Origin: Clostridiaceae bacterium
GTDB lineage: Bacteria; Bacillota; Clostridia; Oscillospirales; Acutalibacteraceae
Length of the DNA stretch: 64,000 nucleotides
Reading direction: 5' to 3'
Assembly: GCA_021769555.1 (NCBI GenBank)
Contig: JAETSR010000007.1
Span: forward strand, 32,017 to 96,016
Both the position numbers and the translations under genes were made by a program. Positions within the stretch are counted from its first letter, which is position 1. Each line of letters opens with the position of its first letter. Positions 1 through 64,000 of the stretch are shown piece by piece. The notes under the pieces were generated by a model, which worked only from the letters and a program-made list of their open reading frames with translations, searched no databases and was not told the DNA's origin.

Positions 1-479
1 TCCACATGGGCGGGAAAGGCCGTGCCGCCGTACTGCTCACACAGGGCCTTCACCTCGTCCGCGCCGATATATGAGGCCACCAATAACAGGTCGTCCAGAG
101 TTCCTGTGAGTTCGTCGTTCTCATCCAAAATACGCTGCTCGCCGAATATCTCCGGCTTGTTTTTAATGTGCGGCATATTATCATATATGTACCTGTCGAA
201 CTCCATAGCACCCTCCAACGTCTCAAACAGGCAGACTACATGGGCCTCCTCGCCGGTGCAGAGCTCCATGCCCGGAATTGCAATAATCCCCGCCTCCTCG
301 GCAGCTTTGAGCACCGCCGGGGCGTTTTTACAGGTGTTATGGTCGGTGATGGCGATTATCTCAAGGCCGGATATCTGGGCCATGCCAACTATATTGTTTG
401 GGGTCATGTCGTTGTCCCCGCAGGGGGACAGGCAGGAGTGGATGTGCAGGTCATAGGGGTACGCTTTCAGGGCGCTCAT
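1..479 (-). CDS. PHP-domain phosphoesterase (runs off window start)
   Basis: Manual translation MSALKAYPYDLHIHSCLSPCGDNDMTP...IAITDHN: PHP HxH and TDHN motifs; ATGA overlap with the upstream DRTGG gene. Confidence 0.85.
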   Translation of the reverse strand, partial: MSALKAYPYDLHIHSCLSPCGDNDMTPNNIVGMAQISGLEIIAITDHNTCKNAPAVLKAAEEAGIIAIPGMELCTGEEAHVVCLFETLEGAMEFDRYIYDNMPHIKNKPEIFGEQRILDENDELTGTLDDLLLVASYIGADEVKALCEQYGGTAFPAHV

Positions 480-808
480 TTTATCAGCCCGTGGACCGCC
501 ACGGCGGTGTCATAAAGATTGGGCGCGCAGCCGTACACCGGTATCCCCTGCATGTCGGCCCGCTTCTTTGCGTCCGCGTCCAAAGCCGAGTCCTCGCAGA
601 GGACTATGCAGCTGGTGTCGGCCAGGGCCGCCACGGCTATGGCGTTTAAGTTCCCCATCACCGTCAGCCAGACGTTCCCCGCCTGGGCCCGGCCCATGAC
701 CCAGCTAAGTAAATCCCCCACATAGCAGCCGTCTATCTCATTGTCCTGGCCGTCCTCCCCGGCTAAAAGCTTCCAGCCAAGGGCAGCGGCCATCTCTCTC
801 ACAGTCAT
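476..808 (-). CDS. DRTGG-domain protein
   Basis: GCYVGDLLSWVM and LTVMGNLN pattern of stand-alone DRTGG proteins; operonic overlap. Confidence 0.8.
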   Translation of the reverse strand: MTVREMAAALGWKLLAGEDGQDNEIDGCYVGDLLSWVMGRAQAGNVWLTVMGNLNAIAVAALADTSCIVLCEDSALDADAKKRADMQGIPVYGCAPNLYDTAVAVHGLIK

Positions 809-2121
809 TCTCCATCCTCCTTACTGGGGGTCCAGCCCTCAAGCTCGCCCAGGGTCTCGGCCACCTTCTGCATCTGCTTGCGGTACACGAACACACAGTC
901 GGTCTTCCTGCACGCCCCCTTCACCACGTCCTCGGCAAAGGCCCGGCAGGTGGGCGCGCCGCAGGCCCCGCAGTCCAGCCCCGGCAGCTCCTCCTCTATA
1001 TTGTCTATCTCCACCATCATGCGCATGGCCTCGCCCAAATCCGATGAGAGGGTCATAACGTTGGAAAATTCCAGCTCCTCCTCCCACTCCATCTCCGTGG
1101 GCACAGGCCCCCCGGCCAGATGGTTCTGGCTCACCGGCAGGTACTTCCTCAGCCTCTGTATCCTGGCCTTTGCCACATAGGGGTTCTCGACGCAGAGCAC
1201 CCCTCCCACGCAGCCGCCCGCGCAGGCGTTGAGCTCTATAAAGTCCAGGTCCCCTATGCGCTCGTCCTCCACTTCCTCAAGCACCCTTATCACGTTCTCA
1301 ATGCCGTCGGCGGCCAGGTACTTCTCGTTTAAGAGGGCCGCGGACTCCCCGCCGCTTGTGCTCCAGCCCACGCCTATAATTCCCGAGTTGGCGATGGGCT
1401 CTATGCACTCAAGATGGTCCATCTTATGGGAGAGCTGGGGGAATACCTCGCTTATGGCTATGGCCCCGTCCACACAGGACTTTTCTATCACCAGGGGCAT
1501 TTTGATGTCCGTCACCTTCGCCGGGCAGGGGGTTATAAAGAAGCAGCCTATCTGCTCCTCGGGGAGCCCGGTCTTCTCCATGGCCTCCTTCTTAGCCATC
1601 CCCGCCGCCGTCTCCATGGGGGACTTCAATGGCAGCACATGGTCGCAGAGGTCCGGGAACCTGACCCTTATGAGCCTTACCACCGCCGGGCAGGCCGAGC
1701 TTATCACAGGCCTCGGCAGGTTCACGCCCATTTCGGTGTTGTACATCATCTTCCGGGTGGCCTCGCTCACCAGCTCCGCGGCCCTGGAGACCTCGTACAC
1801 CTGGTCGAAGCCCATCTGCCTAAGGCCCGTGAGCACATAGTCTATGTCGTCCAGATTGTTGAACTGCCCGTACAGGGTCGGGGCGGGCAGGGCTATCTTA
1901 TAGGTAAATTTGTCCAGCGCGTCCATATGGGTATACCTGGCGCGCTTGGCGTGGTGAGGGCAGATGCGTATGCACTCGCCGCAGTCTATGCAGCGCTCCG
2001 AGGCTATGAAGGCCTTGCCGTTTCGTATGCGTATGGCCTCTGTCGGGCAGCGCTTCACGCAGTTGGTGCAGCCCACGCACTTGTCCTCGTTCAGTGTGAC
2101 CGAGTGAAAGAACTCCTTCAC
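805..2121 (-). CDS. [FeFe]-hydrogenase-like Fe-S protein (2x 4Fe-4S, hydrogenase large-subunit-like domain, C-terminal FeS domain)
   Basis: CxxCxxCxxxCP twice, ISSACP, FITPCPAK, ELNACAGGCVGG, LPGLDCGACGAPTC; GTG start with SD. Confidence 0.85.
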   Translation of the reverse strand: MKEFFHSVTLNEDKCVGCTNCVKRCPTEAIRIRNGKAFIASERCIDCGECIRICPHHAKRARYTHMDALDKFTYKIALPAPTLYGQFNNLDDIDYVLTGLRQMGFDQVYEVSRAAELVSEATRKMMYNTEMGVNLPRPVISSACPAVVRLIRVRFPDLCDHVLPLKSPMETAAGMAKKEAMEKTGLPEEQIGCFFITPCPAKVTDIKMPLVIEKSCVDGAIAISEVFPQLSHKMDHLECIEPIANSGIIGVGWSTSGGESAALLNEKYLAADGIENVIRVLEEVEDERIGDLDFIELNACAGGCVGGVLCVENPYVAKARIQRLRKYLPVSQNHLAGGPVPTEMEWEEELEFSNVMTLSSDLGEAMRMMVEIDNIEEELPGLDCGACGAPTCRAFAEDVVKGACRKTDCVFVYRKQMQKVAETLGELEGWTPSKEDGE

Positions 2122-2127
2122 AGGGTA

Positions 2128-2559
2128 TCACCCCTTTCTTCCGGGAATCACCGTCATCTTCACCGTGGTGCCAACGCCCACCGTTGAGTCGATGGTCATC
2201 TCGTCGGTGTATTTCTTCATATTGGGCAGGCCCATCCCCGCGCCGAAGCCCAGAGCCCGCACGTTGTCCGGGGCCGTGGACCAGCCGGCCTGCATGGCCT
2301 GCTCCACGTCCGGTATGCCCGGGCCCTGGTCTATGAGGGCTATGTCCACCCTGTCCGGGTCAACGTCCACCACGGCCTCGCCGCCGCCGCCGTGTATCAC
2401 AAGGTTTATCTCCCCCTCATACATTGCTATAGCCACCCGGCGTATGGCGTCGGGCTCGTAGCCAAGCTTCTTGAGCTTGTGCTTCACGTCCCCCGAGGCC
2501 TCGCCAGCCCTTGTGAAGTCGTCCCCGGGCACCTGGTACTCAAGATGCAGCATGCTCAT
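2128..2559 (-). CDS. Anti-sigma regulatory factor, RsbT-like Ser/Thr kinase (HATPase fold)
   Basis: AMYEGEINLVIH, DQGPGI, GFGAGMGL; true start MSMLHLEY overlaps the upstream stop (ATGA). Confidence 0.85.
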   Translation of the reverse strand: MSMLHLEYQVPGDDFTRAGEASGDVKHKLKKLGYEPDAIRRVAIAMYEGEINLVIHGGGGEAVVDVDPDRVDIALIDQGPGIPDVEQAMQAGWSTAPDNVRALGFGAGMGLPNMKKYTDEMTIDSTVGVGTTVKMTVIPGRKG

Positions 2560-2906
2560 GATATGTCGCAGCCCCCTCTCAGACCGTTCTCGAACAGCAG
2601 CCCGCAGGCGGTGAACATGCGGTAGGGCGAGCTCAGAACCGTCATGTCCTTCATTTCGGCCAGGTCCAGCACCTGCTGGTTCACGGGCTTGCCTCTTACA
2701 AAGACGATGCAGTGCATATCCATCATCTCCGCCGTGCGCACCACCTGGGGGTTCATAAGGCCGGTCAGGAGCACCGACTGGTCCTTCACAAAGGCCAGCA
2801 CGTCGCTCATCATGTCGCTGCCGCAGGCAGTCTTTACCTCCTGCGTCAGGTCGCCCTCCACCAGAATCTGGCATTTAAGTATGTCCACGATGTCTTTTAC
2901 CTGCAT
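2556..2906 (-). CDS. DRTGG-domain protein
   Basis: CGSDMMSDVL and LLTGLMNPQVVRTA pattern. Confidence 0.8.
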   Translation of the reverse strand: MQVKDIVDILKCQILVEGDLTQEVKTACGSDMMSDVLAFVKDQSVLLTGLMNPQVVRTAEMMDMHCIVFVRGKPVNQQVLDLAEMKDMTVLSSPYRMFTACGLLFENGLRGGCDIS

Positions 2907-3032
2907 AGTTTTACCTCCTAATATTCACTTAGGGTCTGTACCCAACATTATATCATAAATTATTCTTGAGGGCAAACATTTTATGAAATTCGCCGCATTT
3001 TTCCCACAAAATGAATTAGGGCCTGTTTTTTC

Positions 3033-3061
3033 TTGCATTTTTGCTCCCCTGACGCTATAAT
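3033..3061 (+). promoter_or_regulatory. Sigma-A promoter of serC
   Basis: TTGCAT-17bp-TATAAT. Confidence 0.65.
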
Positions 3062-3119
3062 ATTGGAAAGCATACGTTTTATTATATTAGTTTGATGAAA
3101 GATTAGGAGGAAAGAAACC

Positions 3120-4205
3120 ATGTCAAGAGTCTACAATTTTTCCGCCGGCCCCTCCATGCTGCCGGTGCCGGTATTGGAGAAAGCCGCCGGCGAGCTTTTG
3201 GAGTACGGTACTACGGGCCAGTCGGTGATGGAGATGTCCCACCGCTCCGCTGCCTTCGAGCCCATCATCGCCGAGGCCCAGGCCCTCATCCGGGAGGTCA
3301 TGGGCATTCCCGAGAACTACAAGGTTCTGTTTTTACAGGGCGGGGCCTCAAGCCAGTTCGCCGCCGTGCCCATGAACCTGATGGTGAAGAACCATAAGGC
3401 CGACTATGTGCTCTCCGGCCAGTTCTCCACCAAGGCCTACAAAGAAGCCTCAAGGTACGGAGACTGCAAGGCCGTGGCTTCATCTAAAGACGACAACTTC
3501 AGCCATATCCCGGCCATTGACAAGAGCGAGCTGCGCCCCGACGCGGACTACCTGCATATCTGCATGAACAACACCATCTACGGCACCCTCTGGCACCAGC
3601 TCCCCGACACTGGCTCTGTGCCCCTGGTGGCCGATATCTCCTCCTGCATACTCAGCCAGCCGATTGACATAACCAGGTTTGGTTTACTGTATGCCGGGGC
3701 CCAGAAGAACGTGGCCCCCGCCGGGCTCACCATCGTTATCGTCCGGGAAGACCTCATAGGCGAGACCCTCCCCGGCACCCCCACCATGTTCGACTATAAA
3801 GTAATGGCCGACAACGACTCCATGTACAACACTCCCCCCTGCTGGCCCATCTATATGTGCAAGCTGGTGCTTGAGTGGATAAAGGACGACATCGGCGGCC
3901 TCGAGAAGATGAAGGAGCGCAACGAGAAAAAGGCCGGGGTCCTCTACGATTTCCTGGACAATTCCAAGCTCTTCAAGCCCTGCGCCGAGAAGGACAGCCG
4001 CTCCATAATGAACGTGACCTTCGTCACCGGCGACAAGGATTTAGACGCGAAGTTCGTCAAGGAGGCTTCAGCCGCGGGCTTCGTGAACCTCAAGGGCCAC
4101 AGGAGCGTTGGCGGTATGCGCGCGTCTATTTATAACGCCATGCCTCCCGAGGGCGTGGATAAGCTGGTGGAGTTCATGAGGGAGTTTGAGAACGCAAACG
4201 GCTGA
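3120..4205 (+). CDS. serC: Phosphoserine aminotransferase
   Basis: YNFSAGPS, EMSHRS, YAGAQKN (PLP lysine), GHRSVGGMRASIYNA. Confidence 0.97.
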   Translation: MSRVYNFSAGPSMLPVPVLEKAAGELLEYGTTGQSVMEMSHRSAAFEPIIAEAQALIREVMGIPENYKVLFLQGGASSQFAAVPMNLMVKNHKADYVLSGQFSTKAYKEASRYGDCKAVASSKDDNFSHIPAIDKSELRPDADYLHICMNNTIYGTLWHQLPDTGSVPLVADISSCILSQPIDITRFGLLYAGAQKNVAPAGLTIVIVREDLIGETLPGTPTMFDYKVMADNDSMYNTPPCWPIYMCKLVLEWIKDDIGGLEKMKERNEKKAGVLYDFLDNSKLFKPCAEKDSRSIMNVTFVTGDKDLDAKFVKEASAAGFVNLKGHRSVGGMRASIYNAMPPEGVDKLVEFMREFENANG

Positions 4206-4219
4206 TTTTACGTAAAATA

Positions 4220-4248
4220 TTGACAAGAACTGGAATTTAATGTAAAAT
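4220..4248 (+). promoter_or_regulatory. Sigma-A promoter of the small toxin mRNA
   Basis: TTGACA-17bp-TAAAAT. Confidence 0.75.
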
Positions 4249-4416
4249 GAAAGCGCCTCCCGCAGGACCTACAGCAGAATAGAGGCGGGAACGGCGCTGG
4301 ACATATATAAGCCACTTAGTAGAACGTAGAAAAGGCGGACGGTAGACCGACAAGTAAGTGCTCGGCATACGCATGCTCGTGAGATGCGGAAACCACACCG
4401 AAAGGAGGTCACGCTT

Positions 4417-4506
4417 ATGAACGCGTACGAGATTATGACAGTCATGGTGATGGTACTTCACATCGTCGTAGACCTGCTGATTGCCCTCGACGCAAAAAAT
4501 AAGTAG
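4417..4506 (+). CDS. 29-aa hydrophobic peptide, putative type I toxin
   Basis: AAAGGAGGT SD; MNAYEIMTVMVMVLHIVVDLLIALDAKNK = one TM helix plus a basic tail; not in the supplied ORF track. Confidence 0.75.
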   Translation: MNAYEIMTVMVMVLHIVVDLLIALDAKNK

Positions 4507-4593
4507 CCGCTCCCCCCAGCAAGGTGTAGCGGCTACTTAGCTCTACAAACCGGCCTACCGTCCGAACCGTGGTCCGTCCAGCGCCTTTTCTTT
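4494..4593 (-). ncRNA. Putative antisense antitoxin sRNA (about 100 nt)
   Basis: Convergent promoter at 4600-4627; 11-bp hairpin 4500-4539 followed by T6 on the minus strand; overlaps the toxin 3' end. Confidence 0.65.
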
Positions 4594-4599
4594 ATCTAT

Positions 4600-4627
4600 A
4601 TTATACCACATTCTATGTTTATGTCAA
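4600..4627 (-). promoter_or_regulatory. Antisense sigma-A promoter (extended -10)
   Basis: TTGACA-16bp-TATAAT with TGn immediately before the -10. Confidence 0.7.
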
Positions 4628-4659
4628 TACCCCAACCATAATTTGAAAGGATGATTCCC

Positions 4660-5826
4660 ATGTACAAAATACTCTGCCTCAACAAAATAAGCCCCACCGG
4701 CACCAAGCGCTTCGGCGAGAGCTATACCTTCTCCCCGGAGATGAAGGACCCCGAGGGCATACTGGTGCGCTCGGCCTCCATGCACGATATGGAACTGCCC
4801 GAGAGCCTTTTAGCCATCGCCAGGGCCGGGGCCGGCACAAACAATATCCCCTCCGAGGACTGCGCCAAGAAGGGCATAGCCGTGTTCAACACCCCCGGGG
4901 CCAACGCCAACGCCGTGAAGGAGCTGGTGCTCTGCGCGCTGCTGCTCTCCTCCCGGAAGATACCCGCCGCCATGGACTGGGTGAAGACCCTCAGGGGCCA
5001 GGGGGCCGAGGTCTCAAAGCTTGTGGAAAAGGGCAAGGGCCAGTTTGCCGGGCCCGAGATACAGGGCAAGTCCCTGGGCGTGGTGGGCCTTGGTGCCATC
5101 GGCATTTTAGTTGCCAACGCCGCCCATTCCCTTGGAATGGAGGTCTACGGCTACGACCCCTTCCTGTCGGTGGACGCCGCATGGAGGCTCTCCCGCTCGG
5201 TGCACCGCTCCATGTCCTTGGATGAAATTTACCAGAGCTGCGACTATATCACCCTGCACCTGCCCGCCACCAAGGACACCAAGGGCATGATAAACGCCGA
5301 CACCATCGGTAAGATGAAGGACGGCGTGCGCCTTCTGAACTTTGCAAGAGGGGAGCTGGTGGACACTGCCGCCCTGCTCTCTGCCCTTGAGTCCGGCAAA
5401 TGCGCCGCCTACGCCACGGACTTCCCCGCCGACGAAATGCTGGGCTGCGGGAACGTGATACCCCTGCCACACCTGGGCGCCTCCACCCCCGAGAGCGAGG
5501 ACAACTGCGCCCAAATGGCCGTGGACCAGATAAAGGAGTACATCGAAAACGGCAATATCATAAACTCCGTGAACCTGCCGAACCTCAGCATGTCCCGGGA
5601 GTCCGGCACCCGCCGTATCTGCGTGATACACAAAAACGTCCCCGGGGCCATCGCCGACTTCACCGCCGTCTGCGGCAGGGCCGGTATAAACATCGAGAAC
5701 ATGCAGAGCAAATCCAGGGGCGACTACGCCTACACCGTTTTGGATGTGACCGGCGCGGACGTCTCCCCCGCCGTCCAGGAGCTCTCCTCCCTTGAAGCGA
5801 ACATCCGGGTGCGGGTGATAGACTGA
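4660..5826 (+). CDS. serA: D-3-phosphoglycerate dehydrogenase with C-terminal ACT domain
   Basis: ARAGAGTNNI, NTPGANANAV, GVVGLGAIG, PHLGAST; follows serC. Confidence 0.95.
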   Translation: MYKILCLNKISPTGTKRFGESYTFSPEMKDPEGILVRSASMHDMELPESLLAIARAGAGTNNIPSEDCAKKGIAVFNTPGANANAVKELVLCALLLSSRKIPAAMDWVKTLRGQGAEVSKLVEKGKGQFAGPEIQGKSLGVVGLGAIGILVANAAHSLGMEVYGYDPFLSVDAAWRLSRSVHRSMSLDEIYQSCDYITLHLPATKDTKGMINADTIGKMKDGVRLLNFARGELVDTAALLSALESGKCAAYATDFPADEMLGCGNVIPLPHLGASTPESEDNCAQMAVDQIKEYIENGNIINSVNLPNLSMSRESGTRRICVIHKNVPGAIADFTAVCGRAGINIENMQSKSRGDYAYTVLDVTGADVSPAVQELSSLEANIRVRVID

Positions 5827-5863
5827 CCGGCAAATCCTGGGGAGCTGTTATAGGAGTATAAAT

Positions 5864-6637
5864 ATGACAGACGGACATATACACATTGAGCGCGGCCCGT
5901 ATACCCTTGACTGGATAGAGCAATTTGTAAACAGGGCGCTTGAGACGGGGCTCGACGAAATACGCCTGCTGGAGCACAACTATATATTTGAGGAATTTGC
6001 CCCGATGTACGATTCCGTGCGCGCCTGCAGCGAGTACGTGGACGCATGGTTCCAGAGAAGCGCCTGCAGGCATACGCTCCCGGAATATTTAGAGCTCATT
6101 GAGCTTGCCAGAAGCCATCGGTTTCCCATAGAGGTCAAGTTTGGACTTGAGATATGCTATTTTAAGGAGTTTGAAGATTTTATCTCCGGGCTTGTAGAGG
6201 ACAAAGGCTTTGATTTTCTGCTGGGAAGCGTACATTTTGCCGGTAACTTTGCCTTCGACCACAAGGCCGAGCACTGGGCCGGGCTCGACGTTGACGAGAT
6301 ATACCGCCGGTATTTTGAGGACTCCGTCCTCTTGGCAGAAAGCGGGATATTCGACGGCATTGGCCACCCGGACGGGATAAAGCTGTTCGGCCACAGGCCG
6401 TCATACCCGCTGACAGGCTTCTATGAGCGTTTGGCTGCGGAGCTCTCTAAAAGCAATATGTACGCGGACCATAACAGCGGCGCGGAAAGAAGGTGCCCGG
6501 AAACAGCGTCCCTCGGCATGGACACGGAGCTGCTTGGAATTTTGAAAAAGCATAATGTGAAGATAATCACTTCCTCCGATGCCCACTGCCCCGAGGACGT
6601 GGGGTATAAAATCAGGGAACTGAATAATATGTTATAG
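5864..6637 (+). CDS. PHP-family hydrolase (HisJ-like)
   Basis: DGHIH, LGSVH, GHPD, SSDAH motifs. Confidence 0.75.
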   Translation: MTDGHIHIERGPYTLDWIEQFVNRALETGLDEIRLLEHNYIFEEFAPMYDSVRACSEYVDAWFQRSACRHTLPEYLELIELARSHRFPIEVKFGLEICYFKEFEDFISGLVEDKGFDFLLGSVHFAGNFAFDHKAEHWAGLDVDEIYRRYFEDSVLLAESGIFDGIGHPDGIKLFGHRPSYPLTGFYERLAAELSKSNMYADHNSGAERRCPETASLGMDTELLGILKKHNVKIITSSDAHCPEDVGYKIRELNNML

Positions 6638-6647
6638 GAGCAGCGGA

Positions 6648-6974
6648 ATGGCAAATTTCAGCTTTGACGACATGCAGGCCATACAAAAGGAGCTGCAGGA
6701 GAAATACCTTGACAAATGGGGCGGGCTGTACCCGGAGAAGGCCGTGCGCATGATGCTCTGGATGCTCTGCGAGGCGGGCGAGGCCGCCCAGGTGCTCAAG
6801 AAGGTCCCCACCGAGGAGCTCCTTGCCGACACCCCCCAGCGAAAGCATTTCATCGAGGAGATGTGCGACGTGATGATGTACTTTAACGACGTTATGCTCT
6901 GCTATAACATCACGCCCGATGAGCTTGAGAAGGTGTACCGGGAGAAGCATGAGACAAATATGAAGCGGTGGTGA
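6648..6974 (+). CDS. MazG-like nucleotide pyrophosphohydrolase
   Basis: EAGEAAQ and EEMCDV acidic helices. Confidence 0.7.
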   Translation: MANFSFDDMQAIQKELQEKYLDKWGGLYPEKAVRMMLWMLCEAGEAAQVLKKVPTEELLADTPQRKHFIEEMCDVMMYFNDVMLCYNITPDELEKVYREKHETNMKRW

Positions 6975-6981
6975 GCCGCCG

Positions 6982-7014
6982 GGAGAGGGCTGCGTGACAG
7001 CCCTCTCCTTTTTT
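6982..7014 (+). terminator. Rho-independent terminator
   Basis: GGAGAGGGCTG-CGTGA-CAGCCCTCTCC followed by T6. Confidence 0.85.
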
Positions 7015-7022
7015 GCCCTCTT

Positions 7023-8285
7023 TCAGCCCACCCCCGCCAGAGTCTCCACGGCGTTCCTCATCTCAGTGCCCGTCTGCTCCGCGTCCAGGAAGTCGCTGCT
7101 GTAAAGCACTACCCCATTACAGGGCAGCTCCCGCGCCGCCTCTATCTGCCTGCTTATCACGTCCCCGCCCGCCCAGGCCTCGCCCTGGGCGCTGTCCCCG
7201 GCCTTGTACAGGGCCAGGCCTATGTAAAGCTCAAGCCCTTTACGCCTGTACATCCCCTGCCAGTCCTCAAGGGCCTGGGAGAAGTTCAGCCCCGGATTTT
7301 CAAAGCTGTAGTACACCTGGGGGCAGACGTAGTCTATATACCCCGGCACGGCGCACCAGGCCTCCACGTCAGCCCCCATGCCAATGTCGTTCTGTATATT
7401 CCCCTGGGGCGAAATGCCGAACTGCACCTCAGGATTCACAGCCTTCACCCTGTCGTACACCTCCGCGACCATGGCGTTGATATTCGCCGTGCGCCAGTCC
7501 ATAAGGTCCAGCGGCTCCGAGACGGTTTCAACATGCAGCCGGTAGGCCTCGGCGTCCGGGCCCTCCTCCTGGGAGGGATAAAAATAGTCGTCGAAATGTA
7601 TGCCGTCCACCGGGTACTTCTCCGCTATCTCCGCCGCGCCCTTGGCAATCAGCGTGCGCACATAGGGGTATGCCGGGTCAAGATACAGCGCCCCCTGGCA
7701 CTCCATGAAGTAATAGGGCGCGTCGGCCCTCAGGTCAGCTATTGGCCCGGAGAGCTCCTTCGGGTTCTCTGCGGTCTTCACCCTCAGGGGGTTTATCCAG
7801 GCGTGGAACTCCATCCCCAGGCTGTGGGTATACTCCACCATGAACTTTAACGGGTCGAACCCCGGGTCCTTCCCCTGGGTGCCGGTGAGGATATGGGACC
7901 AGGGGTAGAGCTCCGAGGGGTACAGCGCGTCCGAAAATGGCCGCACATGCACGAACAGGGCGTTGAGCCCCTTCTCCCTGGCGCTGTCGGCTATGCCCTT
8001 GAAGTTCGCCTCAAAGGCCTCCTGAGTGTGCTCGGGCACGTTCAGCGACATATACGGCACCCAGACCCCCATGAGCTCCCCCCTCTCCGAGGTCTTCGGC
8101 ACGCTGACCTCCATCTCCTCCGGCTCCTCAGAGGGCCCGGCGCTTGCCGCCGGCCCAGCCTCCCCGGGCCTCTCAGCCTCCACACTATTGCCGCCGCCCA
8201 GCAGCCATACCGCCCCCACAGCGCCTGCCAGCGCCAGCCAGAGCACCAAATATTTTAAAGCTGTCCCCGAGCCCCTTCTTCTCAT
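7023..8285 (-). CDS. Glycoside hydrolase family 10-like (GHL10/DUF187) exported protein
   Basis: N-terminal TM; FVHVRPFSDALYPS, HAWINP, DGIHFDDYFYP, PQVY. Confidence 0.85.
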   Translation of the reverse strand: MRRRGSGTALKYLVLWLALAGAVGAVWLLGGGNSVEAERPGEAGPAASAGPSEEPEEMEVSVPKTSERGELMGVWVPYMSLNVPEHTQEAFEANFKGIADSAREKGLNALFVHVRPFSDALYPSELYPWSHILTGTQGKDPGFDPLKFMVEYTHSLGMEFHAWINPLRVKTAENPKELSGPIADLRADAPYYFMECQGALYLDPAYPYVRTLIAKGAAEIAEKYPVDGIHFDDYFYPSQEEGPDAEAYRLHVETVSEPLDLMDWRTANINAMVAEVYDRVKAVNPEVQFGISPQGNIQNDIGMGADVEAWCAVPGYIDYVCPQVYYSFENPGLNFSQALEDWQGMYRRKGLELYIGLALYKAGDSAQGEAWAGGDVISRQIEAARELPCNGVVLYSSDFLDAEQTGTEMRNAVETLAGVG

Positions 8286-8303
8286 AGACTTGTCCTCCCG
8301 AGA

Positions 8304-8332
8304 TTGACACCGGCTTAAAAAGCGGGTATAAT
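8304..8332 (+). promoter_or_regulatory. Sigma-A promoter
   Basis: TTGACA-17bp-TATAAT. Confidence 0.75.
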
Positions 8333-8366
8333 TTCTCTATGATAATATGCGTGAAAGGATGGTCTT

Positions 8367-9065
8367 ATGCGCTTTCTTCTCTTCGACGCCGACTACACCC
8401 TTCTGGACTTCCCCGCCGACATGGTGCGCTCCTTCACAATAATGTATGAGGCCTGCTTTAAGTCCCAGCGGCCCTACGCAAAGGAGCTCCTCGACTGCTA
8501 CGAGGCCTGCAATAACCGGGCCTGGGACCGCTTCGAGCGGGGGGAGTGCACGAAGGACGAGCTCTATATCTCCCGCTTCTCTGAGTTTCTTTCAAAGACC
8601 GGCCTCACCGGCGACCCGGAAACTGTAAATGAAAAGTACTTTACAGCCATGGCCGAGACCGGCACGGCCTATCCCGGCGCTGTAGAGCTTGTAAAGGAGC
8701 TGAGCTTTACACATGAGCTCTACCTCATAACCAACGGCAATGTGGTAAGCTCCCTGCCCCGGCTCCGTAACTCAGGGCTCGCCCCATACTTCAAGGAGGT
8801 TTTCGTCTCCGAGGCCGTGGGCGTCGGCAAGCCGGACAAGCGCTACTTTGACTACGTTTTCCAGCATATCCCCGGCTTCACCCCCTCCGAGGCCCTTGTG
8901 ATAGGGGATTCCCCCAGCTCCGACATCCAGGGGGCTCAGAACGCCGGACTTCAAAGCATATGGTACGACCCGCCGGGGGCCTGGACCAACGACCGTAAAG
9001 CTCCGGCCTTTACATGGCGCGCGGAGAGCTACGGCGACATCCGGGAAATTCTAAAGCATGTATAA
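8367..9065 (+). CDS. HAD hydrolase, YjjG-like nucleotidase
   Basis: FDADYTL, ITNG, GKPD, IGDSPSSDIQGA. Confidence 0.85.
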   Translation: MRFLLFDADYTLLDFPADMVRSFTIMYEACFKSQRPYAKELLDCYEACNNRAWDRFERGECTKDELYISRFSEFLSKTGLTGDPETVNEKYFTAMAETGTAYPGAVELVKELSFTHELYLITNGNVVSSLPRLRNSGLAPYFKEVFVSEAVGVGKPDKRYFDYVFQHIPGFTPSEALVIGDSPSSDIQGAQNAGLQSIWYDPPGAWTNDRKAPAFTWRAESYGDIREILKHV

Positions 9066-9729
9066 GATATTTATAGTGGAGGACGACCCGGTAATATGCC
9101 GCGGTGTCAGCGAGCACCTATCCCTATGGGGCTATCAGGTCCGGGCCGTGGAAAATTTCTCCAAAATTATAGAGGAGCTTCTGGACTTCGACCCCCATCT
9201 TGTGCTGCTGGATATAGGCCTGCCCGTTCACAACGGCTACTACTGGTGCCGGGAGCTGAGAAAGCGCTCAAAGGTGCCGGTGGTCTTCCTGTCCTCGGCC
9301 TCGGACAATATCAATATAGTAACGGCCATCGAGCTTGGGGGCGACGACTTCATACCGAAGCCCTTCGACCTTACTGTGCTCACCGCCAAGATACAGGCCG
9401 TCCTGCGGCGCGCCTACTCTGTCCTTGGCAGCATGAACCTCCTGGAGTACGGCCCAGCCCTTCTGGACCTGGGCGCCGAGACCGTCTCCGGTCCCGGCGG
9501 GAAGCTGGAGCTCACCAAGAACGAGTTCCGGATACTTCAGGTGCTCATGGAGAACGGCGGCCACACTGTGAGCCGGGGGGACCTGATGGTGCGCCTCTGG
9601 GAGAGCGAGAGCTTCATCGACGACAACACCCTCACGGTAAATGTCTCCCGCCTTCGCAAAAAGCTCGAGTCCGTGGGCCTTGAGGGGCTCCTTGCCACCA
9701 AGAAGGGCCTGGGCTACCAGTTCGGCTGA
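9058..9729 (+). CDS. OmpR-family response regulator (BceR/GraR-like)
   Basis: Receiver DD..D..KPF and winged helix TLTVNVSRLRKKL. Confidence 0.92.
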   Translation: MYKIFIVEDDPVICRGVSEHLSLWGYQVRAVENFSKIIEELLDFDPHLVLLDIGLPVHNGYYWCRELRKRSKVPVVFLSSASDNINIVTAIELGGDDFIPKPFDLTVLTAKIQAVLRRAYSVLGSMNLLEYGPALLDLGAETVSGPGGKLELTKNEFRILQVLMENGGHTVSRGDLMVRLWESESFIDDNTLTVNVSRLRKKLESVGLEGLLATKKGLGYQFG

Positions 9730-9742
9730 GTAAGGAGGGACT

Positions 9743-10738
9743 ATGCTCTTTTTCAGGTATATTTTCGACCGCCGCCGGGTGCTCCTCTGCGGGCTGCTGC
9801 TCTTCGCGGCCCTCTCCGGGCTAATGCTCCTATACGGCCTCTCCGTCTCACAGGTGGGCTACTGCGCCCTTATCGCCCTCACCCTCGCCACAGTCATGTC
9901 CGTGCCGGACTTCGTCCGCTACCGCCGGGCAGTACAGCGCCTCAGGGCTGTAAAGCGCTCCGCTTCACAGGGCTTCCCCCAGCCCCTGGGCCCCGGCGGG
10001 ACTCTCCCCTATGAGCTCCTTATAGAGACCGCCGAGCTCCTCCGCGCCCGCGCCGCCGGCCTCGAGAGCCGGTCCCTCGCCCGCCAGGAGGAGCTTATGG
10101 ACTACTACACCCTCTGGGTCCACCAGGTGAAGACCCCCCTGTCCGCAATGGGGCTGATACTGCAGTCCGGCAGCATTCCCCCGGAGGATGCCGGGGCCCT
10201 GCACCAGGAGCTTTTCAAAATAGAGCGCTATATGGAGATGCTTTTAGGGTATCTCCGGCTGCACTCCATCAGCTCAGACCTGAGGATTGAGCTCTGCCCT
10301 GTGCGGCCCATCGCTTCAAAGGCTGTAAAGAAGTTTGCTTCACAGTTTATATATAAGAAGCTCAGCGTGGACCTTGAGGATTTTGATAACCAGGTCATAA
10401 CCGACGAAAAATGGCTGCTTTTTGTATTGGAGCAGCTGTTGTCAAACGCCGCCAAGTACACCTTCTCAGGGGGTATCACTATCTCCATGAGCGGGGATGA
10501 CGTGCTCTCTGTCGCCGACACGGGCATTGGCATTGACCCCGCCGACCTGCCCAGGGTCTGTGAGCGCGGGTTCACAGGTCAGAATGGGCGGGCTGAGCGT
10601 TCAAGCACCGGGCTTGGGCTGTATCTTTGTAAGGCGGTTTTGGATAAGCTGGAAACGCCCTTTGAGATTAGGTCAGAGCAAGGTGTTGGTACTACCGTGC
10701 TCCTTTATATGGACCGCCCGGAGCCCCCGAGGGATTAG
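9743..10738 (+). CDS. Intramembrane-sensing histidine kinase (BceS-like)
   Basis: Two close TMs; WVHQVKTP, QLLSNAAKY, DTGIGI, GLGLYL. Confidence 0.92.
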   Translation: MLFFRYIFDRRRVLLCGLLLFAALSGLMLLYGLSVSQVGYCALIALTLATVMSVPDFVRYRRAVQRLRAVKRSASQGFPQPLGPGGTLPYELLIETAELLRARAAGLESRSLARQEELMDYYTLWVHQVKTPLSAMGLILQSGSIPPEDAGALHQELFKIERYMEMLLGYLRLHSISSDLRIELCPVRPIASKAVKKFASQFIYKKLSVDLEDFDNQVITDEKWLLFVLEQLLSNAAKYTFSGGITISMSGDDVLSVADTGIGIDPADLPRVCERGFTGQNGRAERSSTGLGLYLCKAVLDKLETPFEIRSEQGVGTTVLLYMDRPEPPRD

Positions 10739-10769
10739 CCCTCAGGGGCTTTTATTTTTGCGCCGCAAC

Positions 10770-10828
10770 CTTACAAAACTGTAAGCCACCGGCCCCTTTT
10801 TGTAAGCCCATCTTATGGATTTTGTAAG
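10770..10828 (+). promoter_or_regulatory. BceR-type binding sites upstream of the ABC transporter
   Basis: Palindrome CTTACA-AAAC-TGTAAG at 10770-10785; TGTAAG half-sites at 10801 and 10823. Confidence 0.7.
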
Positions 10829-10879
10829 ATTTACCCGCTATACTTAGACCATAGCAAAAATCGCAAAGGAGATTCAAAT

Positions 10880-11656
10880 ATGCCTGTCTTAAACGTAGAG
10901 CACCTGAAAAAAACCTACTCAAACCGCCTGGGCGGCACCCAGGTCCACGCGCTGCAGGACGTGAGCTTCACCGTGGAGCAGGGCGAATTTGCCGCCATAA
11001 TGGGCGAGTCCGGTTCCGGCAAAACCACCCTTCTGAACATCCTAGCCGCCCTGGATAAGCCCACCTCCGGCAGCGTCTTCCTGAACATGCGGGACATCAC
11101 CACCCTCAGGGAGTCAGAAATATCCGCCTTCCGCCGGGACAACCTGGGCTTTGTCTTCCAGGATTTCAACCTTCTGGACACCTTCTCCGTCCAGGACAAC
11201 ATCTTCCTCCCCCTGGTGCTGGCCGGAAAGAAGTACCCCGAAATGCGCGAGCGCATACAGTCCATAGCCGCGGGGCTGGGCATAGCGGAGCTTCTGGAAA
11301 AGTACCCCTACGAGATATCCGGCGGCCAGAAGCAGCGAGTTGCCATAGCCCGGGCCATCATCACGGACCCCCAGCTTATCCTGGCCGACGAACCCACCGG
11401 CGCTCTCGACTCCCGCTCAGCCGGGCAGATAATGGACATCTTCAGAAGGGTCAACGCCTCCGGGCAGACGGTCCTGATGGTGACCCACTCCATCCAGGCT
11501 GCCAGCCGCGCGGGCAGGGTGCTCTTTATCAAGGACGGCCAGGTGTTCCACCAGATATACCGGGGAAACCAGACCGACGACCAGCTCTACCAGAGCATTT
11601 CCGACACCCTGACGGTCCTTGCCACCAGCAGGAAAGGGGGCGAGGGCAGTGTTTAA
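10880..11656 (+). CDS. ABC transporter ATP-binding protein (BceA-like)
   Basis: GESGSGKT, ISGGQKQR, ILADEPTG. Confidence 0.93.
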   Translation: MPVLNVEHLKKTYSNRLGGTQVHALQDVSFTVEQGEFAAIMGESGSGKTTLLNILAALDKPTSGSVFLNMRDITTLRESEISAFRRDNLGFVFQDFNLLDTFSVQDNIFLPLVLAGKKYPEMRERIQSIAAGLGIAELLEKYPYEISGGQKQRVAIARAIITDPQLILADEPTGALDSRSAGQIMDIFRRVNASGQTVLMVTHSIQAASRAGRVLFIKDGQVFHQIYRGNQTDDQLYQSISDTLTVLATSRKGGEGSV

Positions 11657-13682
11657 GCTCTACCCAAAGCTTGCCGTGCACAACCTGAAAAGCAGCTACC
11701 GTGTGACAGTCCCCTACCTGCTCTCGGGCTCGGGGATAATCATGATGTACTATATGCTCTTCGCCCTGACTGTGGGCACCCAGAGCGCCGACTTCTACGG
11801 CGTCACCAGCTCCGGCTTGGGCCTGGAGCTCGGCACACACGTCATAGCCATCTTCGGCGCGATTTTCCTCTTTTACACCAACAGCTTCATAATGAAGCGC
11901 CGCAAGAAGGAACTGGGCCTCTACAACATTCTCGGCATGGAGAAACGGCATATCGCCGGGGTCATCCTCACCGAGACCATCCTCACCGCCGCCGTCTGCC
12001 TGCTCATGGGACTGGGCTTCGGCATACTGTTCTCGAAGGTTTTCTTCCTGATACTGGAGAAGATACTCAGTATGCCCGGGCTGGTGCCCTTCGTGATACC
12101 CCTCTCGGGCATCAGAGACACGGTGATACTCTTCGCCTGCATCTTCCTCGCGACCGCGCTCTACAATATATTACAGGTGCGGCTGAGTAAACCCATCGAG
12201 CTCCTCCACGGCGGGGAGATTGGGGAGAAGGAGCCCAAGGCCCATTGGCTCCTCGCCATAGTGGGCGCGGGGCTCCTGGGGGCCGGGTACTATATGGCAC
12301 TCACTATCGAAGACCCGGTGGCCGCCCTTGTGATGTTCTTTGTGGCGGTGATTCTGGTCATTCTGGGCACATACCTGCTGTTCATGGTGGGCATAACCGC
12401 CATGCTCAAGCTCCTGAAGAAAAACAAGAGCTTCTACTATAAGACCCGGCACTTCACTACAGTATCCGGGATGCTCTACAGAATGAAGCAGAACGCCGCA
12501 GGCCTCGCCTCTATCTGCATACTGTTCACCTGCCTGTTGGTGACGGTGTCCACTACCTTCTCGCTGTACACAGGCATTGAGGACATGGTGGACACCCGCT
12601 GTGCCCGGGACATAAACCTCAGCTTCACCGGCATAAAGGAGGAGGAGTTCGCCTCGGTGAAGGAGAAGGCGGGGGAGATATCTGCCGCCCACGATGCGCA
12701 GATGGAGGATGTGCTCACCTACCGCTCCTGGAGCATAGGCTCTGTCCGGGAGGGGAACAGCTTCAAGTTCAAGAACTCCACCGACTACGGCAATATCTAC
12801 GCCTACTTCAATATCTTCACCCCGGAGGACTATAACGACTTCGCCGGGACAAATTACACCCTCGACAGCGGCAAGGTGCTCCTCTGCGACCCGGACGGCA
12901 GGTTCGACAGCGAGACAGTCGACCTCTTCGGCAAGACCTATCAGGTGGAGGAGATAGAGATGCCCTATACCAACTCCGTGTACCTGAACTTCTCAAACAT
13001 CGAGAAGTACGGTCTGGTGCTAAACGACCCGGAGCTGATAGTTGACGGCCGCATGGTGAACCCCATGGACGGCATCTCCTCAGACTACCCTTGGCTCGAC
13101 CCGGACTACACCTTCGACTTCGACCTCGCCGGACACGACCCGGAGACTATAAAGGCCGTCTATGACGAGCTACTGGACTGGTTCGTAAACGAGAAGTGGA
13201 ACTGGGCGACAACTGAGGAGCTGAACGCCTCGGGCCTGAGCTACTCCTACAACAACAGGATACAGGAGCGGGAGGACGTCACCGGGCTCTTCGGCGGGCT
13301 CTTCTTCCTGGGGCTCTTCATGGGGGCCATGTTCCTCATTGGCACGGTGCTTATCATCTACTATAAGCAGGTGTCCGAGGGCTACGAGGACGCCCGCCGC
13401 TTTGACATCATGCAGAAGGTGGGCATGAGCCGCCATGAGGTGAAAAAAAGCATCAAGAGCCAGGTATTGATGGTCTTCTTCCTGCCCCTGTTGATGGCCC
13501 TGGTGCACCTCTCCTTCGCCTTCCCCATGCTGCAAAAGATACTCATGCTCATGCAGATGGTGAACCTTGACCTTATCATCCTGTCCATGGCCGGCTGCGT
13601 GCTGGTGTTCAGCGTGTTCTACCTTATCATCTATCTGCTCACCGCCCGCACCTACTACCGGATAGTGGAGAGCGCAAACTAA
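11649..13682 (+). CDS. FtsX-like ABC permease (BceB-like)
   Basis: Multi-TM, KRRKKELGLYNILGM, large extracellular loop; GTG start overlapping the ATPase stop. Confidence 0.9.
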   Translation: MFKLYPKLAVHNLKSSYRVTVPYLLSGSGIIMMYYMLFALTVGTQSADFYGVTSSGLGLELGTHVIAIFGAIFLFYTNSFIMKRRKKELGLYNILGMEKRHIAGVILTETILTAAVCLLMGLGFGILFSKVFFLILEKILSMPGLVPFVIPLSGIRDTVILFACIFLATALYNILQVRLSKPIELLHGGEIGEKEPKAHWLLAIVGAGLLGAGYYMALTIEDPVAALVMFFVAVILVILGTYLLFMVGITAMLKLLKKNKSFYYKTRHFTTVSGMLYRMKQNAAGLASICILFTCLLVTVSTTFSLYTGIEDMVDTRCARDINLSFTGIKEEEFASVKEKAGEISAAHDAQMEDVLTYRSWSIGSVREGNSFKFKNSTDYGNIYAYFNIFTPEDYNDFAGTNYTLDSGKVLLCDPDGRFDSETVDLFGKTYQVEEIEMPYTNSVYLNFSNIEKYGLVLNDPELIVDGRMVNPMDGISSDYPWLDPDYTFDFDLAGHDPETIKAVYDELLDWFVNEKWNWATTEELNASGLSYSYNNRIQEREDVTGLFGGLFFLGLFMGAMFLIGTVLIIYYKQVSEGYEDARRFDIMQKVGMSRHEVKKSIKSQVLMVFFLPLLMALVHLSFAFPMLQKILMLMQMVNLDLIILSMAGCVLVFSVFYLIIYLLTARTYYRIVESAN

Positions 13683-13704
13683 AACCATAATAGGGGGTAT
13701 TAAA

Positions 13705-14016
13705 ATGAGCCTTTCCATCTTTGACTTCTTTGTAAATCTTTTCGGCCTGGGCTGGAAGTTCCTCTGCTTCATAGCCGACATGAGCATCCGCTTCTTTACG
13801 GCGCTGCTGAACTTCGGCACGAAAGCGGCGTGTGCGGTGCTAAATCTGTTCTTTGCCCCCTTCACCCACGGGCTCTCCCTGCTCACGGACTGGACCGCCC
13901 TGGACCTTCGGGGCCTCTTCTCCCTGGTAATGTGGGTGCTGCTGGGAGCCTGCGCCCTCCTGGCCCTCTTCGCCCTTGGCAGCAATATGTACCGCCGGTA
14001 CAGGCACAGGCTCTGA
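13705..14016 (+). CDS. Small membrane protein, unknown function
   Basis: SD GGGGGT, hydrophobic 103-aa ORF, terminator follows. Confidence 0.6.
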   Translation: MSLSIFDFFVNLFGLGWKFLCFIADMSIRFFTALLNFGTKAACAVLNLFFAPFTHGLSLLTDWTALDLRGLFSLVMWVLLGACALLALFALGSNMYRRYRHRL

Positions 14017-14029
14017 TAGAGAACAACAG

Positions 14030-14062
14030 AAAAAACCTCAGGGCACGCGCCCTGAGGTTTTT
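14030..14062. terminator. Bidirectional terminator
   Basis: AAAAACCTCAGGGC-ACGC-GCCCTGAGGTTTTT. Confidence 0.85.
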
Positions 14063-14080
14063 TATCATGCTGTGTACAAA

Positions 14081-14659
14081 TTACTTGCCGGTATACTCCT
14101 TGCTGGCAATCTCAGTGCCGTCTGCCTTGGCATAGACGACCTTGACCTTAACGCTGTCGGCCTCGACAACCTGGGCGACAGTTCCGGCGATGTTCTCGAA
14201 GGTAGAGACGAAGCTCTCCTCGCTGAGGCCAGCCTCAAGAGCGGTCTTCAGGGTGCTCTCGTCGGTAGCGGCCATTGCCTCGTCGCTGAACTTGAACATG
14301 TAAATAAGGGTGTCTTCAGTGCCGTCCAGGGACACGTCCATGGTATCGTCGTCGCCGACCATCTGCTCGATGGAGGCGTCCAGCTGGGCCTTAGTGGTGG
14401 GGTCCTCAAGGAAAGCCTTCACAGTGGGGAACACGCCGTCGGCGGCGCCGGTGGAGGCCTCAGAGCTCTCCTCAGCCTGGGAGCTGGACTCCTCAGTACT
14501 GGCCTCGCTTGAGCTCTCAGACGCCTCGGAGGAGCTCTGCTCGCTGGAGCTGGGGGTCGAGCTGCCGGAGCCCTTGTCGTCATTGCCGCACGCGGCCAGT
14601 GAGAACACCATCGTCAAGGCCAGCACAGCGGCCAGGACACGCAGAACATTCTTTTTCAT
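14081..14659 (-). CDS. Lipoprotein with Ser/Glu-rich linker
   Basis: Signal peptide with lipobox LAAC; promoter TTGACA-17bp-TATAAT at 14717-14745. Confidence 0.85.
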   Translation of the reverse strand: MKKNVLRVLAAVLALTMVFSLAACGNDDKGSGSSTPSSSEQSSSEASESSSEASTEESSSQAEESSEASTGAADGVFPTVKAFLEDPTTKAQLDASIEQMVGDDDTMDVSLDGTEDTLIYMFKFSDEAMAATDESTLKTALEAGLSEESFVSTFENIAGTVAQVVEADSVKVKVVYAKADGTEIASKEYTGK

Positions 14660-14778
14660 TTACATTCACCTTTCTAATCATGTATTGCGGTTTGAACAAA
14701 CTCAAAACCACGAGCTATTATAACTCTCTAAAAGAATAATGTCAAGAGCCCTGACAGTTACAATTTATTAATATTTTC

Positions 14779-15876
14779 TTACGTTTCCCCGGGCACAGGC
14801 CCGGTGCTGTCCCGTAAAACCAGGCTTGCGGGCAGCTCATACCGCAGCCAGGGCTCCTCCCCCAGGTCCTTCAGCCGGATAAGGTTCTCGAGCATGAGCA
14901 CGCACTGCCGCCCCATGAGCTGGGGGGAATTGTGAACGGTGGTGATGTTCGGCTCAATGGTGGTACAGATGGCCCCGTCGTCAAAGCCCATGACGGACAC
15001 GTCCCCCGGGACATCCAGCCCGGCCTGCTGCAGGGCCTTTATAACGCGCCAGGCCTGCCGGTCGTTCTCACATACCAGGGCCGTGGGCAGGCTCCCGGCC
15101 CTCCTGAAATCCCCCAAAAGGCTTGTATGGTCCAAAAGCCCAAGCTCCTCCCCGGCTGTGAAGAAGTCCCCCTCATTACACCTGAGCCCAAAGTCCGAGA
15201 GCGCCTCCTTAAAGCACCTGCGGCGCTCAAGGTTCAGCGGGGACTCCCAGCCGCTGGAAACATACCCTATTCGCCTGTGCCCCAGGGTGTGGAGGTGGTA
15301 CACGGCCCGGCGCATACCCTGCTGGTTGCTTATGCACACGGACGGCGGCTGCCAGCTGAGGGAGGTGTATGTGTCCATGAACACGCACGGCACAGACAGG
15401 CCCCTCATGGTCGCGAGTATCTGCTCATTGATGGTGCAGGGGTGCACGATGACCCCCGCCACGTTCCCCGCCCGGCGCAGCTGCTCCCCGATGGTGGCCT
15501 TCCTGTGCCGCCCCGCGTGGAGCATGATAAGGCAGTAGTCATGCTCCCAGGCCTCGGCCTCAATGCCCTCAAGCACCCCGGAGAAGAAGTTATAGGGGTC
15601 GTTCATATCCTCAAGGTAGTCGTGCTCATGGTAGATAAAATAGGCGATGGACCTGCACGCGCACCCCCCTGTCGCCTCCTGCTTCTGAACAGCCTGCTGC
15701 CCCTGGGCCGCCCCCTCCCGCAGGGAACCGCTCAGCATCTGCTCACAGCCAAGCTGCTGTATCTGCTCCAAAAGTGACTTTCTCAGCGCGTCGCTTATGC
15801 CCGGCTTATTGTTGAGCACCAGCGAAATGGTCGCGGGCGAGACGCCCAGCTTTTTGGCAAGGTCTTTTGCTTTCAT
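14779..15876 (-). CDS. LacI-family transcriptional regulator
   Basis: AKDLAKKLGVSPATISLVLNNKPG HTH; VPGDVSVMGFDD. Confidence 0.9.
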   Translation of the reverse strand: MKAKDLAKKLGVSPATISLVLNNKPGISDALRKSLLEQIQQLGCEQMLSGSLREGAAQGQQAVQKQEATGGCACRSIAYFIYHEHDYLEDMNDPYNFFSGVLEGIEAEAWEHDYCLIMLHAGRHRKATIGEQLRRAGNVAGVIVHPCTINEQILATMRGLSVPCVFMDTYTSLSWQPPSVCISNQQGMRRAVYHLHTLGHRRIGYVSSGWESPLNLERRRCFKEALSDFGLRCNEGDFFTAGEELGLLDHTSLLGDFRRAGSLPTALVCENDRQAWRVIKALQQAGLDVPGDVSVMGFDDGAICTTIEPNITTVHNSPQLMGRQCVLMLENLIRLKDLGEEPWLRYELPASLVLRDSTGPVPGET

Positions 15877-15970
15877 AAGGTCAACACCACCAGCGTTTTA
15901 TAAACTCTTTATAAAGTATTATAAACCATAGCCGGTGAAAAAGCAATAGCAAATTTAAGTAAAAGGGCCC

Positions 15971-15999
15971 TTGACAAATTCAAATATATACGCTAGAAT
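15971..15999 (+). promoter_or_regulatory. Sigma-A promoter of riboswitch-thiT
   Basis: TTGACA-17bp-TAGAAT. Confidence 0.75.
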
Positions 16000-16010
16000 A
16001 AACTCGAAAA

Positions 16011-16182
16011 ATGAAGAGCAGGGGTGCGGTTGACGTTCATGAAGCAAAGCTTCATGAAGTCCCCGAGTTTTGCAAAGCAAAACTCTTGCCTTATGGCAGG
16101 AGGATTCGGGCGCGCTGAGAGGAGCTTCGAGCTTAAACCCTATGAACCTGAGGCGGATAATACCGACGGAGGAAGCATCTCA
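16011..16182 (+). ncRNA. TPP riboswitch with expanded P3
   Basis: AGGGGTGC...GCTGAGA...ACCCTATGAACCTGAGGCGGATAATACCGACGGAGGAAGC; lies upstream of a thiamine transporter. Confidence 0.88.
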
Positions 16183-16294
16183 TTTTCCCAAGCTTAGTAT
16201 ATATTTTGGGAGCTTCTTTGCGCTGTTCGGAAAAATTTCCGGGCGGCGCTTTTCATTTTTCAAAAATAATCTTTTTGAGAAAGGGAAATGCTAA

Positions 16295-16903
16295 ATGAAC
16301 GACAACCAAAACGCACGCCTGAAAAATGTGGAGAACCTGGTGCTGGCCGGGGTCCTAATCGCCCTTGGCACGGCGCTGTCCTTCGTGAAGGTCTTCGACC
16401 TGCCCTACGGCGGCTCCATAACCCTGTGCTCCATGCTGCCGGTGATGGTATTCTCATACCGCGCCGGGATAAAATGGGGCCTTGGAGCCGGCTTCACCTT
16501 CAGCGTGCTGGAGCTGCTCTTCGGCCTGGACGCCCTCAAGGGCATATCCGGGGCCACGGTGGCGGGCTCCATCTTCCTCGACTACCTCCTGGCCTTCACT
16601 GTGCTGGGCCTCGCGGGTATCTTCCGGGGGAAGATAAAGAACGACCCGGCGGCCTTCACCCTGGGGTGCCTTACAGCGGGGCTTCTCCGGTACGTCTGCT
16701 CCTTCCTCTCAGGCTGGATACTCTGGGGGGAGTTCGCCGACGCAAACTTCTCCCCCGTGCTTGCGGGCATGAGCGGCCAGCAGCTTGCCTGCTTCTATTC
16801 TCTTGTATATAACGGCAGCTACATGATTCCCGAGATACTTGTGACCTGCATAGCCGCGTTCATCGTCATGCAGTTTCTTGGAAAGTTTATCCTCAAAGAC
16901 TGA
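16295..16903 (+). CDS. thiT: ECF thiamine transporter S-component
   Basis: LPYGGSITLCSMLP, FLDYLLAF, SGWILWGEFA, SLVYNGSY; TPP riboswitch upstream. Confidence 0.9.
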   Translation: MNDNQNARLKNVENLVLAGVLIALGTALSFVKVFDLPYGGSITLCSMLPVMVFSYRAGIKWGLGAGFTFSVLELLFGLDALKGISGATVAGSIFLDYLLAFTVLGLAGIFRGKIKNDPAAFTLGCLTAGLLRYVCSFLSGWILWGEFADANFSPVLAGMSGQQLACFYSLVYNGSYMIPEILVTCIAAFIVMQFLGKFILKD

Positions 16904-16986
16904 GAAAGTTTCACCCCGCGCTTGCTTTACCCGGGAAATTCTGGTATTATTTAGGGGCAGGATAAAAGAGTAAGGAGCTGACCCCT

Positions 16987-18144
16987 ATGTCAGGCAGGCA
17001 CCATGCGGACAACCGCCCGAGCCTCTGGCTCATTATAGCAATAATAATCATACTCACCGGCCTGCTGGCCGCGGGCATACTGCTCGTCCGTGAGCTGGGC
17101 CTCAGGGAGGAGCCCGAGCCCCCATCCCAAAGCCCCTCCACGGCCCCCTCGAAAATAACCTCAGAGGTCGAACCCACGCCCACTCCCGAGCCCACGCCGA
17201 CGCCCACCCCGGAGCCCACCCCCACCCCCGGCCCCATACCCGACAACGGCGAGGACGGCTACCTCTCCGAGGGCATATACATCTGGAACAATATGGCCTT
17301 TGAGCTGTTCTACGGCTACGACGAGGCCTCGGACCCATACGCGAATGCAATAGACGGCTTTGCAAGGGACCTGCCCAGCGACGTGAAGGTATATAATATG
17401 ATAGTGCCGAACCACAGCGAGTACGGCCTGCCAGAGAGGCTCAGGGACAGCCTTGGCTGCAACTCGCAAAAGGACAATATCAGGTATATCTACGGCACCT
17501 ATAAGTACGCCCAGCCTGTAGATATCTGTGACGCCCTGGACCAGCACAAGGAGGAATACCTCTACTTCAACACCGACACCCACTGGACCGCCCGGGGAGC
17601 CTACCGCGCCTATGAGGAGTTCTGCAGAGCTGCGGAGGTCCCCTGCGCGGCCCTTGAGGAGTTCACCCTGACTGCCCACGAGCGGGACTTCTGCGGCTAC
17701 CTCGCCGAGGTCACCGGGGAGGACTGCCTGTATAATAACCCGGACCATATCGAGACCTTCGAGCCCGGCTACCCCTATAAGGCTGCAATGAGCTGCGACG
17801 GCTATGACTTTACAGAGCTTGACGGCGTGAACAGCTCCGACGCCTCCATGGGCTACAGCATGTTCCTCTGGGGGGACCTGCCCTGTGTGCGCGTAAAAAA
17901 TGAAAACTCATATATGAACAGAAAGCTTGCGGTGGTGAAGGAGTCCTACGGCAACGCCATCGGGGCCTTTATGGGCGCGAGCTTCGACGAGGTATATATG
18001 ATAGACTTCCGGAGCTTCTCCGGGAGCCTGCCGGACTTTATAAGGGACAACGGCATAACCGACGTGCTCTTTATGAACAGCGCCACCGCCGCCAATACCT
18101 ACCAGAGGGTCGAGGACCTGAACTCCCTTTTCCCCGGCGGCTGA
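16987..18144 (+). CDS. DHHW-family membrane-anchored protein with Pro-Thr linker
   Basis: TM, (EPTPTP)n linker, YFNTDTHWT, VKESYGNA. Confidence 0.75.
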   Translation: MSGRHHADNRPSLWLIIAIIIILTGLLAAGILLVRELGLREEPEPPSQSPSTAPSKITSEVEPTPTPEPTPTPTPEPTPTPGPIPDNGEDGYLSEGIYIWNNMAFELFYGYDEASDPYANAIDGFARDLPSDVKVYNMIVPNHSEYGLPERLRDSLGCNSQKDNIRYIYGTYKYAQPVDICDALDQHKEEYLYFNTDTHWTARGAYRAYEEFCRAAEVPCAALEEFTLTAHERDFCGYLAEVTGEDCLYNNPDHIETFEPGYPYKAAMSCDGYDFTELDGVNSSDASMGYSMFLWGDLPCVRVKNENSYMNRKLAVVKESYGNAIGAFMGASFDEVYMIDFRSFSGSLPDFIRDNGITDVLFMNSATAANTYQRVEDLNSLFPGG

Positions 18145-18213
18145 TAATTTGAGTCAGGAGGGCAATACTAACCCCTGTCCGACCACTTTCTATAATATAG
18201 GGGGGCATTTGCC

Positions 18214-18540
18214 ATGAGAAACAAGCTTGAATGTTCAGTGACCGCCTGCCGGCACAACGAGCACAACTTCTGCGACCTGCCCGGCATTAAGGTGGAGGGC
18301 CCCGGGGCCCGGGAGAGCCGCCAGACCTGCTGCGAGTCCTTCGAGCCCAGAAGCGGGAGCAGCAACAGCGTGGGCTCATGCGGCTGCGCGTCCGCCGAGA
18401 CCGCCATCGACTGCAAGGCCAAAAACTGCACCTATAACAACGACTGCCGGTGCGAGGCCGAATGCGTATGCGTTGGCTGCTGCTGCGACGACGTCACCGG
18501 CAAGTCCGGCACGGAGTGCTGCACCTTCCGCGAGGGCTGA
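18214..18540 (+). CDS. Cys-rich DUF1540-like protein
   Basis: Two CxxxxCxxNxxxxC repeats. Confidence 0.7.
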   Translation: MRNKLECSVTACRHNEHNFCDLPGIKVEGPGARESRQTCCESFEPRSGSSNSVGSCGCASAETAIDCKAKNCTYNNDCRCEAECVCVGCCCDDVTGKSGTECCTFREG

Positions 18541-18679
18541 GCTGAAGACAGGGCGTAAAAGGGAAAGCGCGGAGGGCGCCGGGCCGGTATGGCCCGGCGT
18601 TCTTTTTGTGCAATTTCCCAAATGGAAATCCGCCCCCGGGCATGATATAATGTACGCAAAAGAGCAGGGGGTGCGGGTG

Positions 18680-19519
18680 GTGTACGGCGCAATATTGGGT
18701 GATATAGCCGGGTCGCGCTTTGAGTTTACAAGGCCCGAGAAGTTCGACTGGCGGCGGGAGGAGCTCTTCAACGGCATGAGCAAATACACCGACGACACTG
18801 TGCTCACCGTGGCCACGAAATACGCGGTGCTCACAGGCGTGCCCTATTTCCGGGCCTATCAGCGCTTCGGGCGGCGGTACATGCAGGCGGGCTACGGGCC
18901 AATGTTCAAGAACTGGCTGCACGCCCACTCACAGCGGGGGTATAACAGCTACGGCAACGGCTCGGCCATGCGTGTGAGCTACATAGGCCTGCACTTTAAT
19001 ACCCTCGAGGAGGTGGAGCGGGAGGCCCGGGAGAGCTCCCTCTGCACCCACGACCACCCCGAGGGGATAAGGGCCGCCATAGCCACGGCCGCCGCGGTGT
19101 TTATGGCCCGCACCGGGGCCGGCAAGGGCGAAATAGCATATTATATGAGAAGGCGCTATAAATATACCGTGGCCCGGCCCCTGTTCCTGTACCGCCCCTT
19201 CGGGAAATTCGACGTGACCGCCATGGGCACCATGCCCCTTGCCATACGCTGCTTTCTCGAGTCCGAGGACTGGGAGAGCTGCATAAGGAACGTTTACAGC
19301 GTTAGGTGCGACACGGACACCGTGGGCTGCATAGCCGGGGGCATAGCCGACGCCTTTTACGGCGGCACCGGCCAGGACGAGGACGCGCTTCTGAGGCGCT
19401 ATCTCATACGCCCCAACCGTGTGGGCGCCTTTGACACATACCTGTACGACTGGGCCGTGAAGACCCCGGAGGAGTACAGGCGGGAGAAAGAGGAGAAACA
19501 GGAGAAGGGAGAGACCTGA
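18680..19519 (+). CDS. ADP-ribosylglycohydrolase family protein
   Basis: GAILGDIAGS, YTDDT, SYGNGSAMR, DTDTVGCIAG; start approximate. Confidence 0.88.
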   Translation: MYGAILGDIAGSRFEFTRPEKFDWRREELFNGMSKYTDDTVLTVATKYAVLTGVPYFRAYQRFGRRYMQAGYGPMFKNWLHAHSQRGYNSYGNGSAMRVSYIGLHFNTLEEVEREARESSLCTHDHPEGIRAAIATAAAVFMARTGAGKGEIAYYMRRRYKYTVARPLFLYRPFGKFDVTAMGTMPLAIRCFLESEDWESCIRNVYSVRCDTDTVGCIAGGIADAFYGGTGQDEDALLRRYLIRPNRVGAFDTYLYDWAVKTPEEYRREKEEKQEKGET

Positions 19520-19520
19520 G

Positions 19521-20018
19521 ATGATACTGCAAACCTACCAGTCCAAGGTGGTGCTGCGCACCCTGAAAGGCGGCGAGGTCTACAGGGCCAAGCCCAACCT
19601 CAGCCTTCGGGGGGAGTACAACGCCCTGATAGACATGCTGGGGCTCCACTGCGAGTGCCCGGTCTTCGCGGTGGTGAAGGGCAGAAAGCAGAACACCGGC
19701 GGAAAGGTGTCCGGCTCGGTGCAGCTCACCCTGGACGTGCCCGAGGAGCTTGTGCATATAACCGAGTACAGCGTCTGGGCCGACTTCATCTACGCCTTCA
19801 AGTTCTCAAAGCCCGGCAACTACAAGGTGCTCCGCCCGGACTGCGAGGAGATTTCCGTGCGGCGGTACAACGAGCTAATGGAGGACCTAAGGAACCAGAG
19901 AAAGCTCAGCGCCTACGAGTGCCCCCAGGTGGTGCTGGAACGGATAGAGCCGGGCTGGCTCAAAAGCGTGAAGATGTTCGGCAAAAGCGGGCTATTCGGC
20001 CGGCTCAGGCGGGGATAG
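19521..20018 (+). CDS. Hypothetical protein (DUF3841-like)
   Basis: Starts 1 nt after the ARH stop; LxLDVPEE...WADF resembles DUF3841 from memory. Confidence 0.5.
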   Translation: MILQTYQSKVVLRTLKGGEVYRAKPNLSLRGEYNALIDMLGLHCECPVFAVVKGRKQNTGGKVSGSVQLTLDVPEELVHITEYSVWADFIYAFKFSKPGNYKVLRPDCEEISVRRYNELMEDLRNQRKLSAYECPQVVLERIEPGWLKSVKMFGKSGLFGRLRRG

Positions 20019-20036
20019 ATTAAAATAGAGCACAAA

Positions 20037-20061
20037 GGCCGCCGGGTAATTCCCGGCGGCC
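20037..20061. terminator. Terminator hairpin between convergent genes
   Basis: GGCCGCCGGG-TAATT-CCCGGCGGCC. Confidence 0.7.
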
Positions 20062-20119
20062 TCCACTTATTGCCTAAAGCCGGCGCTTATGCGCCGCGCT
20101 GACTGTACCGCCCTCTCCC

Positions 20120-20530
20120 CTACTTGTCGAAGGAGGGGTTAAAGGCGTAGAAGTTCTTGCTGTCCAGCCGGTCGGTGAGGATACGCAGGCCCTCGCCGAA
20201 GCGCTGGTAATGCACGACCTCCCGCTCCCGCAGGAACTTGATTGGCTCCGCCACATCAGGGTCGTCTGCAAAGCGCAGGATGTTGTCATAGCTGAGGCGG
20301 GCCTTCTGCTCGGCCGCCAGGTCCTCGTTCAAATCCGCGATGGGGTCGCCGGTGACGGCAAATGTCGCCGCGGAGAACGGCGTACCCGAGGCCGCCTGGG
20401 GGTAGACGCCGGTGGTATGGTCCACAAAGTAGTCCGCGAAGCCCGCCTCCTCTATCTGCTCGGGAGTAAGGCACCGGGTCAGCTGGTAGACGATGGTGCC
20501 GACCATTTCAAGGTGGGCGAGTTCTTTCGT
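20120..20530 (-). pseudogene. cotJC: 3' portion of Mn-catalase/spore coat gene, interrupted by the prophage
   Basis: Reads (GTK)ELAHLEMVGTIVYQLT...GDPIADLNEDLAAEQKAR...LREREVVHYQRF; N-terminal third missing; no SD before the ATG at 20506. Confidence 0.88.
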
Positions 20531-20564
20531 ACCAAGAGGTTATCAATGGAAAAGGCCAAAAGTG

Positions 20565-20867
20565 CTAGTAGTTGTAGTGCGCTCCTGTCTCCTGCGAGAG
20601 GCACCCGGCGCAGAATCCGAGCATTTGGTAGGCCCGGGAAATTCTACCGGCGGCAGAATCAATCTCAAACCGGAGCTCCGGGTCGGATATTCTGTCCAGG
20701 GTCTCCTTGAACGCCGCCTCAGCCTGCTGGATGTCCGGTATGGTAAACTTCTCTGCAAGCTGGGCCGCGAACTCGCTGTCGGCGAGAGTGTAGAAATAGT
20801 CGGCCTTTTGCTGCCAGCGCTCTGCGGCGCTGCGGGGCCGTGTTGGTGTGCGTGTCAAAATGTCCAT
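20565..20867 (-). CDS. Phage hypothetical protein
   Basis: GGAGGT SD, 100-aa ORF ending about 35 bp from the att junction. Confidence 0.7.
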   Translation of the reverse strand: MDILTRTPTRPRSAAERWQQKADYFYTLADSEFAAQLAEKFTIPDIQQAEAAFKETLDRISDPELRFEIDSAAGRISRAYQMLGFCAGCLSQETGAHYNY

Positions 20868-20879
20868 GATAACCTCCGG

Positions 20880-21362
20880 CCTAAATACTACTCCCGTCCC
20901 CGTAAGGGGGTAGGGGGTATATCTCTTTTATCCTTTATCTTATATCTTACATCTTATATCTTATATAGCTTGCGCATTTTTGCGTTTTGCTTTCGGCTTG
21001 CTTAGTTTTGCTTGCCGTTTGCTTACGCGGTGCTTGAAAGCAAGATGAATCAAATTGCCGGAAAGCCTTGCAAATGCTGGGGATTTTTGCTTTCGCTTTG
21101 CTTGAGAGCTTTTTCCGGGTCAAAATCGCGGAAATGCAATATAATTCCTTGCGGGAAATATTATACCTTTCCTGGGGTCTGCAGTCCACTTGAAATGCTG
21201 CTGCTTATCAAAATGGCGCGAACTGCTTTTCGCAAAATGCTTGTCCCGTTTGTGAAAGCAAAATGAAGTGTGCTTGCGGAAAAATAGCGCTTGCTTATCG
21301 TCTGCGTGTGTTTTGCTTGCCGTTTGCTTTCGTTTGCGTGTGTTTTGCTTACGGCTTGCTTA
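20880..21362. repeat. (T)TTGCTT-rich region with a 20-bp direct repeat
   Basis: GTTTTGCTTGCCGTTTGCTT at 21005-21024 and 21310-21329, plus many TGCTT units. Confidence 0.75.
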
Positions 21363-21713
21363 TGCCTGCGCCTCCTCTGCGAGCTTTTTCATCAGCCGCA
21401 AAACGGTGTCCGCCTTACGGAATGCCTCTGCGAGTTTACCCTCTTCGAGGTCTTTGCTGGCTGCTGCGGTTAAGCCTGCATAGGCCGCCTGCGGCACCCC
21501 TTGTGAGGTGTAAAAGAAACACATATCCAGCGTATCGCAGAACATATAGCTGTTTTTCACGGGGAACTGCTGTCCGGCTCGCATGAACTGGACGGCTATC
21601 TTTTCAGCCCATGTCTGCGCCTCTTTCCGGCGCTCAATCCAACGGATATGGCTGTCAACCCCTGCCTGCTTACAGGCTACGGAGATAAGCTCCGCCTGTC
21701 TCTCCGGGGTCAT
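21360..21713 (-). CDS. Phage hypothetical protein
   Basis: 117-aa ORF, ATGA overlap with the upstream gene. Confidence 0.75.
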   Translation of the reverse strand: MTPERQAELISVACKQAGVDSHIRWIERRKEAQTWAEKIAVQFMRAGQQFPVKNSYMFCDTLDMCFFYTSQGVPQAAYAGLTAAASKDLEEGKLAEAFRKADTVLRLMKKLAEEAQA

Positions 21714-22135
21714 ACTGTCGCCTCCTTCCGTTTCAGCCGTTCAGCGAGTTTGTGGGCGTATGTCCCGATGTCGTTTAGACTGCTATGTCCGTCCTGCCAG
21801 GCATTGACAAACTCTATGCGCTTGTCCTCCTCAGTGATTGCCTCTAATGCTGCGTTGTAGCGCCTCCGGTCTTCAAAACCGCCAAGCATAAAGGAGCCTA
21901 GCGCATATGATACGGACTGCCCTTTTTCCGCGAGCCCTTCGTCTGGGCTGCGCCCGAAACGCTCTTTGTACCATTCCACGGCCCCGCCAAAGAGGAAAAT
22001 TGGGACTTCCTCGCCCGGTTCTTTTGGTTCCGCGCCATACATCGTGCCGAGGAGGAAGACTGCGAGCGTTGCCGTCTCAAAATCCTCTGCCAAGAATGTG
22101 TAGGGGTCGCTGGGGTTGATTAGTTTATACTCCAT
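21710..22135 (-). CDS. Phage hypothetical protein
   Basis: Start MEYKLINPSDPYTF with GGAGG SD. Confidence 0.75.
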   Translation of the reverse strand: MEYKLINPSDPYTFLAEDFETATLAVFLLGTMYGAEPKEPGEEVPIFLFGGAVEWYKERFGRSPDEGLAEKGQSVSYALGSFMLGGFEDRRRYNAALEAITEEDKRIEFVNAWQDGHSSLNDIGTYAHKLAERLKRKEATV

Positions 22136-22709
22136 ATCGCTCTGCCTCCTTCCGAGCCTCGTCGATGCATTTCGCAAGCTCTGTCTTGCGGGCACGCCTG
22201 TTGGTGGTCTCGCCTCGAAAACAGTGCCCGTCGAAACGCCACTTATTTTCCCCAATGCGGTGGAATGTGGTATAGGTCTGCCTGTAGTTGCCCTGCTCGT
22301 CGCCCTCATAGCTAACCGGCTCTCCGCATTGGGCGCAGGCGGAACTCATGCAGGCGGGCGGTACCACGTTTATAAAGTAGTCCACCATTTCCTCGTCTAC
22401 GGTGTCCCCGATGAAACAGTAATCATCAAAAGAGGAAAGTCCGCTCTGCTCCCATCCCTCGTAGGTCTTCACGGGATAGCTGTCAGTGATTTTCTTGCGC
22501 TCTGTGAGCACAAGTTCTAGGGCCTTTAAGCGTTGTTCGGGCGTCAAGGTGATGTCTTCCCCTTCGCTCCCGGAAAACGCCTTGAGGCCGCAGAGAAGAA
22601 GGTCTACGGAGACGATAACAGTCATCGTCCTCTGGCCGTCATGGTGGAGGTCTATCTCCACCCTTTCGCGCTGTTCCGGGCCGCCCGGATAATACCTATA
22701 ATCTTTCAT
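22125..22709 (-). CDS. Phage hypothetical protein
   Basis: 194-aa ORF in a tightly overlapping operon. Confidence 0.75.
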   Translation of the reverse strand: MKDYRYYPGGPEQRERVEIDLHHDGQRTMTVIVSVDLLLCGLKAFSGSEGEDITLTPEQRLKALELVLTERKKITDSYPVKTYEGWEQSGLSSFDDYCFIGDTVDEEMVDYFINVVPPACMSSACAQCGEPVSYEGDEQGNYRQTYTTFHRIGENKWRFDGHCFRGETTNRRARKTELAKCIDEARKEAERYGV

Positions 22710-23649
22710 TGCCCTGGCCTCCTCCTATTTCTTTGAGCTTTTGGAGCACTCTCCTGGTGGCGCTCCGGGCGTTGCCAGTGAGCTGCCTCTGCCAACACCC
22801 GTTCCGGGGCGACCACTTGAACGCCTCGCCTTTCAGAATGTCTCTGACTTCCTGCTCCGGCTTGCCGTCGAAGAAAAGCTGAATCCGCATATCTTCGGCG
22901 TTTTCCTTTACAGTTACCGGGAGGTCTCCCAAGGATATCTCCTGCTCGGAGCCTCCCCGTTCTTTGGTCGCTTTCAGTTCCTTAATGCGTCCCTCTACCC
23001 GGTGGATATTCGCGTTATTGTTCGACAGAGCGTAGTCGGGGTAGCCAATTCTACCGCAGAAGTCCGGCTCTCGGAGGCTTTTAATATCCTCCTCGCTGTA
23101 CCCCATTTCCCGCAGCAGGTCGTCGCCCGCCTCCGTATCCTTGAGCCGGATGGCCTTGTTTGCTGCTTTCATCTGTCCCTGTAGCTTCTTCATGTCGTCC
23201 AGCTTTTCTTCCAGTTTCTCGATGGCCCTCTCGTCGTCGGATTTGATGATTTCTCTGCCGTGGAGAATGTTCTCGATTTTGGAGAGAATCCCTTGTACCT
23301 CTGTGTAGAACTGGTGATTTCTGTCCCAGGCGGCCACCTGCTTTTCTTTCTTCCTGACGGGGAAGTTGCTGCCGCCGCTTATCATAATAGACGGGCAAAT
23401 CGTGCCAATACTGGCCTCCCGGTTGTAATACTCCGCCATTTTCTTTGCATAGCGTCCGGCCAGCCTGTAAACACGCTCTGCCTCGTCCGGTTTCTTCGCT
23501 GCAACCCGGTCTGCCAAGTCGTAGGCCCTATCCACGTCCCGGCGGTATTCCGCCGTCTTGCTGCCCTCTGTGTAGTCGCTAAATGACATCATATCATGGG
23601 CCGCTCTGGCGGTTTTCTCGTTGATGGGGTAATAAGTTCTTTCACTCAT
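22696..23649 (-). CDS. DUF3560-like polyvalent-type protein
   Basis: Start MSERTYYP; SIMISGGSNFPVRKKEK and C-terminal LFFDGKP...FKWSPRNGCWQR. Confidence 0.6.
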   Translation of the reverse strand: MSERTYYPINEKTARAAHDMMSFSDYTEGSKTAEYRRDVDRAYDLADRVAAKKPDEAERVYRLAGRYAKKMAEYYNREASIGTICPSIMISGGSNFPVRKKEKQVAAWDRNHQFYTEVQGILSKIENILHGREIIKSDDERAIEKLEEKLDDMKKLQGQMKAANKAIRLKDTEAGDDLLREMGYSEEDIKSLREPDFCGRIGYPDYALSNNNANIHRVEGRIKELKATKERGGSEQEISLGDLPVTVKENAEDMRIQLFFDGKPEQEVRDILKGEAFKWSPRNGCWQRQLTGNARSATRRVLQKLKEIGGGQGNERL

Positions 23650-23662
23650 GGTATGTTCCTCC

Positions 23663-24076
23663 TTACTGGTATTCCGGTTTGATATGGGCTGACATGGAGC
23701 AGTCTGGCTCCCCGTCAAAAGTGTTGCCGTATGAGGAGTGCGGAGTGTCACCCCTCTGCTCGCACACTTCTCGTGGGGAGCAGCAGTCGAGCAGTTTCCA
23801 GAGTTTGCCGTTCTCGTCCTCGTAAACGTAGCGACCCCAACTATCTTCGCCGAGATACCGCAGGTGAAGGGTCTTTGTCTGCGGCACAGAGAGCTCGTAG
23901 GAATCGAGATCGAACCGAGCAAGAGGCTTCTCGTAGTCGATGTACCCCCAGACTTCCCGGCCAAGCTCCTCGCAGTAGGTCTTGCTGTCATAGTTGTGGA
24001 TTTCCAAGACCTTGTTCCCGTCGGGTCTCGGAAAGCTCCCCGGTGTGACCGGGCGCTGTGTGCTATAGTAACGCAT
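23663..24076 (-). CDS. Protein with DarA C-terminal-like domain
   Basis: RYYSTQRPVTPGSFP...WGYIDYEKPL...SYEL resembles DarA_C from memory. Confidence 0.5.
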   Translation of the reverse strand: MRYYSTQRPVTPGSFPRPDGNKVLEIHNYDSKTYCEELGREVWGYIDYEKPLARFDLDSYELSVPQTKTLHLRYLGEDSWGRYVYEDENGKLWKLLDCCSPREVCEQRGDTPHSSYGNTFDGEPDCSMSAHIKPEYQ

Positions 24077-24094
24077 TAAGATACCTCCTTGTTT

Positions 24095-24475
24095 TTACTT
24101 CACTATAAGTGAGCGTAATATACTGTTTTCATCCTCCAGCTCCTTGATTCGCCTCTTGAGCTTTACCTTTTCACCGCTGCGGCTGAGATAGGATTCGAGC
24201 TGGGCGACGATTGGAGACGAGCCGTCGATGTCTGGCGCGTAAAGCCAGTAACTGGTGTTCTCCGGGTCTATGCCAACCTTCTTTGCAATCAGGTCGATAA
24301 CCTCCCGCGCAGCGCGGTAACGCTTGTCGAAAAGAGCCATAGTCCGGTCTTTTATTCTGCAAAGAACGGCTGCGTCCTGCCCGAGATAATTGTAGCGGCC
24401 AGGGTCGCGTTGCTCGATTTCGCTGGGATATCCAGCCAACAGGTCGAGCTCCTGCTGTGTGATGGGTGTGCTCAT
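24095..24475 (-). CDS. Phage hypothetical protein
   Basis: AGAAAGGAGA SD, 126 aa. Confidence 0.75.
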   Translation of the reverse strand: MSTPITQQELDLLAGYPSEIEQRDPGRYNYLGQDAAVLCRIKDRTMALFDKRYRAAREVIDLIAKKVGIDPENTSYWLYAPDIDGSSPIVAQLESYLSRSGEKVKLKRRIKELEDENSILRSLIVK

Positions 24476-24490
24476 AAAAGTCTCCTTTCT

Positions 24491-24553
24491 GCCCTGCCAT
24501 TGTCAGGCCGGGTAGGGCGGCTCCCGGCGACGCCCAGGAGGGCGTTTCGGCTC
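24491..24553 (-). ncRNA. Type II hammerhead-like ribozyme (G8A variant)
   Basis: GCC-GAAAC-GCCC/GGGC-GUC-GCCGGG/CCCGGC-CUGACAA-U-GGC, with loop I GCCCU complementary to 3' AGGGC. Confidence 0.7.
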
Positions 24554-24702
24554 TAATTTACAAAACTACGCCCCCAATGGGCTATGCGCCGCCCGTTGAA
24601 TGTGAAGCAAATGCACTTTTGGCGGAAGAAAATTGTGAGTTTGGTGCTTCTCGTCCCTATGTTGATGGAGCCGTTAGCCTTGCTGTATCGAAAGATTTTC
24701 AC
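24553..24702 (-). CDS. 49-aa basic hypothetical protein
   Basis: GGAGG SD then GTG AAA ATC. Confidence 0.5.
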   Translation of the reverse strand: MKIFRYSKANGSINIGTRSTKLTIFFRQKCICFTFNGRRIAHWGRSFVN

Positions 24703-24715
24703 GGTCGTCCCCTCC

Positions 24716-24886
24716 TTACTCAACTTTGAATGTGACCTCATGGCCGGGATTCTCCCGGATAAGCTGCTGCTTGAGGTCGTCCACCATCATGTTGTTGTCG
24801 AGCGCTGCTTTCACAACGTCCACCAGCTTTTTCCCGTCCAGGTAGGCCCATACGGTCGTCCTTTTTCTCCTGCGTGTCATAGTCAT
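24716..24886 (-). CDS. 56-aa hypothetical protein
   Basis: MTMTRRRKRTTVWAYLDGKKLVDVVKAALDNNMMVDDLKQQLIRENPGHEVTFKVE, behind the repeat SD; not in the ORF track. Confidence 0.7.
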   Translation of the reverse strand: MTMTRRRKRTTVWAYLDGKKLVDVVKAALDNNMMVDDLKQQLIRENPGHEVTFKVE

Positions 24887-24887
24887 T

Positions 24888-25113
24888 TCCTTTCTCCCCG
24901 TCTTGCCGATAGGTCAGCAGTCGTGTTAGCTGTAGAGTTCTGAGGCGGGCCGTACCCTTGCCTTGATACCCGCCTTAGCGAGTGCCGCCACCCGTTCATA
25001 AGCGACCTCCGCTGTAGGGTATCGATTAACGCCGTACTTCCAGCGCCTCTCAAAGTAGACCTGCAAGATATACATAAATCTGTCCTTTCTCCCCGTCTTG
25101 CCGATAGGTCAGC
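24888..25113 (-). repeat. Identical 31-bp leader repeat, two copies
   Basis: GCTGACCTATCGGCAAGACGGGGAGAAAGGA at 24888-24918 and 25083-25113. Confidence 0.9.
24926..25075 (-). CDS. 49-aa hypothetical protein
   Basis: MYILQVYFERRWKYGVNRYPTAEVAYERVAALAKAGIKARVRPASELYS between the two repeats; not in the ORF track. Confidence 0.7.
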   Translation of the reverse strand: MYILQVYFERRWKYGVNRYPTAEVAYERVAALAKAGIKARVRPASELYS

Positions 25114-25186
25114 GCCTCGATTTGAGTTATCTGGTGTAATTTTCTCTACCTGTGCGATACATTTCGCGGCATTTGTGGGTAAAAAA

Positions 25187-25858
25187 TTACTCAGCTTTCG
25201 CCTTGACAAGCCTCTCAAAGAGGGCCGTGTAGTAGTCAAGGTCGGACTTGGCTACTCGGTGGTCTTTGACGGCGTTCTGGAATGTTGCACTCTCCGGCTC
25301 CGACGCCGCCTCTACAATCCTCTCTGCGGCGTTCTTGGCCTCTGATTCGAGGGCCAGCCTCTTTTCTGTGACGAGATGAATAACGACGGTGAGGTCGTCG
25401 TGGGATAGGAGGCGCTCACGAAGGGCCGCAATCTCTGCGTTATTCGTCTCTGCGATTGCACGTGCTGTGTCGTGTGCGGCCTCAAGGTCTCTTTGGCTCT
25501 CCGCAAGCTGTTCTTTCAGCTCCTCAATAGCGCCGTTTGCTGAGTTGAACTGCATATCTGCGTGAATCCACCTGTCTTTCATGCTGTCCGCGAAGTCGTT
25601 TTCGATGTTCTGCTCAGCAATCTCGAAACAACCATCAAAGGCAGTGGCTAGGTAGCTCTGCGGCCCCAGTTCCTCGACCATCTTCTTGATGGCCGCCAGC
25701 GTGTCCCGCTCCTGCTGCTTTGTGGCGCAGGCGTCGGTACAGATAAGCTCAATGTCGTAAATGTCAGGGGTAGTAGTGCCAGTTCCTTTGTAGCGAGCCT
25801 TGAACGCTTTTTGAAAAAAATTACAAAAAATTTTTATTTTTATATGCAATATACCCAA
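25187..25858 (-). CDS. Coiled-coil phage protein, start uncertain (possibly 5'-truncated)
   Basis: Open frame, but the first about 40 codons cross an A/T-tract region with no SD. Confidence 0.55.
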   Translation of the reverse strand: MGILHIKIKIFCNFFQKAFKARYKGTGTTTPDIYDIELICTDACATKQQERDTLAAIKKMVEELGPQSYLATAFDGCFEIAEQNIENDFADSMKDRWIHADMQFNSANGAIEELKEQLAESQRDLEAAHDTARAIAETNNAEIAALRERLLSHDDLTVVIHLVTEKRLALESEAKNAAERIVEAASEPESATFQNAVKDHRVAKSDLDYYTALFERLVKAKAE

Positions 25859-25883
25859 ATCAAGTCCAAATTTGGGTAAAAAG

Positions 25884-25914
25884 AAAAAGCCCCCTCGGAT
25901 TAACGAGGGGGCTT
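25884..25914. terminator. Terminator after the lysis module
   Basis: AAAAAGCCCCCTCG-GATTAA-CGAGGGGGCTTT. Confidence 0.85.
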
Positions 25915-25936
25915 TGGAAAACTGGGGGTGCTCTTT

Positions 25937-26482
25937 CTACTCTGCGGGGGGCGTCTGCGAGCTATACTGGTTAATAGCGACCTGAGCAACCGTAGCCGCT
26001 GTAGCCGCTGCCGTACTGGCGGCAATCGTGGTGGTGTCAGGTATACTCTCTAGCTCTGCTACCGCCGGGAGCGCGAGAGTTGCAGGCTGCTCAAATTTCT
26101 GCCTGCGTACCTCTGCCTCAATCTTATTCATAAGGTAGGCTTTTGCGTTTCCATATACGGCCTCAATAAATGCTGTGGCTGCGGGGCTTATAGTAGCCAC
26201 GCAGGCGGTAAGAGCCTTGCTGGCGGCCTCTTTCTGGGCCTCCAGAGTAAAGCAGCCCTGTTTCTTGAGGGCGTCCACATAGGTCTGGCTAGTAGCGGCT
26301 ACAGCGTCGGAAATCGCGTTCATGATTTCCTCGAGGTAGCCTTGCATTTTGATGTCGTCGGTGCTGGCGGCTATGTTTTCTTTAGCCTTTTTGATATAAG
26401 ACACAAAAAAGGCTGCGATAACCGGCACAGCAGCGGATATGACAGCTAAAAGCAAACTGGTGAAAAAATCCTGCAAACTCAT
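25937..26482 (-). CDS. Probable holin (LL-H-like)
   Basis: Single N-terminal TM, AISDAVAATSQTYVDALKK; follows the endolysin. Confidence 0.65.
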   Translation of the reverse strand: MSLQDFFTSLLLAVISAAVPVIAAFFVSYIKKAKENIAASTDDIKMQGYLEEIMNAISDAVAATSQTYVDALKKQGCFTLEAQKEAASKALTACVATISPAATAFIEAVYGNAKAYLMNKIEAEVRRQKFEQPATLALPAVAELESIPDTTTIAASTAAATAATVAQVAINQYSSQTPPAE

Positions 26483-26494
26483 GTTGAATCCTCC

Positions 26495-27937
26495 TTAGCT
26501 CAAAAGAGCATTTACCTTATTCTGAATTGTGTCGTAGTCGTACCCTGCGGCCTGTAGGCGCTGTTTGCGCTCCTCGCCAGCGCCCCACTTACCCGCGATA
26601 ACCTCCTGGGCGAGTTCGGCTACGGTCTTCCCGTTTGTGCTGCGGGCGGCTATGTCCGCAGCGTCTACCCAGCCATAGACGTTGCTTGTCCCGTCCGTAT
26701 GTATTACATGGTATGGGTGTTTCGCGCCGCTGGCAATGGCCGTGACCTTTGCGGGGCCAGGGCGGCACTCCGGGCCGGTGACGGCGTTGGAGTTTGCATA
26801 ATGCCTGCTCCCGGTAAAGTCCCTGATATCCCCAACCTTAACCTCCCCGAAGCTGCTGGGGAGCGTCGTCTCGGGATATGAAGGAACTGCGCTGGCGGGG
26901 CCCGCCTTGCTGCTGTACTTGGGGACGCCATAGCCGCGAATGTACCGTCCGTTGACTGTTATCGTGCGCCGCCCCACACTGTTTGAATAGTTCCCCTCAA
27001 TAACAGTGATGGTCTGTCCGCTGACCTTCTCCACAATGCCAACGTGGTCTGCCGGGGCGGTGCAGTCTCCCGCGCCGCTGTCGTCCCAATTATAGAAGAT
27101 GTAGTCGCCGGGGGCCGGGGTGTAGGCGTCGTTCTCCACCCAGCTCCCCAGGTTCTTAAAGAGCTGGATATGCTTCTCGCAGCCGCACTCCGTAGGAATG
27201 ATGTCGGTAAGCCCTGCCTTTATTGCCACGGCGCTGGCGAAGGTGCTGCACCATGCGTCGGTGTAAGTGACGGCGTAGCCACGGGCCAGCGGTTTGTGGG
27301 AGTTGTACAGGTCAATAATTTTCCGGTGGGAGCCGTCGCTTTCCCTGCAGCCGAGATAGCTCTGGGCTATGCTCACAATCTTCTGCCGTAACTCCTGCTC
27401 TGTCATGGTGGTGCCTCCTTTGCTGGCGTATTTATTGTAGATGGTCTGGCCGTAGGCCGCCCGCTTGGCCTTTACGGTCTCGCTTTGGTCTGCTGGGCGC
27501 TCAAATTGGGTAAGCACCATGTCGCTGGCCGTCCGGACGGAGGTGGCCGTCTTGAGGGCCACCAGAAGGGAGGTGTGCCCCTCTGAGAGCTCCTTCCAGA
27601 GAAATCCGAGCTGCATTTCCAGGTCGCCGATGGACTTTTTCGCGGCCCGCGCGAAGTCCAAAAGGGCTTTCTTGCGGCTCCAAAATGTCCACTGTGCAAG
27701 CCCGTAACCGGCGCAGTCGTGTACGAAGTTGGTGTAGGCCCCGCTGTCTACATCTGCGGTGTAGGTGCTGTCTGTATAGCCAAGGGCCCCTTCGTAACCG
27801 TTTTCCAGATTGTCCGGGCGGAGTCCGCTCTCGAAGTAGAGGTTGTCCACAAGGCCCGCCGCGCCCGCGAGGCTCAACCCCTTTCGCAAGAGGTAGTTCA
27901 CAATGCGCTCCTCGTTCGTGTTTCCTTTCAAACTCAT
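26495..27937 (-). CDS. Endolysin: phage tail lysozyme, CHAP, SH3-like and Cpl-7 domains
   Basis: NLYFESGL/GYGLAQWT; AWCSTF, DHVGIV, IEGN; VAELAQEVIAGKWGAGEERKQRLQAAGYDY. Confidence 0.92.
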   Translation of the reverse strand: MSLKGNTNEERIVNYLLRKGLSLAGAAGLVDNLYFESGLRPDNLENGYEGALGYTDSTYTADVDSGAYTNFVHDCAGYGLAQWTFWSRKKALLDFARAAKKSIGDLEMQLGFLWKELSEGHTSLLVALKTATSVRTASDMVLTQFERPADQSETVKAKRAAYGQTIYNKYASKGGTTMTEQELRQKIVSIAQSYLGCRESDGSHRKIIDLYNSHKPLARGYAVTYTDAWCSTFASAVAIKAGLTDIIPTECGCEKHIQLFKNLGSWVENDAYTPAPGDYIFYNWDDSGAGDCTAPADHVGIVEKVSGQTITVIEGNYSNSVGRRTITVNGRYIRGYGVPKYSSKAGPASAVPSYPETTLPSSFGEVKVGDIRDFTGSRHYANSNAVTGPECRPGPAKVTAIASGAKHPYHVIHTDGTSNVYGWVDAADIAARSTNGKTVAELAQEVIAGKWGAGEERKQRLQAAGYDYDTIQNKVNALLS

Positions 27938-27949
27938 GGCCGCTCCTCC

Positions 27950-28264
27950 TTATAGGTTATTCTTTGGCCGGTCGTCTCCCTCTGCCTGCTCTACTTCCGA
28001 GGCAATCGGGTTGCCGTCAGCGTCCAGGCCATGCCGGTTCCGGCTGACTTTTTCAGACACGGTAGCGGCTGCATAGCTGATAAGGTAGCCTATGCAGGCC
28101 CCGAAGATTGCTATGGCAAGGTCGCTGTTCGTCTGCTTGTCGAGCGCTGCCAGCACATACGAGGCAATCACAGTGCCGGTGGCTATCAGCGCCGCCCAGG
28201 CGGCCAGCTTTTTCTTGAACTCATAGGGGCGCTTATGCCTCTGGTGCTTCTTCCGGCCCATCAT
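27950..28264 (-). CDS. Two-TM membrane protein of the lysis region
   Basis: Basic N-terminus, two hydrophobic segments. Confidence 0.65.
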   Translation of the reverse strand: MMGRKKHQRHKRPYEFKKKLAAWAALIATGTVIASYVLAALDKQTNSDLAIAIFGACIGYLISYAAATVSEKVSRNRHGLDADGNPIASEVEQAEGDDRPKNNL

Positions 28265-28760
28265 CCTGCCTCCCATCTTCCAGAAAGTCGTGCTTTTTGA
28301 GCCGTTCTTTGTAGACTTCCCGGATGTTCTCTATGGCGAGGACTGCCCGGTTATTGGGGTAGTTCTCGTCCTTTTCGCAGTATCTCTCGTATTCGTCGAT
28401 GTTCGTAAGAATCTCGATGAACTCCTCCTTGGTGTGCTTGCGGTTGCGCAGGAGCGTATTATTGAACTGCAAAATCTCCATGCGGTGCTTGTCGGCGTCC
28501 CGGCGGGCGTCCGTCAAGATGTGCTTATCAAGACGAGCCTCTAAGGTCTCTAGCTTTTTCTGAGCCTCCTGCTGGGCGTGGGTCACTTCTTCAAGTTTGG
28601 CAAGTACGGAGCTGTTCGCCGCCCGGCCTATGCAGCCCAGCAGCCACTTAAAGAACTTCCCCAACTCCGACCATGGGTCTAGCTTTATGGGGGAAATCTG
28701 TACCAGGAGCATGGCTATTGCCAAAATGCCGCCCCCGGCAAAAAGGTTTTGGAGTGTCAA
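28233..28760 (-). CDS. Membrane-anchored hypothetical protein of the lysis region
   Basis: TTG start with SD; LVQISPIKLDPWS then coiled coil. Confidence 0.7.
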   Translation of the reverse strand: MTLQNLFAGGGILAIAMLLVQISPIKLDPWSELGKFFKWLLGCIGRAANSSVLAKLEEVTHAQQEAQKKLETLEARLDKHILTDARRDADKHRMEILQFNNTLLRNRKHTKEEFIEILTNIDEYERYCEKDENYPNNRAVLAIENIREVYKERLKKHDFLEDGRQDDGPEEAPEA

Positions 28761-28787
28761 ATTTTATCACCTGCCTTGTTCGGAAAT

Positions 28788-28825
28788 AAAAAAGCCGCAG
28801 GCCGCTCGTTTGGGCGGCCTCGGCT
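28788..28825 (-). terminator. Terminator at the end of the tail operon
   Basis: AGCCGAGGCCGCCC-AAAC-GAGCGGCCTGCGGCT followed by a T tract. Confidence 0.75.
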
Positions 28826-28837
28826 CTCAGAGGAAAT

Positions 28838-28960
28838 CTACTCCTCCACCTTTACCTCGCAGTCGGCGAGGATTTCCTTGACCTGCTCCCGAATAAGAGC
28901 GGGTACCTGCTCAAGGGTTTTGCGGCCCTTGATGATAAGGGTTGCGTACACAACTGCCAT
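28838..28960 (-). CDS. CD1375-like small protein
   Basis: MAVVYATLIIKGRKTLEQVPALIREQVKEIL; AAGGAGGT SD. Confidence 0.7.
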   Translation of the reverse strand: MAVVYATLIIKGRKTLEQVPALIREQVKEILADCEVKVEE

Positions 28961-29009
28961 GCCGTCCACCTCCTTCCTGAGCAAGAATTTCAAAAGCCCC
29001 TCCCGGAGC

Positions 29010-29120
29010 CTACTCATTGTCTTCCTCTAACAGGGCCTCGACCTCTGCCCGGAGTTTGGCCGGGACATCGTCCAGCGTCTTCCTGCCCTTGCGGATAAGC
29101 TCTGCGTAGATTTTAGCCAT
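29010..29120 (-). CDS. CD1375-like small protein (tandem paralog)
   Basis: MAKIYAELIRKGRKTLDDVPAKLRAEVEALL. Confidence 0.7.
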   Translation of the reverse strand: MAKIYAELIRKGRKTLDDVPAKLRAEVEALLEEDNE

Positions 29121-29301
29121 TACTCATTACCTCCATGACCTGCTCGAATACGTCGCAGAGGGCCATCTGCGTGTCCTCGAGCTGTGTTTCCAAGGTGTTC
29201 ACCTTGGTCTGCAGCGCCTCGTTCTCTGCCTGGAGCTGGGCCCGGCTTTTCTGTTTGCTGCGCTCCTTAACAGAATCCTTTCTCTGCACATTCAGTCCCA
29301 T
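29113..29301 (-). CDS. Small coiled-coil tail-associated protein
   Basis: MGLNVQRKD...QMALCDVFEQ; TAATG overlap with the DGR target stop. Confidence 0.65.
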   Translation of the reverse strand: MGLNVQRKDSVKERSKQKSRAQLQAENEALQTKVNTLETQLEDTQMALCDVFEQVMEVMSNG

Positions 29302-31151
29302 TACTGGAATCCTCCTTGAATCGAAGTGATGTAGCCGCCCTTGCCGCTCTCGCCCCGCTCGACCGTAACACGGAAATTGAAGGCAAAACCGCTGGCGGCT
29401 GTTTCGTTCGTAAATACATGGTTTGCGCCGTTCTTGACCTCCGTAGTGCACTCCTCCCACACAGGGGTCTCGTCGTTGGCGTTGTTCGTGACCTCTACCT
29501 TGTACTCTGCGTCGGTGGGTATATCCCCCGTGACCGATAGGACGCATACCGTGATTTTGGCGTCGGCCTCCATGGGCTCGTCCAGGCTGATGGACGCCGC
29601 CGTAACCTCTTTGGTGAAGGTGATCTCATGGGCGCTGGCCTCTTTGCCGTCGCTGGCGGTGATTTTCAAGGTGTGCTGGCCGTTGGCAAGTTTCATGAAG
29701 TATTCGCCGGTAACTGCGAAGCTGTTGCTCGCCGCCGGGTCAGCCGTGAAGCTGCGCTTCAAGGCCCCGTCTATTGCCTCGGAGACCGTAATGGGGTCGC
29801 TGTCTGCGTCGCTTACCTGGTAGGAGATAGTGAAGCCTGCGCTTTTCGTTCCCAGGTCGCCGGTCGTGGTGCAGACGATAGCGGGAGGGGTGTTATTGTT
29901 GACCGTCCGGGTTTCAGAGGTGGAATAGTCGCCGTAGGCGCTGTGGCTATCGTAGGCCCGCACACGATATGCCACGCTGGCCCAGCCCTTTGTAATGCTA
30001 TCAGTAAAGCTCAGGGCAGTCCCGGAGTAAATCTGCGTCCACTCGCCCCCGTCCACCTGGCGCTCCAAGCTGTACCCGGCCAGATCGCCGTCGCTGTCCG
30101 TGGCCGCGCCCCAGGTGATTGCTAAATTGCCGCCGCCCATCACTGTATTAGGAACGGTGATACTGGTGGGCGCTCCGGGCGCGAGGTTGTTTATCACGGT
30201 TATCGCGGCGCTCGTTCGGTAAGCCGAACTCGCGCCGTCGGTGTCGTATGCTTTTACTCTGTACTGAACTGTTCCGGTGCCGAAGGGCACCGGATTGGTG
30301 GTGCTCCTGCTGCTGCCCTGGTAAATCTGGGCCCAGCTCGCGCCGCCGTCCGTGCTGCGCTCTACGATGTACCCCTCCAGGTTGCTCTCTGCGTCGCTGC
30401 TGGCGGCCCAACTGACCGTGATAGTTTCCCCACCCTGTATGCTCTCCGGGATGGTAATGCTCCCTGGCGTAGTGGGAGCCGTGTTCGTATTTACCGAGCC
30501 ATCGTCAGAGACCAAGAGTGAAGAGGGAAGTATCAAAGCGGGGCGGACGCCATAGGTGCCGGCGCAGCTGCCGTAGTCGTAATTGCCACTGGAGTTGACG
30601 CCCCAGGCGCCGCTGGCGACGCCGGTGTCCGGGGAGCGGAGCCACCAGCTGGTGGCGGAGCCGTTGTAGTTGGCTATGCGTTTATTAAGGGCGCTTTGCC
30701 CGGTGCCGTTCTCGAAGTATGAGAGCTTTGCTCCATCGGTTGGAAAATAGCTGTTGTCGCTTGTTGTGAATCCTACCTCATATCCAGACAGCAGGAAGAC
30801 CTTGCAGGATAGGCCGTTGGCCCCGGACGCCACGGCGCTGTTGGCGGTGCCGTTGACATACGGGAGCTTGACCTGCTTTACCTGGGCCTGGATGTTGGCG
30901 TCCAGCTTGTTTATCCAGGTGTTGTTGAGATAGGCGTGAATGGCTGAATTTTTGTAGTCATTCACATTTGAGCTATGCCACTGACGGGTTTCCAGCATAT
31001 CCTTGAGCAACAGCCAAACGCCGTCGCAGGAGGAATCGTAAAGGGTGCTGGGCCGCCCCTTGTGGACGATGATAAAGTCGCGGAGAACGCCGTCAACCTT
31101 GAGTTTGACGGTACTGCCGACCGCTTTCGAGTTTAGTGCTACTGCTGCCAT
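29301..31151 (-). CDS. DGR target tail protein: N-terminal variable (CLec/DUF6273-like) domain, two Fn3 repeats and Ig-like C-terminal domains
   Basis: Contains the VR at aa ~165-207 (WWLRSP...GVRPAL); two repeats with W..ASD...GY..ER..DGG..W.QIY...YRV.AYD. Confidence 0.92.
   Translation of the reverse strand: MAAVALNSKAVGSTVKLKVDGVLRDFIIVHKGRPSTLYDSSCDGVWLLLKDMLETRQWHSSNVNDYKNSAIHAYLNNTWINKLDANIQAQVKQVKLPYVNGTANSAVASGANGLSCKVFLLSGYEVGFTTSDNSYFPTDGAKLSYFENGTGQSALNKRIANYNGSATSWWLRSPDTGVASGAWGVNSSGNYDYGSCAGTYGVRPALILPSSLLVSDDGSVNTNTAPTTPGSITIPESIQGGETITVSWAASSDAESNLEGYIVERSTDGGASWAQIYQGSSRSTTNPVPFGTGTVQYRVKAYDTDGASSAYRTSAAITVINNLAPGAPTSITVPNTVMGGGNLAITWGAATDSDGDLAGYSLERQVDGGEWTQIYSGTALSFTDSITKGWASVAYRVRAYDSHSAYGDYSTSETRTVNNNTPPAIVCTTTGDLGTKSAGFTISYQVSDADSDPITVSEAIDGALKRSFTADPAASNSFAVTGEYFMKLANGQHTLKITASDGKEASAHEITFTKEVTAASISLDEPMEADAKITVCVLSVTGDIPTDAEYKVEVTNNANDETPVWEECTTEVKNGANHVFTNETAASGFAFNFRVTVERGESGKGGYITSIQGGFQ
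30532..30659 (-). repeat. DGR variable repeat (VR)
   Basis: 128-bp ungapped match to the TR; 21 mismatches at TR adenines plus one in the 3' IMH. Confidence 0.97.
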
Positions 31152-32353
31152 GTTTCTCCTTTCTGCTGGCCCTGCGGTGTAATGCGTATGGGCTGCGGGG
31201 AAAAAGAAAAGGGGCTTGGCTCTCCGGCCAGCTCCCGCTTTTTCATGATGTTCTTATACTGTTTCAGTCTACGCTTTGCCCGCACTTCCCGGGTGGAATT
31301 TATCTTTCGGTGAATCTTTACCTTTTCACCGATGATTTCTTCCACCTGGTCAGCGTATTTCCGCCGTAGGGAATGGGTGTCGCCGTGGGCTGCGTGTGCG
31401 TCCCACGAGGTGAACTTTTCAACAATCTTTTCCTTGCTTATTTTGCCCTCCGGGTAATCCCTCCTCCATTTTTTGATTCTGCCCCTTATGCGGTTGATAC
31501 TTTCCTGCCGGAGTTTCTGGACTACGCCGCCGTTCTCCGTCAGGTAGGAGTGAAAGCCGAGGAAGTCTATGCCGTTCCTCAGTGGGAAAATGGCGGTCTT
31601 GTCGTTCAGCTCCAGCTTGTACTCGGACATCAGGGCCTGCACGTCTTTCAAAAGCCTTTGCAGCTCTGCCTTGTCCGGCAGGATGACAAAGAAATCATCC
31701 ATATACCGGCCATAGCGCTTTATCTGATACTTTTCCTTGATGATATGGTCGAACTCGTCAAGGAACATCAGGGCAAAAAGCTGACTTGTCTGGTAGCCCA
31801 GGGGCAGGCCGGGGGTGGTGTCTATGTAGGTGCATAGAAGGTAATACACCTGCCAGTCAATGTCCTTGCGCTCCATGAGCCTTTGCAGTTTAGCTTTCAG
31901 AAGGTCGTGGTCTATGCTTGCGAAAAAGTGGTGTACATCACATTTCAGCACCCATCCATCCGCGCTGCCGGTTTTCCGGTAGTAGTCCACCATCTGCTGC
32001 TTGAGCCGCATAAGGCCGTCGTGCGTACCCTTACCCTTTTGGCTGGCGTAGTTGTCCCGGATAAAGCTGCTGGTGATGGCGTCGTAGATGATATTGTCCG
32101 TTACGGCGTGGAGCACTACCTTGTCCACAAAAGCCGGGGCCTGCACGAGCCGTTTCTTTGGCTCATACACATAGAAGGTCTCGAACCGGCTGGGCCGGTA
32201 CTTTTGGGTGGAGAGGATATGGGATAGCTTTTCGGTGCAGGCCAGAGCGTTGGCCTCGTATTGGGCTGTAGCGGCCTTGGCCCGCTTTCGCTTTCTGGCC
32301 TCGAGATACCCATTGTAGAGCACTTCAAATGAGCATAATTCTTCAAATGTCAT
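31139..32353 (-). CDS. DGR reverse transcriptase
   Basis: Start MTFEELC (GGAGGT SD); YVYEPKKR, KCDVHHFF, GLPLGYQTSQ, RYMDD. Confidence 0.97.
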   Translation of the reverse strand: MTFEELCSFEVLYNGYLEARKRKRAKAATAQYEANALACTEKLSHILSTQKYRPSRFETFYVYEPKKRLVQAPAFVDKVVLHAVTDNIIYDAITSSFIRDNYASQKGKGTHDGLMRLKQQMVDYYRKTGSADGWVLKCDVHHFFASIDHDLLKAKLQRLMERKDIDWQVYYLLCTYIDTTPGLPLGYQTSQLFALMFLDEFDHIIKEKYQIKRYGRYMDDFFVILPDKAELQRLLKDVQALMSEYKLELNDKTAIFPLRNGIDFLGFHSYLTENGGVVQKLRQESINRIRGRIKKWRRDYPEGKISKEKIVEKFTSWDAHAAHGDTHSLRRKYADQVEEIIGEKVKIHRKINSTREVRAKRRLKQYKNIMKKRELAGEPSPFSFSPQPIRITPQGQQKGETWQQ

Positions 32354-32583
32354 TTGACCTCCCAAATTTAAGCTCTCCGGGGGGTAGAGGAGGCTCCCGG
32401 AAAGCACCATGCCTAAACGCCGGTCTGTCCTCCTCGCAGCAGCCTGCTGCGCCCCATCTGGGGCGGCTGGCCTCGGCGTGATGTATTTATCCCCAGCCCC
32501 TCCGGGGCTGACGACAGGATATGGCTCCCTTTGATGTGACGGCGTACTGCTTTCACCCTTTTGGGTTACTCGTCTAACATTCC

Positions 32584-32711
32584 ATCAGAGCGGGGCGGAC
32601 GCCATAGGTGTTGGTGCAGTTGTTGTTGTTGTAATTGCCATTGGAGTTGACGTTCCAGGCGTTGTTGGTGTTGTTGGTGTTCGGGGAGCGGAGCCACCAG
32701 TTGGTGGCGGA
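32584..32711 (-). repeat. DGR template repeat (TR)
   Basis: AAC-rich: SATNWWLRSPNTNNTNNAWNVNSNGNYNNNNCTNTYGVRPAL; lies between avd and RT. Confidence 0.97.
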
Positions 32712-32744
32712 AATGAGCCATACCCTAATACAAGCAGTTTCCCG

Positions 32745-33344
32745 CTAGTATCCTTGTTTGGCCGCGCGGATGGCGTCGCGGCAGGCAGAAGTAGCGATTT
32801 GATACTGCCTCTTGTCTGCCGCTGTCTGCTCCTCTGCGGCGAGTTTGCGGGCCCGGCCTCCATCGTTCTTGCGCCAGGAGGCGGCCATGTACTTTACGTC
32901 GTTTACTTTCTTTGTCCAGGTTTCTACCTTCTTCATGCTGATAATGTGCTCGTCGAAACATATCTGGATGTATTCCAGCATAAGGGTGCAGCCATCCAGG
33001 ATGTCGTCTATCTTGTCGAGCCGCTGCTGGTACTCTGTGGCAAAGTGCTTGTTATTCGCGGAGTGGATGTCCCGAACGATACCCTTGGCAATCATGCGCA
33101 ACTCCTCTCCGTATAGCCTGTACTTACTGCGGGAAAAGCCCTCCTTTTTCTTTCTGTCGGTTGCGTGGATGATTTGGGAGCAGGCCGACCGTACTTCACG
33201 GATGTCGTCTAGTTCAGAAATTCGCCTGATGATTTTCTGAACATCGGTAAGGCTGACATCATCGGAAACGACCCTTGTCGCCTGATTGGTATATCGCAGG
33301 AGCTCCCTTGCCCTGTTGCCAAGCAGGAATTCTTTCTCAGCCAT
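32745..33344 (-). CDS. avd: DGR accessory variability determinant (four-helix bundle)
   Basis: Basic helical protein directly before the TR; FSRSKYRLYGEELR, ISMKKVETWTKKV. Confidence 0.8.
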   Translation of the reverse strand: MAEKEFLLGNRARELLRYTNQATRVVSDDVSLTDVQKIIRRISELDDIREVRSACSQIIHATDRKKKEGFSRSKYRLYGEELRMIAKGIVRDIHSANNKHFATEYQQRLDKIDDILDGCTLMLEYIQICFDEHIISMKKVETWTKKVNDVKYMAASWRKNDGGRARKLAAEEQTAADKRQYQIATSACRDAIRAAKQGY

Positions 33345-33597
33345 TCTTGCGTCCCCTTTCCGGGCAGTTAGGCCCATTCAAAAGGGGAGCCAGGTCTCCC
33401 GGCTCCCCCTCAAAGACGCAGCGGTCACTCTGGATGGTCAGCCGCCCATAATTCTGATTGTGGGTGACGCCGAAAAGTACCAGGTAGGTGCTGCTCCTCA
33501 AATCACACGTCCTGCATGGAGGCTCAAGCCTCTCGAAAAGGTTGCCGACGATACAGGACAGCTCATTCGGCGACCTGGAAAACTCTATGGTCTGCAT
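33337..33597 (-). CDS. Small Cys-containing hypothetical protein
   Basis: MQTIEF start overlaps the upstream stop (TAATG); its own stop overlaps the avd start. Confidence 0.65.
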   Translation of the reverse strand: MQTIEFSRSPNELSCIVGNLFERLEPPCRTCDLRSSTYLVLFGVTHNQNYGRLTIQSDRCVFEGEPGDLAPLLNGPNCPERGRKNG

Positions 33598-34328
33598 TAG
33601 AAGTCTACCCTCTTTTGCACTGTATTCCAAATGCCCTCCACCTGCAGGCCGGTAAGGGTCTCAAAGGTAACTGTGAAGGGGTTTCCGCTAACATCGGTGT
33701 TGTACATGAGCTCCAACAGCGCCAGCCGAGAATCCACGGTAGTCACCAGGTTTTGCACGTCCGGGTGGGCCGTCGGGTCGGCATTGTGCGTATCTATGAG
33801 TTTCTGGGCCTCCACAAGGAACTGCGGGAGCATGACAACAGTTGTGTACTCCTGGATGTCCTCAGCGGTCATAAACGCCTCTGGTGAATAGTCGATGATA
33901 ACGGTAGCGCCCTCCCCAATGGTAATGCTTACCGGATAGCGCCGGGTGTCAATGCCCTGGGAGTTGTAGGCGCTTACCCACTGCGGGTAATCTCCCAGAG
34001 TGCCGTAATAGAGCATGACTTCGGAGCCGTCCAAATCTTCGGCGAACACACCAAACTCTCGAATCCAAAAGCCTCGGTTGAGGCCGCCGTTGAGGTCAGA
34101 GCGGTATTCGACCGTCATGTGCACCGTGTCTCCGTTATAGGTGGGGATATCGCTTGTGCCTGCTGCCACCGGTTCAATAAGGTCTTGCAGGTTTCCGGGG
34201 AAAATATCGTCCGGGCAGACGCCGGAGCCCATCATGACCCTGGTGATTTTCATGGGCAGCTTGGCGGCCAGGATTCTTGCTATCAGTTCCCGGCCCTTTT
34301 TGGGGATTGTGCAGCCGTATTGGCTCAT
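33597..34328 (-). CDS. Tail-collar fibre / baseplate-attachment protein
   Basis: GRELIARI...ITRVMMGSG, IREFGVFA; HNADPTAHPD motif. Confidence 0.75.
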   Translation of the reverse strand: MSQYGCTIPKKGRELIARILAAKLPMKITRVMMGSGVCPDDIFPGNLQDLIEPVAAGTSDIPTYNGDTVHMTVEYRSDLNGGLNRGFWIREFGVFAEDLDGSEVMLYYGTLGDYPQWVSAYNSQGIDTRRYPVSITIGEGATVIIDYSPEAFMTAEDIQEYTTVVMLPQFLVEAQKLIDTHNADPTAHPDVQNLVTTVDSRLALLELMYNTDVSGNPFTVTFETLTGLQVEGIWNTVQKRVDF

Positions 34329-35152
34329 ACTGATTCCTCCTTGATTTCTGGTAATGCTGTTTCTGTATAGCTGGTGAATACAGCCGAGGCCCGCTCATGG
34401 GCTACGGCTGGTATGACCGTTTCAAACTCTGGCAAAGGCGGCAGGCTTGTGGTCGTAAAGGAGCTGTGAACTCCTCCCACACTAAGCATGACCGGCGCTG
34501 CGCGGAACTCGGGCTCTATCTCAGGTAGTTTGGTGACATTCATGCACTGGCCGATGTAGGGGGTGATATAAAGGGCTTTCTCAGGGATGATGGGCTCTAT
34601 TTCTGGAAGTTCTGTTATATTTACCCCCCGGCCAAAGGCGGGGGCAATATACATAGCTCCCGTGGTCTCCGGCGCGGTGATAACGTTATGCAAAAAGAGG
34701 CCCAGATGGGCCGGAATGCGGCGCAAAAGGGTCTCAATGAGGTTGTTCCTGTCGAATATCTCCCCACTTATCGTAATCATTATGGAGCTATTCTCAAAAT
34801 CGACGTCTGTTTCGCCATCCGAGTAATTCCCAATGATTGCTCGAATTTCCGGTTCCCCGATATGCCCGAGACCGCACAACCTTGCTATCACGACGCGCCT
34901 GCGCTGCTCGAGGGCAAGCTGCTCCTCATAGGTAATGCCTAAGAATTTCTCCCATGTCCTAAGCGTAGGAGGGTCTGCGGTGAGAATGAAATGGTCGAGA
35001 AATGTCTGCTCTATGTTGTCTTCCAGCGCATCCACAACCTTGCCCTGGGCTTTGAGAATTTCCACCATTTCAAATACTTCCCGGTAATACCTGGGATAGT
35101 GAGAAATGAGCTCATGGTAATTGCTCTTATAGTAGCGGTTATAAAGCCTCAT
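34325..35152 (-). CDS. YmfQ/DUF2313 (XkdU-like) baseplate protein
   Basis: PRYYREVFEM, WEKFLGI, RRRVVIARL, RRIPAHL. Confidence 0.8.
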   Translation of the reverse strand: MRLYNRYYKSNYHELISHYPRYYREVFEMVEILKAQGKVVDALEDNIEQTFLDHFILTADPPTLRTWEKFLGITYEEQLALEQRRRVVIARLCGLGHIGEPEIRAIIGNYSDGETDVDFENSSIMITISGEIFDRNNLIETLLRRIPAHLGLFLHNVITAPETTGAMYIAPAFGRGVNITELPEIEPIIPEKALYITPYIGQCMNVTKLPEIEPEFRAAPVMLSVGGVHSSFTTTSLPPLPEFETVIPAVAHERASAVFTSYTETALPEIKEESV

Positions 35153-36258
35153 GAGATAATCACCTCTCCAAGAACGGGAACATCGTCGTCTCCTGGTATT
35201 ATGTTCTTTATATCGCCGTTGAGGGTGAGGCTGCTATAATCTACCATATTTTTTAAGCTGCTAAGGATGGCTCCTACAGCAGAAATGCGAACAATGGCGT
35301 CTGCTCCGGCGTTGGAGTTGAGGACAAGCCCTTGTATATATTTCTCGATTGCCTCTGCCGCCTCCTGTTTCGCTGCTTCTTTCGTGGCCCCAGTAGCCAA
35401 CTCCGCACCGAAGGAAACCGTAATCGAGAGGGGGGTTGCCCCTACTGCGGTAAAGTGTGCGCCAATGTTTGCAACCCCGTTTCCCAGGCCGTCGCCTACG
35501 GTGTACGTTATGCCGCCTACGGTAGCCTTGAGACCCTTTCCTGCTGGGTCAATATAATTCTGCACCTCCAGCACCTTGGCTGCCCCGCAGGGCTTTCCTA
35601 CGGGGTCTATGAGTACGGCTTTGACGGTGTTTGGCCCGTTCCACAGCGGAAATATCCTTGCCTGTCCCACGCCGTCTATGCTCTCGCACCATGTTTTGTA
35701 GTGCTGTCGGTTGCCGTTTTCGGCTGGCCCTGCAATTTTCTCCTGCACACGAGTGCGGAGGCTTTCGTCGTCCTCACTGTCTGAGCCGTTTTCGTATATC
35801 TTTCCGAAGGTGGCAGAGGCAAGGCCGTTAATGTTATTGACTGGTACCGCAGGGGTTCCCTCGTACACGTCGTTTCCGCTTTCTCCTGCAATCTCTGCCT
35901 CAAAGTAGTATACGCTTGTCTCCTTATCATAACGGAGATTAAAATAATTTCCGTCGTAGTAAAAGCGTTCTCCTATTGCTGGGGTTACACCATCGAAAAC
36001 GGCGTGGTACTTTGCTCTGGTGGCCGCAAGTCGCCGCACGTTGTATTCGCTGGCCCTTGTGTCTAGCGCCTCCCCGGTCGCCGTCGCAACCGTCGTCATT
36101 TGCACAATAAGGTCAAGGTCGGTGTAGAGCTTTGCGACCTTTAGCAATACCCCGGATATGGCGTCATAAAATATACTGCCCTGCCGGGTATCTATCCCCT
36201 CTGGGGCATTGGCGATAACATCCTCCAAAAGGCGCTCGTATGTGAAGCTCTCGAACAA
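35149..36258 (-). CDS. Baseplate J/gp47 (XkdT-like)
   Basis: IDTRQGSIFYDA, ESDDESLRTR-type motif, GNRQHYKTW. Confidence 0.9.
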   Translation of the reverse strand: MFESFTYERLLEDVIANAPEGIDTRQGSIFYDAISGVLLKVAKLYTDLDLIVQMTTVATATGEALDTRASEYNVRRLAATRAKYHAVFDGVTPAIGERFYYDGNYFNLRYDKETSVYYFEAEIAGESGNDVYEGTPAVPVNNINGLASATFGKIYENGSDSEDDESLRTRVQEKIAGPAENGNRQHYKTWCESIDGVGQARIFPLWNGPNTVKAVLIDPVGKPCGAAKVLEVQNYIDPAGKGLKATVGGITYTVGDGLGNGVANIGAHFTAVGATPLSITVSFGAELATGATKEAAKQEAAEAIEKYIQGLVLNSNAGADAIVRISAVGAILSSLKNMVDYSSLTLNGDIKNIIPGDDDVPVLGEVIIS

Positions 36259-36666
36259 TTAAATCACCTCCTCTATCTCCGTATCTCCGAAAATGGTATC
36301 GGCACGGAAACGAAAATAGGCTCCGTCCCCGTTAAAATCCACGTCTACGTCATACACCGAAAGAATCCGGGTATCTGGCAGGAGTGCGTCTTTGATAAAC
36401 CTTGCCGCCGTGGCCCTGATATATTCTCGGGTTGCGTCCTTCGTAATGATCGCGTTCTCAAGCTCGCTGCCGTACTGGCTGTCATAGATAAGGCACTTAA
36501 AGCGCGGGGTAATGATGGCTTTTCGGATAGCCTGGTTGACCGCCTCGAGCCCGTCTACCTTGCCAACAATGCGTCCCTTGTCCAAGTCCAGGCGGTAGGT
36601 CTTAGACGGTAACTCCTCAGCCTCCGAAACGGTTTCAACCGGGATAGGAATAAAAGTATCTGGCAT
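36259..36666 (-). CDS. DUF2634 (XkdS-like) baseplate wedge protein
   Basis: AVNQAIRKAIITPRFKCLIYDSQYGSEL. Confidence 0.85.
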   Translation of the reverse strand: MPDTFIPIPVETVSEAEELPSKTYRLDLDKGRIVGKVDGLEAVNQAIRKAIITPRFKCLIYDSQYGSELENAIITKDATREYIRATAARFIKDALLPDTRILSVYDVDVDFNGDGAYFRFRADTIFGDTEIEEVI

Positions 36667-36668
36667 AA

Positions 36669-37031
36669 TCACTCAATCCTGTCTAAAACATAGTATTGTT
36701 TGCCGTGGTTAAGAGGAAGAATATGTACCACGTCGCCCTTTTTAAGAGCATTGTGTATCAAAATAGACTTGCGCCCCAAAATGGGGTGCGAATGGGCTGC
36801 TGCTACCTCTGTCTGCCACTCCACGGTGACTTCTGTTTTGTAGTCTGTAAGGTGGCGGGGGATATAGGTATTGTTCTGGTTGAGAATGAGCTTTTCGTCG
36901 TTCGTTATCTGAATTTGAAGCGGGCTGGTTTTTATTACGGTGCCCTGCAGGATGGTAAAGCCTCCTGAGGCCTCATCTGCCATGCCTTGAAATATAGCCT
37001 TTATGCTTGTTTGCTCTCCTGCCTTTGCCAT
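36669..37031 (-). CDS. DUF2577 (XkdR-like)
   Basis: GTVIKTSPLQI, LKKGDVVHIL...QYYVLDR. Confidence 0.85.
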   Translation of the reverse strand: MAKAGEQTSIKAIFQGMADEASGGFTILQGTVIKTSPLQIQITNDEKLILNQNNTYIPRHLTDYKTEVTVEWQTEVAAAHSHPILGRKSILIHNALKKGDVVHILPLNHGKQYYVLDRIE

Positions 37032-37042
37032 ACGAATCCTCC

Positions 37043-38260
37043 CTAGTTGAACATTCCGCTATCCACCCAGCCATATACCCACGAGCTGCTGTCGGTGTGG
37101 ATTAGGTGATAGGGGTGCTTTGCGCCTTTTGCAATGATGGTAATTTTGGCTGGCCCTGCTTTCGGGTTGCCTGCTGGGCTGCCCGCGCTGCTGCTCACAT
37201 AGTGTGGCCCGCCCTTGAATTGGACAACGTCGCCCACCTTGTAGTCCTTCTCGCCGGTATCGCTGTCTTTCTTCTCCTCCTTGGAGAGATCGTTTGCAAA
37301 GTTGAGTTTGAGAGACATCGTGTGCTTGTTGTCCTCGAAGGTGTGGGTATCTTCGTCAACATAAAATGTCCTGGAAAGCCCCAACTCTGGGATGATGATG
37401 TATACTCCAATGCCGGAGATAACGTCAGCTATTCCAGGCGCGGTAATGCTGAGGTTGCGTTTTGGGGTGCTCTTTTCTTCCAGCATACTGGAGACAAGCG
37501 CGTTTACCTGTGCAGTAGTGAGGCTTTCGTCCGGCTGTTCTATGTCTTGGAAAATGCCAATTTTGCTCTCAAGGGAGGCGACTGCCTTTTCTGCTATCGT
37601 CGTACCCTCTTTGGAAATCATCTTCATGCGGGTTTTGATGTCTTCTATGCTTTTCGAGTAATTATAATCAACAAGGTTCTTTCCCACCTCAATGACCCAC
37701 TGTAGAATATTCTCTCTGCGGGTTAGCAGGCTCAATTTGCCCTTGTCGCTGGACACATAGTGTCTTATCCCGGTGGCATCGAAATCAAGGCTTAGGGCGT
37801 CTGTGATGGCGTCAAATGCGGTAGTTTTTGGCTTAGTAAGTTCGGGAATTTTATAGGAGCAGCCCGCAACCTCCCCGGTAGGAATATTAAACCGCTTGCA
37901 GCAGTCTTTGAAAATGTCGCTCGCAGTTTTGTTCTCGTACTGGAATGTATCCTTATTATTTGCCAGATATATTCCGTTATCGTAAGCGGTGAAAGTGAGC
38001 TGCTTTTTGTTGTTCTGGGACTGTGACATCAGAATACCACGAAAACGCTCTTGACCGTCTACGCTAAATATACACTGGTTCCCGGCCTCAACGTCAATCC
38101 CGCTCCGGGCGTGTTTGTAGCCGTCGTCGTCCATTAGGGTGGCCGAAAGCGTTCGAGAGGAGGAGCCCTTGCGCCCTTTCCACTTGATTTTTTCCACAAG
38201 CTGGGTAATGTCGCTCCCCTGAGTACCCTTTAGAAGGATAAGGCTAACTCCATCTTTCAT
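37043..38260 (-). CDS. XkdQ-like baseplate hub with C-terminal SH3-like domain
   Basis: LTFTAYDNGIYLANNKD; FYVDEDTHTF; C-terminal PYHLIH...GWVD. Confidence 0.85.
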   Translation of the reverse strand: MKDGVSLILLKGTQGSDITQLVEKIKWKGRKGSSSRTLSATLMDDDGYKHARSGIDVEAGNQCIFSVDGQERFRGILMSQSQNNKKQLTFTAYDNGIYLANNKDTFQYENKTASDIFKDCCKRFNIPTGEVAGCSYKIPELTKPKTTAFDAITDALSLDFDATGIRHYVSSDKGKLSLLTRRENILQWVIEVGKNLVDYNYSKSIEDIKTRMKMISKEGTTIAEKAVASLESKIGIFQDIEQPDESLTTAQVNALVSSMLEEKSTPKRNLSITAPGIADVISGIGVYIIIPELGLSRTFYVDEDTHTFEDNKHTMSLKLNFANDLSKEEKKDSDTGEKDYKVGDVVQFKGGPHYVSSSAGSPAGNPKAGPAKITIIAKGAKHPYHLIHTDSSSWVYGWVDSGMFN

Positions 38261-38273
38261 TGGCCGCGCCTCC

Positions 38274-38942
38274 TTATGGTATCGTTAATACTTGCCCGCC
38301 GTATATCAGGTTGGGATTCCCTCCAATCACCCCTTTGTTGGCGTTGTAAATCTTCGTATATTGGCTACCGTCGCCGTAAAATTTCTTGGCAATATTCCAG
38401 AGGCAGTCTCCGGCCTTTACTGTATAAGTCTTTGGCTTTACAGTATTATCCACTCGGGGCTCCTCCTTCTTCACAGTTGCCTTTTTGGTGGGAATGTCCA
38501 CCTTTACCTGCCGTACCGTGATTTCCCTGTACTCCTTCAATGAGATGCTGTACTGGTAGGTGCCAGGGTCGCCGCCCTCCTCGGAATAGTCGAAACTCTC
38601 TATGGTGACAAAAAGGTCTATCCCGCAGGCGGTCGCTATGAAGTGAACAGGCTTTTTGCTTGCTTTCCAAGTGTTGATTCGCTCCACCAGTTCAAGAGGT
38701 TTGGTGATTTTTGCAACCTTAATGCCTGGAAATCTGGTGGCCGGAAAAAAACTGGAAAAACTAAATTGCAGGGCTGGGCGGCTCTGCAGGATAACGACCT
38801 CTCCCAGCCCTGTAATGTCCATACTGTCATTTTTGCTCCCGTTGCGCGTCTGGAAAGAGGTAGGGAGTACCGGGAGCTGTATTTTCTCCTTCTCTGCGTT
38901 GTAGGAGAGCCACATTTGGTAATTCGGGGAATTAGTAGTCAT
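38274..38942 (-). CDS. LysM protein (XkdP-like)
   Basis: YTVKAGDCLWNIAKKFYGDGSQYTKIYNAN. Confidence 0.9.
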   Translation of the reverse strand: MTTNSPNYQMWLSYNAEKEKIQLPVLPTSFQTRNGSKNDSMDITGLGEVVILQSRPALQFSFSSFFPATRFPGIKVAKITKPLELVERINTWKASKKPVHFIATACGIDLFVTIESFDYSEEGGDPGTYQYSISLKEYREITVRQVKVDIPTKKATVKKEEPRVDNTVKPKTYTVKAGDCLWNIAKKFYGDGSQYTKIYNANKGVIGGNPNLIYGGQVLTIP

Positions 38943-41900
38943 AGGCCATATCTCCCTCCTCGAAGACCTCCTCCTGGAGAATGTTCATAAACACTGACTT
39001 GGCGTTGTCCATAAGCACGTCGAGAATGGTATTCTTGTCCACGCCGGTGCTACCACCGACTTCCATACGCCCACTGCCGGAAATCTCAAGGAATATTCTC
39101 TTGATTTGCTCGCCAGCGCTCTGGCGGCTCCCGCTGTCTCCTCGGGATTCCATCAGAATGGGGGAGGGCTCTGGCCGGTCGTTTAGGGCGTGTATAAGCC
39201 TGTCGGTTTCCTCTGTGGGGAATACAGTGCTGCCCTGCTGCCCGAGAATGAGTTCCGGTCCATCATCCCCGGCTATAAAGGCGTTCGGGCTCTCTGTCGT
39301 GCCGTTTGCAAAGGCATCTACTTTTCGGATAATCAGCTCCGGCCCATCCTCGCCAGCGACAAATGCGTTTTCTGCGTTTGTGGTGCCGCTTGCATGGCCG
39401 GGAACTGTGCCGCTGGTATTTACCCTTAGATTGAGAGCCGCTTGTGTCTGTAGGGCCGCTGCAACCGCAGTAGCGACCTCCCTGGCAGCCGCAACAGCGG
39501 CCCCCTTTGAGTTGCGTATGGAGCTGACGTATGCGTTAATGGTGGCCGTAGCCGAAGCTGCTGCCTCGTCGCTCAGGTTCATACCCTCGACGGTTTCCTG
39601 CATTTCTCGCTCTATTTCGTCCATCTGGGAGGTGAAGTCTGTGACCCAATCGGCGGTAGTGGCGGCAATTTCCTGCTGCTTTGCGCTGACCTCTCCGACC
39701 GTGTTTGCGAGCTCTGCGACGGCCTCTGTGTTGCCGCTGTTGATTGCCTCTGCCATGCTGGCGGATAGTCCTGCGGCCTCCTCTGTGCCCCCCTGGGCGT
39801 ATGCCATTAGAGCCTCATAGTTTTCCTGCGTAATGCCTAAGTCGGCTGCAGACGTGCTTTTAAGCACTTCTATGTTGGCTTGATAGTTGTTCCAGTAGGC
39901 GAGCTGGCTGTCGAGCGCGGCCTGGGCGTTTGCCACGGTGGCGTTCATGTACTCCTCAGATTCCATGGACGCCTGGTCGAAAAGGCCGAACTGTCCTTCC
40001 ATACTGGCAAGCGCGGATTGGTAGACTTCATCGTAGGCAGCGCACAGCTCGTCAATCCGTTCCTTCGTACTCTCAATGGCTGCGCTTACGGCCTCCTCAT
40101 AGGTGGGGGGTACCTCTGCTGCGGCCTCCTCTGCTTCTGCGAGTTTCCCCCAATACTGCTCAATCTCTGCAATACCGGCCTCGTTCTCTGCTATGCTGGC
40201 GTTGAGCTCATCTATGGCCTCCCGGTATGACTTAATGTCCGTTTGCCAAGCTGTGGCCCACTCGCCGCTGTAGGTGCCGTCCCCGTTGTCAATGATGTTG
40301 TTTGCCTCGAGCTCGGCATTGTAGTTCGCCTGAGCCTTTGCAAGCTCCTCGGTCAGTTCTTCGCGCTTGAGCAGCGCCTCTACATACGCGTCCTGGGCCT
40401 GCTCCATGCGCTGCTGTTCTGCCTGCTGCTCGCAGGCTTGGCGCATTGCCTCTGCGAAATCCACGGCGCTCCCGGAGGTCTTTTCGAACTGGGCGGCCAG
40501 GTCGGGGTAACTCTCCGCAAGCCTTTTTGTGACTGCTTCAAGCTCCTTCTCTTGGGCTCCCGTGAGGTTTGTCTGTGTGGCAAGGTCTTCATATTTTTGG
40601 ATAAGGGAAAGCGCTCCCAACTCCTGAGTGTGAATGTCCTCTGTACCGCTGTTATACTCTGTCCAGAGCTTATCAACACTCTCACATAGCGCGTCAACCT
40701 CTGCGGTGAACTCCTCGACCGTCTGGCGGCTGGCCTCAAAAGCTGCGGACAAATCGTCCACCTGGTACTTGAGCCGGGACGCCTCCTAGGAGGTCTCTCC
40801 GTACTTTTCGCAAGCCTCCTCGTACTCTGCGTTGAGGTCTTGGAGCTCATAATACTGGTTACGGGTAACTGCGGTCATGCCTGCGGTTTCGTCCTCGGCG
40901 TCCTCCATCATTGCGATAAAGGCTGCCCCCGCTGCAACAACTGCAGTTAACCCAATAGCTACCCAGCCCACCGGGCCAAGAGCAACATTAAGAGCCACGC
41001 CAAAGGTTGTTATTGCGGGGATTGCAACGGTTGTTGCGAATGAAACTGCCGCTATTCCGGCAGATACGGTTCCTATGCCTACCCCAACTGCAACGATAGC
41101 CTTGGTGAGCGTAGGGTGCTCATTGAGAAAATCACCCACGCCATTCATGACGTTGGCAAACCCGCTGGAAACCTTGTCAAGTGATGGCTGCAAGGCCTTA
41201 GTGAAAGCAGTGCTAATATTGTTGCTGGCCTTTTGCCATTTTTCCGAAAGGCTCTCTCCCGCTTCGGCGGTTTTCGCCAGTGTTCCGTCTGCTTCCTCCA
41301 GGGTGGCGGTAAAAGTGTCAACAGATACCGTACCGCTCCCGATTGCAGAAGCAAGCTGTTGCCCTGCTCTGCTCCCGAATGTTTCCACTGCGAGCGCGGT
41401 CGCGTCGGCGGCGTTCTCCATTCCGGCTATCTCTGCTATGACTTCCTGCAAGGCAGTTCCAGCGTCCTTGCCATCTTTTGAGAATCCGGTGACGGCGGTT
41501 CGCATGGCCGTGATGGCTGTGGTGCTGTTTATGCCTGCCAGCTCAAAGTCGGCCAGCATTTGGATGGTGCTGTCAAGGGAAAGCCCCGCCTGCTGGAAAG
41601 AGGCTGCGCCCGTAATGAGCGTGTTGCTTAGGGTGTCTACCGAAGCGCCGGAAATCTGCCCAGCATAAGCGAGCCTGTCCATTACCCTCTCTACGTCTTG
41701 GCCCTCGACGCCCCACTGGTTCATGACCTTAGTGACGTTTTGTACCGAGCCGACGACGTTTGTGCCAGTGATGTCCGCGAAGTCCAAAAATTTCCCGGTT
41801 ACGTCTGTAAGGGCGTCCCCGGTCAGGCCCATGCGCGTGTTGATCTCGCCAACCGCTGCCGCAGCGTCTTGCAGTGAATCATCGTTTCCGGCATACGCTT

Positions 41901-42525
41901 CGAGCATACTACTCCCGAGGCTGTCAAGAGCTGCCCCGGTTGCTCCTGTCGCATTTACGACAACCTTTTCGGCCTCGCTGTAAGCGTCAACGAGCTCGTA
42001 GGCTGCCTCAGATATCTCTTTTATTGTGGCGGTGATTCCCGCCGCCGCAAGGGCGCTGGCTATGCTATTTACAGCGCTGGTGCCTTTGTCTCCCATTTCC
42101 TCCTGAGCCTGTCCGGTCTCCTCGCTCTGCTCTGCCATCTTGTCGAGCGCTTCCTCTGCCTCCTGGGCTGCCGTCTGCTCAGATTCAAGTGCCTCCTGCG
42201 TCTTGTAGCCCATTTCGACAAGCTCCTCGGTGGTGTAAATGGCCTCAAGCGCAGATTTGTCATAGTTCCCGATGGCGTCAGTCCAGTAGTCCGTTTGGTC
42301 GGCAGCGTCGCTGGCCGATGTGCTATATGAAGTCAGAGAGGTGGCTACCCCATCAACGGACGAGGCAGTGGCTGTCGCGCTGCTTACAATCCCGTCAAAG
42401 GCCCCGCTTGCGGTATCTCCGGCCTGTTCAAACTGCTCCACCATGGACATACCCGCTTGTGATACGTTGGCAATGGCGTCGCTCATCCTGTCCACTAAGC
42501 TGAATACTGCGGTTAGGTTTGGCAC
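38932..42525 (-). pseudogene. Tape measure protein interrupted by an in-frame TAG at 40786-40788
   Basis: ORFs 40786-42525 and 38932-40761 share one frame: ...YGETS*EASRLKYQVDDL... Confidence 0.88.
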
Positions 42526-42597
42526 TGTTCCACCTCCCGAATTTTATTTACAAAAGAAAAAGGCTCCGCGCTAGGCGAAGTCTTTTTTACATATTCC

Positions 42598-43356
42598 TTA
42601 TTCTGCAATCCCAGCTTTAGCTTTATTGCGGGCATCCAATTCCTTCTCCCAATCGTCGCCCATCTCCTCAAGGGCCTCTTGGCGAATCCTCTCTCGCTCC
42701 TCAGAAGTTAAGCCAAGGATTGAGTTGAGCCGTTTTCGCTCGTCAATCCGTTCTTTTTCCAAGATTACATCAAGATGTTCAACCTCTCTCTGAGCGCGTT
42801 CCGCATTTATGTCATCGTGATTAAGCCGGTACAGTCTAGCCAGCCATGCAGTGGCAGCGCGTTTTTGACCGGTTTCGTGTTCAGAAGAAATTCTTTCGGA
42901 TAGTAGCCGAATGAGTAGGCGTAAATCGTCTTCCTGGCTGTCCATCTGGGCTGCCATTATTTTTTCTGGTTCAAGAAGGTTTGTACTGCCTAAAACGTCA
43001 TAATAGCGCAATAAAGCGCTGTTTGTTGTTACAGTTTCCTGTCCACATTCTGTCAAAATGTACCGTAGGGGGATGTTTGCTGCCTCCAATTCGGATTCAG
43101 AATAAATCTGCCCTACGCGCTCAATGAGTTCCGCTTTTTTTCTGCCAGCTTTAGCGCCTTTGGATTTTAGCAGGCTGCGGAGAGTTTGCATATCGGAGTA
43201 GGGCAGGCTTTGCATAAATGTTCCGACACGCAAATACCCTTCATTGCACAATTTGGCAATTGTTTCCGGGTACCCGGCAATATAGACCACATCATCCTGC
43301 GTTCGCCCTGTGGCCTTGCTTAATATTCTTATTTCCTCTGGTGACAACACATACAA
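42598..43356 (-). CDS. Moron protein with SAP-like motif and MuF-like C-terminal tail
   Basis: LRSLLKSKGAKAGRKKAELIERV; C-terminus matches that of the MuF gene. Confidence 0.75.
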   Translation of the reverse strand: MYVLSPEEIRILSKATGRTQDDVVYIAGYPETIAKLCNEGYLRVGTFMQSLPYSDMQTLRSLLKSKGAKAGRKKAELIERVGQIYSESELEAANIPLRYILTECGQETVTTNSALLRYYDVLGSTNLLEPEKIMAAQMDSQEDDLRLLIRLLSERISSEHETGQKRAATAWLARLYRLNHDDINAERAQREVEHLDVILEKERIDERKRLNSILGLTSEERERIRQEALEEMGDDWEKELDARNKAKAGIAE

Positions 43357-43375
43357 TTCTTATCCCTCCAAACCG

Positions 43376-43894
43376 CTACAGGACTATCTTCTCGTACTTA
43401 TACCGCCATATATATTTTCCTGCCCGTTTCTGCTTTCCTCTTAAACAAGCGTTTATGCTGGGGAGGCTTACGCCAGTTGCCCTTGCTGCTGCGCTCTGGC
43501 CGGGGAACTCTGCAATCACTGACATAGTCTCGGGGTTTATCTGCAATATGGGAGTGCGGCTCCCATTCTTGGCAGTAGCCCTGGCGGTTCTACTGCCATA
43601 GTTGGTGTTCTCCTTTGGAGTAGCCCACTCAAGATTGCTGGCCCGGTTATTTTCGGGGTTTTCGTCCTTGTGGTTGACCTGCGGCTTTCCTTCCGGGTTT
43701 GGTACAAACGCCTCTGCCACAATTCTATGCAGCCTGAGCGACTTTCTTACTCCGTTCTTGCCCACAAGAGAAATCTGCATATATCCATGCTTTTTTCTTG
43801 TGGGCTCGAGAACACGGATTCGCTTGATTCTTCCGAGGTTGCTGACCTCGTATAGACCTTCATACCCAACTACCGGTTTCCATGTTTCTTTCAT
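43376..43894 (-). CDS. NUMOD4-HNH endonuclease with NUMOD1-like C-terminus
   Basis: ETWKPVVGYEGLYEVSNLGRIK; LHRIVAEAF...VNHKDENPENN..NLEW. Confidence 0.9.
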   Translation of the reverse strand: MKETWKPVVGYEGLYEVSNLGRIKRIRVLEPTRKKHGYMQISLVGKNGVRKSLRLHRIVAEAFVPNPEGKPQVNHKDENPENNRASNLEWATPKENTNYGSRTARATAKNGSRTPILQINPETMSVIAEFPGQSAAARATGVSLPSINACLRGKQKRAGKYIWRYKYEKIVL

Positions 43895-43902
43895 GGGGGG
43901 CC

Positions 43903-44295
43903 TCAGCGCTTACTCAATCCCGCCTTATCCGCGAGGTCATTTCGTGCTTTAAGAATTTTATCGTAAGTATCAGAAGTTCCCTTTAGGCTATCATTGAAGA
44001 TGTCTGACGAAAGAAGTGTTATCGAGGTGCTAATCGAGAAATCTGCGGCCTTATGAGCGTCACCGGTTTCAAGGTTATCGACGTACTCCATTTCGTCCTT
44101 GAGCTTGGACAGTTTTTCGCTTGCTTCACTATAGCTCAGCTTACTATCAAGATAATCATCTGCAACTCCTACTGCGCTTTTAGCCACAGAGATTGCCTTG
44201 TCGCTTGCTTTTGTTTTCCCTCCACATGAAGAAAAGGTTAGAAGAACTAGGATAAGGGGGAGGACGATAATAAAGAATCTGCGGAGATGTTTCAT
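43903..44295 (-). CDS. Moron lipoprotein
   Basis: MKHLRR, hydrophobic stretch, lipobox FSSC; has its own promoter. Confidence 0.8.
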   Translation of the reverse strand: MKHLRRFFIIVLPLILVLLTFSSCGGKTKASDKAISVAKSAVGVADDYLDSKLSYSEASEKLSKLKDEMEYVDNLETGDAHKAADFSISTSITLLSSDIFNDSLKGTSDTYDKILKARNDLADKAGLSKR

Positions 44296-44327
44296 GGGGT
44301 GCCTCCTGTTGATTTTTTACAATTTGT

Positions 44328-44358
44328 ATTATACGCCCCCCCCCCCCCTGTTTGTCAA
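44328..44358 (-). promoter_or_regulatory. Moron promoter with a poly-G13 spacer
   Basis: TTGACA-AACA-G13-CG-TATAAT, 19-bp spacer. Confidence 0.85.
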
Positions 44359-44383
44359 TAGTTTTCGGGAAAATTGACGGAAA

Positions 44384-45015
44384 TTACTTGTAAGTATCGT
44401 GCCGGACGGGGTGCTCCCCTTCCTCAATTTCCGAGGCCATATAAAAGAGCTGCGTTCTCCGGGGCATAGCCTCGAACTCCTCCATCCGTAGTCCATGTCT
44501 TTGCCAGAGAACGTGAGCCCAGTAGGCGGTACTCCCGGCCTCGCGGATTAGTTTTTTGCGTCGTCCAGCTCCTCGTCGTCATTAACCTCCTTGGAAAGCC
44601 CCAGCACCCTCATTACCATCCGGACGACGTGCTGGTACTCGTCGGTACGGAGGAATACCTTGAGCGGCATTTCCGTGATGTCGAGGCAGCCGTAATATTC
44701 CATGAGCTCTTTGTCCTGCAGGTTGGGGTACTGCAGCGCCTCGGCAATGATGTGGCGGGTCGCCCGAGCGCTGTCCTTTTCGGTCTTCCAGACGACCTCG
44801 CCGAGGGCAATCAGCGGATTCCCTTTCTTGTCGGTCGCCATGCTGCGCTTACGGTAGGCGTCGTTGATTTGGTTAATGCGCTCCTGGGAGAGCACCTTAA
44901 CCTCGAGCTGGATAACTTTCCCATCATCATCCTTGATGGTCTCCGGGCCGGGGACGGTGACGATTTCGGGCTCACGGTTTCTCATAAAATACTTCAAACT
45001 TTTCTTGTCTGCCAT
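44384..45015 (-). CDS. Tail assembly chaperone (XkdN-like; short form 44548-45015) with predicted -1 frameshift extension to 44384
   Basis: A AAA AAC at 44551-44557 just before TAA; the -1 frame gives LIREAGSTAYWAHVLWQRHGLRMEEF...TYK. Confidence 0.8.
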
Positions 45016-45084
45016 GATAATCTGCTCCTTTTATAAAAATGGGGGATAGCCCCTCCTCTCTGCGGAAGGGGCCTCCCTGTGCGT

Positions 45085-45513
45085 TTAGATGAAATCCTTA
45101 GCGGAAAAGGCTATGTTATCCTCCAAGACCTGGCCCTCGCTGTCCAGGTCTAAGAGCGTGAGATCGCCGGTCAGGACGACGCCCACGGCAGTAATAACCT
45201 CGCTGCCGAACTGCTTGTAGAAGTCGCTCTGCTTGTCCTCCATGATACCCTGGATGGTCATTTCCGGGGTCTCGTGGGTTTCCTGGTAATACTTGATTTT
45301 TTCCTTGAGCCACATGGTGTTGCGGCGGCGGGTAATAGTGCCGGTGATAGAATAGCCAAGCCACCGGGTGCTGGGGGTTATCTCCCCAAGCTGTCTGCCG
45401 CTCCAGGTGTCCGGGGTCATTTTGATGTTGCACTTGATACTGTCCATGATTTCGACACCATCAAGGAACACGTGGCCCTCGCGCACGGAAATCGGGGAAT
45501 GATTGTATTCCAT
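45085..45513 (-). CDS. Tail tube protein (XkdM-like)
   Basis: ISVREGHVFLDG; position after the sheath. Confidence 0.85.
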   Translation of the reverse strand: MEYNHSPISVREGHVFLDGVEIMDSIKCNIKMTPDTWSGRQLGEITPSTRWLGYSITGTITRRRNTMWLKEKIKYYQETHETPEMTIQGIMEDKQSDFYKQFGSEVITAVGVVLTGDLTLLDLDSEGQVLEDNIAFSAKDFI

Positions 45514-45525
45514 AAATTATCCTCC

Positions 45526-46932
45526 TTATCTGGTGTTGACGGTGAAGTACATTTTTTCAGCGCTGTCAACCGCCTGCAGGCCGATGTTGAAGAATGTCTC
45601 GTCGTCGTAGCTGGCCTCCCGGTCTACCAGGAAGTCCCGGCTATAATCGACATTGGTAATGGCTCCGGCCTCGTAGAACAGCTTGAGAATGGTGTTCCCC
45701 AGACCCTCCATGATGTCCCAGCCGCGAGGTTCGTTGTCGAACTTGTTGGGCGGGAAGTTGACCTTAACATATTCCTGGAAGGTGTCGAATACGCGGATGA
45801 CGCGATTCTTGCGGTAGCTCTTGTCTTTCTTGTTCTGCTTTGAGAAGGTGGTGAGGGAGTTGATGTCGTACTCGACCACGACCTCGTCCTCCTCGTTGAC
45901 GGAGAAGAAGAACTCGCCAGCCTTGATGGCGGCGATAGCCTCGTCGTTGCTCTTAGGCCCGACAACAGCCGTCGCTCCTTCGTACAGGTTGTAGGTCAGG
46001 CTCTCGATGTAAGAGGCCCCTGCGGTCGCTCCGGCCACCCAGGCGCATACCTCGGCAGTGCTCAGGTCGTTCCCATCAATGGAGATACTGTTCGTGACAT
46101 TGATAATGCCCTCGTAGTCCATCCGGCCTGCGTTGGGAATAACAGCCTGTACGCCTCTGCCCATGCTGTCTCTCATATACTTGATTTTGGTGAGCACGGC
46201 CTGTTTGACATTCGTCGCCTCCTGGCCGTCGAAGGGGAAACACACCGTATTAAAGCGAATGCTCTCCCATGCGTCAATGAAGGCGGTGATATCGGCGTTG
46301 GTGGTCTCCTCATCGGTACCGCCGGACAGGTTCGTGCCTGCGGCCTCTCCGAGGCTGCCTGTGCCCTTGAAGTCCAGGTACGGGTTATTCTGCTCGATAA
46401 GCTCCTCGATGGTCTCCAGGCCCTCGTATTCCGTAACCTTTGCACCGTCAAGATGGACAAGGACATCATAGCCTCCCAGAGGGTTGGCGTCCACGGTCAC
46501 CGTGAATGCGTTGCCCCTTGTGCCGCCGTACTTGGCAATGGCTGTAAGGGTGTTTGTGGTGGCCGACGCTCCTTCGCTTCCCGGGTCTGCGGGAATAGAC
46601 ATGGAGATTTCCGCCTGCGCCTCTTTGCCCTCGCTCATGACATAGACGTAAACGGTGGTAGCCCGCTTGAACGCCTCTCGAATGAGCAACATCTGGCGGT
46701 TGGGGTCATCGTCGTAGATACTGTAGCCAAATGTGGCCGCTCCTGCGTCCGGGCTTTCATTTGTCAGTTTGATAAACTGCTTACCAGGGCCATAGTTGGC
46801 TTTCGGGAGCGGGACAATAACGGTTCCTCTGGTGCCTGCTCCAACTACGGCAATATCCCGGCTGCTCTCGAAGTTCATATAAGTGCCCGGGCGCACCTTC
46901 CCGACGGCCTTGTCGAACTTTCCTCCTGCCAT
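45526..46932 (-). CDS. Tail sheath protein (XkdK-like)
   Basis: MAGGKF...KVRPGTYMNF; VEYDINSLT; YRKNRVIRVFD. Confidence 0.92.
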   Translation of the reverse strand: MAGGKFDKAVGKVRPGTYMNFESSRDIAVVGAGTRGTVIVPLPKANYGPGKQFIKLTNESPDAGAATFGYSIYDDDPNRQMLLIREAFKRATTVYVYVMSEGKEAQAEISMSIPADPGSEGASATTNTLTAIAKYGGTRGNAFTVTVDANPLGGYDVLVHLDGAKVTEYEGLETIEELIEQNNPYLDFKGTGSLGEAAGTNLSGGTDEETTNADITAFIDAWESIRFNTVCFPFDGQEATNVKQAVLTKIKYMRDSMGRGVQAVIPNAGRMDYEGIINVTNSISIDGNDLSTAEVCAWVAGATAGASYIESLTYNLYEGATAVVGPKSNDEAIAAIKAGEFFFSVNEEDEVVVEYDINSLTTFSKQNKKDKSYRKNRVIRVFDTFQEYVKVNFPPNKFDNEPRGWDIMEGLGNTILKLFYEAGAITNVDYSRDFLVDREASYDDETFFNIGLQAVDSAEKMYFTVNTR

Positions 46933-46933
46933 T

Positions 46934-47128
46934 TTATTTCACCCCTTTCTTTTTCCAATCCTCAATGTGGGCTTTCATTTCCTCCACGGAGTATCTGCCC
47001 TTCATTCCTACGGTCGCGCCAACAAATGTACTTGTGGACACGCCGAAAAGGGCTCGGCAGTTCTCCTGGAGCTTGCTTAACTCGAACTTGCGCGGCGCTG
47101 CTGCGCCGGTCTTGCCTTTTTCAGCCAT
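46934..47128 (-). CDS. Small structural-region protein
   Basis: GGAGG SD; MAEKGK...KFELSKLQENCRALFGV. Confidence 0.7.
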   Translation of the reverse strand: MAEKGKTGAAAPRKFELSKLQENCRALFGVSTSTFVGATVGMKGRYSVEEMKAHIEDWKKKGVK

Positions 47129-47151
47129 TGCATGGCCTCCTTTCCCCGGTG

Positions 47152-47685
47152 TTATCCGGGCTGATTTGTCGGGATGGCGTACTTCTCCAAAGCCCTTGCG
47201 CACTCGTCTGAAATGGTCTCCCCAGACTTCATGAATACGTTCAAGTCGATTGAGCTGGCCTTTGTTTTGGGAGCTACAGTGTCGTCATACGGTCTACGGC
47301 TGCGCCAGCTTATGGTGAGCTGCGCTGCGCCGTCGTCCACTACCTTTAGACTGGGGTCGTCAACACGTACCCACTCTCCGGAAATCGCGTTTCCCTGCTC
47401 CTCGATAAGAGGGATGAGGTTACGCGCCGCCCGGATTGAGGTGAGCACTGTCTGTCCCATGGAATAGGCCCCCTGCTCTGTCCTGTGGAAAAACTTGATG
47501 TACCACACATAGTCCAGGTAGTAGGTGGAAAAAGTTTCGCCGCCGCTGGAAATCTCTGGGACGGGAAAGTGGACGGCTGGAATGCTGAAATGTTGCGGTA
47601 CGTTCCAGTAGTAGGGCGCTGGCCCTCCGGCTTTTTCGGCCACGTATTTTATAATGCTTGCCATTTCCTGCTCTATCATCCGCAT
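47152..47685 (-). CDS. Probable tail terminator (XkdJ-like)
   Basis: Synteny between the HK97 gp10-like gene and the sheath. Confidence 0.6.
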   Translation of the reverse strand: MRMIEQEMASIIKYVAEKAGGPAPYYWNVPQHFSIPAVHFPVPEISSGGETFSTYYLDYVWYIKFFHRTEQGAYSMGQTVLTSIRAARNLIPLIEEQGNAISGEWVRVDDPSLKVVDDGAAQLTISWRSRRPYDDTVAPKTKASSIDLNVFMKSGETISDECARALEKYAIPTNQPG

Positions 47686-47691
47686 GGCCCC

Positions 47692-48207
47692 CTATGCTCC
47701 AAAGTAGCGCTCTAGCCACTCTTGTAACTTGTTTTCTGCCTCTGTCTGGAACATCTTCTCGTATATCCGAAGGGCGCTTTCAAAGTAGTGCGCTCCTTCT
47801 ACCCAATGCTGTTTCAGCAGCATTCCGGTTTTGGCCGATGGGTCGTAAATGAAGCGGTCTCCTTCCCAATACCCTGGCACCCAGCGGCGCTGTACGCCTT
47901 TGGGGTTTGTCCAGTGGCCGTCATTTACATAGCCTGCGTACTCCACATTTGTGCCGACCTCTAATGTCAGGTCGCCGTCCGAAAGCTCCCACACGTTGCC
48001 GCCGTCGCCTTTGGTAAAGCTGTTCAGTAGCAGGCGGGTGTCCAAGACTTTGCGGCGCACGATTTCATCTTGAACTACCCGAAGAAAATCGGTGCCGACG
48101 GCCTCGAGCCATTCTTCCATATCCTTTTTGAAGTCCCCTTTGGCGGCCCTCTCCATGCTTTGGAAGAACTCGCGTATCTCGCTCATATCAAATTCAACAG
48201 TAGCCAC
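47692..48207 (-). CDS. HK97 gp10-family neck protein
   Basis: LDTRLLLNSF, VGTNVEYAGYVNDGH. Confidence 0.85.
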   Translation of the reverse strand: MATVEFDMSEIREFFQSMERAAKGDFKKDMEEWLEAVGTDFLRVVQDEIVRRKVLDTRLLLNSFTKGDGGNVWELSDGDLTLEVGTNVEYAGYVNDGHWTNPKGVQRRWVPGYWEGDRFIYDPSAKTGMLLKQHWVEGAHYFESALRIYEKMFQTEAENKLQEWLERYFGA

Positions 48208-48572
48208 TAAAGGTGCCGCTCCTCTCCTATCTTCTTGATGAACACAAAAAGGTGGTGATTTCGGACGTTGACCGGCTGCTCTGCTGTATACTCCTCGCCG
48301 GTGCTGCAGTCGATGATTTTGTCGTTGAGCCGCACGTCTGTTCCGATGGGGAGAGTGAGCTTGATTTTCGCGTCCATGAGGTTTGCGGGGGCTGTCTGGG
48401 TTATGGTGACACTACGGGTTTTTATCCCAAAATGGCAGCGCTGTCCGCTAATATCCGGTTCCTCTGGGTAAGAGAATGAAGGGGAAGGGGCCAGCCCGTA
48501 GCCCGGGCTGGCCGTTCCTCCGATGATGTGATAAATATTGCAGGTGTGATTCAAAAGGCTCTCCAGGCTCAT
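48207..48572 (-). CDS. Head closure protein (XkdH/DUF3599-like)
   Basis: MSLESLLNHTCNIYH; synteny. Confidence 0.75.
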   Translation of the reverse strand: MSLESLLNHTCNIYHIIGGTASPGYGLAPSPSFSYPEEPDISGQRCHFGIKTRSVTITQTAPANLMDAKIKLTLPIGTDVRLNDKIIDCSTGEEYTAEQPVNVRNHHLFVFIKKIGEERHL

Positions 48573-48582
48573 ACTGTTCCTC

Positions 48583-48984
48583 CTATAGCTTTCTCATGCG
48601 GAGTGTCACCCCGTTTCGCGGTTCCGCTATCACATAGTCGTCCAGCAGGGCCGCGAGGTCGAGGGCGTCCACGAGCTCGGAGAATGAAGAATCCCCGGCG
48701 GTATAGGCGTAGTCGTCAAATGTTTCGGACTTGAAAGCGCCGCCCCCTGTTTTCACCATGAGGTGCGCATGAGAGGCATATGCCTCAGCCAGTAGGATAA
48801 CGGCGGTTTTTACGGGGGCCGGAACTTCTTCGTACTTCTCGAATCGGTTGTGAGTGTATGTGATAACATACTGCTCTGCCCTAGCAATGTCCACTTCCAG
48901 TCGCGCGGTGGAGCGGTCTTGGACTGCTGGTAGCTCGGAGTAGTCTTTCACTTCCTGGGGGTTCACCCACGGCCTCTCTGCCAT
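48583..48984 (-). CDS. Head-tail connector (YqbG/DUF3199-like)
   Basis: WVNPQEVKDYS, FKSETFDDYAYT. Confidence 0.75.
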   Translation of the reverse strand: MAERPWVNPQEVKDYSELPAVQDRSTARLEVDIARAEQYVITYTHNRFEKYEEVPAPVKTAVILLAEAYASHAHLMVKTGGGAFKSETFDDYAYTAGDSSFSELVDALDLAALLDDYVIAEPRNGVTLRMRKL

Positions 48985-48999
48985 ACTTGTCCCCCTCGC

Positions 49000-49548
49000 T
49001 TACTGCTCCTGCAGCTCCACCATTGTCGGGCTGCCGTAGTCAACTTCGTTCTCGGTCTCCTCTGCGCCCAGGGCCTCTTTGAGTGCGGCAATGATGTTGT
49101 CCTTGCCGCGCACTCCCTTGAGGCTGACGCCCTTATAGGTGGCGAAGGTCTCAAGCTCGGAGACCGTCATTTTGTCCAGGGTTTTTCCGGGAGAGCTGCC
49201 CTGGGCAATTTCCTCGTCAGTAGGAGGGTCGTACTCGATAGTTTCTGCCGCGACCCTTTCGGCGAGTTCTTTGTGAGAGAGACCGGTCGCGTCAACCCCC
49301 ATGTCAGCGGCGAGCTTTTTAAGTTCATCGTTGTCCATGTCCTCAAGAAATACCTTGTCGAGGTGGCCTGTCCGCCTGGAAGGTAACACTTCCTGCTCCT
49401 CGCTGACTGAGACCAGCTTGAAATAGCCGGAGGCCAGCGCTGCATTGGCGCTGGCCTCGTCCTCGACATAGACATCCGGGTTCTTCTTTGTGGCCTTTAT
49501 GCCTCCCCCGTAGTAGGAGAGGCCCTTGCTGAGTTTCAAGTGATACAT
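49000..49548 (-). CDS. YqbF-like protein with HeH/Rho-N-like repeats
   Basis: MYHLKLSKGLSY; two short helical repeats (LDKMTVSELETFA...KDNIIAAL). Confidence 0.6.
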   Translation of the reverse strand: MYHLKLSKGLSYYGGGIKATKKNPDVYVEDEASANAALASGYFKLVSVSEEQEVLPSRRTGHLDKVFLEDMDNDELKKLAADMGVDATGLSHKELAERVAAETIEYDPPTDEEIAQGSSPGKTLDKMTVSELETFATYKGVSLKGVRGKDNIIAALKEALGAEETENEVDYGSPTMVELQEQ

Positions 49549-49560
49549 TGCTGCTCCTCC

Positions 49561-50625
49561 TTACGCGACGTGCGGCAGGCCCTTGATGATTGCAGTAGCG
49601 TCCAGCTCCTCCACAATGGGGTCGTAGTCATAGTGAACGACATAGAATCTCTTGTCCTGCATGATGGCCTCTTTGCCCTCGGTGGTCTTGCGAATCTGGA
49701 CGCTATAGGTGTTGACCACAATGAGGTTTTTGGGGTCGCTCAGGAGGATGGTGTCATCGTCGAGGGAAGGGCACTCGACGGCGGGAATACGGGCGGGGGC
49801 AGTATAGACATTCTCGGGGACGACGCCGCCCTGTCCAATCACCTGATTCAGCAGGAACAGTTCCCACTCCTGGGCCCGCTTGGGAGACATGAGCCACCGC
49901 AGCTTGCCGTTGTTGTACTTGTTCGGGAGCTGCTGCAGCGCCTTGTAGAAAATGTCGAGCTTCATGCTGGTAGCAGAGGAGGCGTCATAAACATGGCCGC
50001 CCTCGGAAATCTGCTTAATCCACCCATCGTTGATTTTGAGAAAATCGGCGTCGTCCTGCGTGCCGAACTCCTCCACGTCGCTTGCACTGAAAGCTCCTGC
50101 CGCATGGGCGGCTGTGAATTTGTAGAGCTTGCCGTCATAGATAACCTCGTCACCTTTGCTATACGCAGTAGAGGCGCTGAAAGCCGGGATTTTCGCCATA
50201 GCTTCGTCACCATTGAGGTACAAGTCCTCATTGTCAATGCCGAGCTGTGTCGTCATAAGATTGGTGACGATGGTCTCGAAGTTCTGCCCCTCGATGTTCT
50301 CGCGCAGCGTCTCCTCGGTGATTTCCCAGGGCAGGCGGACGGCAGTTGTAGCGTACTCGATCTGCCCGGTCTCCACGCTTGCGCGGTAGCCGTCGTCGGT
50401 GTTCTCAGTCTTCTTACGGACAATCCGGCGGGCAATGCCAATTTTGTCTATCTCGCCGGTCTTGGCCGTCCGCATTTCATGGCGGACAAGAGGCCCCAGG
50501 TTGGTAGCCTCAAAGGTCTGCTGGATAAACTTCTTGGCCTGCTCCGGGTTCAGCAGGCCAGAGCTCAGGGTAGCCGTCTGGATGGCGTCATTGGCTGCCC
50601 TCTGAACAATGTCTCTGTTTTTCAT
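49561..50625 (-). CDS. Major capsid protein (XkdG-like) with CBM-like insertion
   Basis: GLLNPEQAKKFI, ITEETLRENIE, DLYLNGD; start MKNRDIV with GGAGG SD. Confidence 0.9.
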   Translation of the reverse strand: MKNRDIVQRAANDAIQTATLSSGLLNPEQAKKFIQQTFEATNLGPLVRHEMRTAKTGEIDKIGIARRIVRKKTENTDDGYRASVETGQIEYATTAVRLPWEITEETLRENIEGQNFETIVTNLMTTQLGIDNEDLYLNGDEAMAKIPAFSASTAYSKGDEVIYDGKLYKFTAAHAAGAFSASDVEEFGTQDDADFLKINDGWIKQISEGGHVYDASSATSMKLDIFYKALQQLPNKYNNGKLRWLMSPKRAQEWELFLLNQVIGQGGVVPENVYTAPARIPAVECPSLDDDTILLSDPKNLIVVNTYSVQIRKTTEGKEAIMQDKRFYVVHYDYDPIVEELDATAIIKGLPHVA

Positions 50626-50644
50626 GGTGTGCTCCTCCTTTTGA

Positions 50645-52018
50645 TTAAAGAATACCGTGAAGGTAATGCTGCTCGCCAGTGGATTTCTCCACAGTGCCGT
50701 CGGCGTTGAGGTTGCTAGGCAGACCCCTGGCCTTGAGTACCGGGTCAACCGCCTTAGCGACGGCAGATGTAATCATGTCCTGCACCTGCTCTACGGTCAC
50801 CTGCTCCTGCTGGGGTTCTCTGGCTTTGGCAATAGCCTCCTCCACCATCTTCGTAATGGCCTCCGGGGTAATGGCCTCCGGGGCGGGAGCAGGTTCTGCG
50901 GCCTTAGCTACCGGCTCGGTGGCTGCGGGCTGGGCCTGCGGCTCAGTGGGGCCCATAGCCTTAGAAATGGCCTCGTCCACAATCTTCTGAACTTCGCTTT
51001 TTGTCACGTCTTTGTCCTCCTTCTTTTCGGTGGCGTTATCATCGTCCTCGGTGCCCTCGGAAGTTTCCCCGTCCTTTTTCTTGTCGGGGTCGTCGTCGGG
51101 CTCCGGGTCGTCGAACTCTTTAAGGAAAGCTCCAAGGCTTTCGTAAATGCCCTGCAAGGTTTCTTTGTTCTTGCAGCTCATTTTCTTTCCAGCCTTTGCA
51201 ACTTGCTCTGGCCGGTCTGTGTGAATGGCTTTTGTGATACTCTCATTGCTGACGAGAACGTCTGCAATGATGGTGCTGAAATCCTCGAGGCACTCTCGCA
51301 CCTTGGCTTCGTCATTCTCATACTGCCAATTTCCCGTGTATGGGTCGTAGTGCTGTAGGGTTTCCTGGAGGGAATAGAAAGCGTCCCAAAACAGGTCACC
51401 CTTGCTGCGCTCCGCGAAAAGCTCTGCAACGGTTCCCTTTTCCACTACGCTGAATCCCAGTGCTGTGGCAATCTGTTTGAGCAAGCCTTTCTTTTCTCCG
51501 GCCTGCTGTTTGTTTACGTCTTCCAAGTTCACGTCCTCCTCGCTGTAATTTCCAATACCGCCCATAGAAAAGCCGGTAATGTCGCCTTTCTCAATGCCAG
51601 CCCAGATTTCGGGGTCGGTGACTTCTACTGTCATTAGCCATGTGCCTTTCCGAATGGCCTCGTCCTCGATTTCAAAGTCTGCCTTGGCTACCCAAGTCTC
51701 GACGACGGAGGCTCCTTCCAGCGGCTCGAAACTGTGCTGCAGGTCTACCTTGTCGCCGTTTTTGGCGTACCAGTAGGCTGCCTTGATGATTTCCTCCTCG
51801 GTCATGTAGTTGCCCTGGCTGTCTTCGGCCATTGGCTCGTACACTATCCCGGTAACATAATGGCTTTCAGCGTCGGCCTTGACGATTCTCCCATAGGTGG
51901 TAAACGCTGCTTTTCCATCCTCAGCCTTTTTCACCAGAAATTTTCTGAGGTTGGCGGCAGCGTCAACGAGGGAGACAAACTGTATTTTCGCGTCTGTGAT
52001 TTCATATGCCTTTTCCAT
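50645..52018 (-). CDS. XkdF-like prohead protease/scaffold
   Basis: FVSLVDAAAN, VTGIVYEP, GTWLMTV, ITGFSMGG; acidic/Pro-Ala C-terminus. Confidence 0.85.
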   Translation of the reverse strand: MEKAYEITDAKIQFVSLVDAAANLRKFLVKKAEDGKAAFTTYGRIVKADAESHYVTGIVYEPMAEDSQGNYMTEEEIIKAAYWYAKNGDKVDLQHSFEPLEGASVVETWVAKADFEIEDEAIRKGTWLMTVEVTDPEIWAGIEKGDITGFSMGGIGNYSEEDVNLEDVNKQQAGEKKGLLKQIATALGFSVVEKGTVAELFAERSKGDLFWDAFYSLQETLQHYDPYTGNWQYENDEAKVRECLEDFSTIIADVLVSNESITKAIHTDRPEQVAKAGKKMSCKNKETLQGIYESLGAFLKEFDDPEPDDDPDKKKDGETSEGTEDDDNATEKKEDKDVTKSEVQKIVDEAISKAMGPTEPQAQPAATEPVAKAAEPAPAPEAITPEAITKMVEEAIAKAREPQQEQVTVEQVQDMITSAVAKAVDPVLKARGLPSNLNADGTVEKSTGEQHYLHGIL

Positions 52019-52211
52019 TCTTTTTCTCAAGTGTCTTCTCACCTCCTTTCGCGGGTCTTGAGAAAATATAAAAAGCAGCGTTTCCGCTGCTCTCTACCTT
52101 GTGTATCAATTTCGTGGTGCCGCGAAATTGTCCTGAGAGGCCGTCAGAAGCCCTCGCACTTGCTAGGTATAGTTTCTCCTTGGTAACCGGTTTGAGGCCA
52201 TGAGTGGCACT

Positions 52212-52436
52212 CTAGCGGTCGTGAGCGCTATTGAGCGGGCAGTCTTCCCGCTCAATTATCACGATACCCTGCGGCAGTTCAATTTCAATATTGGGCTCAT
52301 GAATGGTAAGCCGCAGCTCCGGGATTTCACCACCCTTTTGATTGAGGGAAAACTCGGAAACATAGGCAGCTAACTCTACCCCGTCAATTTTTAAGGATGT
52401 TGCTACTCCACGTTCGTCCTGCTTTATCTGTATCAC
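52212..52436 (-). CDS. Small hypothetical protein
   Basis: 74-aa ORF directly after MuF. Confidence 0.55.
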   Translation of the reverse strand: MIQIKQDERGVATSLKIDGVELAAYVSEFSLNQKGGEIPELRLTIHEPNIEIELPQGIVIIEREDCPLNSAHDR

Positions 52437-52439
52437 GGT

Positions 52440-53408
52440 TTATTCCTCCTCGATTCCTGCCTTGGCCCGGTTTCTGGCGTCCAGCTCTTTCTCCCACTCG
52501 TCGTCCATTTCGTCGATTGCCTCCTGCTGGAGCCTTTTGCGCTCCTCAAGGGAAAGTCCAAGAATCTCCTCGCTGACTTTCGGCTGGGAGTTGCAGTGGC
52601 AGTTGATACTCTCCTCTGGTGGTAGATTGGGGTCGCGGGGGTACATGGGATAATAGGTAGTACCATCTGCTCCCACCAGCTCATAGGGCTTGTCAACCGG
52701 GACAGACTGGCCGTCCATATCAACGTGATTCTGGCGAGGCTCATTCCTATATGCCCCCGTGTGCTGCCATATTTTCCCAACGACCACAGGCGACTGCATA
52801 TATGCCTCCTGCTGGGCTACACTGTGAGCCCGCAACACCTCTGTAAGGGCGGCCCTCCGGGCCTTGTAGTATTCGTCCCGTATGCCGCTGTCCAGAATAG
52901 CGCGGGTAAACTCTGCTATCCCGTCGCCGTTTTCCAGTCCCTTCTCAAGGATAGCCTCTATTTCTTTGTGACTGTTAAGCTGCATGAGGTCTCCAAGTTG
53001 TTCACTCCACGATTTTACCCAGGCCGTGGTGCGCTTGGAGAGGGTCGTAAGTTTTAGCTCGCGGTCGGTTCTCTCGATGTAGTACCCAACGTACTCGGGG
53101 AGAAATTCCCCCAGCTTGTCGGTGAAGACCGTGGTGAGCTTTTCTTTAGCTGCGTCGTTTATCTTGACATTGGGCCAGACATCAGCAGCGAAGGTTTCTA
53201 GGTCAACCGCTTTTTCTGCCTCTGAGAGGAAATAGTCGGTTTCAGCTACCAGGGCCTCTGCCACCTCGTCTTCAATCGCCTGGGCGTATTTCACGGTCTT
53301 CTTAGGCTTGGCGTACCCTTCCGCCTCTAGTACATCCGCTAGGTCGTCGTCGGCCTTTTGGATATATGCGTCGATTGCTTTTAGGAGCGGCCCACATTGC
53401 AAACACAT
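52440..53408 (-). CDS. MuF-family minor head protein
   Basis: ARRAALTEVLRA, KIWQH, RQNHVDMDGQ, ESINCHC. Confidence 0.88.
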   Translation of the reverse strand: MCLQCGPLLKAIDAYIQKADDDLADVLEAEGYAKPKKTVKYAQAIEDEVAEALVAETDYFLSEAEKAVDLETFAADVWPNVKINDAAKEKLTTVFTDKLGEFLPEYVGYYIERTDRELKLTTLSKRTTAWVKSWSEQLGDLMQLNSHKEIEAILEKGLENGDGIAEFTRAILDSGIRDEYYKARRAALTEVLRAHSVAQQEAYMQSPVVVGKIWQHTGAYRNEPRQNHVDMDGQSVPVDKPYELVGADGTTYYPMYPRDPNLPPEESINCHCNSQPKVSEEILGLSLEERKRLQQEAIDEMDDEWEKELDARNRAKAGIEEE

Positions 53409-53410
53409 AA

Positions 53411-54967
53411 TTATTCCCCCTTGTCAATATCTAGGAGGAGTTTTTTTACTTCTTTCATCACGGCTACTACGGCGTCGTCCCGGTTGCTGGCGGCCTTTTC
53501 AATCTGCTGCTGCAGGCTCATAGTGAGGTTTCCAAAGTCCAACCCCGCGCTGCTCTGGCTCTTGCTATAGGCCAGCGGGATGTCTCCCCACTCCTCTGGA
53601 TAGTCCTCGGAAACCTCTCCAATAGCGCTCAGGAGAATCTGCTTGGCCTTGTTGGGTGTAAGACCGCCTGCGTTGTTACAGACGGTAAGAATTTTCACGA
53701 GGTCGTCCGGGTTGCTGATGTCCGGCTCGAGGAAGTATGCCTCCACATACTTGAACTGGTAGCCATTCAGCAGCCGGTTATTGACCGCCCAGGCAAGGCT
53801 CCTGCGCTCAGGCTGGAATACCTGCTCCTCTGTGACCTCCTGCGCTGTCTGGGCTGTTGCGCGGTTAAAGTCGGTAGTGTAGCCCACATAGAGGTCTGGG
53901 AGCTGAAAAGCAGACTGTACCTTTCGGCGGTTATTGTCCAGGTAGCCTTGGAAAAGTTCATCCTTTTGGAGTATGCTTGCAAGGTCTTTGATTTCGACCT
54001 TTGGCTTGTCCTGCTGGTCAAAGTCTGTCCGGGCGTCGGTCGCCTCTGTTTCCAGAATGATAAAAGCGTGTTGTCCGGCCTCTCCTTTGATTTCGTCCAT
54101 GTAGTGCTGTAGTTTCTCGTAGCTCTCGTCGGTGAGGGTTCCGCCCTCTACCATAATGAGCAGCGGCGTGTGTCTCCCGTTCCGGAAGTAGTTGTTATTG
54201 AGGTTTTCAGCCCTCCGGCTGCCGTCTACACCGAGAATCTGGCCTATCCAGCGGACGGTGCCGTATGGCTTAGTGCCGATAGCAAACTCCATAATCTCGT
54301 TTGCCTGATATGTTAATTCCAGCGTCTGCCCGTCTTCCAGGTACTTGCCATCCCGCATATCCATAATGCGAGGGTCGCCAAACTCCCTAAAATAGACGGT
54401 CTTCCCGCCTACATCCTGCTTATACTTGCAGAATTTCTTTTGGAAGACCTGAGCTTGGCCGTGATGATAGTATGTGGTGGAGACATAGGGCTCTAAAGGC
54501 CGGGTCTTTTGTATACTGGGGGTCTCTTTGAGAAATTCAATCTGGGTGACCTCTCCTATCGCATTGCGTATAACCTCAATGTAAGAAATGCCGTATGTCT
54601 CCCGGGCTTCGATGATGTCCTCAAACACCTCTTTGGTGTCCTGCTCGATGTTCAACAGCTCGATAATCTCCTGGGCCCTCTGGAACTCTGCGGCCATTTC
54701 CGGCGTTTCCTCGACGTCCTCTATGTATCTTACGCCGATACCAAACCCGGCAATATTGTTCTTATAGGCCCGTATGCACTGGGGAAGGATGGTGCTATTC
54801 TCCACCAATGCTTCAAGCCCCAGCATATCGTTTACGGGGGTTATCCAATCCCCTGCGTTGCGTGCCTCCTGAGTGGTGATTTGGGTTGGAGTTTCTGCTT
54901 TCTGTACGGGGGCCTGCTGCCTCTCCTTGATAACTCGTACCTGCATAGCTGCTTTGGCTTTAGGCAC
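53411..54967 (-). CDS. Portal protein
   Basis: YFRNGRHTP, FNRATAQTA, VFQPER; follows the terminase. Confidence 0.9.
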   Translation of the reverse strand: MPKAKAAMQVRVIKERQQAPVQKAETPTQITTQEARNAGDWITPVNDMLGLEALVENSTILPQCIRAYKNNIAGFGIGVRYIEDVEETPEMAAEFQRAQEIIELLNIEQDTKEVFEDIIEARETYGISYIEVIRNAIGEVTQIEFLKETPSIQKTRPLEPYVSTTYYHHGQAQVFQKKFCKYKQDVGGKTVYFREFGDPRIMDMRDGKYLEDGQTLELTYQANEIMEFAIGTKPYGTVRWIGQILGVDGSRRAENLNNNYFRNGRHTPLLIMVEGGTLTDESYEKLQHYMDEIKGEAGQHAFIILETEATDARTDFDQQDKPKVEIKDLASILQKDELFQGYLDNNRRKVQSAFQLPDLYVGYTTDFNRATAQTAQEVTEEQVFQPERRSLAWAVNNRLLNGYQFKYVEAYFLEPDISNPDDLVKILTVCNNAGGLTPNKAKQILLSAIGEVSEDYPEEWGDIPLAYSKSQSSAGLDFGNLTMSLQQQIEKAASNRDDAVVAVMKEVKKLLLDIDKGE

Positions 54968-56360
54968 TCTTTTTCACCCCTTTGCTTTTTGGCGGTTTTA
55001 CTGGCAAGCAGAGAAGCAAAACACAGTCGGCCTCGTCAGGGGAGGGCTGCCCGCGCTTCTTTACCTCTTTCTTGCTCTCTATTTTTATCTTGCTGGCCTC
55101 TGTGAGCTCGTACTTGCGCCCGGAAAGCTGGGCCACCAGGTCGTCGTCGTCCGGCAGTATGAGCTCTACTGGCTTTTTATTGCCCTCCTCGTCGAAGGGC
55201 TGCAGGAGCTTCTTTACCACCGACATCATGTAGGTGGTGCTGTCGTGGTAATATTTGTGCTTGATTCGCTGGCCGAACTTGACCGGGTATACCTCAAGCC
55301 ACCAGAAACGCTCCGGGTCACCTCTCTTGACCTGTCGGAGGCGGTCAACGACGCCTCCACCCACGCCCCCGTCGTCTACCTTAACCGGTATGGGGCTGGT
55401 GAGCTTGTAGCGCCGCACTAGCTCCTCTCCGAGCAGGATAATGTCGTCTGCGGTCTTCATGGTGTCCTGCCCCTGGCGCTTTTTGTGGAATTGGGCCTGC
55501 TCGTCTACCTTGTAGCCGATAACGGTCTTGTCGTCTCCGAACCGGGCGACGTCGCACCCAATATGTACGAGGTGCGGCTCCGGGCGGGGGACATATTCCG
55601 TGTGGATTGACCGTTCCACCAGAGATATTGGGATAAATATATCGTCTTCCTGCAAGGGAAACTCCCCGGCGACACGGACGCGGAACACGTCGCTGTCTTC
55701 CCCGTACATCTGGATGATGGTGTTGACAAAATCTTGCGGCACCCGGGCGCTTTTCCTGCCATCTATGTGAAATCTAGCGTAGTTGGCGCGGTTCTTGTTA
55801 TGGCTGTCGTAGAAGAATCCCGAAAGCTGCGTAGGGTTCCCGCACATAAGCAGTCTGGCCCCTGGCGTGGATAGTGCGCCCAGAACGGGCTCGAATATGC
55901 TGTCTGCCACGCCGCTGGCCTCGTCGATGATAAATAAAAGGTCTTCCGCATGAAAACCTTGGAGTGCGTCGGGCTTGCTGGCCGTTCGGGCGACGGCAAA
56001 CCATTCCTCCGGGTACCCTTTCATATAGACCTTCTCTTTGGTCCATACCAGCTCATTGGCAAGGGCCGGATTGCTACGCATCCACTTGCTGACCTCAGCC
56101 CAGAGGATGTCGAATAGCTGGTGTTGCGTCGGGGCGGTGCAGGGTATCTTTGGAAATGGGCGGGTTGCCAAAAACCAAATTATCGTCCATGCCTCGACTG
56201 CGCTCTTTCCGACGCCGTGGCCGCTCCTCACGGTCGTCATGGGATTGGCGGCCACGCTACGGAGAATTCTCGCTTGGTCTTGGTCTGGGGTGGCCCCTAT
56301 GATGTCCTCCACAAACTCCACCGGGTGCTCGGCGTAGTAAAATACGGCCTCCTCGTCCAT
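54960..56360 (-). CDS. Terminase large subunit
   Basis: RSGHGVGKS, IIDEASG, GNPT, GCDVARFGDDKT, SPDEAD. Confidence 0.95.
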   Translation of the reverse strand: MDEEAVFYYAEHPVEFVEDIIGATPDQDQARILRSVAANPMTTVRSGHGVGKSAVEAWTIIWFLATRPFPKIPCTAPTQHQLFDILWAEVSKWMRSNPALANELVWTKEKVYMKGYPEEWFAVARTASKPDALQGFHAEDLLFIIDEASGVADSIFEPVLGALSTPGARLLMCGNPTQLSGFFYDSHNKNRANYARFHIDGRKSARVPQDFVNTIIQMYGEDSDVFRVRVAGEFPLQEDDIFIPISLVERSIHTEYVPRPEPHLVHIGCDVARFGDDKTVIGYKVDEQAQFHKKRQGQDTMKTADDIILLGEELVRRYKLTSPIPVKVDDGGVGGGVVDRLRQVKRGDPERFWWLEVYPVKFGQRIKHKYYHDSTTYMMSVVKKLLQPFDEEGNKKPVELILPDDDDLVAQLSGRKYELTEASKIKIESKKEVKKRGQPSPDEADCVLLLCLPVKPPKSKGVKKSA

Positions 56361-56365
56361 CAGGT

Positions 56366-56860
56366 TTACTCTCCCATCCGCCTCTTGTATGCTGATACTA
56401 TGGTCTCTGCCAGACTAGATGTCTGCGTGTCGTCCCTGGGGGCTGCTGCGGCCTCGTCTTTTTGTACTTCCCTTTCGAGGCGTATACCCTCAGTGATAAA
56501 TCGCAGAATGTCTTTGGGCTCCATGTCTTCTATGTCCAGATTGTTCAAGGCCTCGACGGCCTTTTTTTGCAGGAAAACGGCGGTTTTAAGCTGCCGTTCC
56601 CGCGCTTTCTTGATTTCCTGCTGTTTGGCTGCGAACTCTTTCCGCTGCAGCTCTGTATCGTATTCACGGCTCCTCTGCTGCCAGTTCCATGTGCTGCTCC
56701 ACCGGCTTATCAAAGTGTTGCTTTTGCCTAACTTTTGCGCAACTTTCCGTAAACTGCGCTCAGAGCCCATTTCAAGGTAGAGGTAAAACGCCTCATAGGC
56801 CGGTGGGCTCTCCTTTGGCTGGCGCTCCCAGGGCTTTTCAGTCTTACTTTGTCTCGCCAT
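56366..56860 (-). CDS. Terminase small subunit
   Basis: WERQPKES...RSLRKVA HTH; precedes TerL. Confidence 0.8.
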   Translation of the reverse strand: MARQSKTEKPWERQPKESPPAYEAFYLYLEMGSERSLRKVAQKLGKSNTLISRWSSTWNWQQRSREYDTELQRKEFAAKQQEIKKARERQLKTAVFLQKKAVEALNNLDIEDMEPKDILRFITEGIRLEREVQKDEAAAAPRDDTQTSSLAETIVSAYKRRMGE

Positions 56861-58145
56861 TTCCCCCCTCTCCTTTTAGCGCAAATTTATATACTATGTC
56901 GCCGTTTGCGTCTCTCCCTATGGGCCGTAGGATTCCTCCATAGCCTTTGGCTGGGCTGGTACCCTTGCTGGGGGTGTTCCAGTTATCCCGGAGGAACTGC
57001 GCCATAGTAGTGTCGTAGTTGAGGGCTCGGGCCTTATTGCTGCCGGTGTTGTAACCGGCTGCTCCGCACCAGGGGAAGGAAAAGTAGCGGTCTATGCCCT
57101 CTTGGATGTCAGAGAAGTGTACCTCCCCTTTCTCTCTGGCTGTTATTATCGCCTGCCCTATATTGCCCTGCTGGCTGACGCCCCACTCCGGGGGGACGCC
57201 GCAGCAGTTGCAAGCGTCGTTACACTCGCGGCAAAATGCGTCGCTGACGTGGAAACGCATACCAAGGCTGTGGACGTACTCCCGCATTTCATGGATGATG
57301 GGGGCCTTGATTGCTCTGTTCAGCCTTTTGTACCCATGCTGCTTGCTGTTCTCCATGTAATATTTGTGGATGTCGAAGCCGCAAACTTTGCTCATTTCGG
57401 CGTACCTCTTTTTGAGGTTGTCGTCCGCTCTGGCCTCCATGCAGAAAAACTCTGTGGTAACACTGTCGGCTCCTGCCTCTTTTGCCATGCTGATAAGCTG
57501 CTTGAAGTCGGAGGACACGCCTATGATAAAAGGCCGGAGCCGGAGCGTAACGTGTACGCCTATGTCTGCGAGCCTCTTTATAGCTGCTATTCTCTCCTCC
57601 GGGGAGGGAACACCCTTTTCAATCCTCCTGGCCTTTTCCTTGTCGGCGGTGATGATGGATATTTTGACGTGCCAGTTGTGGGTATGCCTGCGGAAAAGTG
57701 TCATGTACCGCTCGTCCTCAGTCCACCACGCCGCCTTTGTGCTGAATGATAGGGGATAGTCTATCTTGTCAAAGTAACGCAGTAGCTCCAAGGTCACGCC
57801 ATGCCTGCGTTCCCATTCGTCGAACTCGTCCGCGAGGCCGCCCCACTGCATGATACGCCGGTTCTGGATATATGGGAAGAATTGCAGCTCGCTTTTGGTG
57901 ACGCCTTGGCGATTGTTTTTGATAGCGTTCTCAAAGAGGGCTATAACCTTCTGAGGATTCACGCACCTGGGCTGCCCGTCAAGATATCCCTCTACAACAT
58001 GGCTCTTTTGGAAATAAGAAAAGCAGTAGAGGCAGTTGTAGGCGCATTTGCTGTAGGTGTCCATGCTCATAGGCATGGAGCAGTCCGGAATTTCCATGCT
58101 CCATCTGGGAGAGCTATAGTCCTGCTTTAATGGCTTTTTCTCCAT
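56844..58145 (-). CDS. Radical SAM protein (SPL-like)
   Basis: CAYNCLYC (CxxxCxxC). Confidence 0.88.
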   Translation of the reverse strand: MEKKPLKQDYSSPRWSMEIPDCSMPMSMDTYSKCAYNCLYCFSYFQKSHVVEGYLDGQPRCVNPQKVIALFENAIKNNRQGVTKSELQFFPYIQNRRIMQWGGLADEFDEWERRHGVTLELLRYFDKIDYPLSFSTKAAWWTEDERYMTLFRRHTHNWHVKISIITADKEKARRIEKGVPSPEERIAAIKRLADIGVHVTLRLRPFIIGVSSDFKQLISMAKEAGADSVTTEFFCMEARADDNLKKRYAEMSKVCGFDIHKYYMENSKQHGYKRLNRAIKAPIIHEMREYVHSLGMRFHVSDAFCRECNDACNCCGVPPEWGVSQQGNIGQAIITAREKGEVHFSDIQEGIDRYFSFPWCGAAGYNTGSNKARALNYDTTMAQFLRDNWNTPSKGTSPAKGYGGILRPIGRDANGDIVYKFALKGEGGNGETK

Positions 58146-58157
58146 TGCGCCGTCTCC

Positions 58158-58745
58158 TTATTCCTCAATGCGAATAACCGTAGTGCTGCTGCCCTCGTGT
58201 ATCTTGTCGGCAAATCCATTCCCTGCGGCCCACTCCCGCGCTAAATCCTCGTTAGCGAACACCAGCGTCACGACGTAGCTGCCACCGACGACCGTTTCCT
58301 CAGTATCTTCGTCCCACTCGCTGTAATCTTCTTCATCCTCCCATAAATCCTCATTGCTTGCGAGAATGACGGCAATCTCGTCCTCGGAAAAGCCGGATAG
58401 GGTCGCTACCTCGCGGTCATAACCGGAAAGAAGCTCCTCGAGCTTTTCGTAATCCCACTGGCCCTTGATTTTGTTGAGGGCGACATTGAGAAGCTTTTCC
58501 TCCTCCTCTGGGAGGTCTACTATCGAGCAGGGGACAGTCTCATAGCCAAGGCTTTTCAACACCTTGAGCCTTTGGTGCCCGCCGACGACATTGCCGGTTC
58601 TCTTGTTCCAGACTATGGGCTCCACGTTACCGAACTGCACAATGCTGTTGCGCAGCTTTTCCCACTCGGGCATACCCGGTTCCAGGGAGATTCTGGGGTT
58701 GTAAGCAGCCTCGTTAAGCTGCTCCACCTTAATATCTTGTACCAT
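58158..58745 (-). CDS. ParB/Srx N-terminal domain protein (paralog 2)
   Basis: YNPR, EPIVWN, VGGHQR, LNVALNKI. Confidence 0.88.
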   Translation of the reverse strand: MVQDIKVEQLNEAAYNPRISLEPGMPEWEKLRNSIVQFGNVEPIVWNKRTGNVVGGHQRLKVLKSLGYETVPCSIVDLPEEEEKLLNVALNKIKGQWDYEKLEELLSGYDREVATLSGFSEDEIAVILASNEDLWEDEEDYSEWDEDTEETVVGGSYVVTLVFANEDLAREWAAGNGFADKIHEGSSTTVIRIEE

Positions 58746-59382
58746 AGTCAAGTCCCTCCATCCTGATAGTGATATTCCTTGCGGCGCTCCCGTATTCTGC
58801 CTCAACTCCCCGGTCGTGCAGCCACTTTTCTGCAAGCTCCTTAGTGGGGAAGGAGAGGAATATGTTGAACTCCTTGAGGGCCGCAGGCTTTTCGGGTGCC
58901 TCTGCGGGTTCTTCATCGTCTTCATCCGGCGGAGTGTCCTCTGCGGCGCTGCCGTCCTCCTGATTGTTGTCGTCGTCGGCGGGGAGGCCGGTGTCAAAAA
59001 GGTTGTCCAGTTCCTCCGCCGAGAATCCGGTGAATTTTATGTCTTCGGGCTCAAACTCGCTGAACAGAGCCTCGAGTTTCCGGTAGTCCCATTCGCCGTC
59101 TACCTTGTTTAAGGCCACGTTGAGGAGCTTTTCTTGCTCCTCGTCCACCTCGATTAAGACGACCTCAACCTCTGTGACGCCGCTGGCCTTGAGAACATTG
59201 AGGCGCTGGTGGCCGCTCACGAGGTTGCCCGTGGTCTCGTTCACAACAAGAGGTTCCGCGACGCCAAAGCGCTCCATGGAGTTTTTAAGAGCCTCATACT
59301 CTTTATCCCCGGGTTGCAGCGTTACTCTGGGATTGTACGCCGCCGGGCGAATGTCTTTAAGCTTCAAAATGGCTGTTTTCAA
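58729..59382 (-). CDS. ParB/Srx N-terminal domain protein (paralog 1)
   Basis: YNPR, EPLVVN, VSGHQR, LNVALNKV. Confidence 0.88.
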   Translation of the reverse strand: MKTAILKLKDIRPAAYNPRVTLQPGDKEYEALKNSMERFGVAEPLVVNETTGNLVSGHQRLNVLKASGVTEVEVVLIEVDEEQEKLLNVALNKVDGEWDYRKLEALFSEFEPEDIKFTGFSAEELDNLFDTGLPADDDNNQEDGSAAEDTPPDEDDEEPAEAPEKPAALKEFNIFLSFPTKELAEKWLHDRGVEAEYGSAARNITIRMEGLDYGTRY

Positions 59383-59427
59383 TTTTCTCCGCCACCTTTC
59401 TCCTTTTTAGGTCTTATGCTATGTTCA

Positions 59428-60183
59428 CTAAGATTTCCCTAAATGTATTTTCTTGTCTTTCAGCACCATGCGGACTTCATTTGCTTTTCTGCTGTTTGGT
59501 GCCAAAATATCCGGGTACATTCTGCACAGCCTTGCGACCGTTTTCGTGTGCGCCGTTGAGTGCCATGCTTCGAAACAGCCTCCGGCGTTTGTTCTATGTT
59601 TTGCGTTTACGGACAAAAAATTATACCGCAGTATTGGCTTTCCGTTGTTCAAAACCCTTGCACACAGTTCTATGTCCTCTTTTGCCGAGAATGTTTCGTT
59701 GAATGTGAGTATTTGTCCTTTAGGAAAACCAACAGCCGTATTTACTGTTACTTTCGTGCTTATGCTTCTCTGCATGAAAAAGGCGTTGTTTACAGGGTAA
59801 ACTCCCCACAACGGAGCTGCTGCTCGCCTTGCCTGTTCAAAACATTTTCCTATTGTCCTATCAAACGTCTCTTTATCAGATATCGGTTTGATTGTGTCCC
59901 CTTTAAGCTGTCCGATATAGTTTACGTCGTCGTCCAACATGAAAATGTCGTGAACGCCTTTGAAGTGACGCAAGATGTTATTCCTTGCCTTAGCTATCCC
60001 ATCTGCTTTCGCATAAATAACGCCACACTTATCCACGTACCTCTGGTACTTCTCGTAATCCTGCTCCGTCTGGACAAAGATAAAAACCCTGTCTTTTTCA
60101 ACTCCCATATCGGACAGATATTTAAGTGTTCCTTGCGTCTCCGCCCTCTGATATGACGGTATCGCAATTATGAATTTCTCCAT
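59428..60183 (-). CDS. GT-A glycosyltransferase (TAGT/GREB1-like)
   Basis: IAIPSYQR, GIAKARN, MLDDD, EDIEL, TNAGGC. Confidence 0.75.
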   Translation of the reverse strand: MEKFIIAIPSYQRAETQGTLKYLSDMGVEKDRVFIFVQTEQDYEKYQRYVDKCGVIYAKADGIAKARNNILRHFKGVHDIFMLDDDVNYIGQLKGDTIKPISDKETFDRTIGKCFEQARRAAAPLWGVYPVNNAFFMQRSISTKVTVNTAVGFPKGQILTFNETFSAKEDIELCARVLNNGKPILRYNFLSVNAKHRTNAGGCFEAWHSTAHTKTVARLCRMYPDILAPNSRKANEVRMVLKDKKIHLGKS

Positions 60184-60583
60184 TTTCAATTCTCCTCCGC
60201 AGCTCTGTTGAGCTTAACCCGTGCGCCCTCCGGTTGTAAAATATTTCTATCCCAAGCTCTCCGCACGTTGCTTTCCCCGTGAAATCTTTTCCTTTGTAAT
60301 CCTCACCCACAAACCTTATATCTATTGGCAATGACCTCAATGCCAAATCTAAATCCGCCTCGCTTTCAAGCGGAACAACCTCGTCAACCGATCTGTGACA
60401 AACAAGTTGTGTATATCTCTCGAAAAGGGACTGTACAGGTTTGTTTTTCCACGCCCTGTCTTTTGTAGGGTCTGTTATTATTCCGACATAGAGATAATCA
60501 CAATGTCTCTTGCACTCGTCGAGCATTAAGGCGTGTCCGGCGTGCATAAGGTCGCCTACCACTGATGTAAAGCCAATCCTCAT
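60122..60583 (-). CDS. Cytidylyltransferase (TagD-like)
   Basis: GDLMHAGH (HxGH), PVQSLFER, RAHGLSSTELR. Confidence 0.9.
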   Translation of the reverse strand: MRIGFTSVVGDLMHAGHALMLDECKRHCDYLYVGIITDPTKDRAWKNKPVQSLFERYTQLVCHRSVDEVVPLESEADLDLALRSLPIDIRFVGEDYKGKDFTGKATCGELGIEIFYNRRAHGLSSTELRRRIENGEIHNCDTVISEGGDARNT

Positions 60584-61647
60584 ATCTCTGCCTCCAGTTC
60601 TTTTGCCTTTCTCCATATCGTTTTCCTATCCTCGTCCCTCTCAAAATAACCAAGCATACGAATCCAGTGTACAGCCTCCATTGCCTTTGTAATTCCACTC
60701 AAATTGTTTTCAGTCAGTATCTCGGATAACTCCGATAGCCGTGCGTCGTAATTATTTGGCCTCTCTCCTCCGTGTAGAAGCTGCTCTCCTCCGTCGAGTG
60801 AAAATCTCAGTTTTGCGAAGTCGTTCAAAAATGTGCTGTATTCTGTCCGTGCGCTTGGGTCGATAAGATATAATCCATTTTCGGAAAAAATGGTGTTCGA
60901 CAGGGACAGGTCTCCGTGGCTGAACGTGCTGTTTTTTCTAAATACATCTGCATTCTCTTTTAGGTACGCCAAAAGCTTTTCGAAGCAACACTCCCAGCCT
61001 GCAAGCGCAAGCCTCTTTTTTGTAAAAGAAATATACCCGTGTGCGTCGAACGGCGTAGCTGCTCTGTATAGGCTCATTAACATAATTTGTGATACAATTT
61101 GTCCCAATTCCGCCTTGCCAAGTTTCTTTTTGTTGCCTGCTTCGCCGTTTAGGTACTCTAAACTTATCGTATCAAGCACTACTGAAAAGACTTTCGGGGT
61201 CTTTATTCCAATTTCCTGCGCCTTTGCGTACCAGTCCGCCTGCTGCCTTGCGTCTCTGCATTTCTTGATTACACTGTTTCCTGCCCGGTAAACCCCCGAG
61301 CCACTATTGCCTTTAAGCATACCGTATTCACCGCGCAAGAACTCTGCAAGGGAGATTCCTTTGTCGTCCACATAGAGGTCTCCAAGCGGTTTACCAAATA
61401 TCAGCCTGTCATACGGTACATTGTGCTTTTCAAGCCAATCCTCTATCTGCTCCCTGTTTCGTTTCTCTATGAGGGCTAAATCTCCCTTGCATGAATTTTG
61501 CCCTCGTGCGCTGTATATGTAAATCTCGCAGCCGTCCCCTTTGAGTTTTCTTATCTTTTCGACTGTTTCCATAACGGGAACTGCATTTGCAAAATCCCTA
61601 TTGTAATGGACGCTTATCGTGTCGTCTAAATCGAAAACAATCCTCAT
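60580..61647 (-). CDS. Fusion of HAD phosphatase (EcbF/BcbF-like) and APH-type kinase
   Basis: FDLDDT...GKP...YVDDK; GNSGSGV, HGDLSLSN, LIDP. Confidence 0.82.
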   Translation of the reverse strand: MRIVFDLDDTISVHYNRDFANAVPVMETVEKIRKLKGDGCEIYIYSARGQNSCKGDLALIEKRNREQIEDWLEKHNVPYDRLIFGKPLGDLYVDDKGISLAEFLRGEYGMLKGNSGSGVYRAGNSVIKKCRDARQQADWYAKAQEIGIKTPKVFSVVLDTISLEYLNGEAGNKKKLGKAELGQIVSQIMLMSLYRAATPFDAHGYISFTKKRLALAGWECCFEKLLAYLKENADVFRKNSTFSHGDLSLSNTIFSENGLYLIDPSARTEYSTFLNDFAKLRFSLDGGEQLLHGGERPNNYDARLSELSEILTENNLSGITKAMEAVHWIRMLGYFERDEDRKTIWRKAKELEAEI

Positions 61648-61755
61648 GGCAGCCTCCTCCCGTTTCGTTTCGCGTCGGAAATTTTCGTAAAAAAGCACCG
61701 CCCCATGGGGTTCCCCATTGAGCGGCGCATTTACAATCATAAATTTACATTTTAT

Positions 61756-61785
61756 ATTGTATCATAAGGGGCTGTGCTGTGTCAA
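61756..61785 (-). promoter_or_regulatory. Promoter of the modification/packaging operon
   Basis: TTGACA-18bp-TACAAT with TGn before the -10. Confidence 0.65.
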
Positions 61786-61810
61786 TGGCGACTTTTTGAC
61801 ACGTTTTGAA

Positions 61811-62503
61811 TCATAGGTTGTCTATGCCCCAAACCCCGAAAAAGAGGACGGTGAGCTCAGCGGCGCTGGTGTCAATATCCCGGTAGACGGTACGCTTGTC
61901 TATGCCCTCCTGCTGGGCAAGCTCCTCTGCGCTTTGGGGAACGTCTGAAAGGTAAAGGCCGTTGAGTATTCTCCAATGCCGCTGCTCCTCCTCTTTGTCT
62001 GAACTCGTACATTTTAGGCGGTAGCACTCAAGCATTCTTTTAACATGGGTCATAATGATTCTGGTGGTGATGTAGTTTTGCTGTATGCTCTCAACGAATA
62101 TCTCCTCGTCAGTTGGTCTCCCCATGCTACGCATGATGTCCGCAAAGTCCACATCGACCTCCTCTGCCGCCTCGGTGCTGAATACAGCGTTTTGGTAGTA
62201 TTCGTTTAGCCTGCGGTAGTTCCGAATTAGGAGCTTGGTGTTGTGATACTTCCAGTCATACTGAGCCTTGCGGTAGCTTTTACTCTCCCGTTCAATTACC
62301 CTGCGCATAGCTTTTGCCCCATGCTCGGCTCCCGTCCTAGCCCCGATTTCCGCGCCTACCTCAGCGCCGATTTTTACGGCTATGGGAATAGCCAGATTGA
62401 CAGCCGCCTGGATTTTTTCATCTACTCCTTTAACCCCTGCTTCATAGGCGGCCAAAACCGCCGCCTCAATCATTTTCTGGATGTCCAGATTGCTGTTTCC
62501 CAT
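61811..62503 (-). CDS. Putative late transcriptional regulator with C-terminal HTH
   Basis: HNTKLLIRNYR; AEELAQQEGIDKRTVYRDI; position before the packaging genes. Confidence 0.7.
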   Translation of the reverse strand: MGNSNLDIQKMIEAAVLAAYEAGVKGVDEKIQAAVNLAIPIAVKIGAEVGAEIGARTGAEHGAKAMRRVIERESKSYRKAQYDWKYHNTKLLIRNYRRLNEYYQNAVFSTEAAEEVDVDFADIMRSMGRPTDEEIFVESIQQNYITTRIIMTHVKRMLECYRLKCTSSDKEEEQRHWRILNGLYLSDVPQSAEELAQQEGIDKRTVYRDIDTSAAELTVLFFGVWGIDNL

Positions 62504-62535
62504 AGGTGTCCTCTCCTTTGCTGTATAATTTAGCG

Positions 62536-63117
62536 TTAGGGCTCGCTCTTTCCATCTGTACACAATTTTGTTTCTGGGTAGCTCCTCAAATACTGGCCTA
62601 TTCCCCGCAAAAAGTGTAGTACCCCTCCCTCAACCTTGATTTCATACTCTGGAACATCGGAGGGAGTTATGTATTTTCGCCCAAAGTGGTCTTTCATATC
62701 CCGAAAAACTGCCCACGGGATTCTGAAAAAGCGGGTAAACCGGAAGGACACCAGCACATAACAGGCTGCACCTAGCTCCAAATGCCGGTTGAGGCATTTC
62801 TCCTGCTCCACGCTTATTACAGTGCGCAGCAGTCTATCGCCGCCCGTATGCTTGGCCTCAAATACAATGGCCCTCCCGCCTGCAAGGGTTCCTTTGTAGT
62901 CGGGCTGTGCTTGCTTGGTGAAGCAGGCGAGGAATTGGCCCTTTTTGTTCCGGCTGCTCAGTGGCCTCATAGGCTCCGGGGTCTTCTCGATTTCGGCAAT
63001 ACCCTTCTGGCTGTAATAACGGCAGCTTGCCTCGATAACCTCCTCCCAATAATTACCGGCAATTTTACTGCGCCGCCCGGTTACGATTGCCTGGTAATGC
63101 TGGGCCCCGGTTCTCAT
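62536..63117 (-). CDS. recU: Holliday junction resolvase
   Basis: IEKTPEP, PDYKG, FEAKHT, EQEKCL. Confidence 0.88.
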   Translation of the reverse strand: MRTGAQHYQAIVTGRRSKIAGNYWEEVIEASCRYYSQKGIAEIEKTPEPMRPLSSRNKKGQFLACFTKQAQPDYKGTLAGGRAIVFEAKHTGGDRLLRTVISVEQEKCLNRHLELGAACYVLVSFRFTRFFRIPWAVFRDMKDHFGRKYITPSDVPEYEIKVEGGVLHFLRGIGQYLRSYPETKLCTDGKSEP

Positions 63118-63416
63118 AGCAGCCCCATTTCTGAGGCAAATTTCGTGAGCTTGTACACGGTTGCCCCTTTTATGCCCTTGCATTTGCCCTCTGAGAGCGC
63201 CGTGAGGAGCCTTTCAAGGCTTGAGCGGGTGTTTTCCTGACCCGGGTTTTCGGATGGCTCCTGCGGAACTTGATGGCCCTTAGGAGCCATGCTGCTATCG
63301 GCTGCCCGGTGAAACTGCTCGACGAGCTGCTTGTCCGTCATTTTCCGAAGCCGCACAGCCTCCTCGTGAATAGCCTGCTCTGCTGGGGTGCGTCTACAGT
63401 TCTTCTTTCTGCTCAT
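63114..63416 (-). CDS. Phage hypothetical protein
   Basis: MSRKKNCRRTPAEQAIHEEAVRLRKMTD. Confidence 0.7.
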   Translation of the reverse strand: MSRKKNCRRTPAEQAIHEEAVRLRKMTDKQLVEQFHRAADSSMAPKGHQVPQEPSENPGQENTRSSLERLLTALSEGKCKGIKGATVYKLTKFASEMGLL

Positions 63417-63426
63417 GGTATACCTC

Positions 63427-63765
63427 TCATTCTTTGTCATAAATTTTCACGCCGATTTGTTCTCCAAGCCAGTCCAACCCTGCACGTGTCAGGATGTAGC
63501 AGTGGCCCTCTGTGCCGTCAGTAGCGAGCGGCATGGCAATCTCGGTCATGTACCCCGCCTCTACCAGTGGACGGAATGTTGCGCTTTTCCGGCCAGTCGT
63601 GAAGTAATTTCTGTACGGCCTGTAGAACTTTCTCCCATGGCGGGTGTATGGCCGTCTATAGTCCAGGCCGATGGTGTGAAGAACCATCTGTCGGAGGGTA
63701 CAAAAATGGTAGGTTGTGCCGTTGCGCACCTCTGTAATGTATTCCTCTTTCGGCAGTTCAATCAT
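63427..63765 (-). CDS. Phage hypothetical protein
   Basis: 112 aa; MVLHTIGLD...YRPYRNYF. Confidence 0.7.
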   Translation of the reverse strand: MIELPKEEYITEVRNGTTYHFCTLRQMVLHTIGLDYRRPYTRHGRKFYRPYRNYFTTGRKSATFRPLVEAGYMTEIAMPLATDGTEGHCYILTRAGLDWLGEQIGVKIYDKE

Positions 63766-63767
63766 AA

Positions 63768-64000
63768 TCAGTCCTCCATTCCTGCGGTTAGCTCAAGAAT
63801 ATCCCTTACGGCCCGAAGCTGATGGAGCGTGTAGCGGTCGATTTTCTCCCAGCCCGTCGCTGTCCGTACCCACGTTTTCAGCTCCTCCCGCTCGCAGTAT
63901 TCATCCACCGCCTCTTTCGATGGGAACAAGAACTTGGGCGCTCCATATTCTGTGTGCTCGACGAGGTAGGGCCTGCTGGTGGAAGTCTCCTCGAACTGTC
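63768..64000 (-). CDS. Phage hypothetical protein (5' end outside the window)
   Basis: Open frame ...EHTEYGAPKFLFPSKEAVDEY...TAGMED*. Confidence 0.6.
   Translation of the reverse strand, partial: QFEETSTSRPYLVEHTEYGAPKFLFPSKEAVDEYCEREELKTWVRTATGWEKIDRYTLHQLRAVRDILELTAGMED

Follow-up and report, generated by a model that had tools for sequence, protein, structure and literature searches.

Operon and control region

The window, a 64,000-nt stretch of contig JAETSR010000007.1 from a Clostridiaceae bacterium, a gut-type anaerobe, includes a prophage in which six genes lie just ahead of the packaging genes. From sequence comparison, these genes most likely produce an activated sugar and put it on phage DNA bases. 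All six ORFs, and all features given below, are on the minus strand. The gene order is a HAD phosphatase fused to a kinase, an NTase, a glycosyltransferase (GT), ParB1, ParB2 and a radical SAM enzyme (rSAM). The operon extends from 61647 or 61740, depending on the start of the first gene, to 56844, and its junctions are either overlaps (one of them an ATGA stop/start) or gaps of 12-45 nt. It runs into TerS, the small terminase subunit (56366..56860; PF10668 7.4e-5, phrog_6299 2.4e-35), which overlaps the rSAM stop, followed by the large subunit TerL (54960..56360; phrog_2 4.2e-40, phrog_5902 5e-64) and the portal. The prophage reaches the contig end, so that a little of its early region falls outside view.

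A sequence-only reading had described six closely spaced or overlapping genes under one promoter running into terS and terL, with intact catalytic motifs and an AT-rich first half, and this description holds. The motifs DLDDT, HGDLSLSN, HAGH, LDDD and CAYNCLYC are all intact in the translations. The first three genes have GC 0.43-0.46 (GC3 0.46-0.50), against 0.52-0.57 (GC3 0.61-0.72) from ParB1 to the portal, about 9 GC points below the rest. By this difference the trio was acquired on its own, and in principle it might act on some other target. The promoter (61756..61785) is a strong sigma-70-like late promoter, TTGACA-18 nt-TACAAT with a TG extended -10, assigned by consensus match only (11/12 matches), and it is the best match within 56300-62700. 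The 111-nt leader has a folding energy of -37 kcal/mol (z -2.95) and folds into a terminator-like GC-rich hairpin followed by U6 (61689..61728), placed between the promoter and the RBS GGGAGGAGG of the first gene. A hairpin and T-run occupy the equivalent position in 8/11 related loci, and the hairpin may be an antitermination target. Just upstream of the promoter is an HTH protein (61811..62563; phrog_1558 6.2e-43, weak HTH_11), syntenic in many related loci and a candidate late regulator or antiterminator.

The ParB-rSAM core and its partners

ParB1 (58729..59382; ParB_N, phrog_620 2.6e-42) and ParB2 (58158..58742; ParB_N) are paralogues, 38% identical along their whole length (E 7e-46). Each has an N-terminal CTPase-fold ParB domain, an acidic disordered linker and a small C-terminal domain, a build already read from the sequence that the alignment and a ParB1 model bear out; neither has an HTH. 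In the model, residues 1-130 have pLDDT >90, residues 132-166 are disordered, and the C-terminal domain is beta-alpha-beta. Its top fold matches are ParB-N domains, including CDP- and CTPgS-bound ParBs. In the loci compared, the ParB1 and ParB2 orthologue lineages remain distinct, and the motifs YNPR, GGHQR and NKxxGxWD are invariant. The idea that the pair couples modification to packaging finds no support; in the literature, the precedent is a ParB-like activator enabling a base-oxidising enzyme to work on double-stranded DNA.

The rSAM (56844..58145) has the cluster motif C34xxxC38xxC41 and resembles spore photoproduct lyase (SPL). It matches the PA0069 (5.3e-19) and Rv2578c (1.2e-13) families of COG1533, both far below cut-off, at 68 bits where the family cut-off is 360 bits. 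The six best PDB matches of its model (pLDDT 75) are all SPL (E 4e-5 to 2.5e-4), at TM 0.4-0.5 for a model of moderate quality. With SplB and these families it shares CxxxCxxC, a partial TIM-barrel fold and, by prediction, a DNA substrate. Inteins occur in some of its homologues, as in the Rv2578c family, for which an NCBIfam model of intein-containing proteins exists. Unlike them, it is extended at the C-terminus by about 130 aa, in which NCCGVPPEW is invariant, and it belongs to a phage late operon, not to repair. The alignment reveals further invariant residues Cys22, Cys235 and Cys314-Cys315. SPL accommodates a flipped thymine in its active site and deals there with an allylic radical at the thymine methyl. 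No radical SAM enzyme is known to hydroxylate a DNA base. The GT (59428..60189; phrog_842 2.1e-26) is GT-A-like with the DxD motif LDDD and belongs to TAGT, the family of TET-associated GTs; it scores 66.5 bits to PF20691 (4.2e-18), where the Pfam cut-off is 27.5.

We compared 107 related loci, 83 of them informative (at least 2.3 kb of upstream sequence), from gut and rumen anaerobes. A ParB gene is beside the rSAM in 81/83 informative loci, and 51 have two. ParB-ParB-rSAM is the conserved core, with swappable downstream enzymes. The partner modules are TAGT GTs, a P-loop "nucleotide kinase 3" (Ploopntkinase3), an amino-acid:DNA transferase (ADDT, aGPT-Pplase) with GNAT, and rSAM-SPASM with a GT; GATase is another neighbour. 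On this comparison, at least five downstream modules are interchangeable, and the AT-rich trio is one of them. The six-gene order is found in at least 6 other loci, but the set is not one indivisible unit: the core is constant and the trio can be exchanged. Near-identical rSAMs carry different downstream enzymes (22 label changes on a tree of 76 sequences), and the rSAM closest to ours, at 89% identity, is in a kinase-only cassette. Such partner switching is consistent with one shared upstream product. As neighbours, the loci have the DNA-specific enzymes familiar from thymidine and 5hm-pyrimidine hypermodification, which argues for a DNA-base pathway. Fusion proteins (TAGT-rSAM, rSAM-TAGT and Ploopntkinase3-rSAM-TAGT), together with the invariable linkage of the rSAM to DNA-specific enzymes, place the rSAM and the TAGT GT in one pathway. 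TAGT membership, fusions and partners lend comparative support to the earlier proposal of a DNA-base hypermodification operon.

The closest counterparts are the 5mYOX/TET-JBP clusters, as in Rhodococcus phage Tonitrus, where genes 1-7 include ParB-TET/JBP-aGPT-Pplase-kinase upstream of the terminase gene; ParB1 has marginal similarity (E 0.017) to the Tonitrus ParB. In both systems the ParB-like protein joins a nucleotide-binding N-domain to a small C-domain and lacks a DNA-binding domain, and the downstream partners are GT, P-loop kinase, amino-acid:DNA transferase and GATase. Both lie beside terminase genes and would be post-replicative, in phages without their own replication machinery. ParB-dependent T-dioxygenases have the same partners, and terminase genes are among their most frequent neighbours (O'Toole et al., PNAS 2026, PMC13229309). 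The loci differ in that no Fe(II)/2OG dioxygenase is present here and an SPL-like rSAM takes the place of the oxygen-dependent TET/JBP oxidase, the ParB is usually duplicated, and the hosts are strict-anaerobe gut and rumen taxa.

Proposed acceptor and sugar donor

The suggestion that the chemistry could be new, given no TET/JBP or hydroxymethylase, stands on a wider search. A search that detected Tonitrus gp3 gave no Tet_JBP in the host genome, in 5 further host genomes or in 15 related viral records, of which 7 are at least 90% complete and 3 have terminal repeats. ThyA-type enzymes are likewise absent from the same genomes and records, with the control positive in 10/14 genomes. One temperate phage, complete at 42.9 kb, encodes ADDT, a kinase, GNAT, two ParBs and the rSAM; none of its 42 non-structural ORFs is an oxygenase, a ThyA or a DNA polymerase. 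A C5-methyltransferase is present in only 3/15 related records, two of them NTase+GT-type relatives; there is none on this contig or in most complete relatives. These absences put the acceptor-forming chemistry of this prophage outside the known ones. Together with the TAGT fusions and the DNA-specific partners, they give comparative support to the rSAM as the putative maker of the acceptor on a base.

For the donor, the first gene (60580..61740; TIGR01689 4.5e-21, phrog_1238 6.6e-22) fuses a HAD phosphatase (DLDDT) to an ePK/APH-like kinase (HGDLSLSN, IDPS) with weak APH/Bud32 matches. Its true start is probably the ATG at 61647, behind the RBS, rather than 61740. The top PDB match of the HAD domain is 1xpj (4e-15), as it is for the DLP3 gp81, RB69 gp51 and AfhF relatives, and the domain is 35% identical to DLP3 gp81 (E 3e-13). 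By similarity, it is a member of the AfhF/RB69 gp51 family, sugar-bisphosphate phosphatases of the phage NDP-arabinose pathway. The kinase domain matches AfhE-type kinases weakly (E 0.018); that of sister cassettes reaches 1.4e-12 against the kinase domain of DLP3 gp82. The NTase (60122..60616; PF01467, CTP_transf_like, 2.9e-10) has a cytidylyltransferase fold with HAGH and RAHGLSST, and probably starts at 60583, overlapping the upstream stop as ATGA. It matches rfaE_dom_II (5.7e-16) and TagD (3.4e-13), each far under its family cut-off, and ECT 3elb (2.9e-10) and TagD 1coz (3.3e-9) in the PDB. In Agathobaculum phage AB434P2, homologues of the HAD-kinase (gp4, 35% identity, E 6e-55) and the NTase (gp5, 72.5% identity) adjoin a thymidylate-kinase-like gene; two genes downstream of the pair is a ThyA homologue with the annotation dUMP hydroxymethyltransferase. 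The HAD-kinase, NTase and GT trio recurs in 8 loci, inside a ParB/rSAM cassette in 8/8, and the NTase is always with a TAGT GT (8/8).

DxD GT-A enzymes need a glycosyl donor, and this favours an NDP-sugar over a CDP-polyol. This amends the earlier claim that kinase and NTase make a CDP-activated donor. By analogy with AfhE/AfhF, an NDP-sugar is more likely, made through kinase, bisphosphate, HAD phosphatase and NTase. The AfhE/AfhF pathway makes NDP-arabinofuranose in RB69-, DLP3- and HY126-type phages (NAR 2026, PMC13326640). As here, it has a 1xpj-like HAD phosphatase, an ePK-like sugar kinase and an NTase beside a DNA glycosyltransferase, and our predicted route of sugar-P, sugar-1,n-bisP, sugar-1-P and NDP-sugar follows it. 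The two differ in the fusion (phosphatase+kinase here, NTase+kinase there) and in the NTase (cytidylyltransferase/HldE-II fold against MurU fold). Here the donor genes are accompanied by no sugar-phosphate isomerase, including arabinose-5-phosphate isomerase, and there a ThyA homologue supplies the acceptor, 5-hydroxycytosine, before replication.

Alternative readings and proposed pathway

We weighed three other readings. It is unlikely that the operon hypermodifies DNA by a route other than T to 5hmU, with the rSAM acting on cytosine or 5mC, at another position, or by a direct C-S or C-C adduct, so that the handle is not hydroxymethyl. The few related records with a C5-methyltransferase would fit this, as would the RB69-type phages, which have the HAD phosphatase in common and glycosylate 5-hydroxycytosine (PMC13326640). 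Against it, that methyltransferase is missing from this contig and most complete relatives, P-loop kinase 3 and ADDT are characterised only on 5hmU-DNA (PMC8989533, PMC13229309), and SPL has an active site geared to the methyl of thymine. We consider it quite improbable that the rSAM is a downstream tailoring enzyme that remodels a C5 attachment, with the hydroxylated acceptor coming from an unrecognised host or phage enzyme. The model for this is gp53 of Pseudomonas phage M6, the one known DNA-modifying SPL-like rSAM, an isomerase that acts on N-alpha-glycinylthymidine on the way to 5-NedU (Lee et al., NAR 2021, PMC8989533). Like our enzyme, gp53 is an SPL-fold rSAM in a hypermodification cluster, working on a thymine C5 substituent in DNA (as predicted here). 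It acts after 5-HMUDK and aGPT-Pplase, on 5hmdU from a ThyA-type enzyme, and ADDT with GNAT adjoins the rSAM in 33/83 of our loci, where a gp53-like role may apply. However, the rSAM is equally constant in the 50 loci without ADDT, including GT-only and kinase-only cassettes and 6 with no recognised partner. Near-identical rSAMs occur with chemically unrelated partners, complete phage genomes encode no acceptor-forming enzyme (neither ThyA nor 5mYOX), and neither phage M6 nor any isolated phage, one faecal contig excepted, shows similarity by tblastn at E<=1e-5.

Very unlikely, in our view, is a locus of two unrelated parts, with a DNA-directed or packaging-related ParB-ParB-rSAM and a trio that is a moron glycosylating virion proteins, teichoic acid or a host surface polymer. 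Virion glycosylation is known in mycobacteriophages, which, like Arthrobacter phages, have homologues of the GT. The distinct GC of the trio, a capsule-locus phosphatase as the best NCBIfam match of the HAD domain, and the TagD/ECT resemblance of the NTase also favour it. But the GT is a TAGT member above cut-off, and TAGT domains are fused to this same rSAM family. In Mycobacterium phage PRodriguez, the GT homologue is part of a ParB-base enzyme-TAGT-like GT-kinase block directly ahead of the terminase gene. In RB69, DLP3 and HY126, the homologues of the HAD and kinase domains feed DNA arabinosylation, the AB434P2 pair is among nucleotide-metabolism genes, and the trio is always within a ParB/rSAM cassette. 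The comparative evidence thus favours DNA bases over the virion or host surface that the sequence-only reading had kept as its alternative.

We regard as probable, from comparative evidence, a two-part, late, post-replicative DNA-base hypermodification pathway, in which a ParB-assisted SPL-like rSAM makes a handle and an NDP-sugar is transferred to it. The SPL-like fold and the gut and rumen anaerobes as hosts also speak for it; that no base-hydroxylating radical SAM enzyme is known and that the rSAM model is of moderate quality count against it. ParB1 and ParB2, CTPase-fold proteins without HTH and probably a heterodimer, would help the rSAM act on double-stranded phage DNA. The 5'-deoxyadenosyl radical of the rSAM would functionalise a pyrimidine C5 substituent, most probably by abstracting H from the methyl of thymine. 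Oxidation of the resulting allylic radical, perhaps via a second site formed by the four further invariant cysteines, and its capture by water would follow. This would give, with no need for O2, 5-hydroxymethyluracil (probably) or a comparable handle that bears an OH. For the donor, the kinase domain would phosphorylate a host sugar phosphate at its anomeric OH, the distal phosphate would be taken off by the fused HAD domain, and the NTase would make the NDP-sugar. Just before packaging, the TAGT GT would move the sugar onto the new hydroxyl. The product would be a glycosylated pyrimidine resembling base J. TAGT glycosyltransferases and base J synthesis (JBP + JGT) are the comparison here: the GT, a GT-A-like DxD enzyme of Pfam TAGT, is predicted to glycosylate a hydroxymethyl-pyrimidine formed within DNA. 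Its hydroxylase partner would not be TET/JBP, and UDP-glucose is probably not the donor, since the phage has activation genes of its own. The presumed effect of the glycosylated DNA is protection of the phage from restriction.

Operon layout and late leader

For the most part, the analysis upholds the sequence-only reading of these six minus-strand prophage genes as a DNA-base hypermodification operon. Three points are amended: the unity of the gene set, the glycosyl donor and the role of the ParB proteins. All six are open frames in the order proposed: a HAD-phosphatase/kinase fusion (HAD-kinase), an NTase, a glycosyltransferase (GT), two ParB-N proteins (ParB1 and ParB2), and a radical SAM enzyme (rSAM) reaching 56844. 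TerS lies immediately 3' of rSAM, and TerL and portal come after it. The motifs said to be intact (DLDDT, HGDxxxxN, HAGH, DDD and CxxxCxxC) are all found in the translations, and the junctions are short gaps or overlaps, one of them an ATGA stop/start overlap, in agreement with the close spacing claimed. The first three genes are more AT-rich, as had been noticed, with GC 0.43-0.46 and GC3 0.46-0.50 versus GC 0.52-0.57 and GC3 0.61-0.72 for ParB1 through portal. The proposed promoter, TTGACA-18-TACAAT with an extended -10 at 61785-61756, has the best consensus match of all promoter-like sites in this region.

Between the promoter and the first cassette gene there is a 14-bp GC-rich hairpin followed by U6 (61728-61689, minus strand), and a strong RBS, GGGAGGAGG, stands ahead of ATG 61647. 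Because the hairpin and then the RBS precede this ATG, the first protein probably starts there, at MRIVFDLDDT. We rejected the start at 61740, whose longer frame crosses the terminator-like hairpin and is without an RBS. The NTase probably starts at 60583. The arrangement of near-consensus promoter, strong hairpin with U6 and RBS forms a late leader (61689-61785, minus strand) that resembles lambda PR'-tR', and 8 of 11 related loci have a hairpin and T-run at the equivalent place. Just upstream of the leader, an HTH protein (phrog_1558, 62563-61811) may be an antiterminator or late activator. Two other proteins of the same prophage, both from its early region (locus L001), deserve mention. One, at L001:4855-5904 on the minus strand (window coordinates 64855-65904, outside the window), is a DUF5131 protein (PF07505, 2.1e-40) with the CxxxCxxC sequence GCKHGCEYC, and may be a second radical-SAM-like protein. 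The other, at L001:11958-15872 on the minus strand (window coordinates 71958-75872), is a 1304-aa protein that joins an SbcD-like metallophosphoesterase to an SbcC/SMC-like ATPase and is encoded beside a DnaC-like loader.

A constant gene pair and its interchangeable partners

Searches with the rSAM protein yielded 48 loci from IMG/VR, with 55-87% identity, and 59 from species genomes; tblastn and iterated local HMMs gave the gene content of all of them. Few species genomes have the cassette: rSAM is in 2 of 300 of the class. By record title, the hosts are gut and rumen anaerobes: Oscillospiraceae, Lachnospiraceae, Selenomonas ruminantium S137, Prevotella and other Bacteroidales, and Victivallales. 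Module counts cover the 83 loci with enough upstream sequence. A ParB gene lies beside rSAM on the same strand in 81 of the 83, twinned in 51 of those, so that ParB and rSAM are the constant pair of these cassettes. In Clostridia-type loci TerS directly follows rSAM. The most frequent partner is a module with an amino-acid:DNA transferase (ADDT, formerly aGPT-Pplase), usually together with a GNAT and a P-loop kinase (33 loci). A TET-associated GT (TAGT) is found alone in 14 loci and a P-loop kinase alone in 11, and another 11 have a radical SAM-SPASM protein with a TAGT-like GT. The window's type, NTase plus GT, occurs in 8 loci, with the HAD/kinase present in the 7 uncut by a contig end; 6 loci are without a recognised partner. 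By Pfam, the accessory genes are Ploopntkinase3, ADDT, GNAT, TAGT, Radical_SAM+SPASM, UDP-glucose dehydrogenase and APH, and the accessory enzymes of sister loci also include a GATase.

Five loci (L012, L061, L062, L063 and L066) repeat the six-gene order of the window, and in two others (L010 and L064) the HAD and kinase are separate genes; a second TAGT-like GT is present in five of these seven. The order of the six genes does recur, but the survey replaces the single unit first proposed with a conserved ParB/rSAM core and a swappable module. On a maximum-likelihood tree of 76 rSAMs, the accessory type has to change at least 22 times. The rSAM closest to the window's (89% identity) belongs to a cassette whose only accessory is a kinase, and of two sister rSAMs 0.05 substitutions per site apart, one comes with a GT and the other with a kinase.

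Some loci carry further enzymes. In eleven (L002-L007, L014, L030, L035, L060 and L069), a second, unrelated radical SAM-SPASM protein of about 320 aa lies upstream of ParB-ParB-rSAM, always accompanied by a divergent TAGT-like GT, and it may further tailor the sugar or base. The Bacteroidales-type locus L080 (2585-8236, from a Phocaeicola MAG) has the order SAM synthetase, ParB, GATase (a class-II glutamine amidotransferase), ADDT, P-loop kinase, GNAT, rSAM. A phage-encoded SAM synthetase fits a heavy demand for SAM by rSAM.

The glycosyltransferase and its predicted donor

The GT matches PF20691 (TAGT) at 4.2e-18, over positions 2-205 of the 205 of the profile, with 66.5 bits against a cut-off of 27.5, and its DxD motif is in the sequence FMLDDDV. 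The score above the gathering threshold and the DxD place it, by sequence, among the TAGT DNA glycosyltransferases. One of its cultured-phage matches is Mycobacterium phage PRodriguez (L121, PP035218.1), where positions 1-5347 encode a ParB-like protein, a "DpdA-like transglycosylase", a TAGT-like GT, a deacetylase and a P-loop kinase. This block lies directly before TerL, and is a cultured example of a pre-terminase DNA-modification slot with another base enzyme.

The HAD domain matches TIGR01689 (4.5e-21) and phrog_1238 (6.6e-22). Its top PDB match, 1xpj (4.1e-15), is also that of gp81 of phage DLP3, to which it is 35% identical in a pairwise comparison (E 3e-13), and 359 phage records, most of them RB69- or DLP3-like, match the domain by tblastn. 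DLP3 gp81 and RB69 gp51 are HAD phosphatases analogous to AfhF, and AfhF-type phosphatases convert arabinofuranose-1,5-bisphosphate to the 1-phosphate, toward NDP-arabinose for DNA glycosylation (PMC13326640). The window's HAD domain, as a predicted 1xpj-like sugar-bisphosphate phosphatase, resembles the phosphatase of that pathway. The kinase domain has weak ePK/APH/Bud32 matches around HGDLSLSN. Compared with the kinase domain of DLP3 gp82 as a homology test for the AfhE C-domain, it matches weakly (E 0.018), and the split kinase of a sister cassette (L010) matches at 1.4e-12. The NTase matches PF01467 (2.9e-10), rfaE_dom_II (5.7e-16) and TagD (3.4e-13) in NCBIfam, and in the PDB the ECT 3elb (2.9e-10) and TagD 1coz (3.3e-9). 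It thus has a cytidylyltransferase/HldE-II fold, whereas the NTase of the AfhE/AfhF pathway is MurU-like. A sugar-phosphate isomerase, such as arabinose-5-phosphate isomerase, is found neither in the cassette nor in the gaps of sister loci.

A CDP-activated donor had been suggested. The HAD family and the DxD of the GT-A enzyme make an NDP-sugar produced by a bisphosphate route more probable. A Kennedy-type donor (CDP-glycerol, CDP-ethanolamine or CDP-choline) ranks low because a DxD GT-A enzyme moves glycosyl groups, not phospho-alcohols, and because the HAD domain is of the Afh sugar-bisphosphate phosphatase family. ADP-heptose, prompted by rfaE_dom_II as the best NCBIfam match of the NTase, is a possible donor; no GmhA or HldA-type gene for it is present. 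For the NDP-sugar, the most economical reading of the sequences has four steps. The kinase would turn a host sugar phosphate into a sugar-1,n-bisphosphate, the HAD domain would strip the distal phosphate, the NTase would form the NDP-sugar, and the TAGT GT would transfer the sugar.

The radical SAM enzyme, the ParB pair and the acceptor base

Sequence comparison relates rSAM to the PA0069 family (5.3e-19, 68.4 bits, below the curated NCBIfam cut-off of 360) and to the Rv2578c family (1.2e-13, 50.8 bits, below the cut-off of 430). PDB sequence searches gave no match for rSAM (phmmer) and nothing useful for the GT, so a fold search was needed. The AlphaFold model of rSAM (pLDDT 75, pTM 0.81) has spore photoproduct lyases (SPL) as all six of its best PDB fold matches, with E 3.6e-5 to 2.5e-4 and TM 0.39-0.50. 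With its CxxxCxxC and the SPL fold of the model, rSAM is predicted to be an SPL-like enzyme related to the COG1533 radical SAM families. SPL deals with a flipped thymine and with an allylic radical at the thymine methyl. The family is strongly conserved (73% mean column identity in 15 sequences), with invariant C34/C38/C41 (the CxxxCxxC), C22, C235, and C314-C315 within NCCGVPPEW. Of 1.84 billion representatives in a profile search, 2435 score as relatives at E<=1e-3 and 227 reach E<=1e-30; the relatives include TAGT-rSAM, rSAM-TAGT and Ploopntkinase3-rSAM-TAGT fusions. A further search, at E<=1e-5, gave 2095 sequence clusters. Inteins interrupt several homologues (P0127, P0151, P0158 and P0224), and these inteins contain endonuclease domains of the LAGLIDADG or HNH-like type. 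Against isolated phages, rSAM has no sequence match (tblastn, E<=1e-5), one faecal contig excepted.

ParB1 and ParB2 are paralogues at 38% identity, with YNPR, GGHQR and NKxxGxWD invariant. Both have a Pfam ParB_N domain and match phrog_620 and phrog_498 at about 1e-42. The ParB1 model shows a confident N-domain, an acidic disordered linker and a small beta-alpha-beta C-domain, and its fold matches are ParB-N domains, including those of M. xanthus and C. crescentus ParB and of CDP- and CTPgS-bound ParBs. Chromosome- and plasmid-partition ParBs bind parS through an HTH domain in the middle of the protein and work with ParA. The two proteins (217 and 194 aa) differ from them, with no HTH in the model and no ParA seen among the operon genes. 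O'Toole et al. (PNAS 2026, PMC13229309) describe a subclass of phage thymine dioxygenases (5mYOX, the TET/JBP-type 5-methylpyrimidine dioxygenases) that requires a ParB-like activator, on dsDNA only, composed of a nucleotide-binding N-domain and a C-terminal domain without a DNA-binding domain. In sequence and model, ParB1 and ParB2 fit this description. The pair had been proposed to couple modification to packaging; by the published precedent of the 5mYOX activators, we judge activation of rSAM on dsDNA likelier.

The parallel with ParB-dependent 5mYOX clusters extends to their other genes. Like those clusters, the window has adjacent ParB-like proteins without a DNA-binding domain. In 5mYOX pathways, GTs, P-loop kinases, AADTs and GATases are found, and terminase genes are among the most frequent neighbours (PMC13229309). 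The partners using 5-hydroxymethyluracil (5hmU) or 5hmC have counterparts in the window's TAGT GT and in the Ploopntkinase3, ADDT, GNAT and GATase of sister loci. In Rhodococcus phage Tonitrus the order is ParB, TET/JBP, aGPT-Pplase and kinase, a few genes upstream of the terminase gene, and PRodriguez is a second cultured phage with such a layout. The difference is that 5mYOX clusters encode an Fe(II)/2OG dioxygenase, whereas the window's cassette is without Tet_JBP (PF12851). No match to Tet_JBP turned up in the host genome, in 15 related viral records (of which 7 are at least 90% complete and 3 have terminal repeats), in 5 further cassette genomes or in phage AB434P2, and the same search detected Tonitrus gp3 as positive control (7.7e-10). 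ThyA-type enzymes are likewise absent from the host genome, the 15 viral records and the 5 cassette genomes, with a control detected in 10 of 14 genomes. A C5-methyltransferase is present in 3 of the 15 viral records, and none is found on the window's contig. One complete, terminally redundant 42.9-kb temperate phage (integrase, RecT, YqaJ) encodes ADDT, kinase, GNAT, two ParBs and rSAM, and none of its 42 non-structural ORFs is an oxygenase, ThyA or DNA polymerase. To our knowledge, 5-hydroxymethyl-pyrimidines arise in DNA only with O2 (TET/JBP) or through a ThyA-type enzyme that acts before replication and is paired with a phage replication system, and the base-consuming enzymes of the cassette phages act, as far as we know, only on 5hmU-DNA. 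These temperate phages of strict anaerobes have neither known route, yet they have a full set of enzymes consuming such bases. Because 5hmU-using enzymes are present and known 5hmU makers absent, rSAM and its ParB partners are the only constant candidates for the 5hmU source.

The best cultured-phage match of the donor genes is Agathobaculum phage AB434P2 (L118, OP172633.1), whose HAD-kinase and NTase share 35% (E 6e-55) and 72.5% identity, respectively, with those of the window. Its genes at 416-5582 are, in order, a dUTPase-like and a thymidylate-kinase-like protein, HAD-kinase, NTase, a 328-aa protein, a ThyA homologue annotated as dUMP hydroxymethyltransferase two genes downstream of the donor pair, and a 361-aa protein; the 328-aa and 361-aa proteins have no Pfam or PHROG match. 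The donor-gene arrangement of DLP3 parallels that of AB434P2. The donor genes are thus shared by a lytic phage, where they go with a pre-replicative ThyA-type source, and a temperate one, where they go with the ParB/rSAM core. AB434P2 is an isolate whose host, a gut anaerobe, can be cultivated, and its genome is probably one with glycosylated hydroxymethyl- or hydroxy-pyrimidines.

We tentatively favour, as something still short of probable, the reading in which ParB1/ParB2 and rSAM would be an O2-independent thymine C5-methyl hydroxylase, or a functional equivalent, on dsDNA, whose product would then be glycosylated in a base-J-like manner with a non-UDP NDP-sugar made by the phage. A full-text search of the searchable literature found no description of a ParB and radical SAM DNA system. 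The only other DNA-modifying radical SAM enzyme that we know of is gp53 of Pseudomonas phage M6, an isomerase. It has an SPL fold like rSAM and works downstream of aGPT-Pplase (PMC8989533), and rSAM could be a tailoring enzyme of this kind. The M6 pathway has 5-HMUDK, aGPT-Pplase, a PLP decarboxylase and 5hmdU from a ThyA-type enzyme, whereas the window is without all of these; ADDT, kinase-3 and PLP enzyme were sought there and none was found. That rSAM stays nearly the same beside partners of unrelated chemistry points to an upstream product shared by all of them rather than a tailoring role, and we regard the gp53-like alternative as unlikely. We give similarly little weight to two independent modules within the cassette and to a different target base or chemistry for the core.

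If hydroxylation by the ParB/rSAM core is the correct reading, the core would be the anaerobic counterpart of the ParB-dependent TET/JBP dioxygenases, and rSAM the first radical SAM enzyme to start a DNA base modification. A core that supplies the handle would be a new enzymatic reaction on DNA, and might serve to write 5hmU/5hmC-like marks without O2. The window contributes a self-contained donor module, from which a new sugar on DNA is predicted and which connects temperate phages of Clostridia with the Afh-type logic of sugar activation in T4-like phages. The same reading, if true, would explain restriction evasion by abundant gut and rumen phages.
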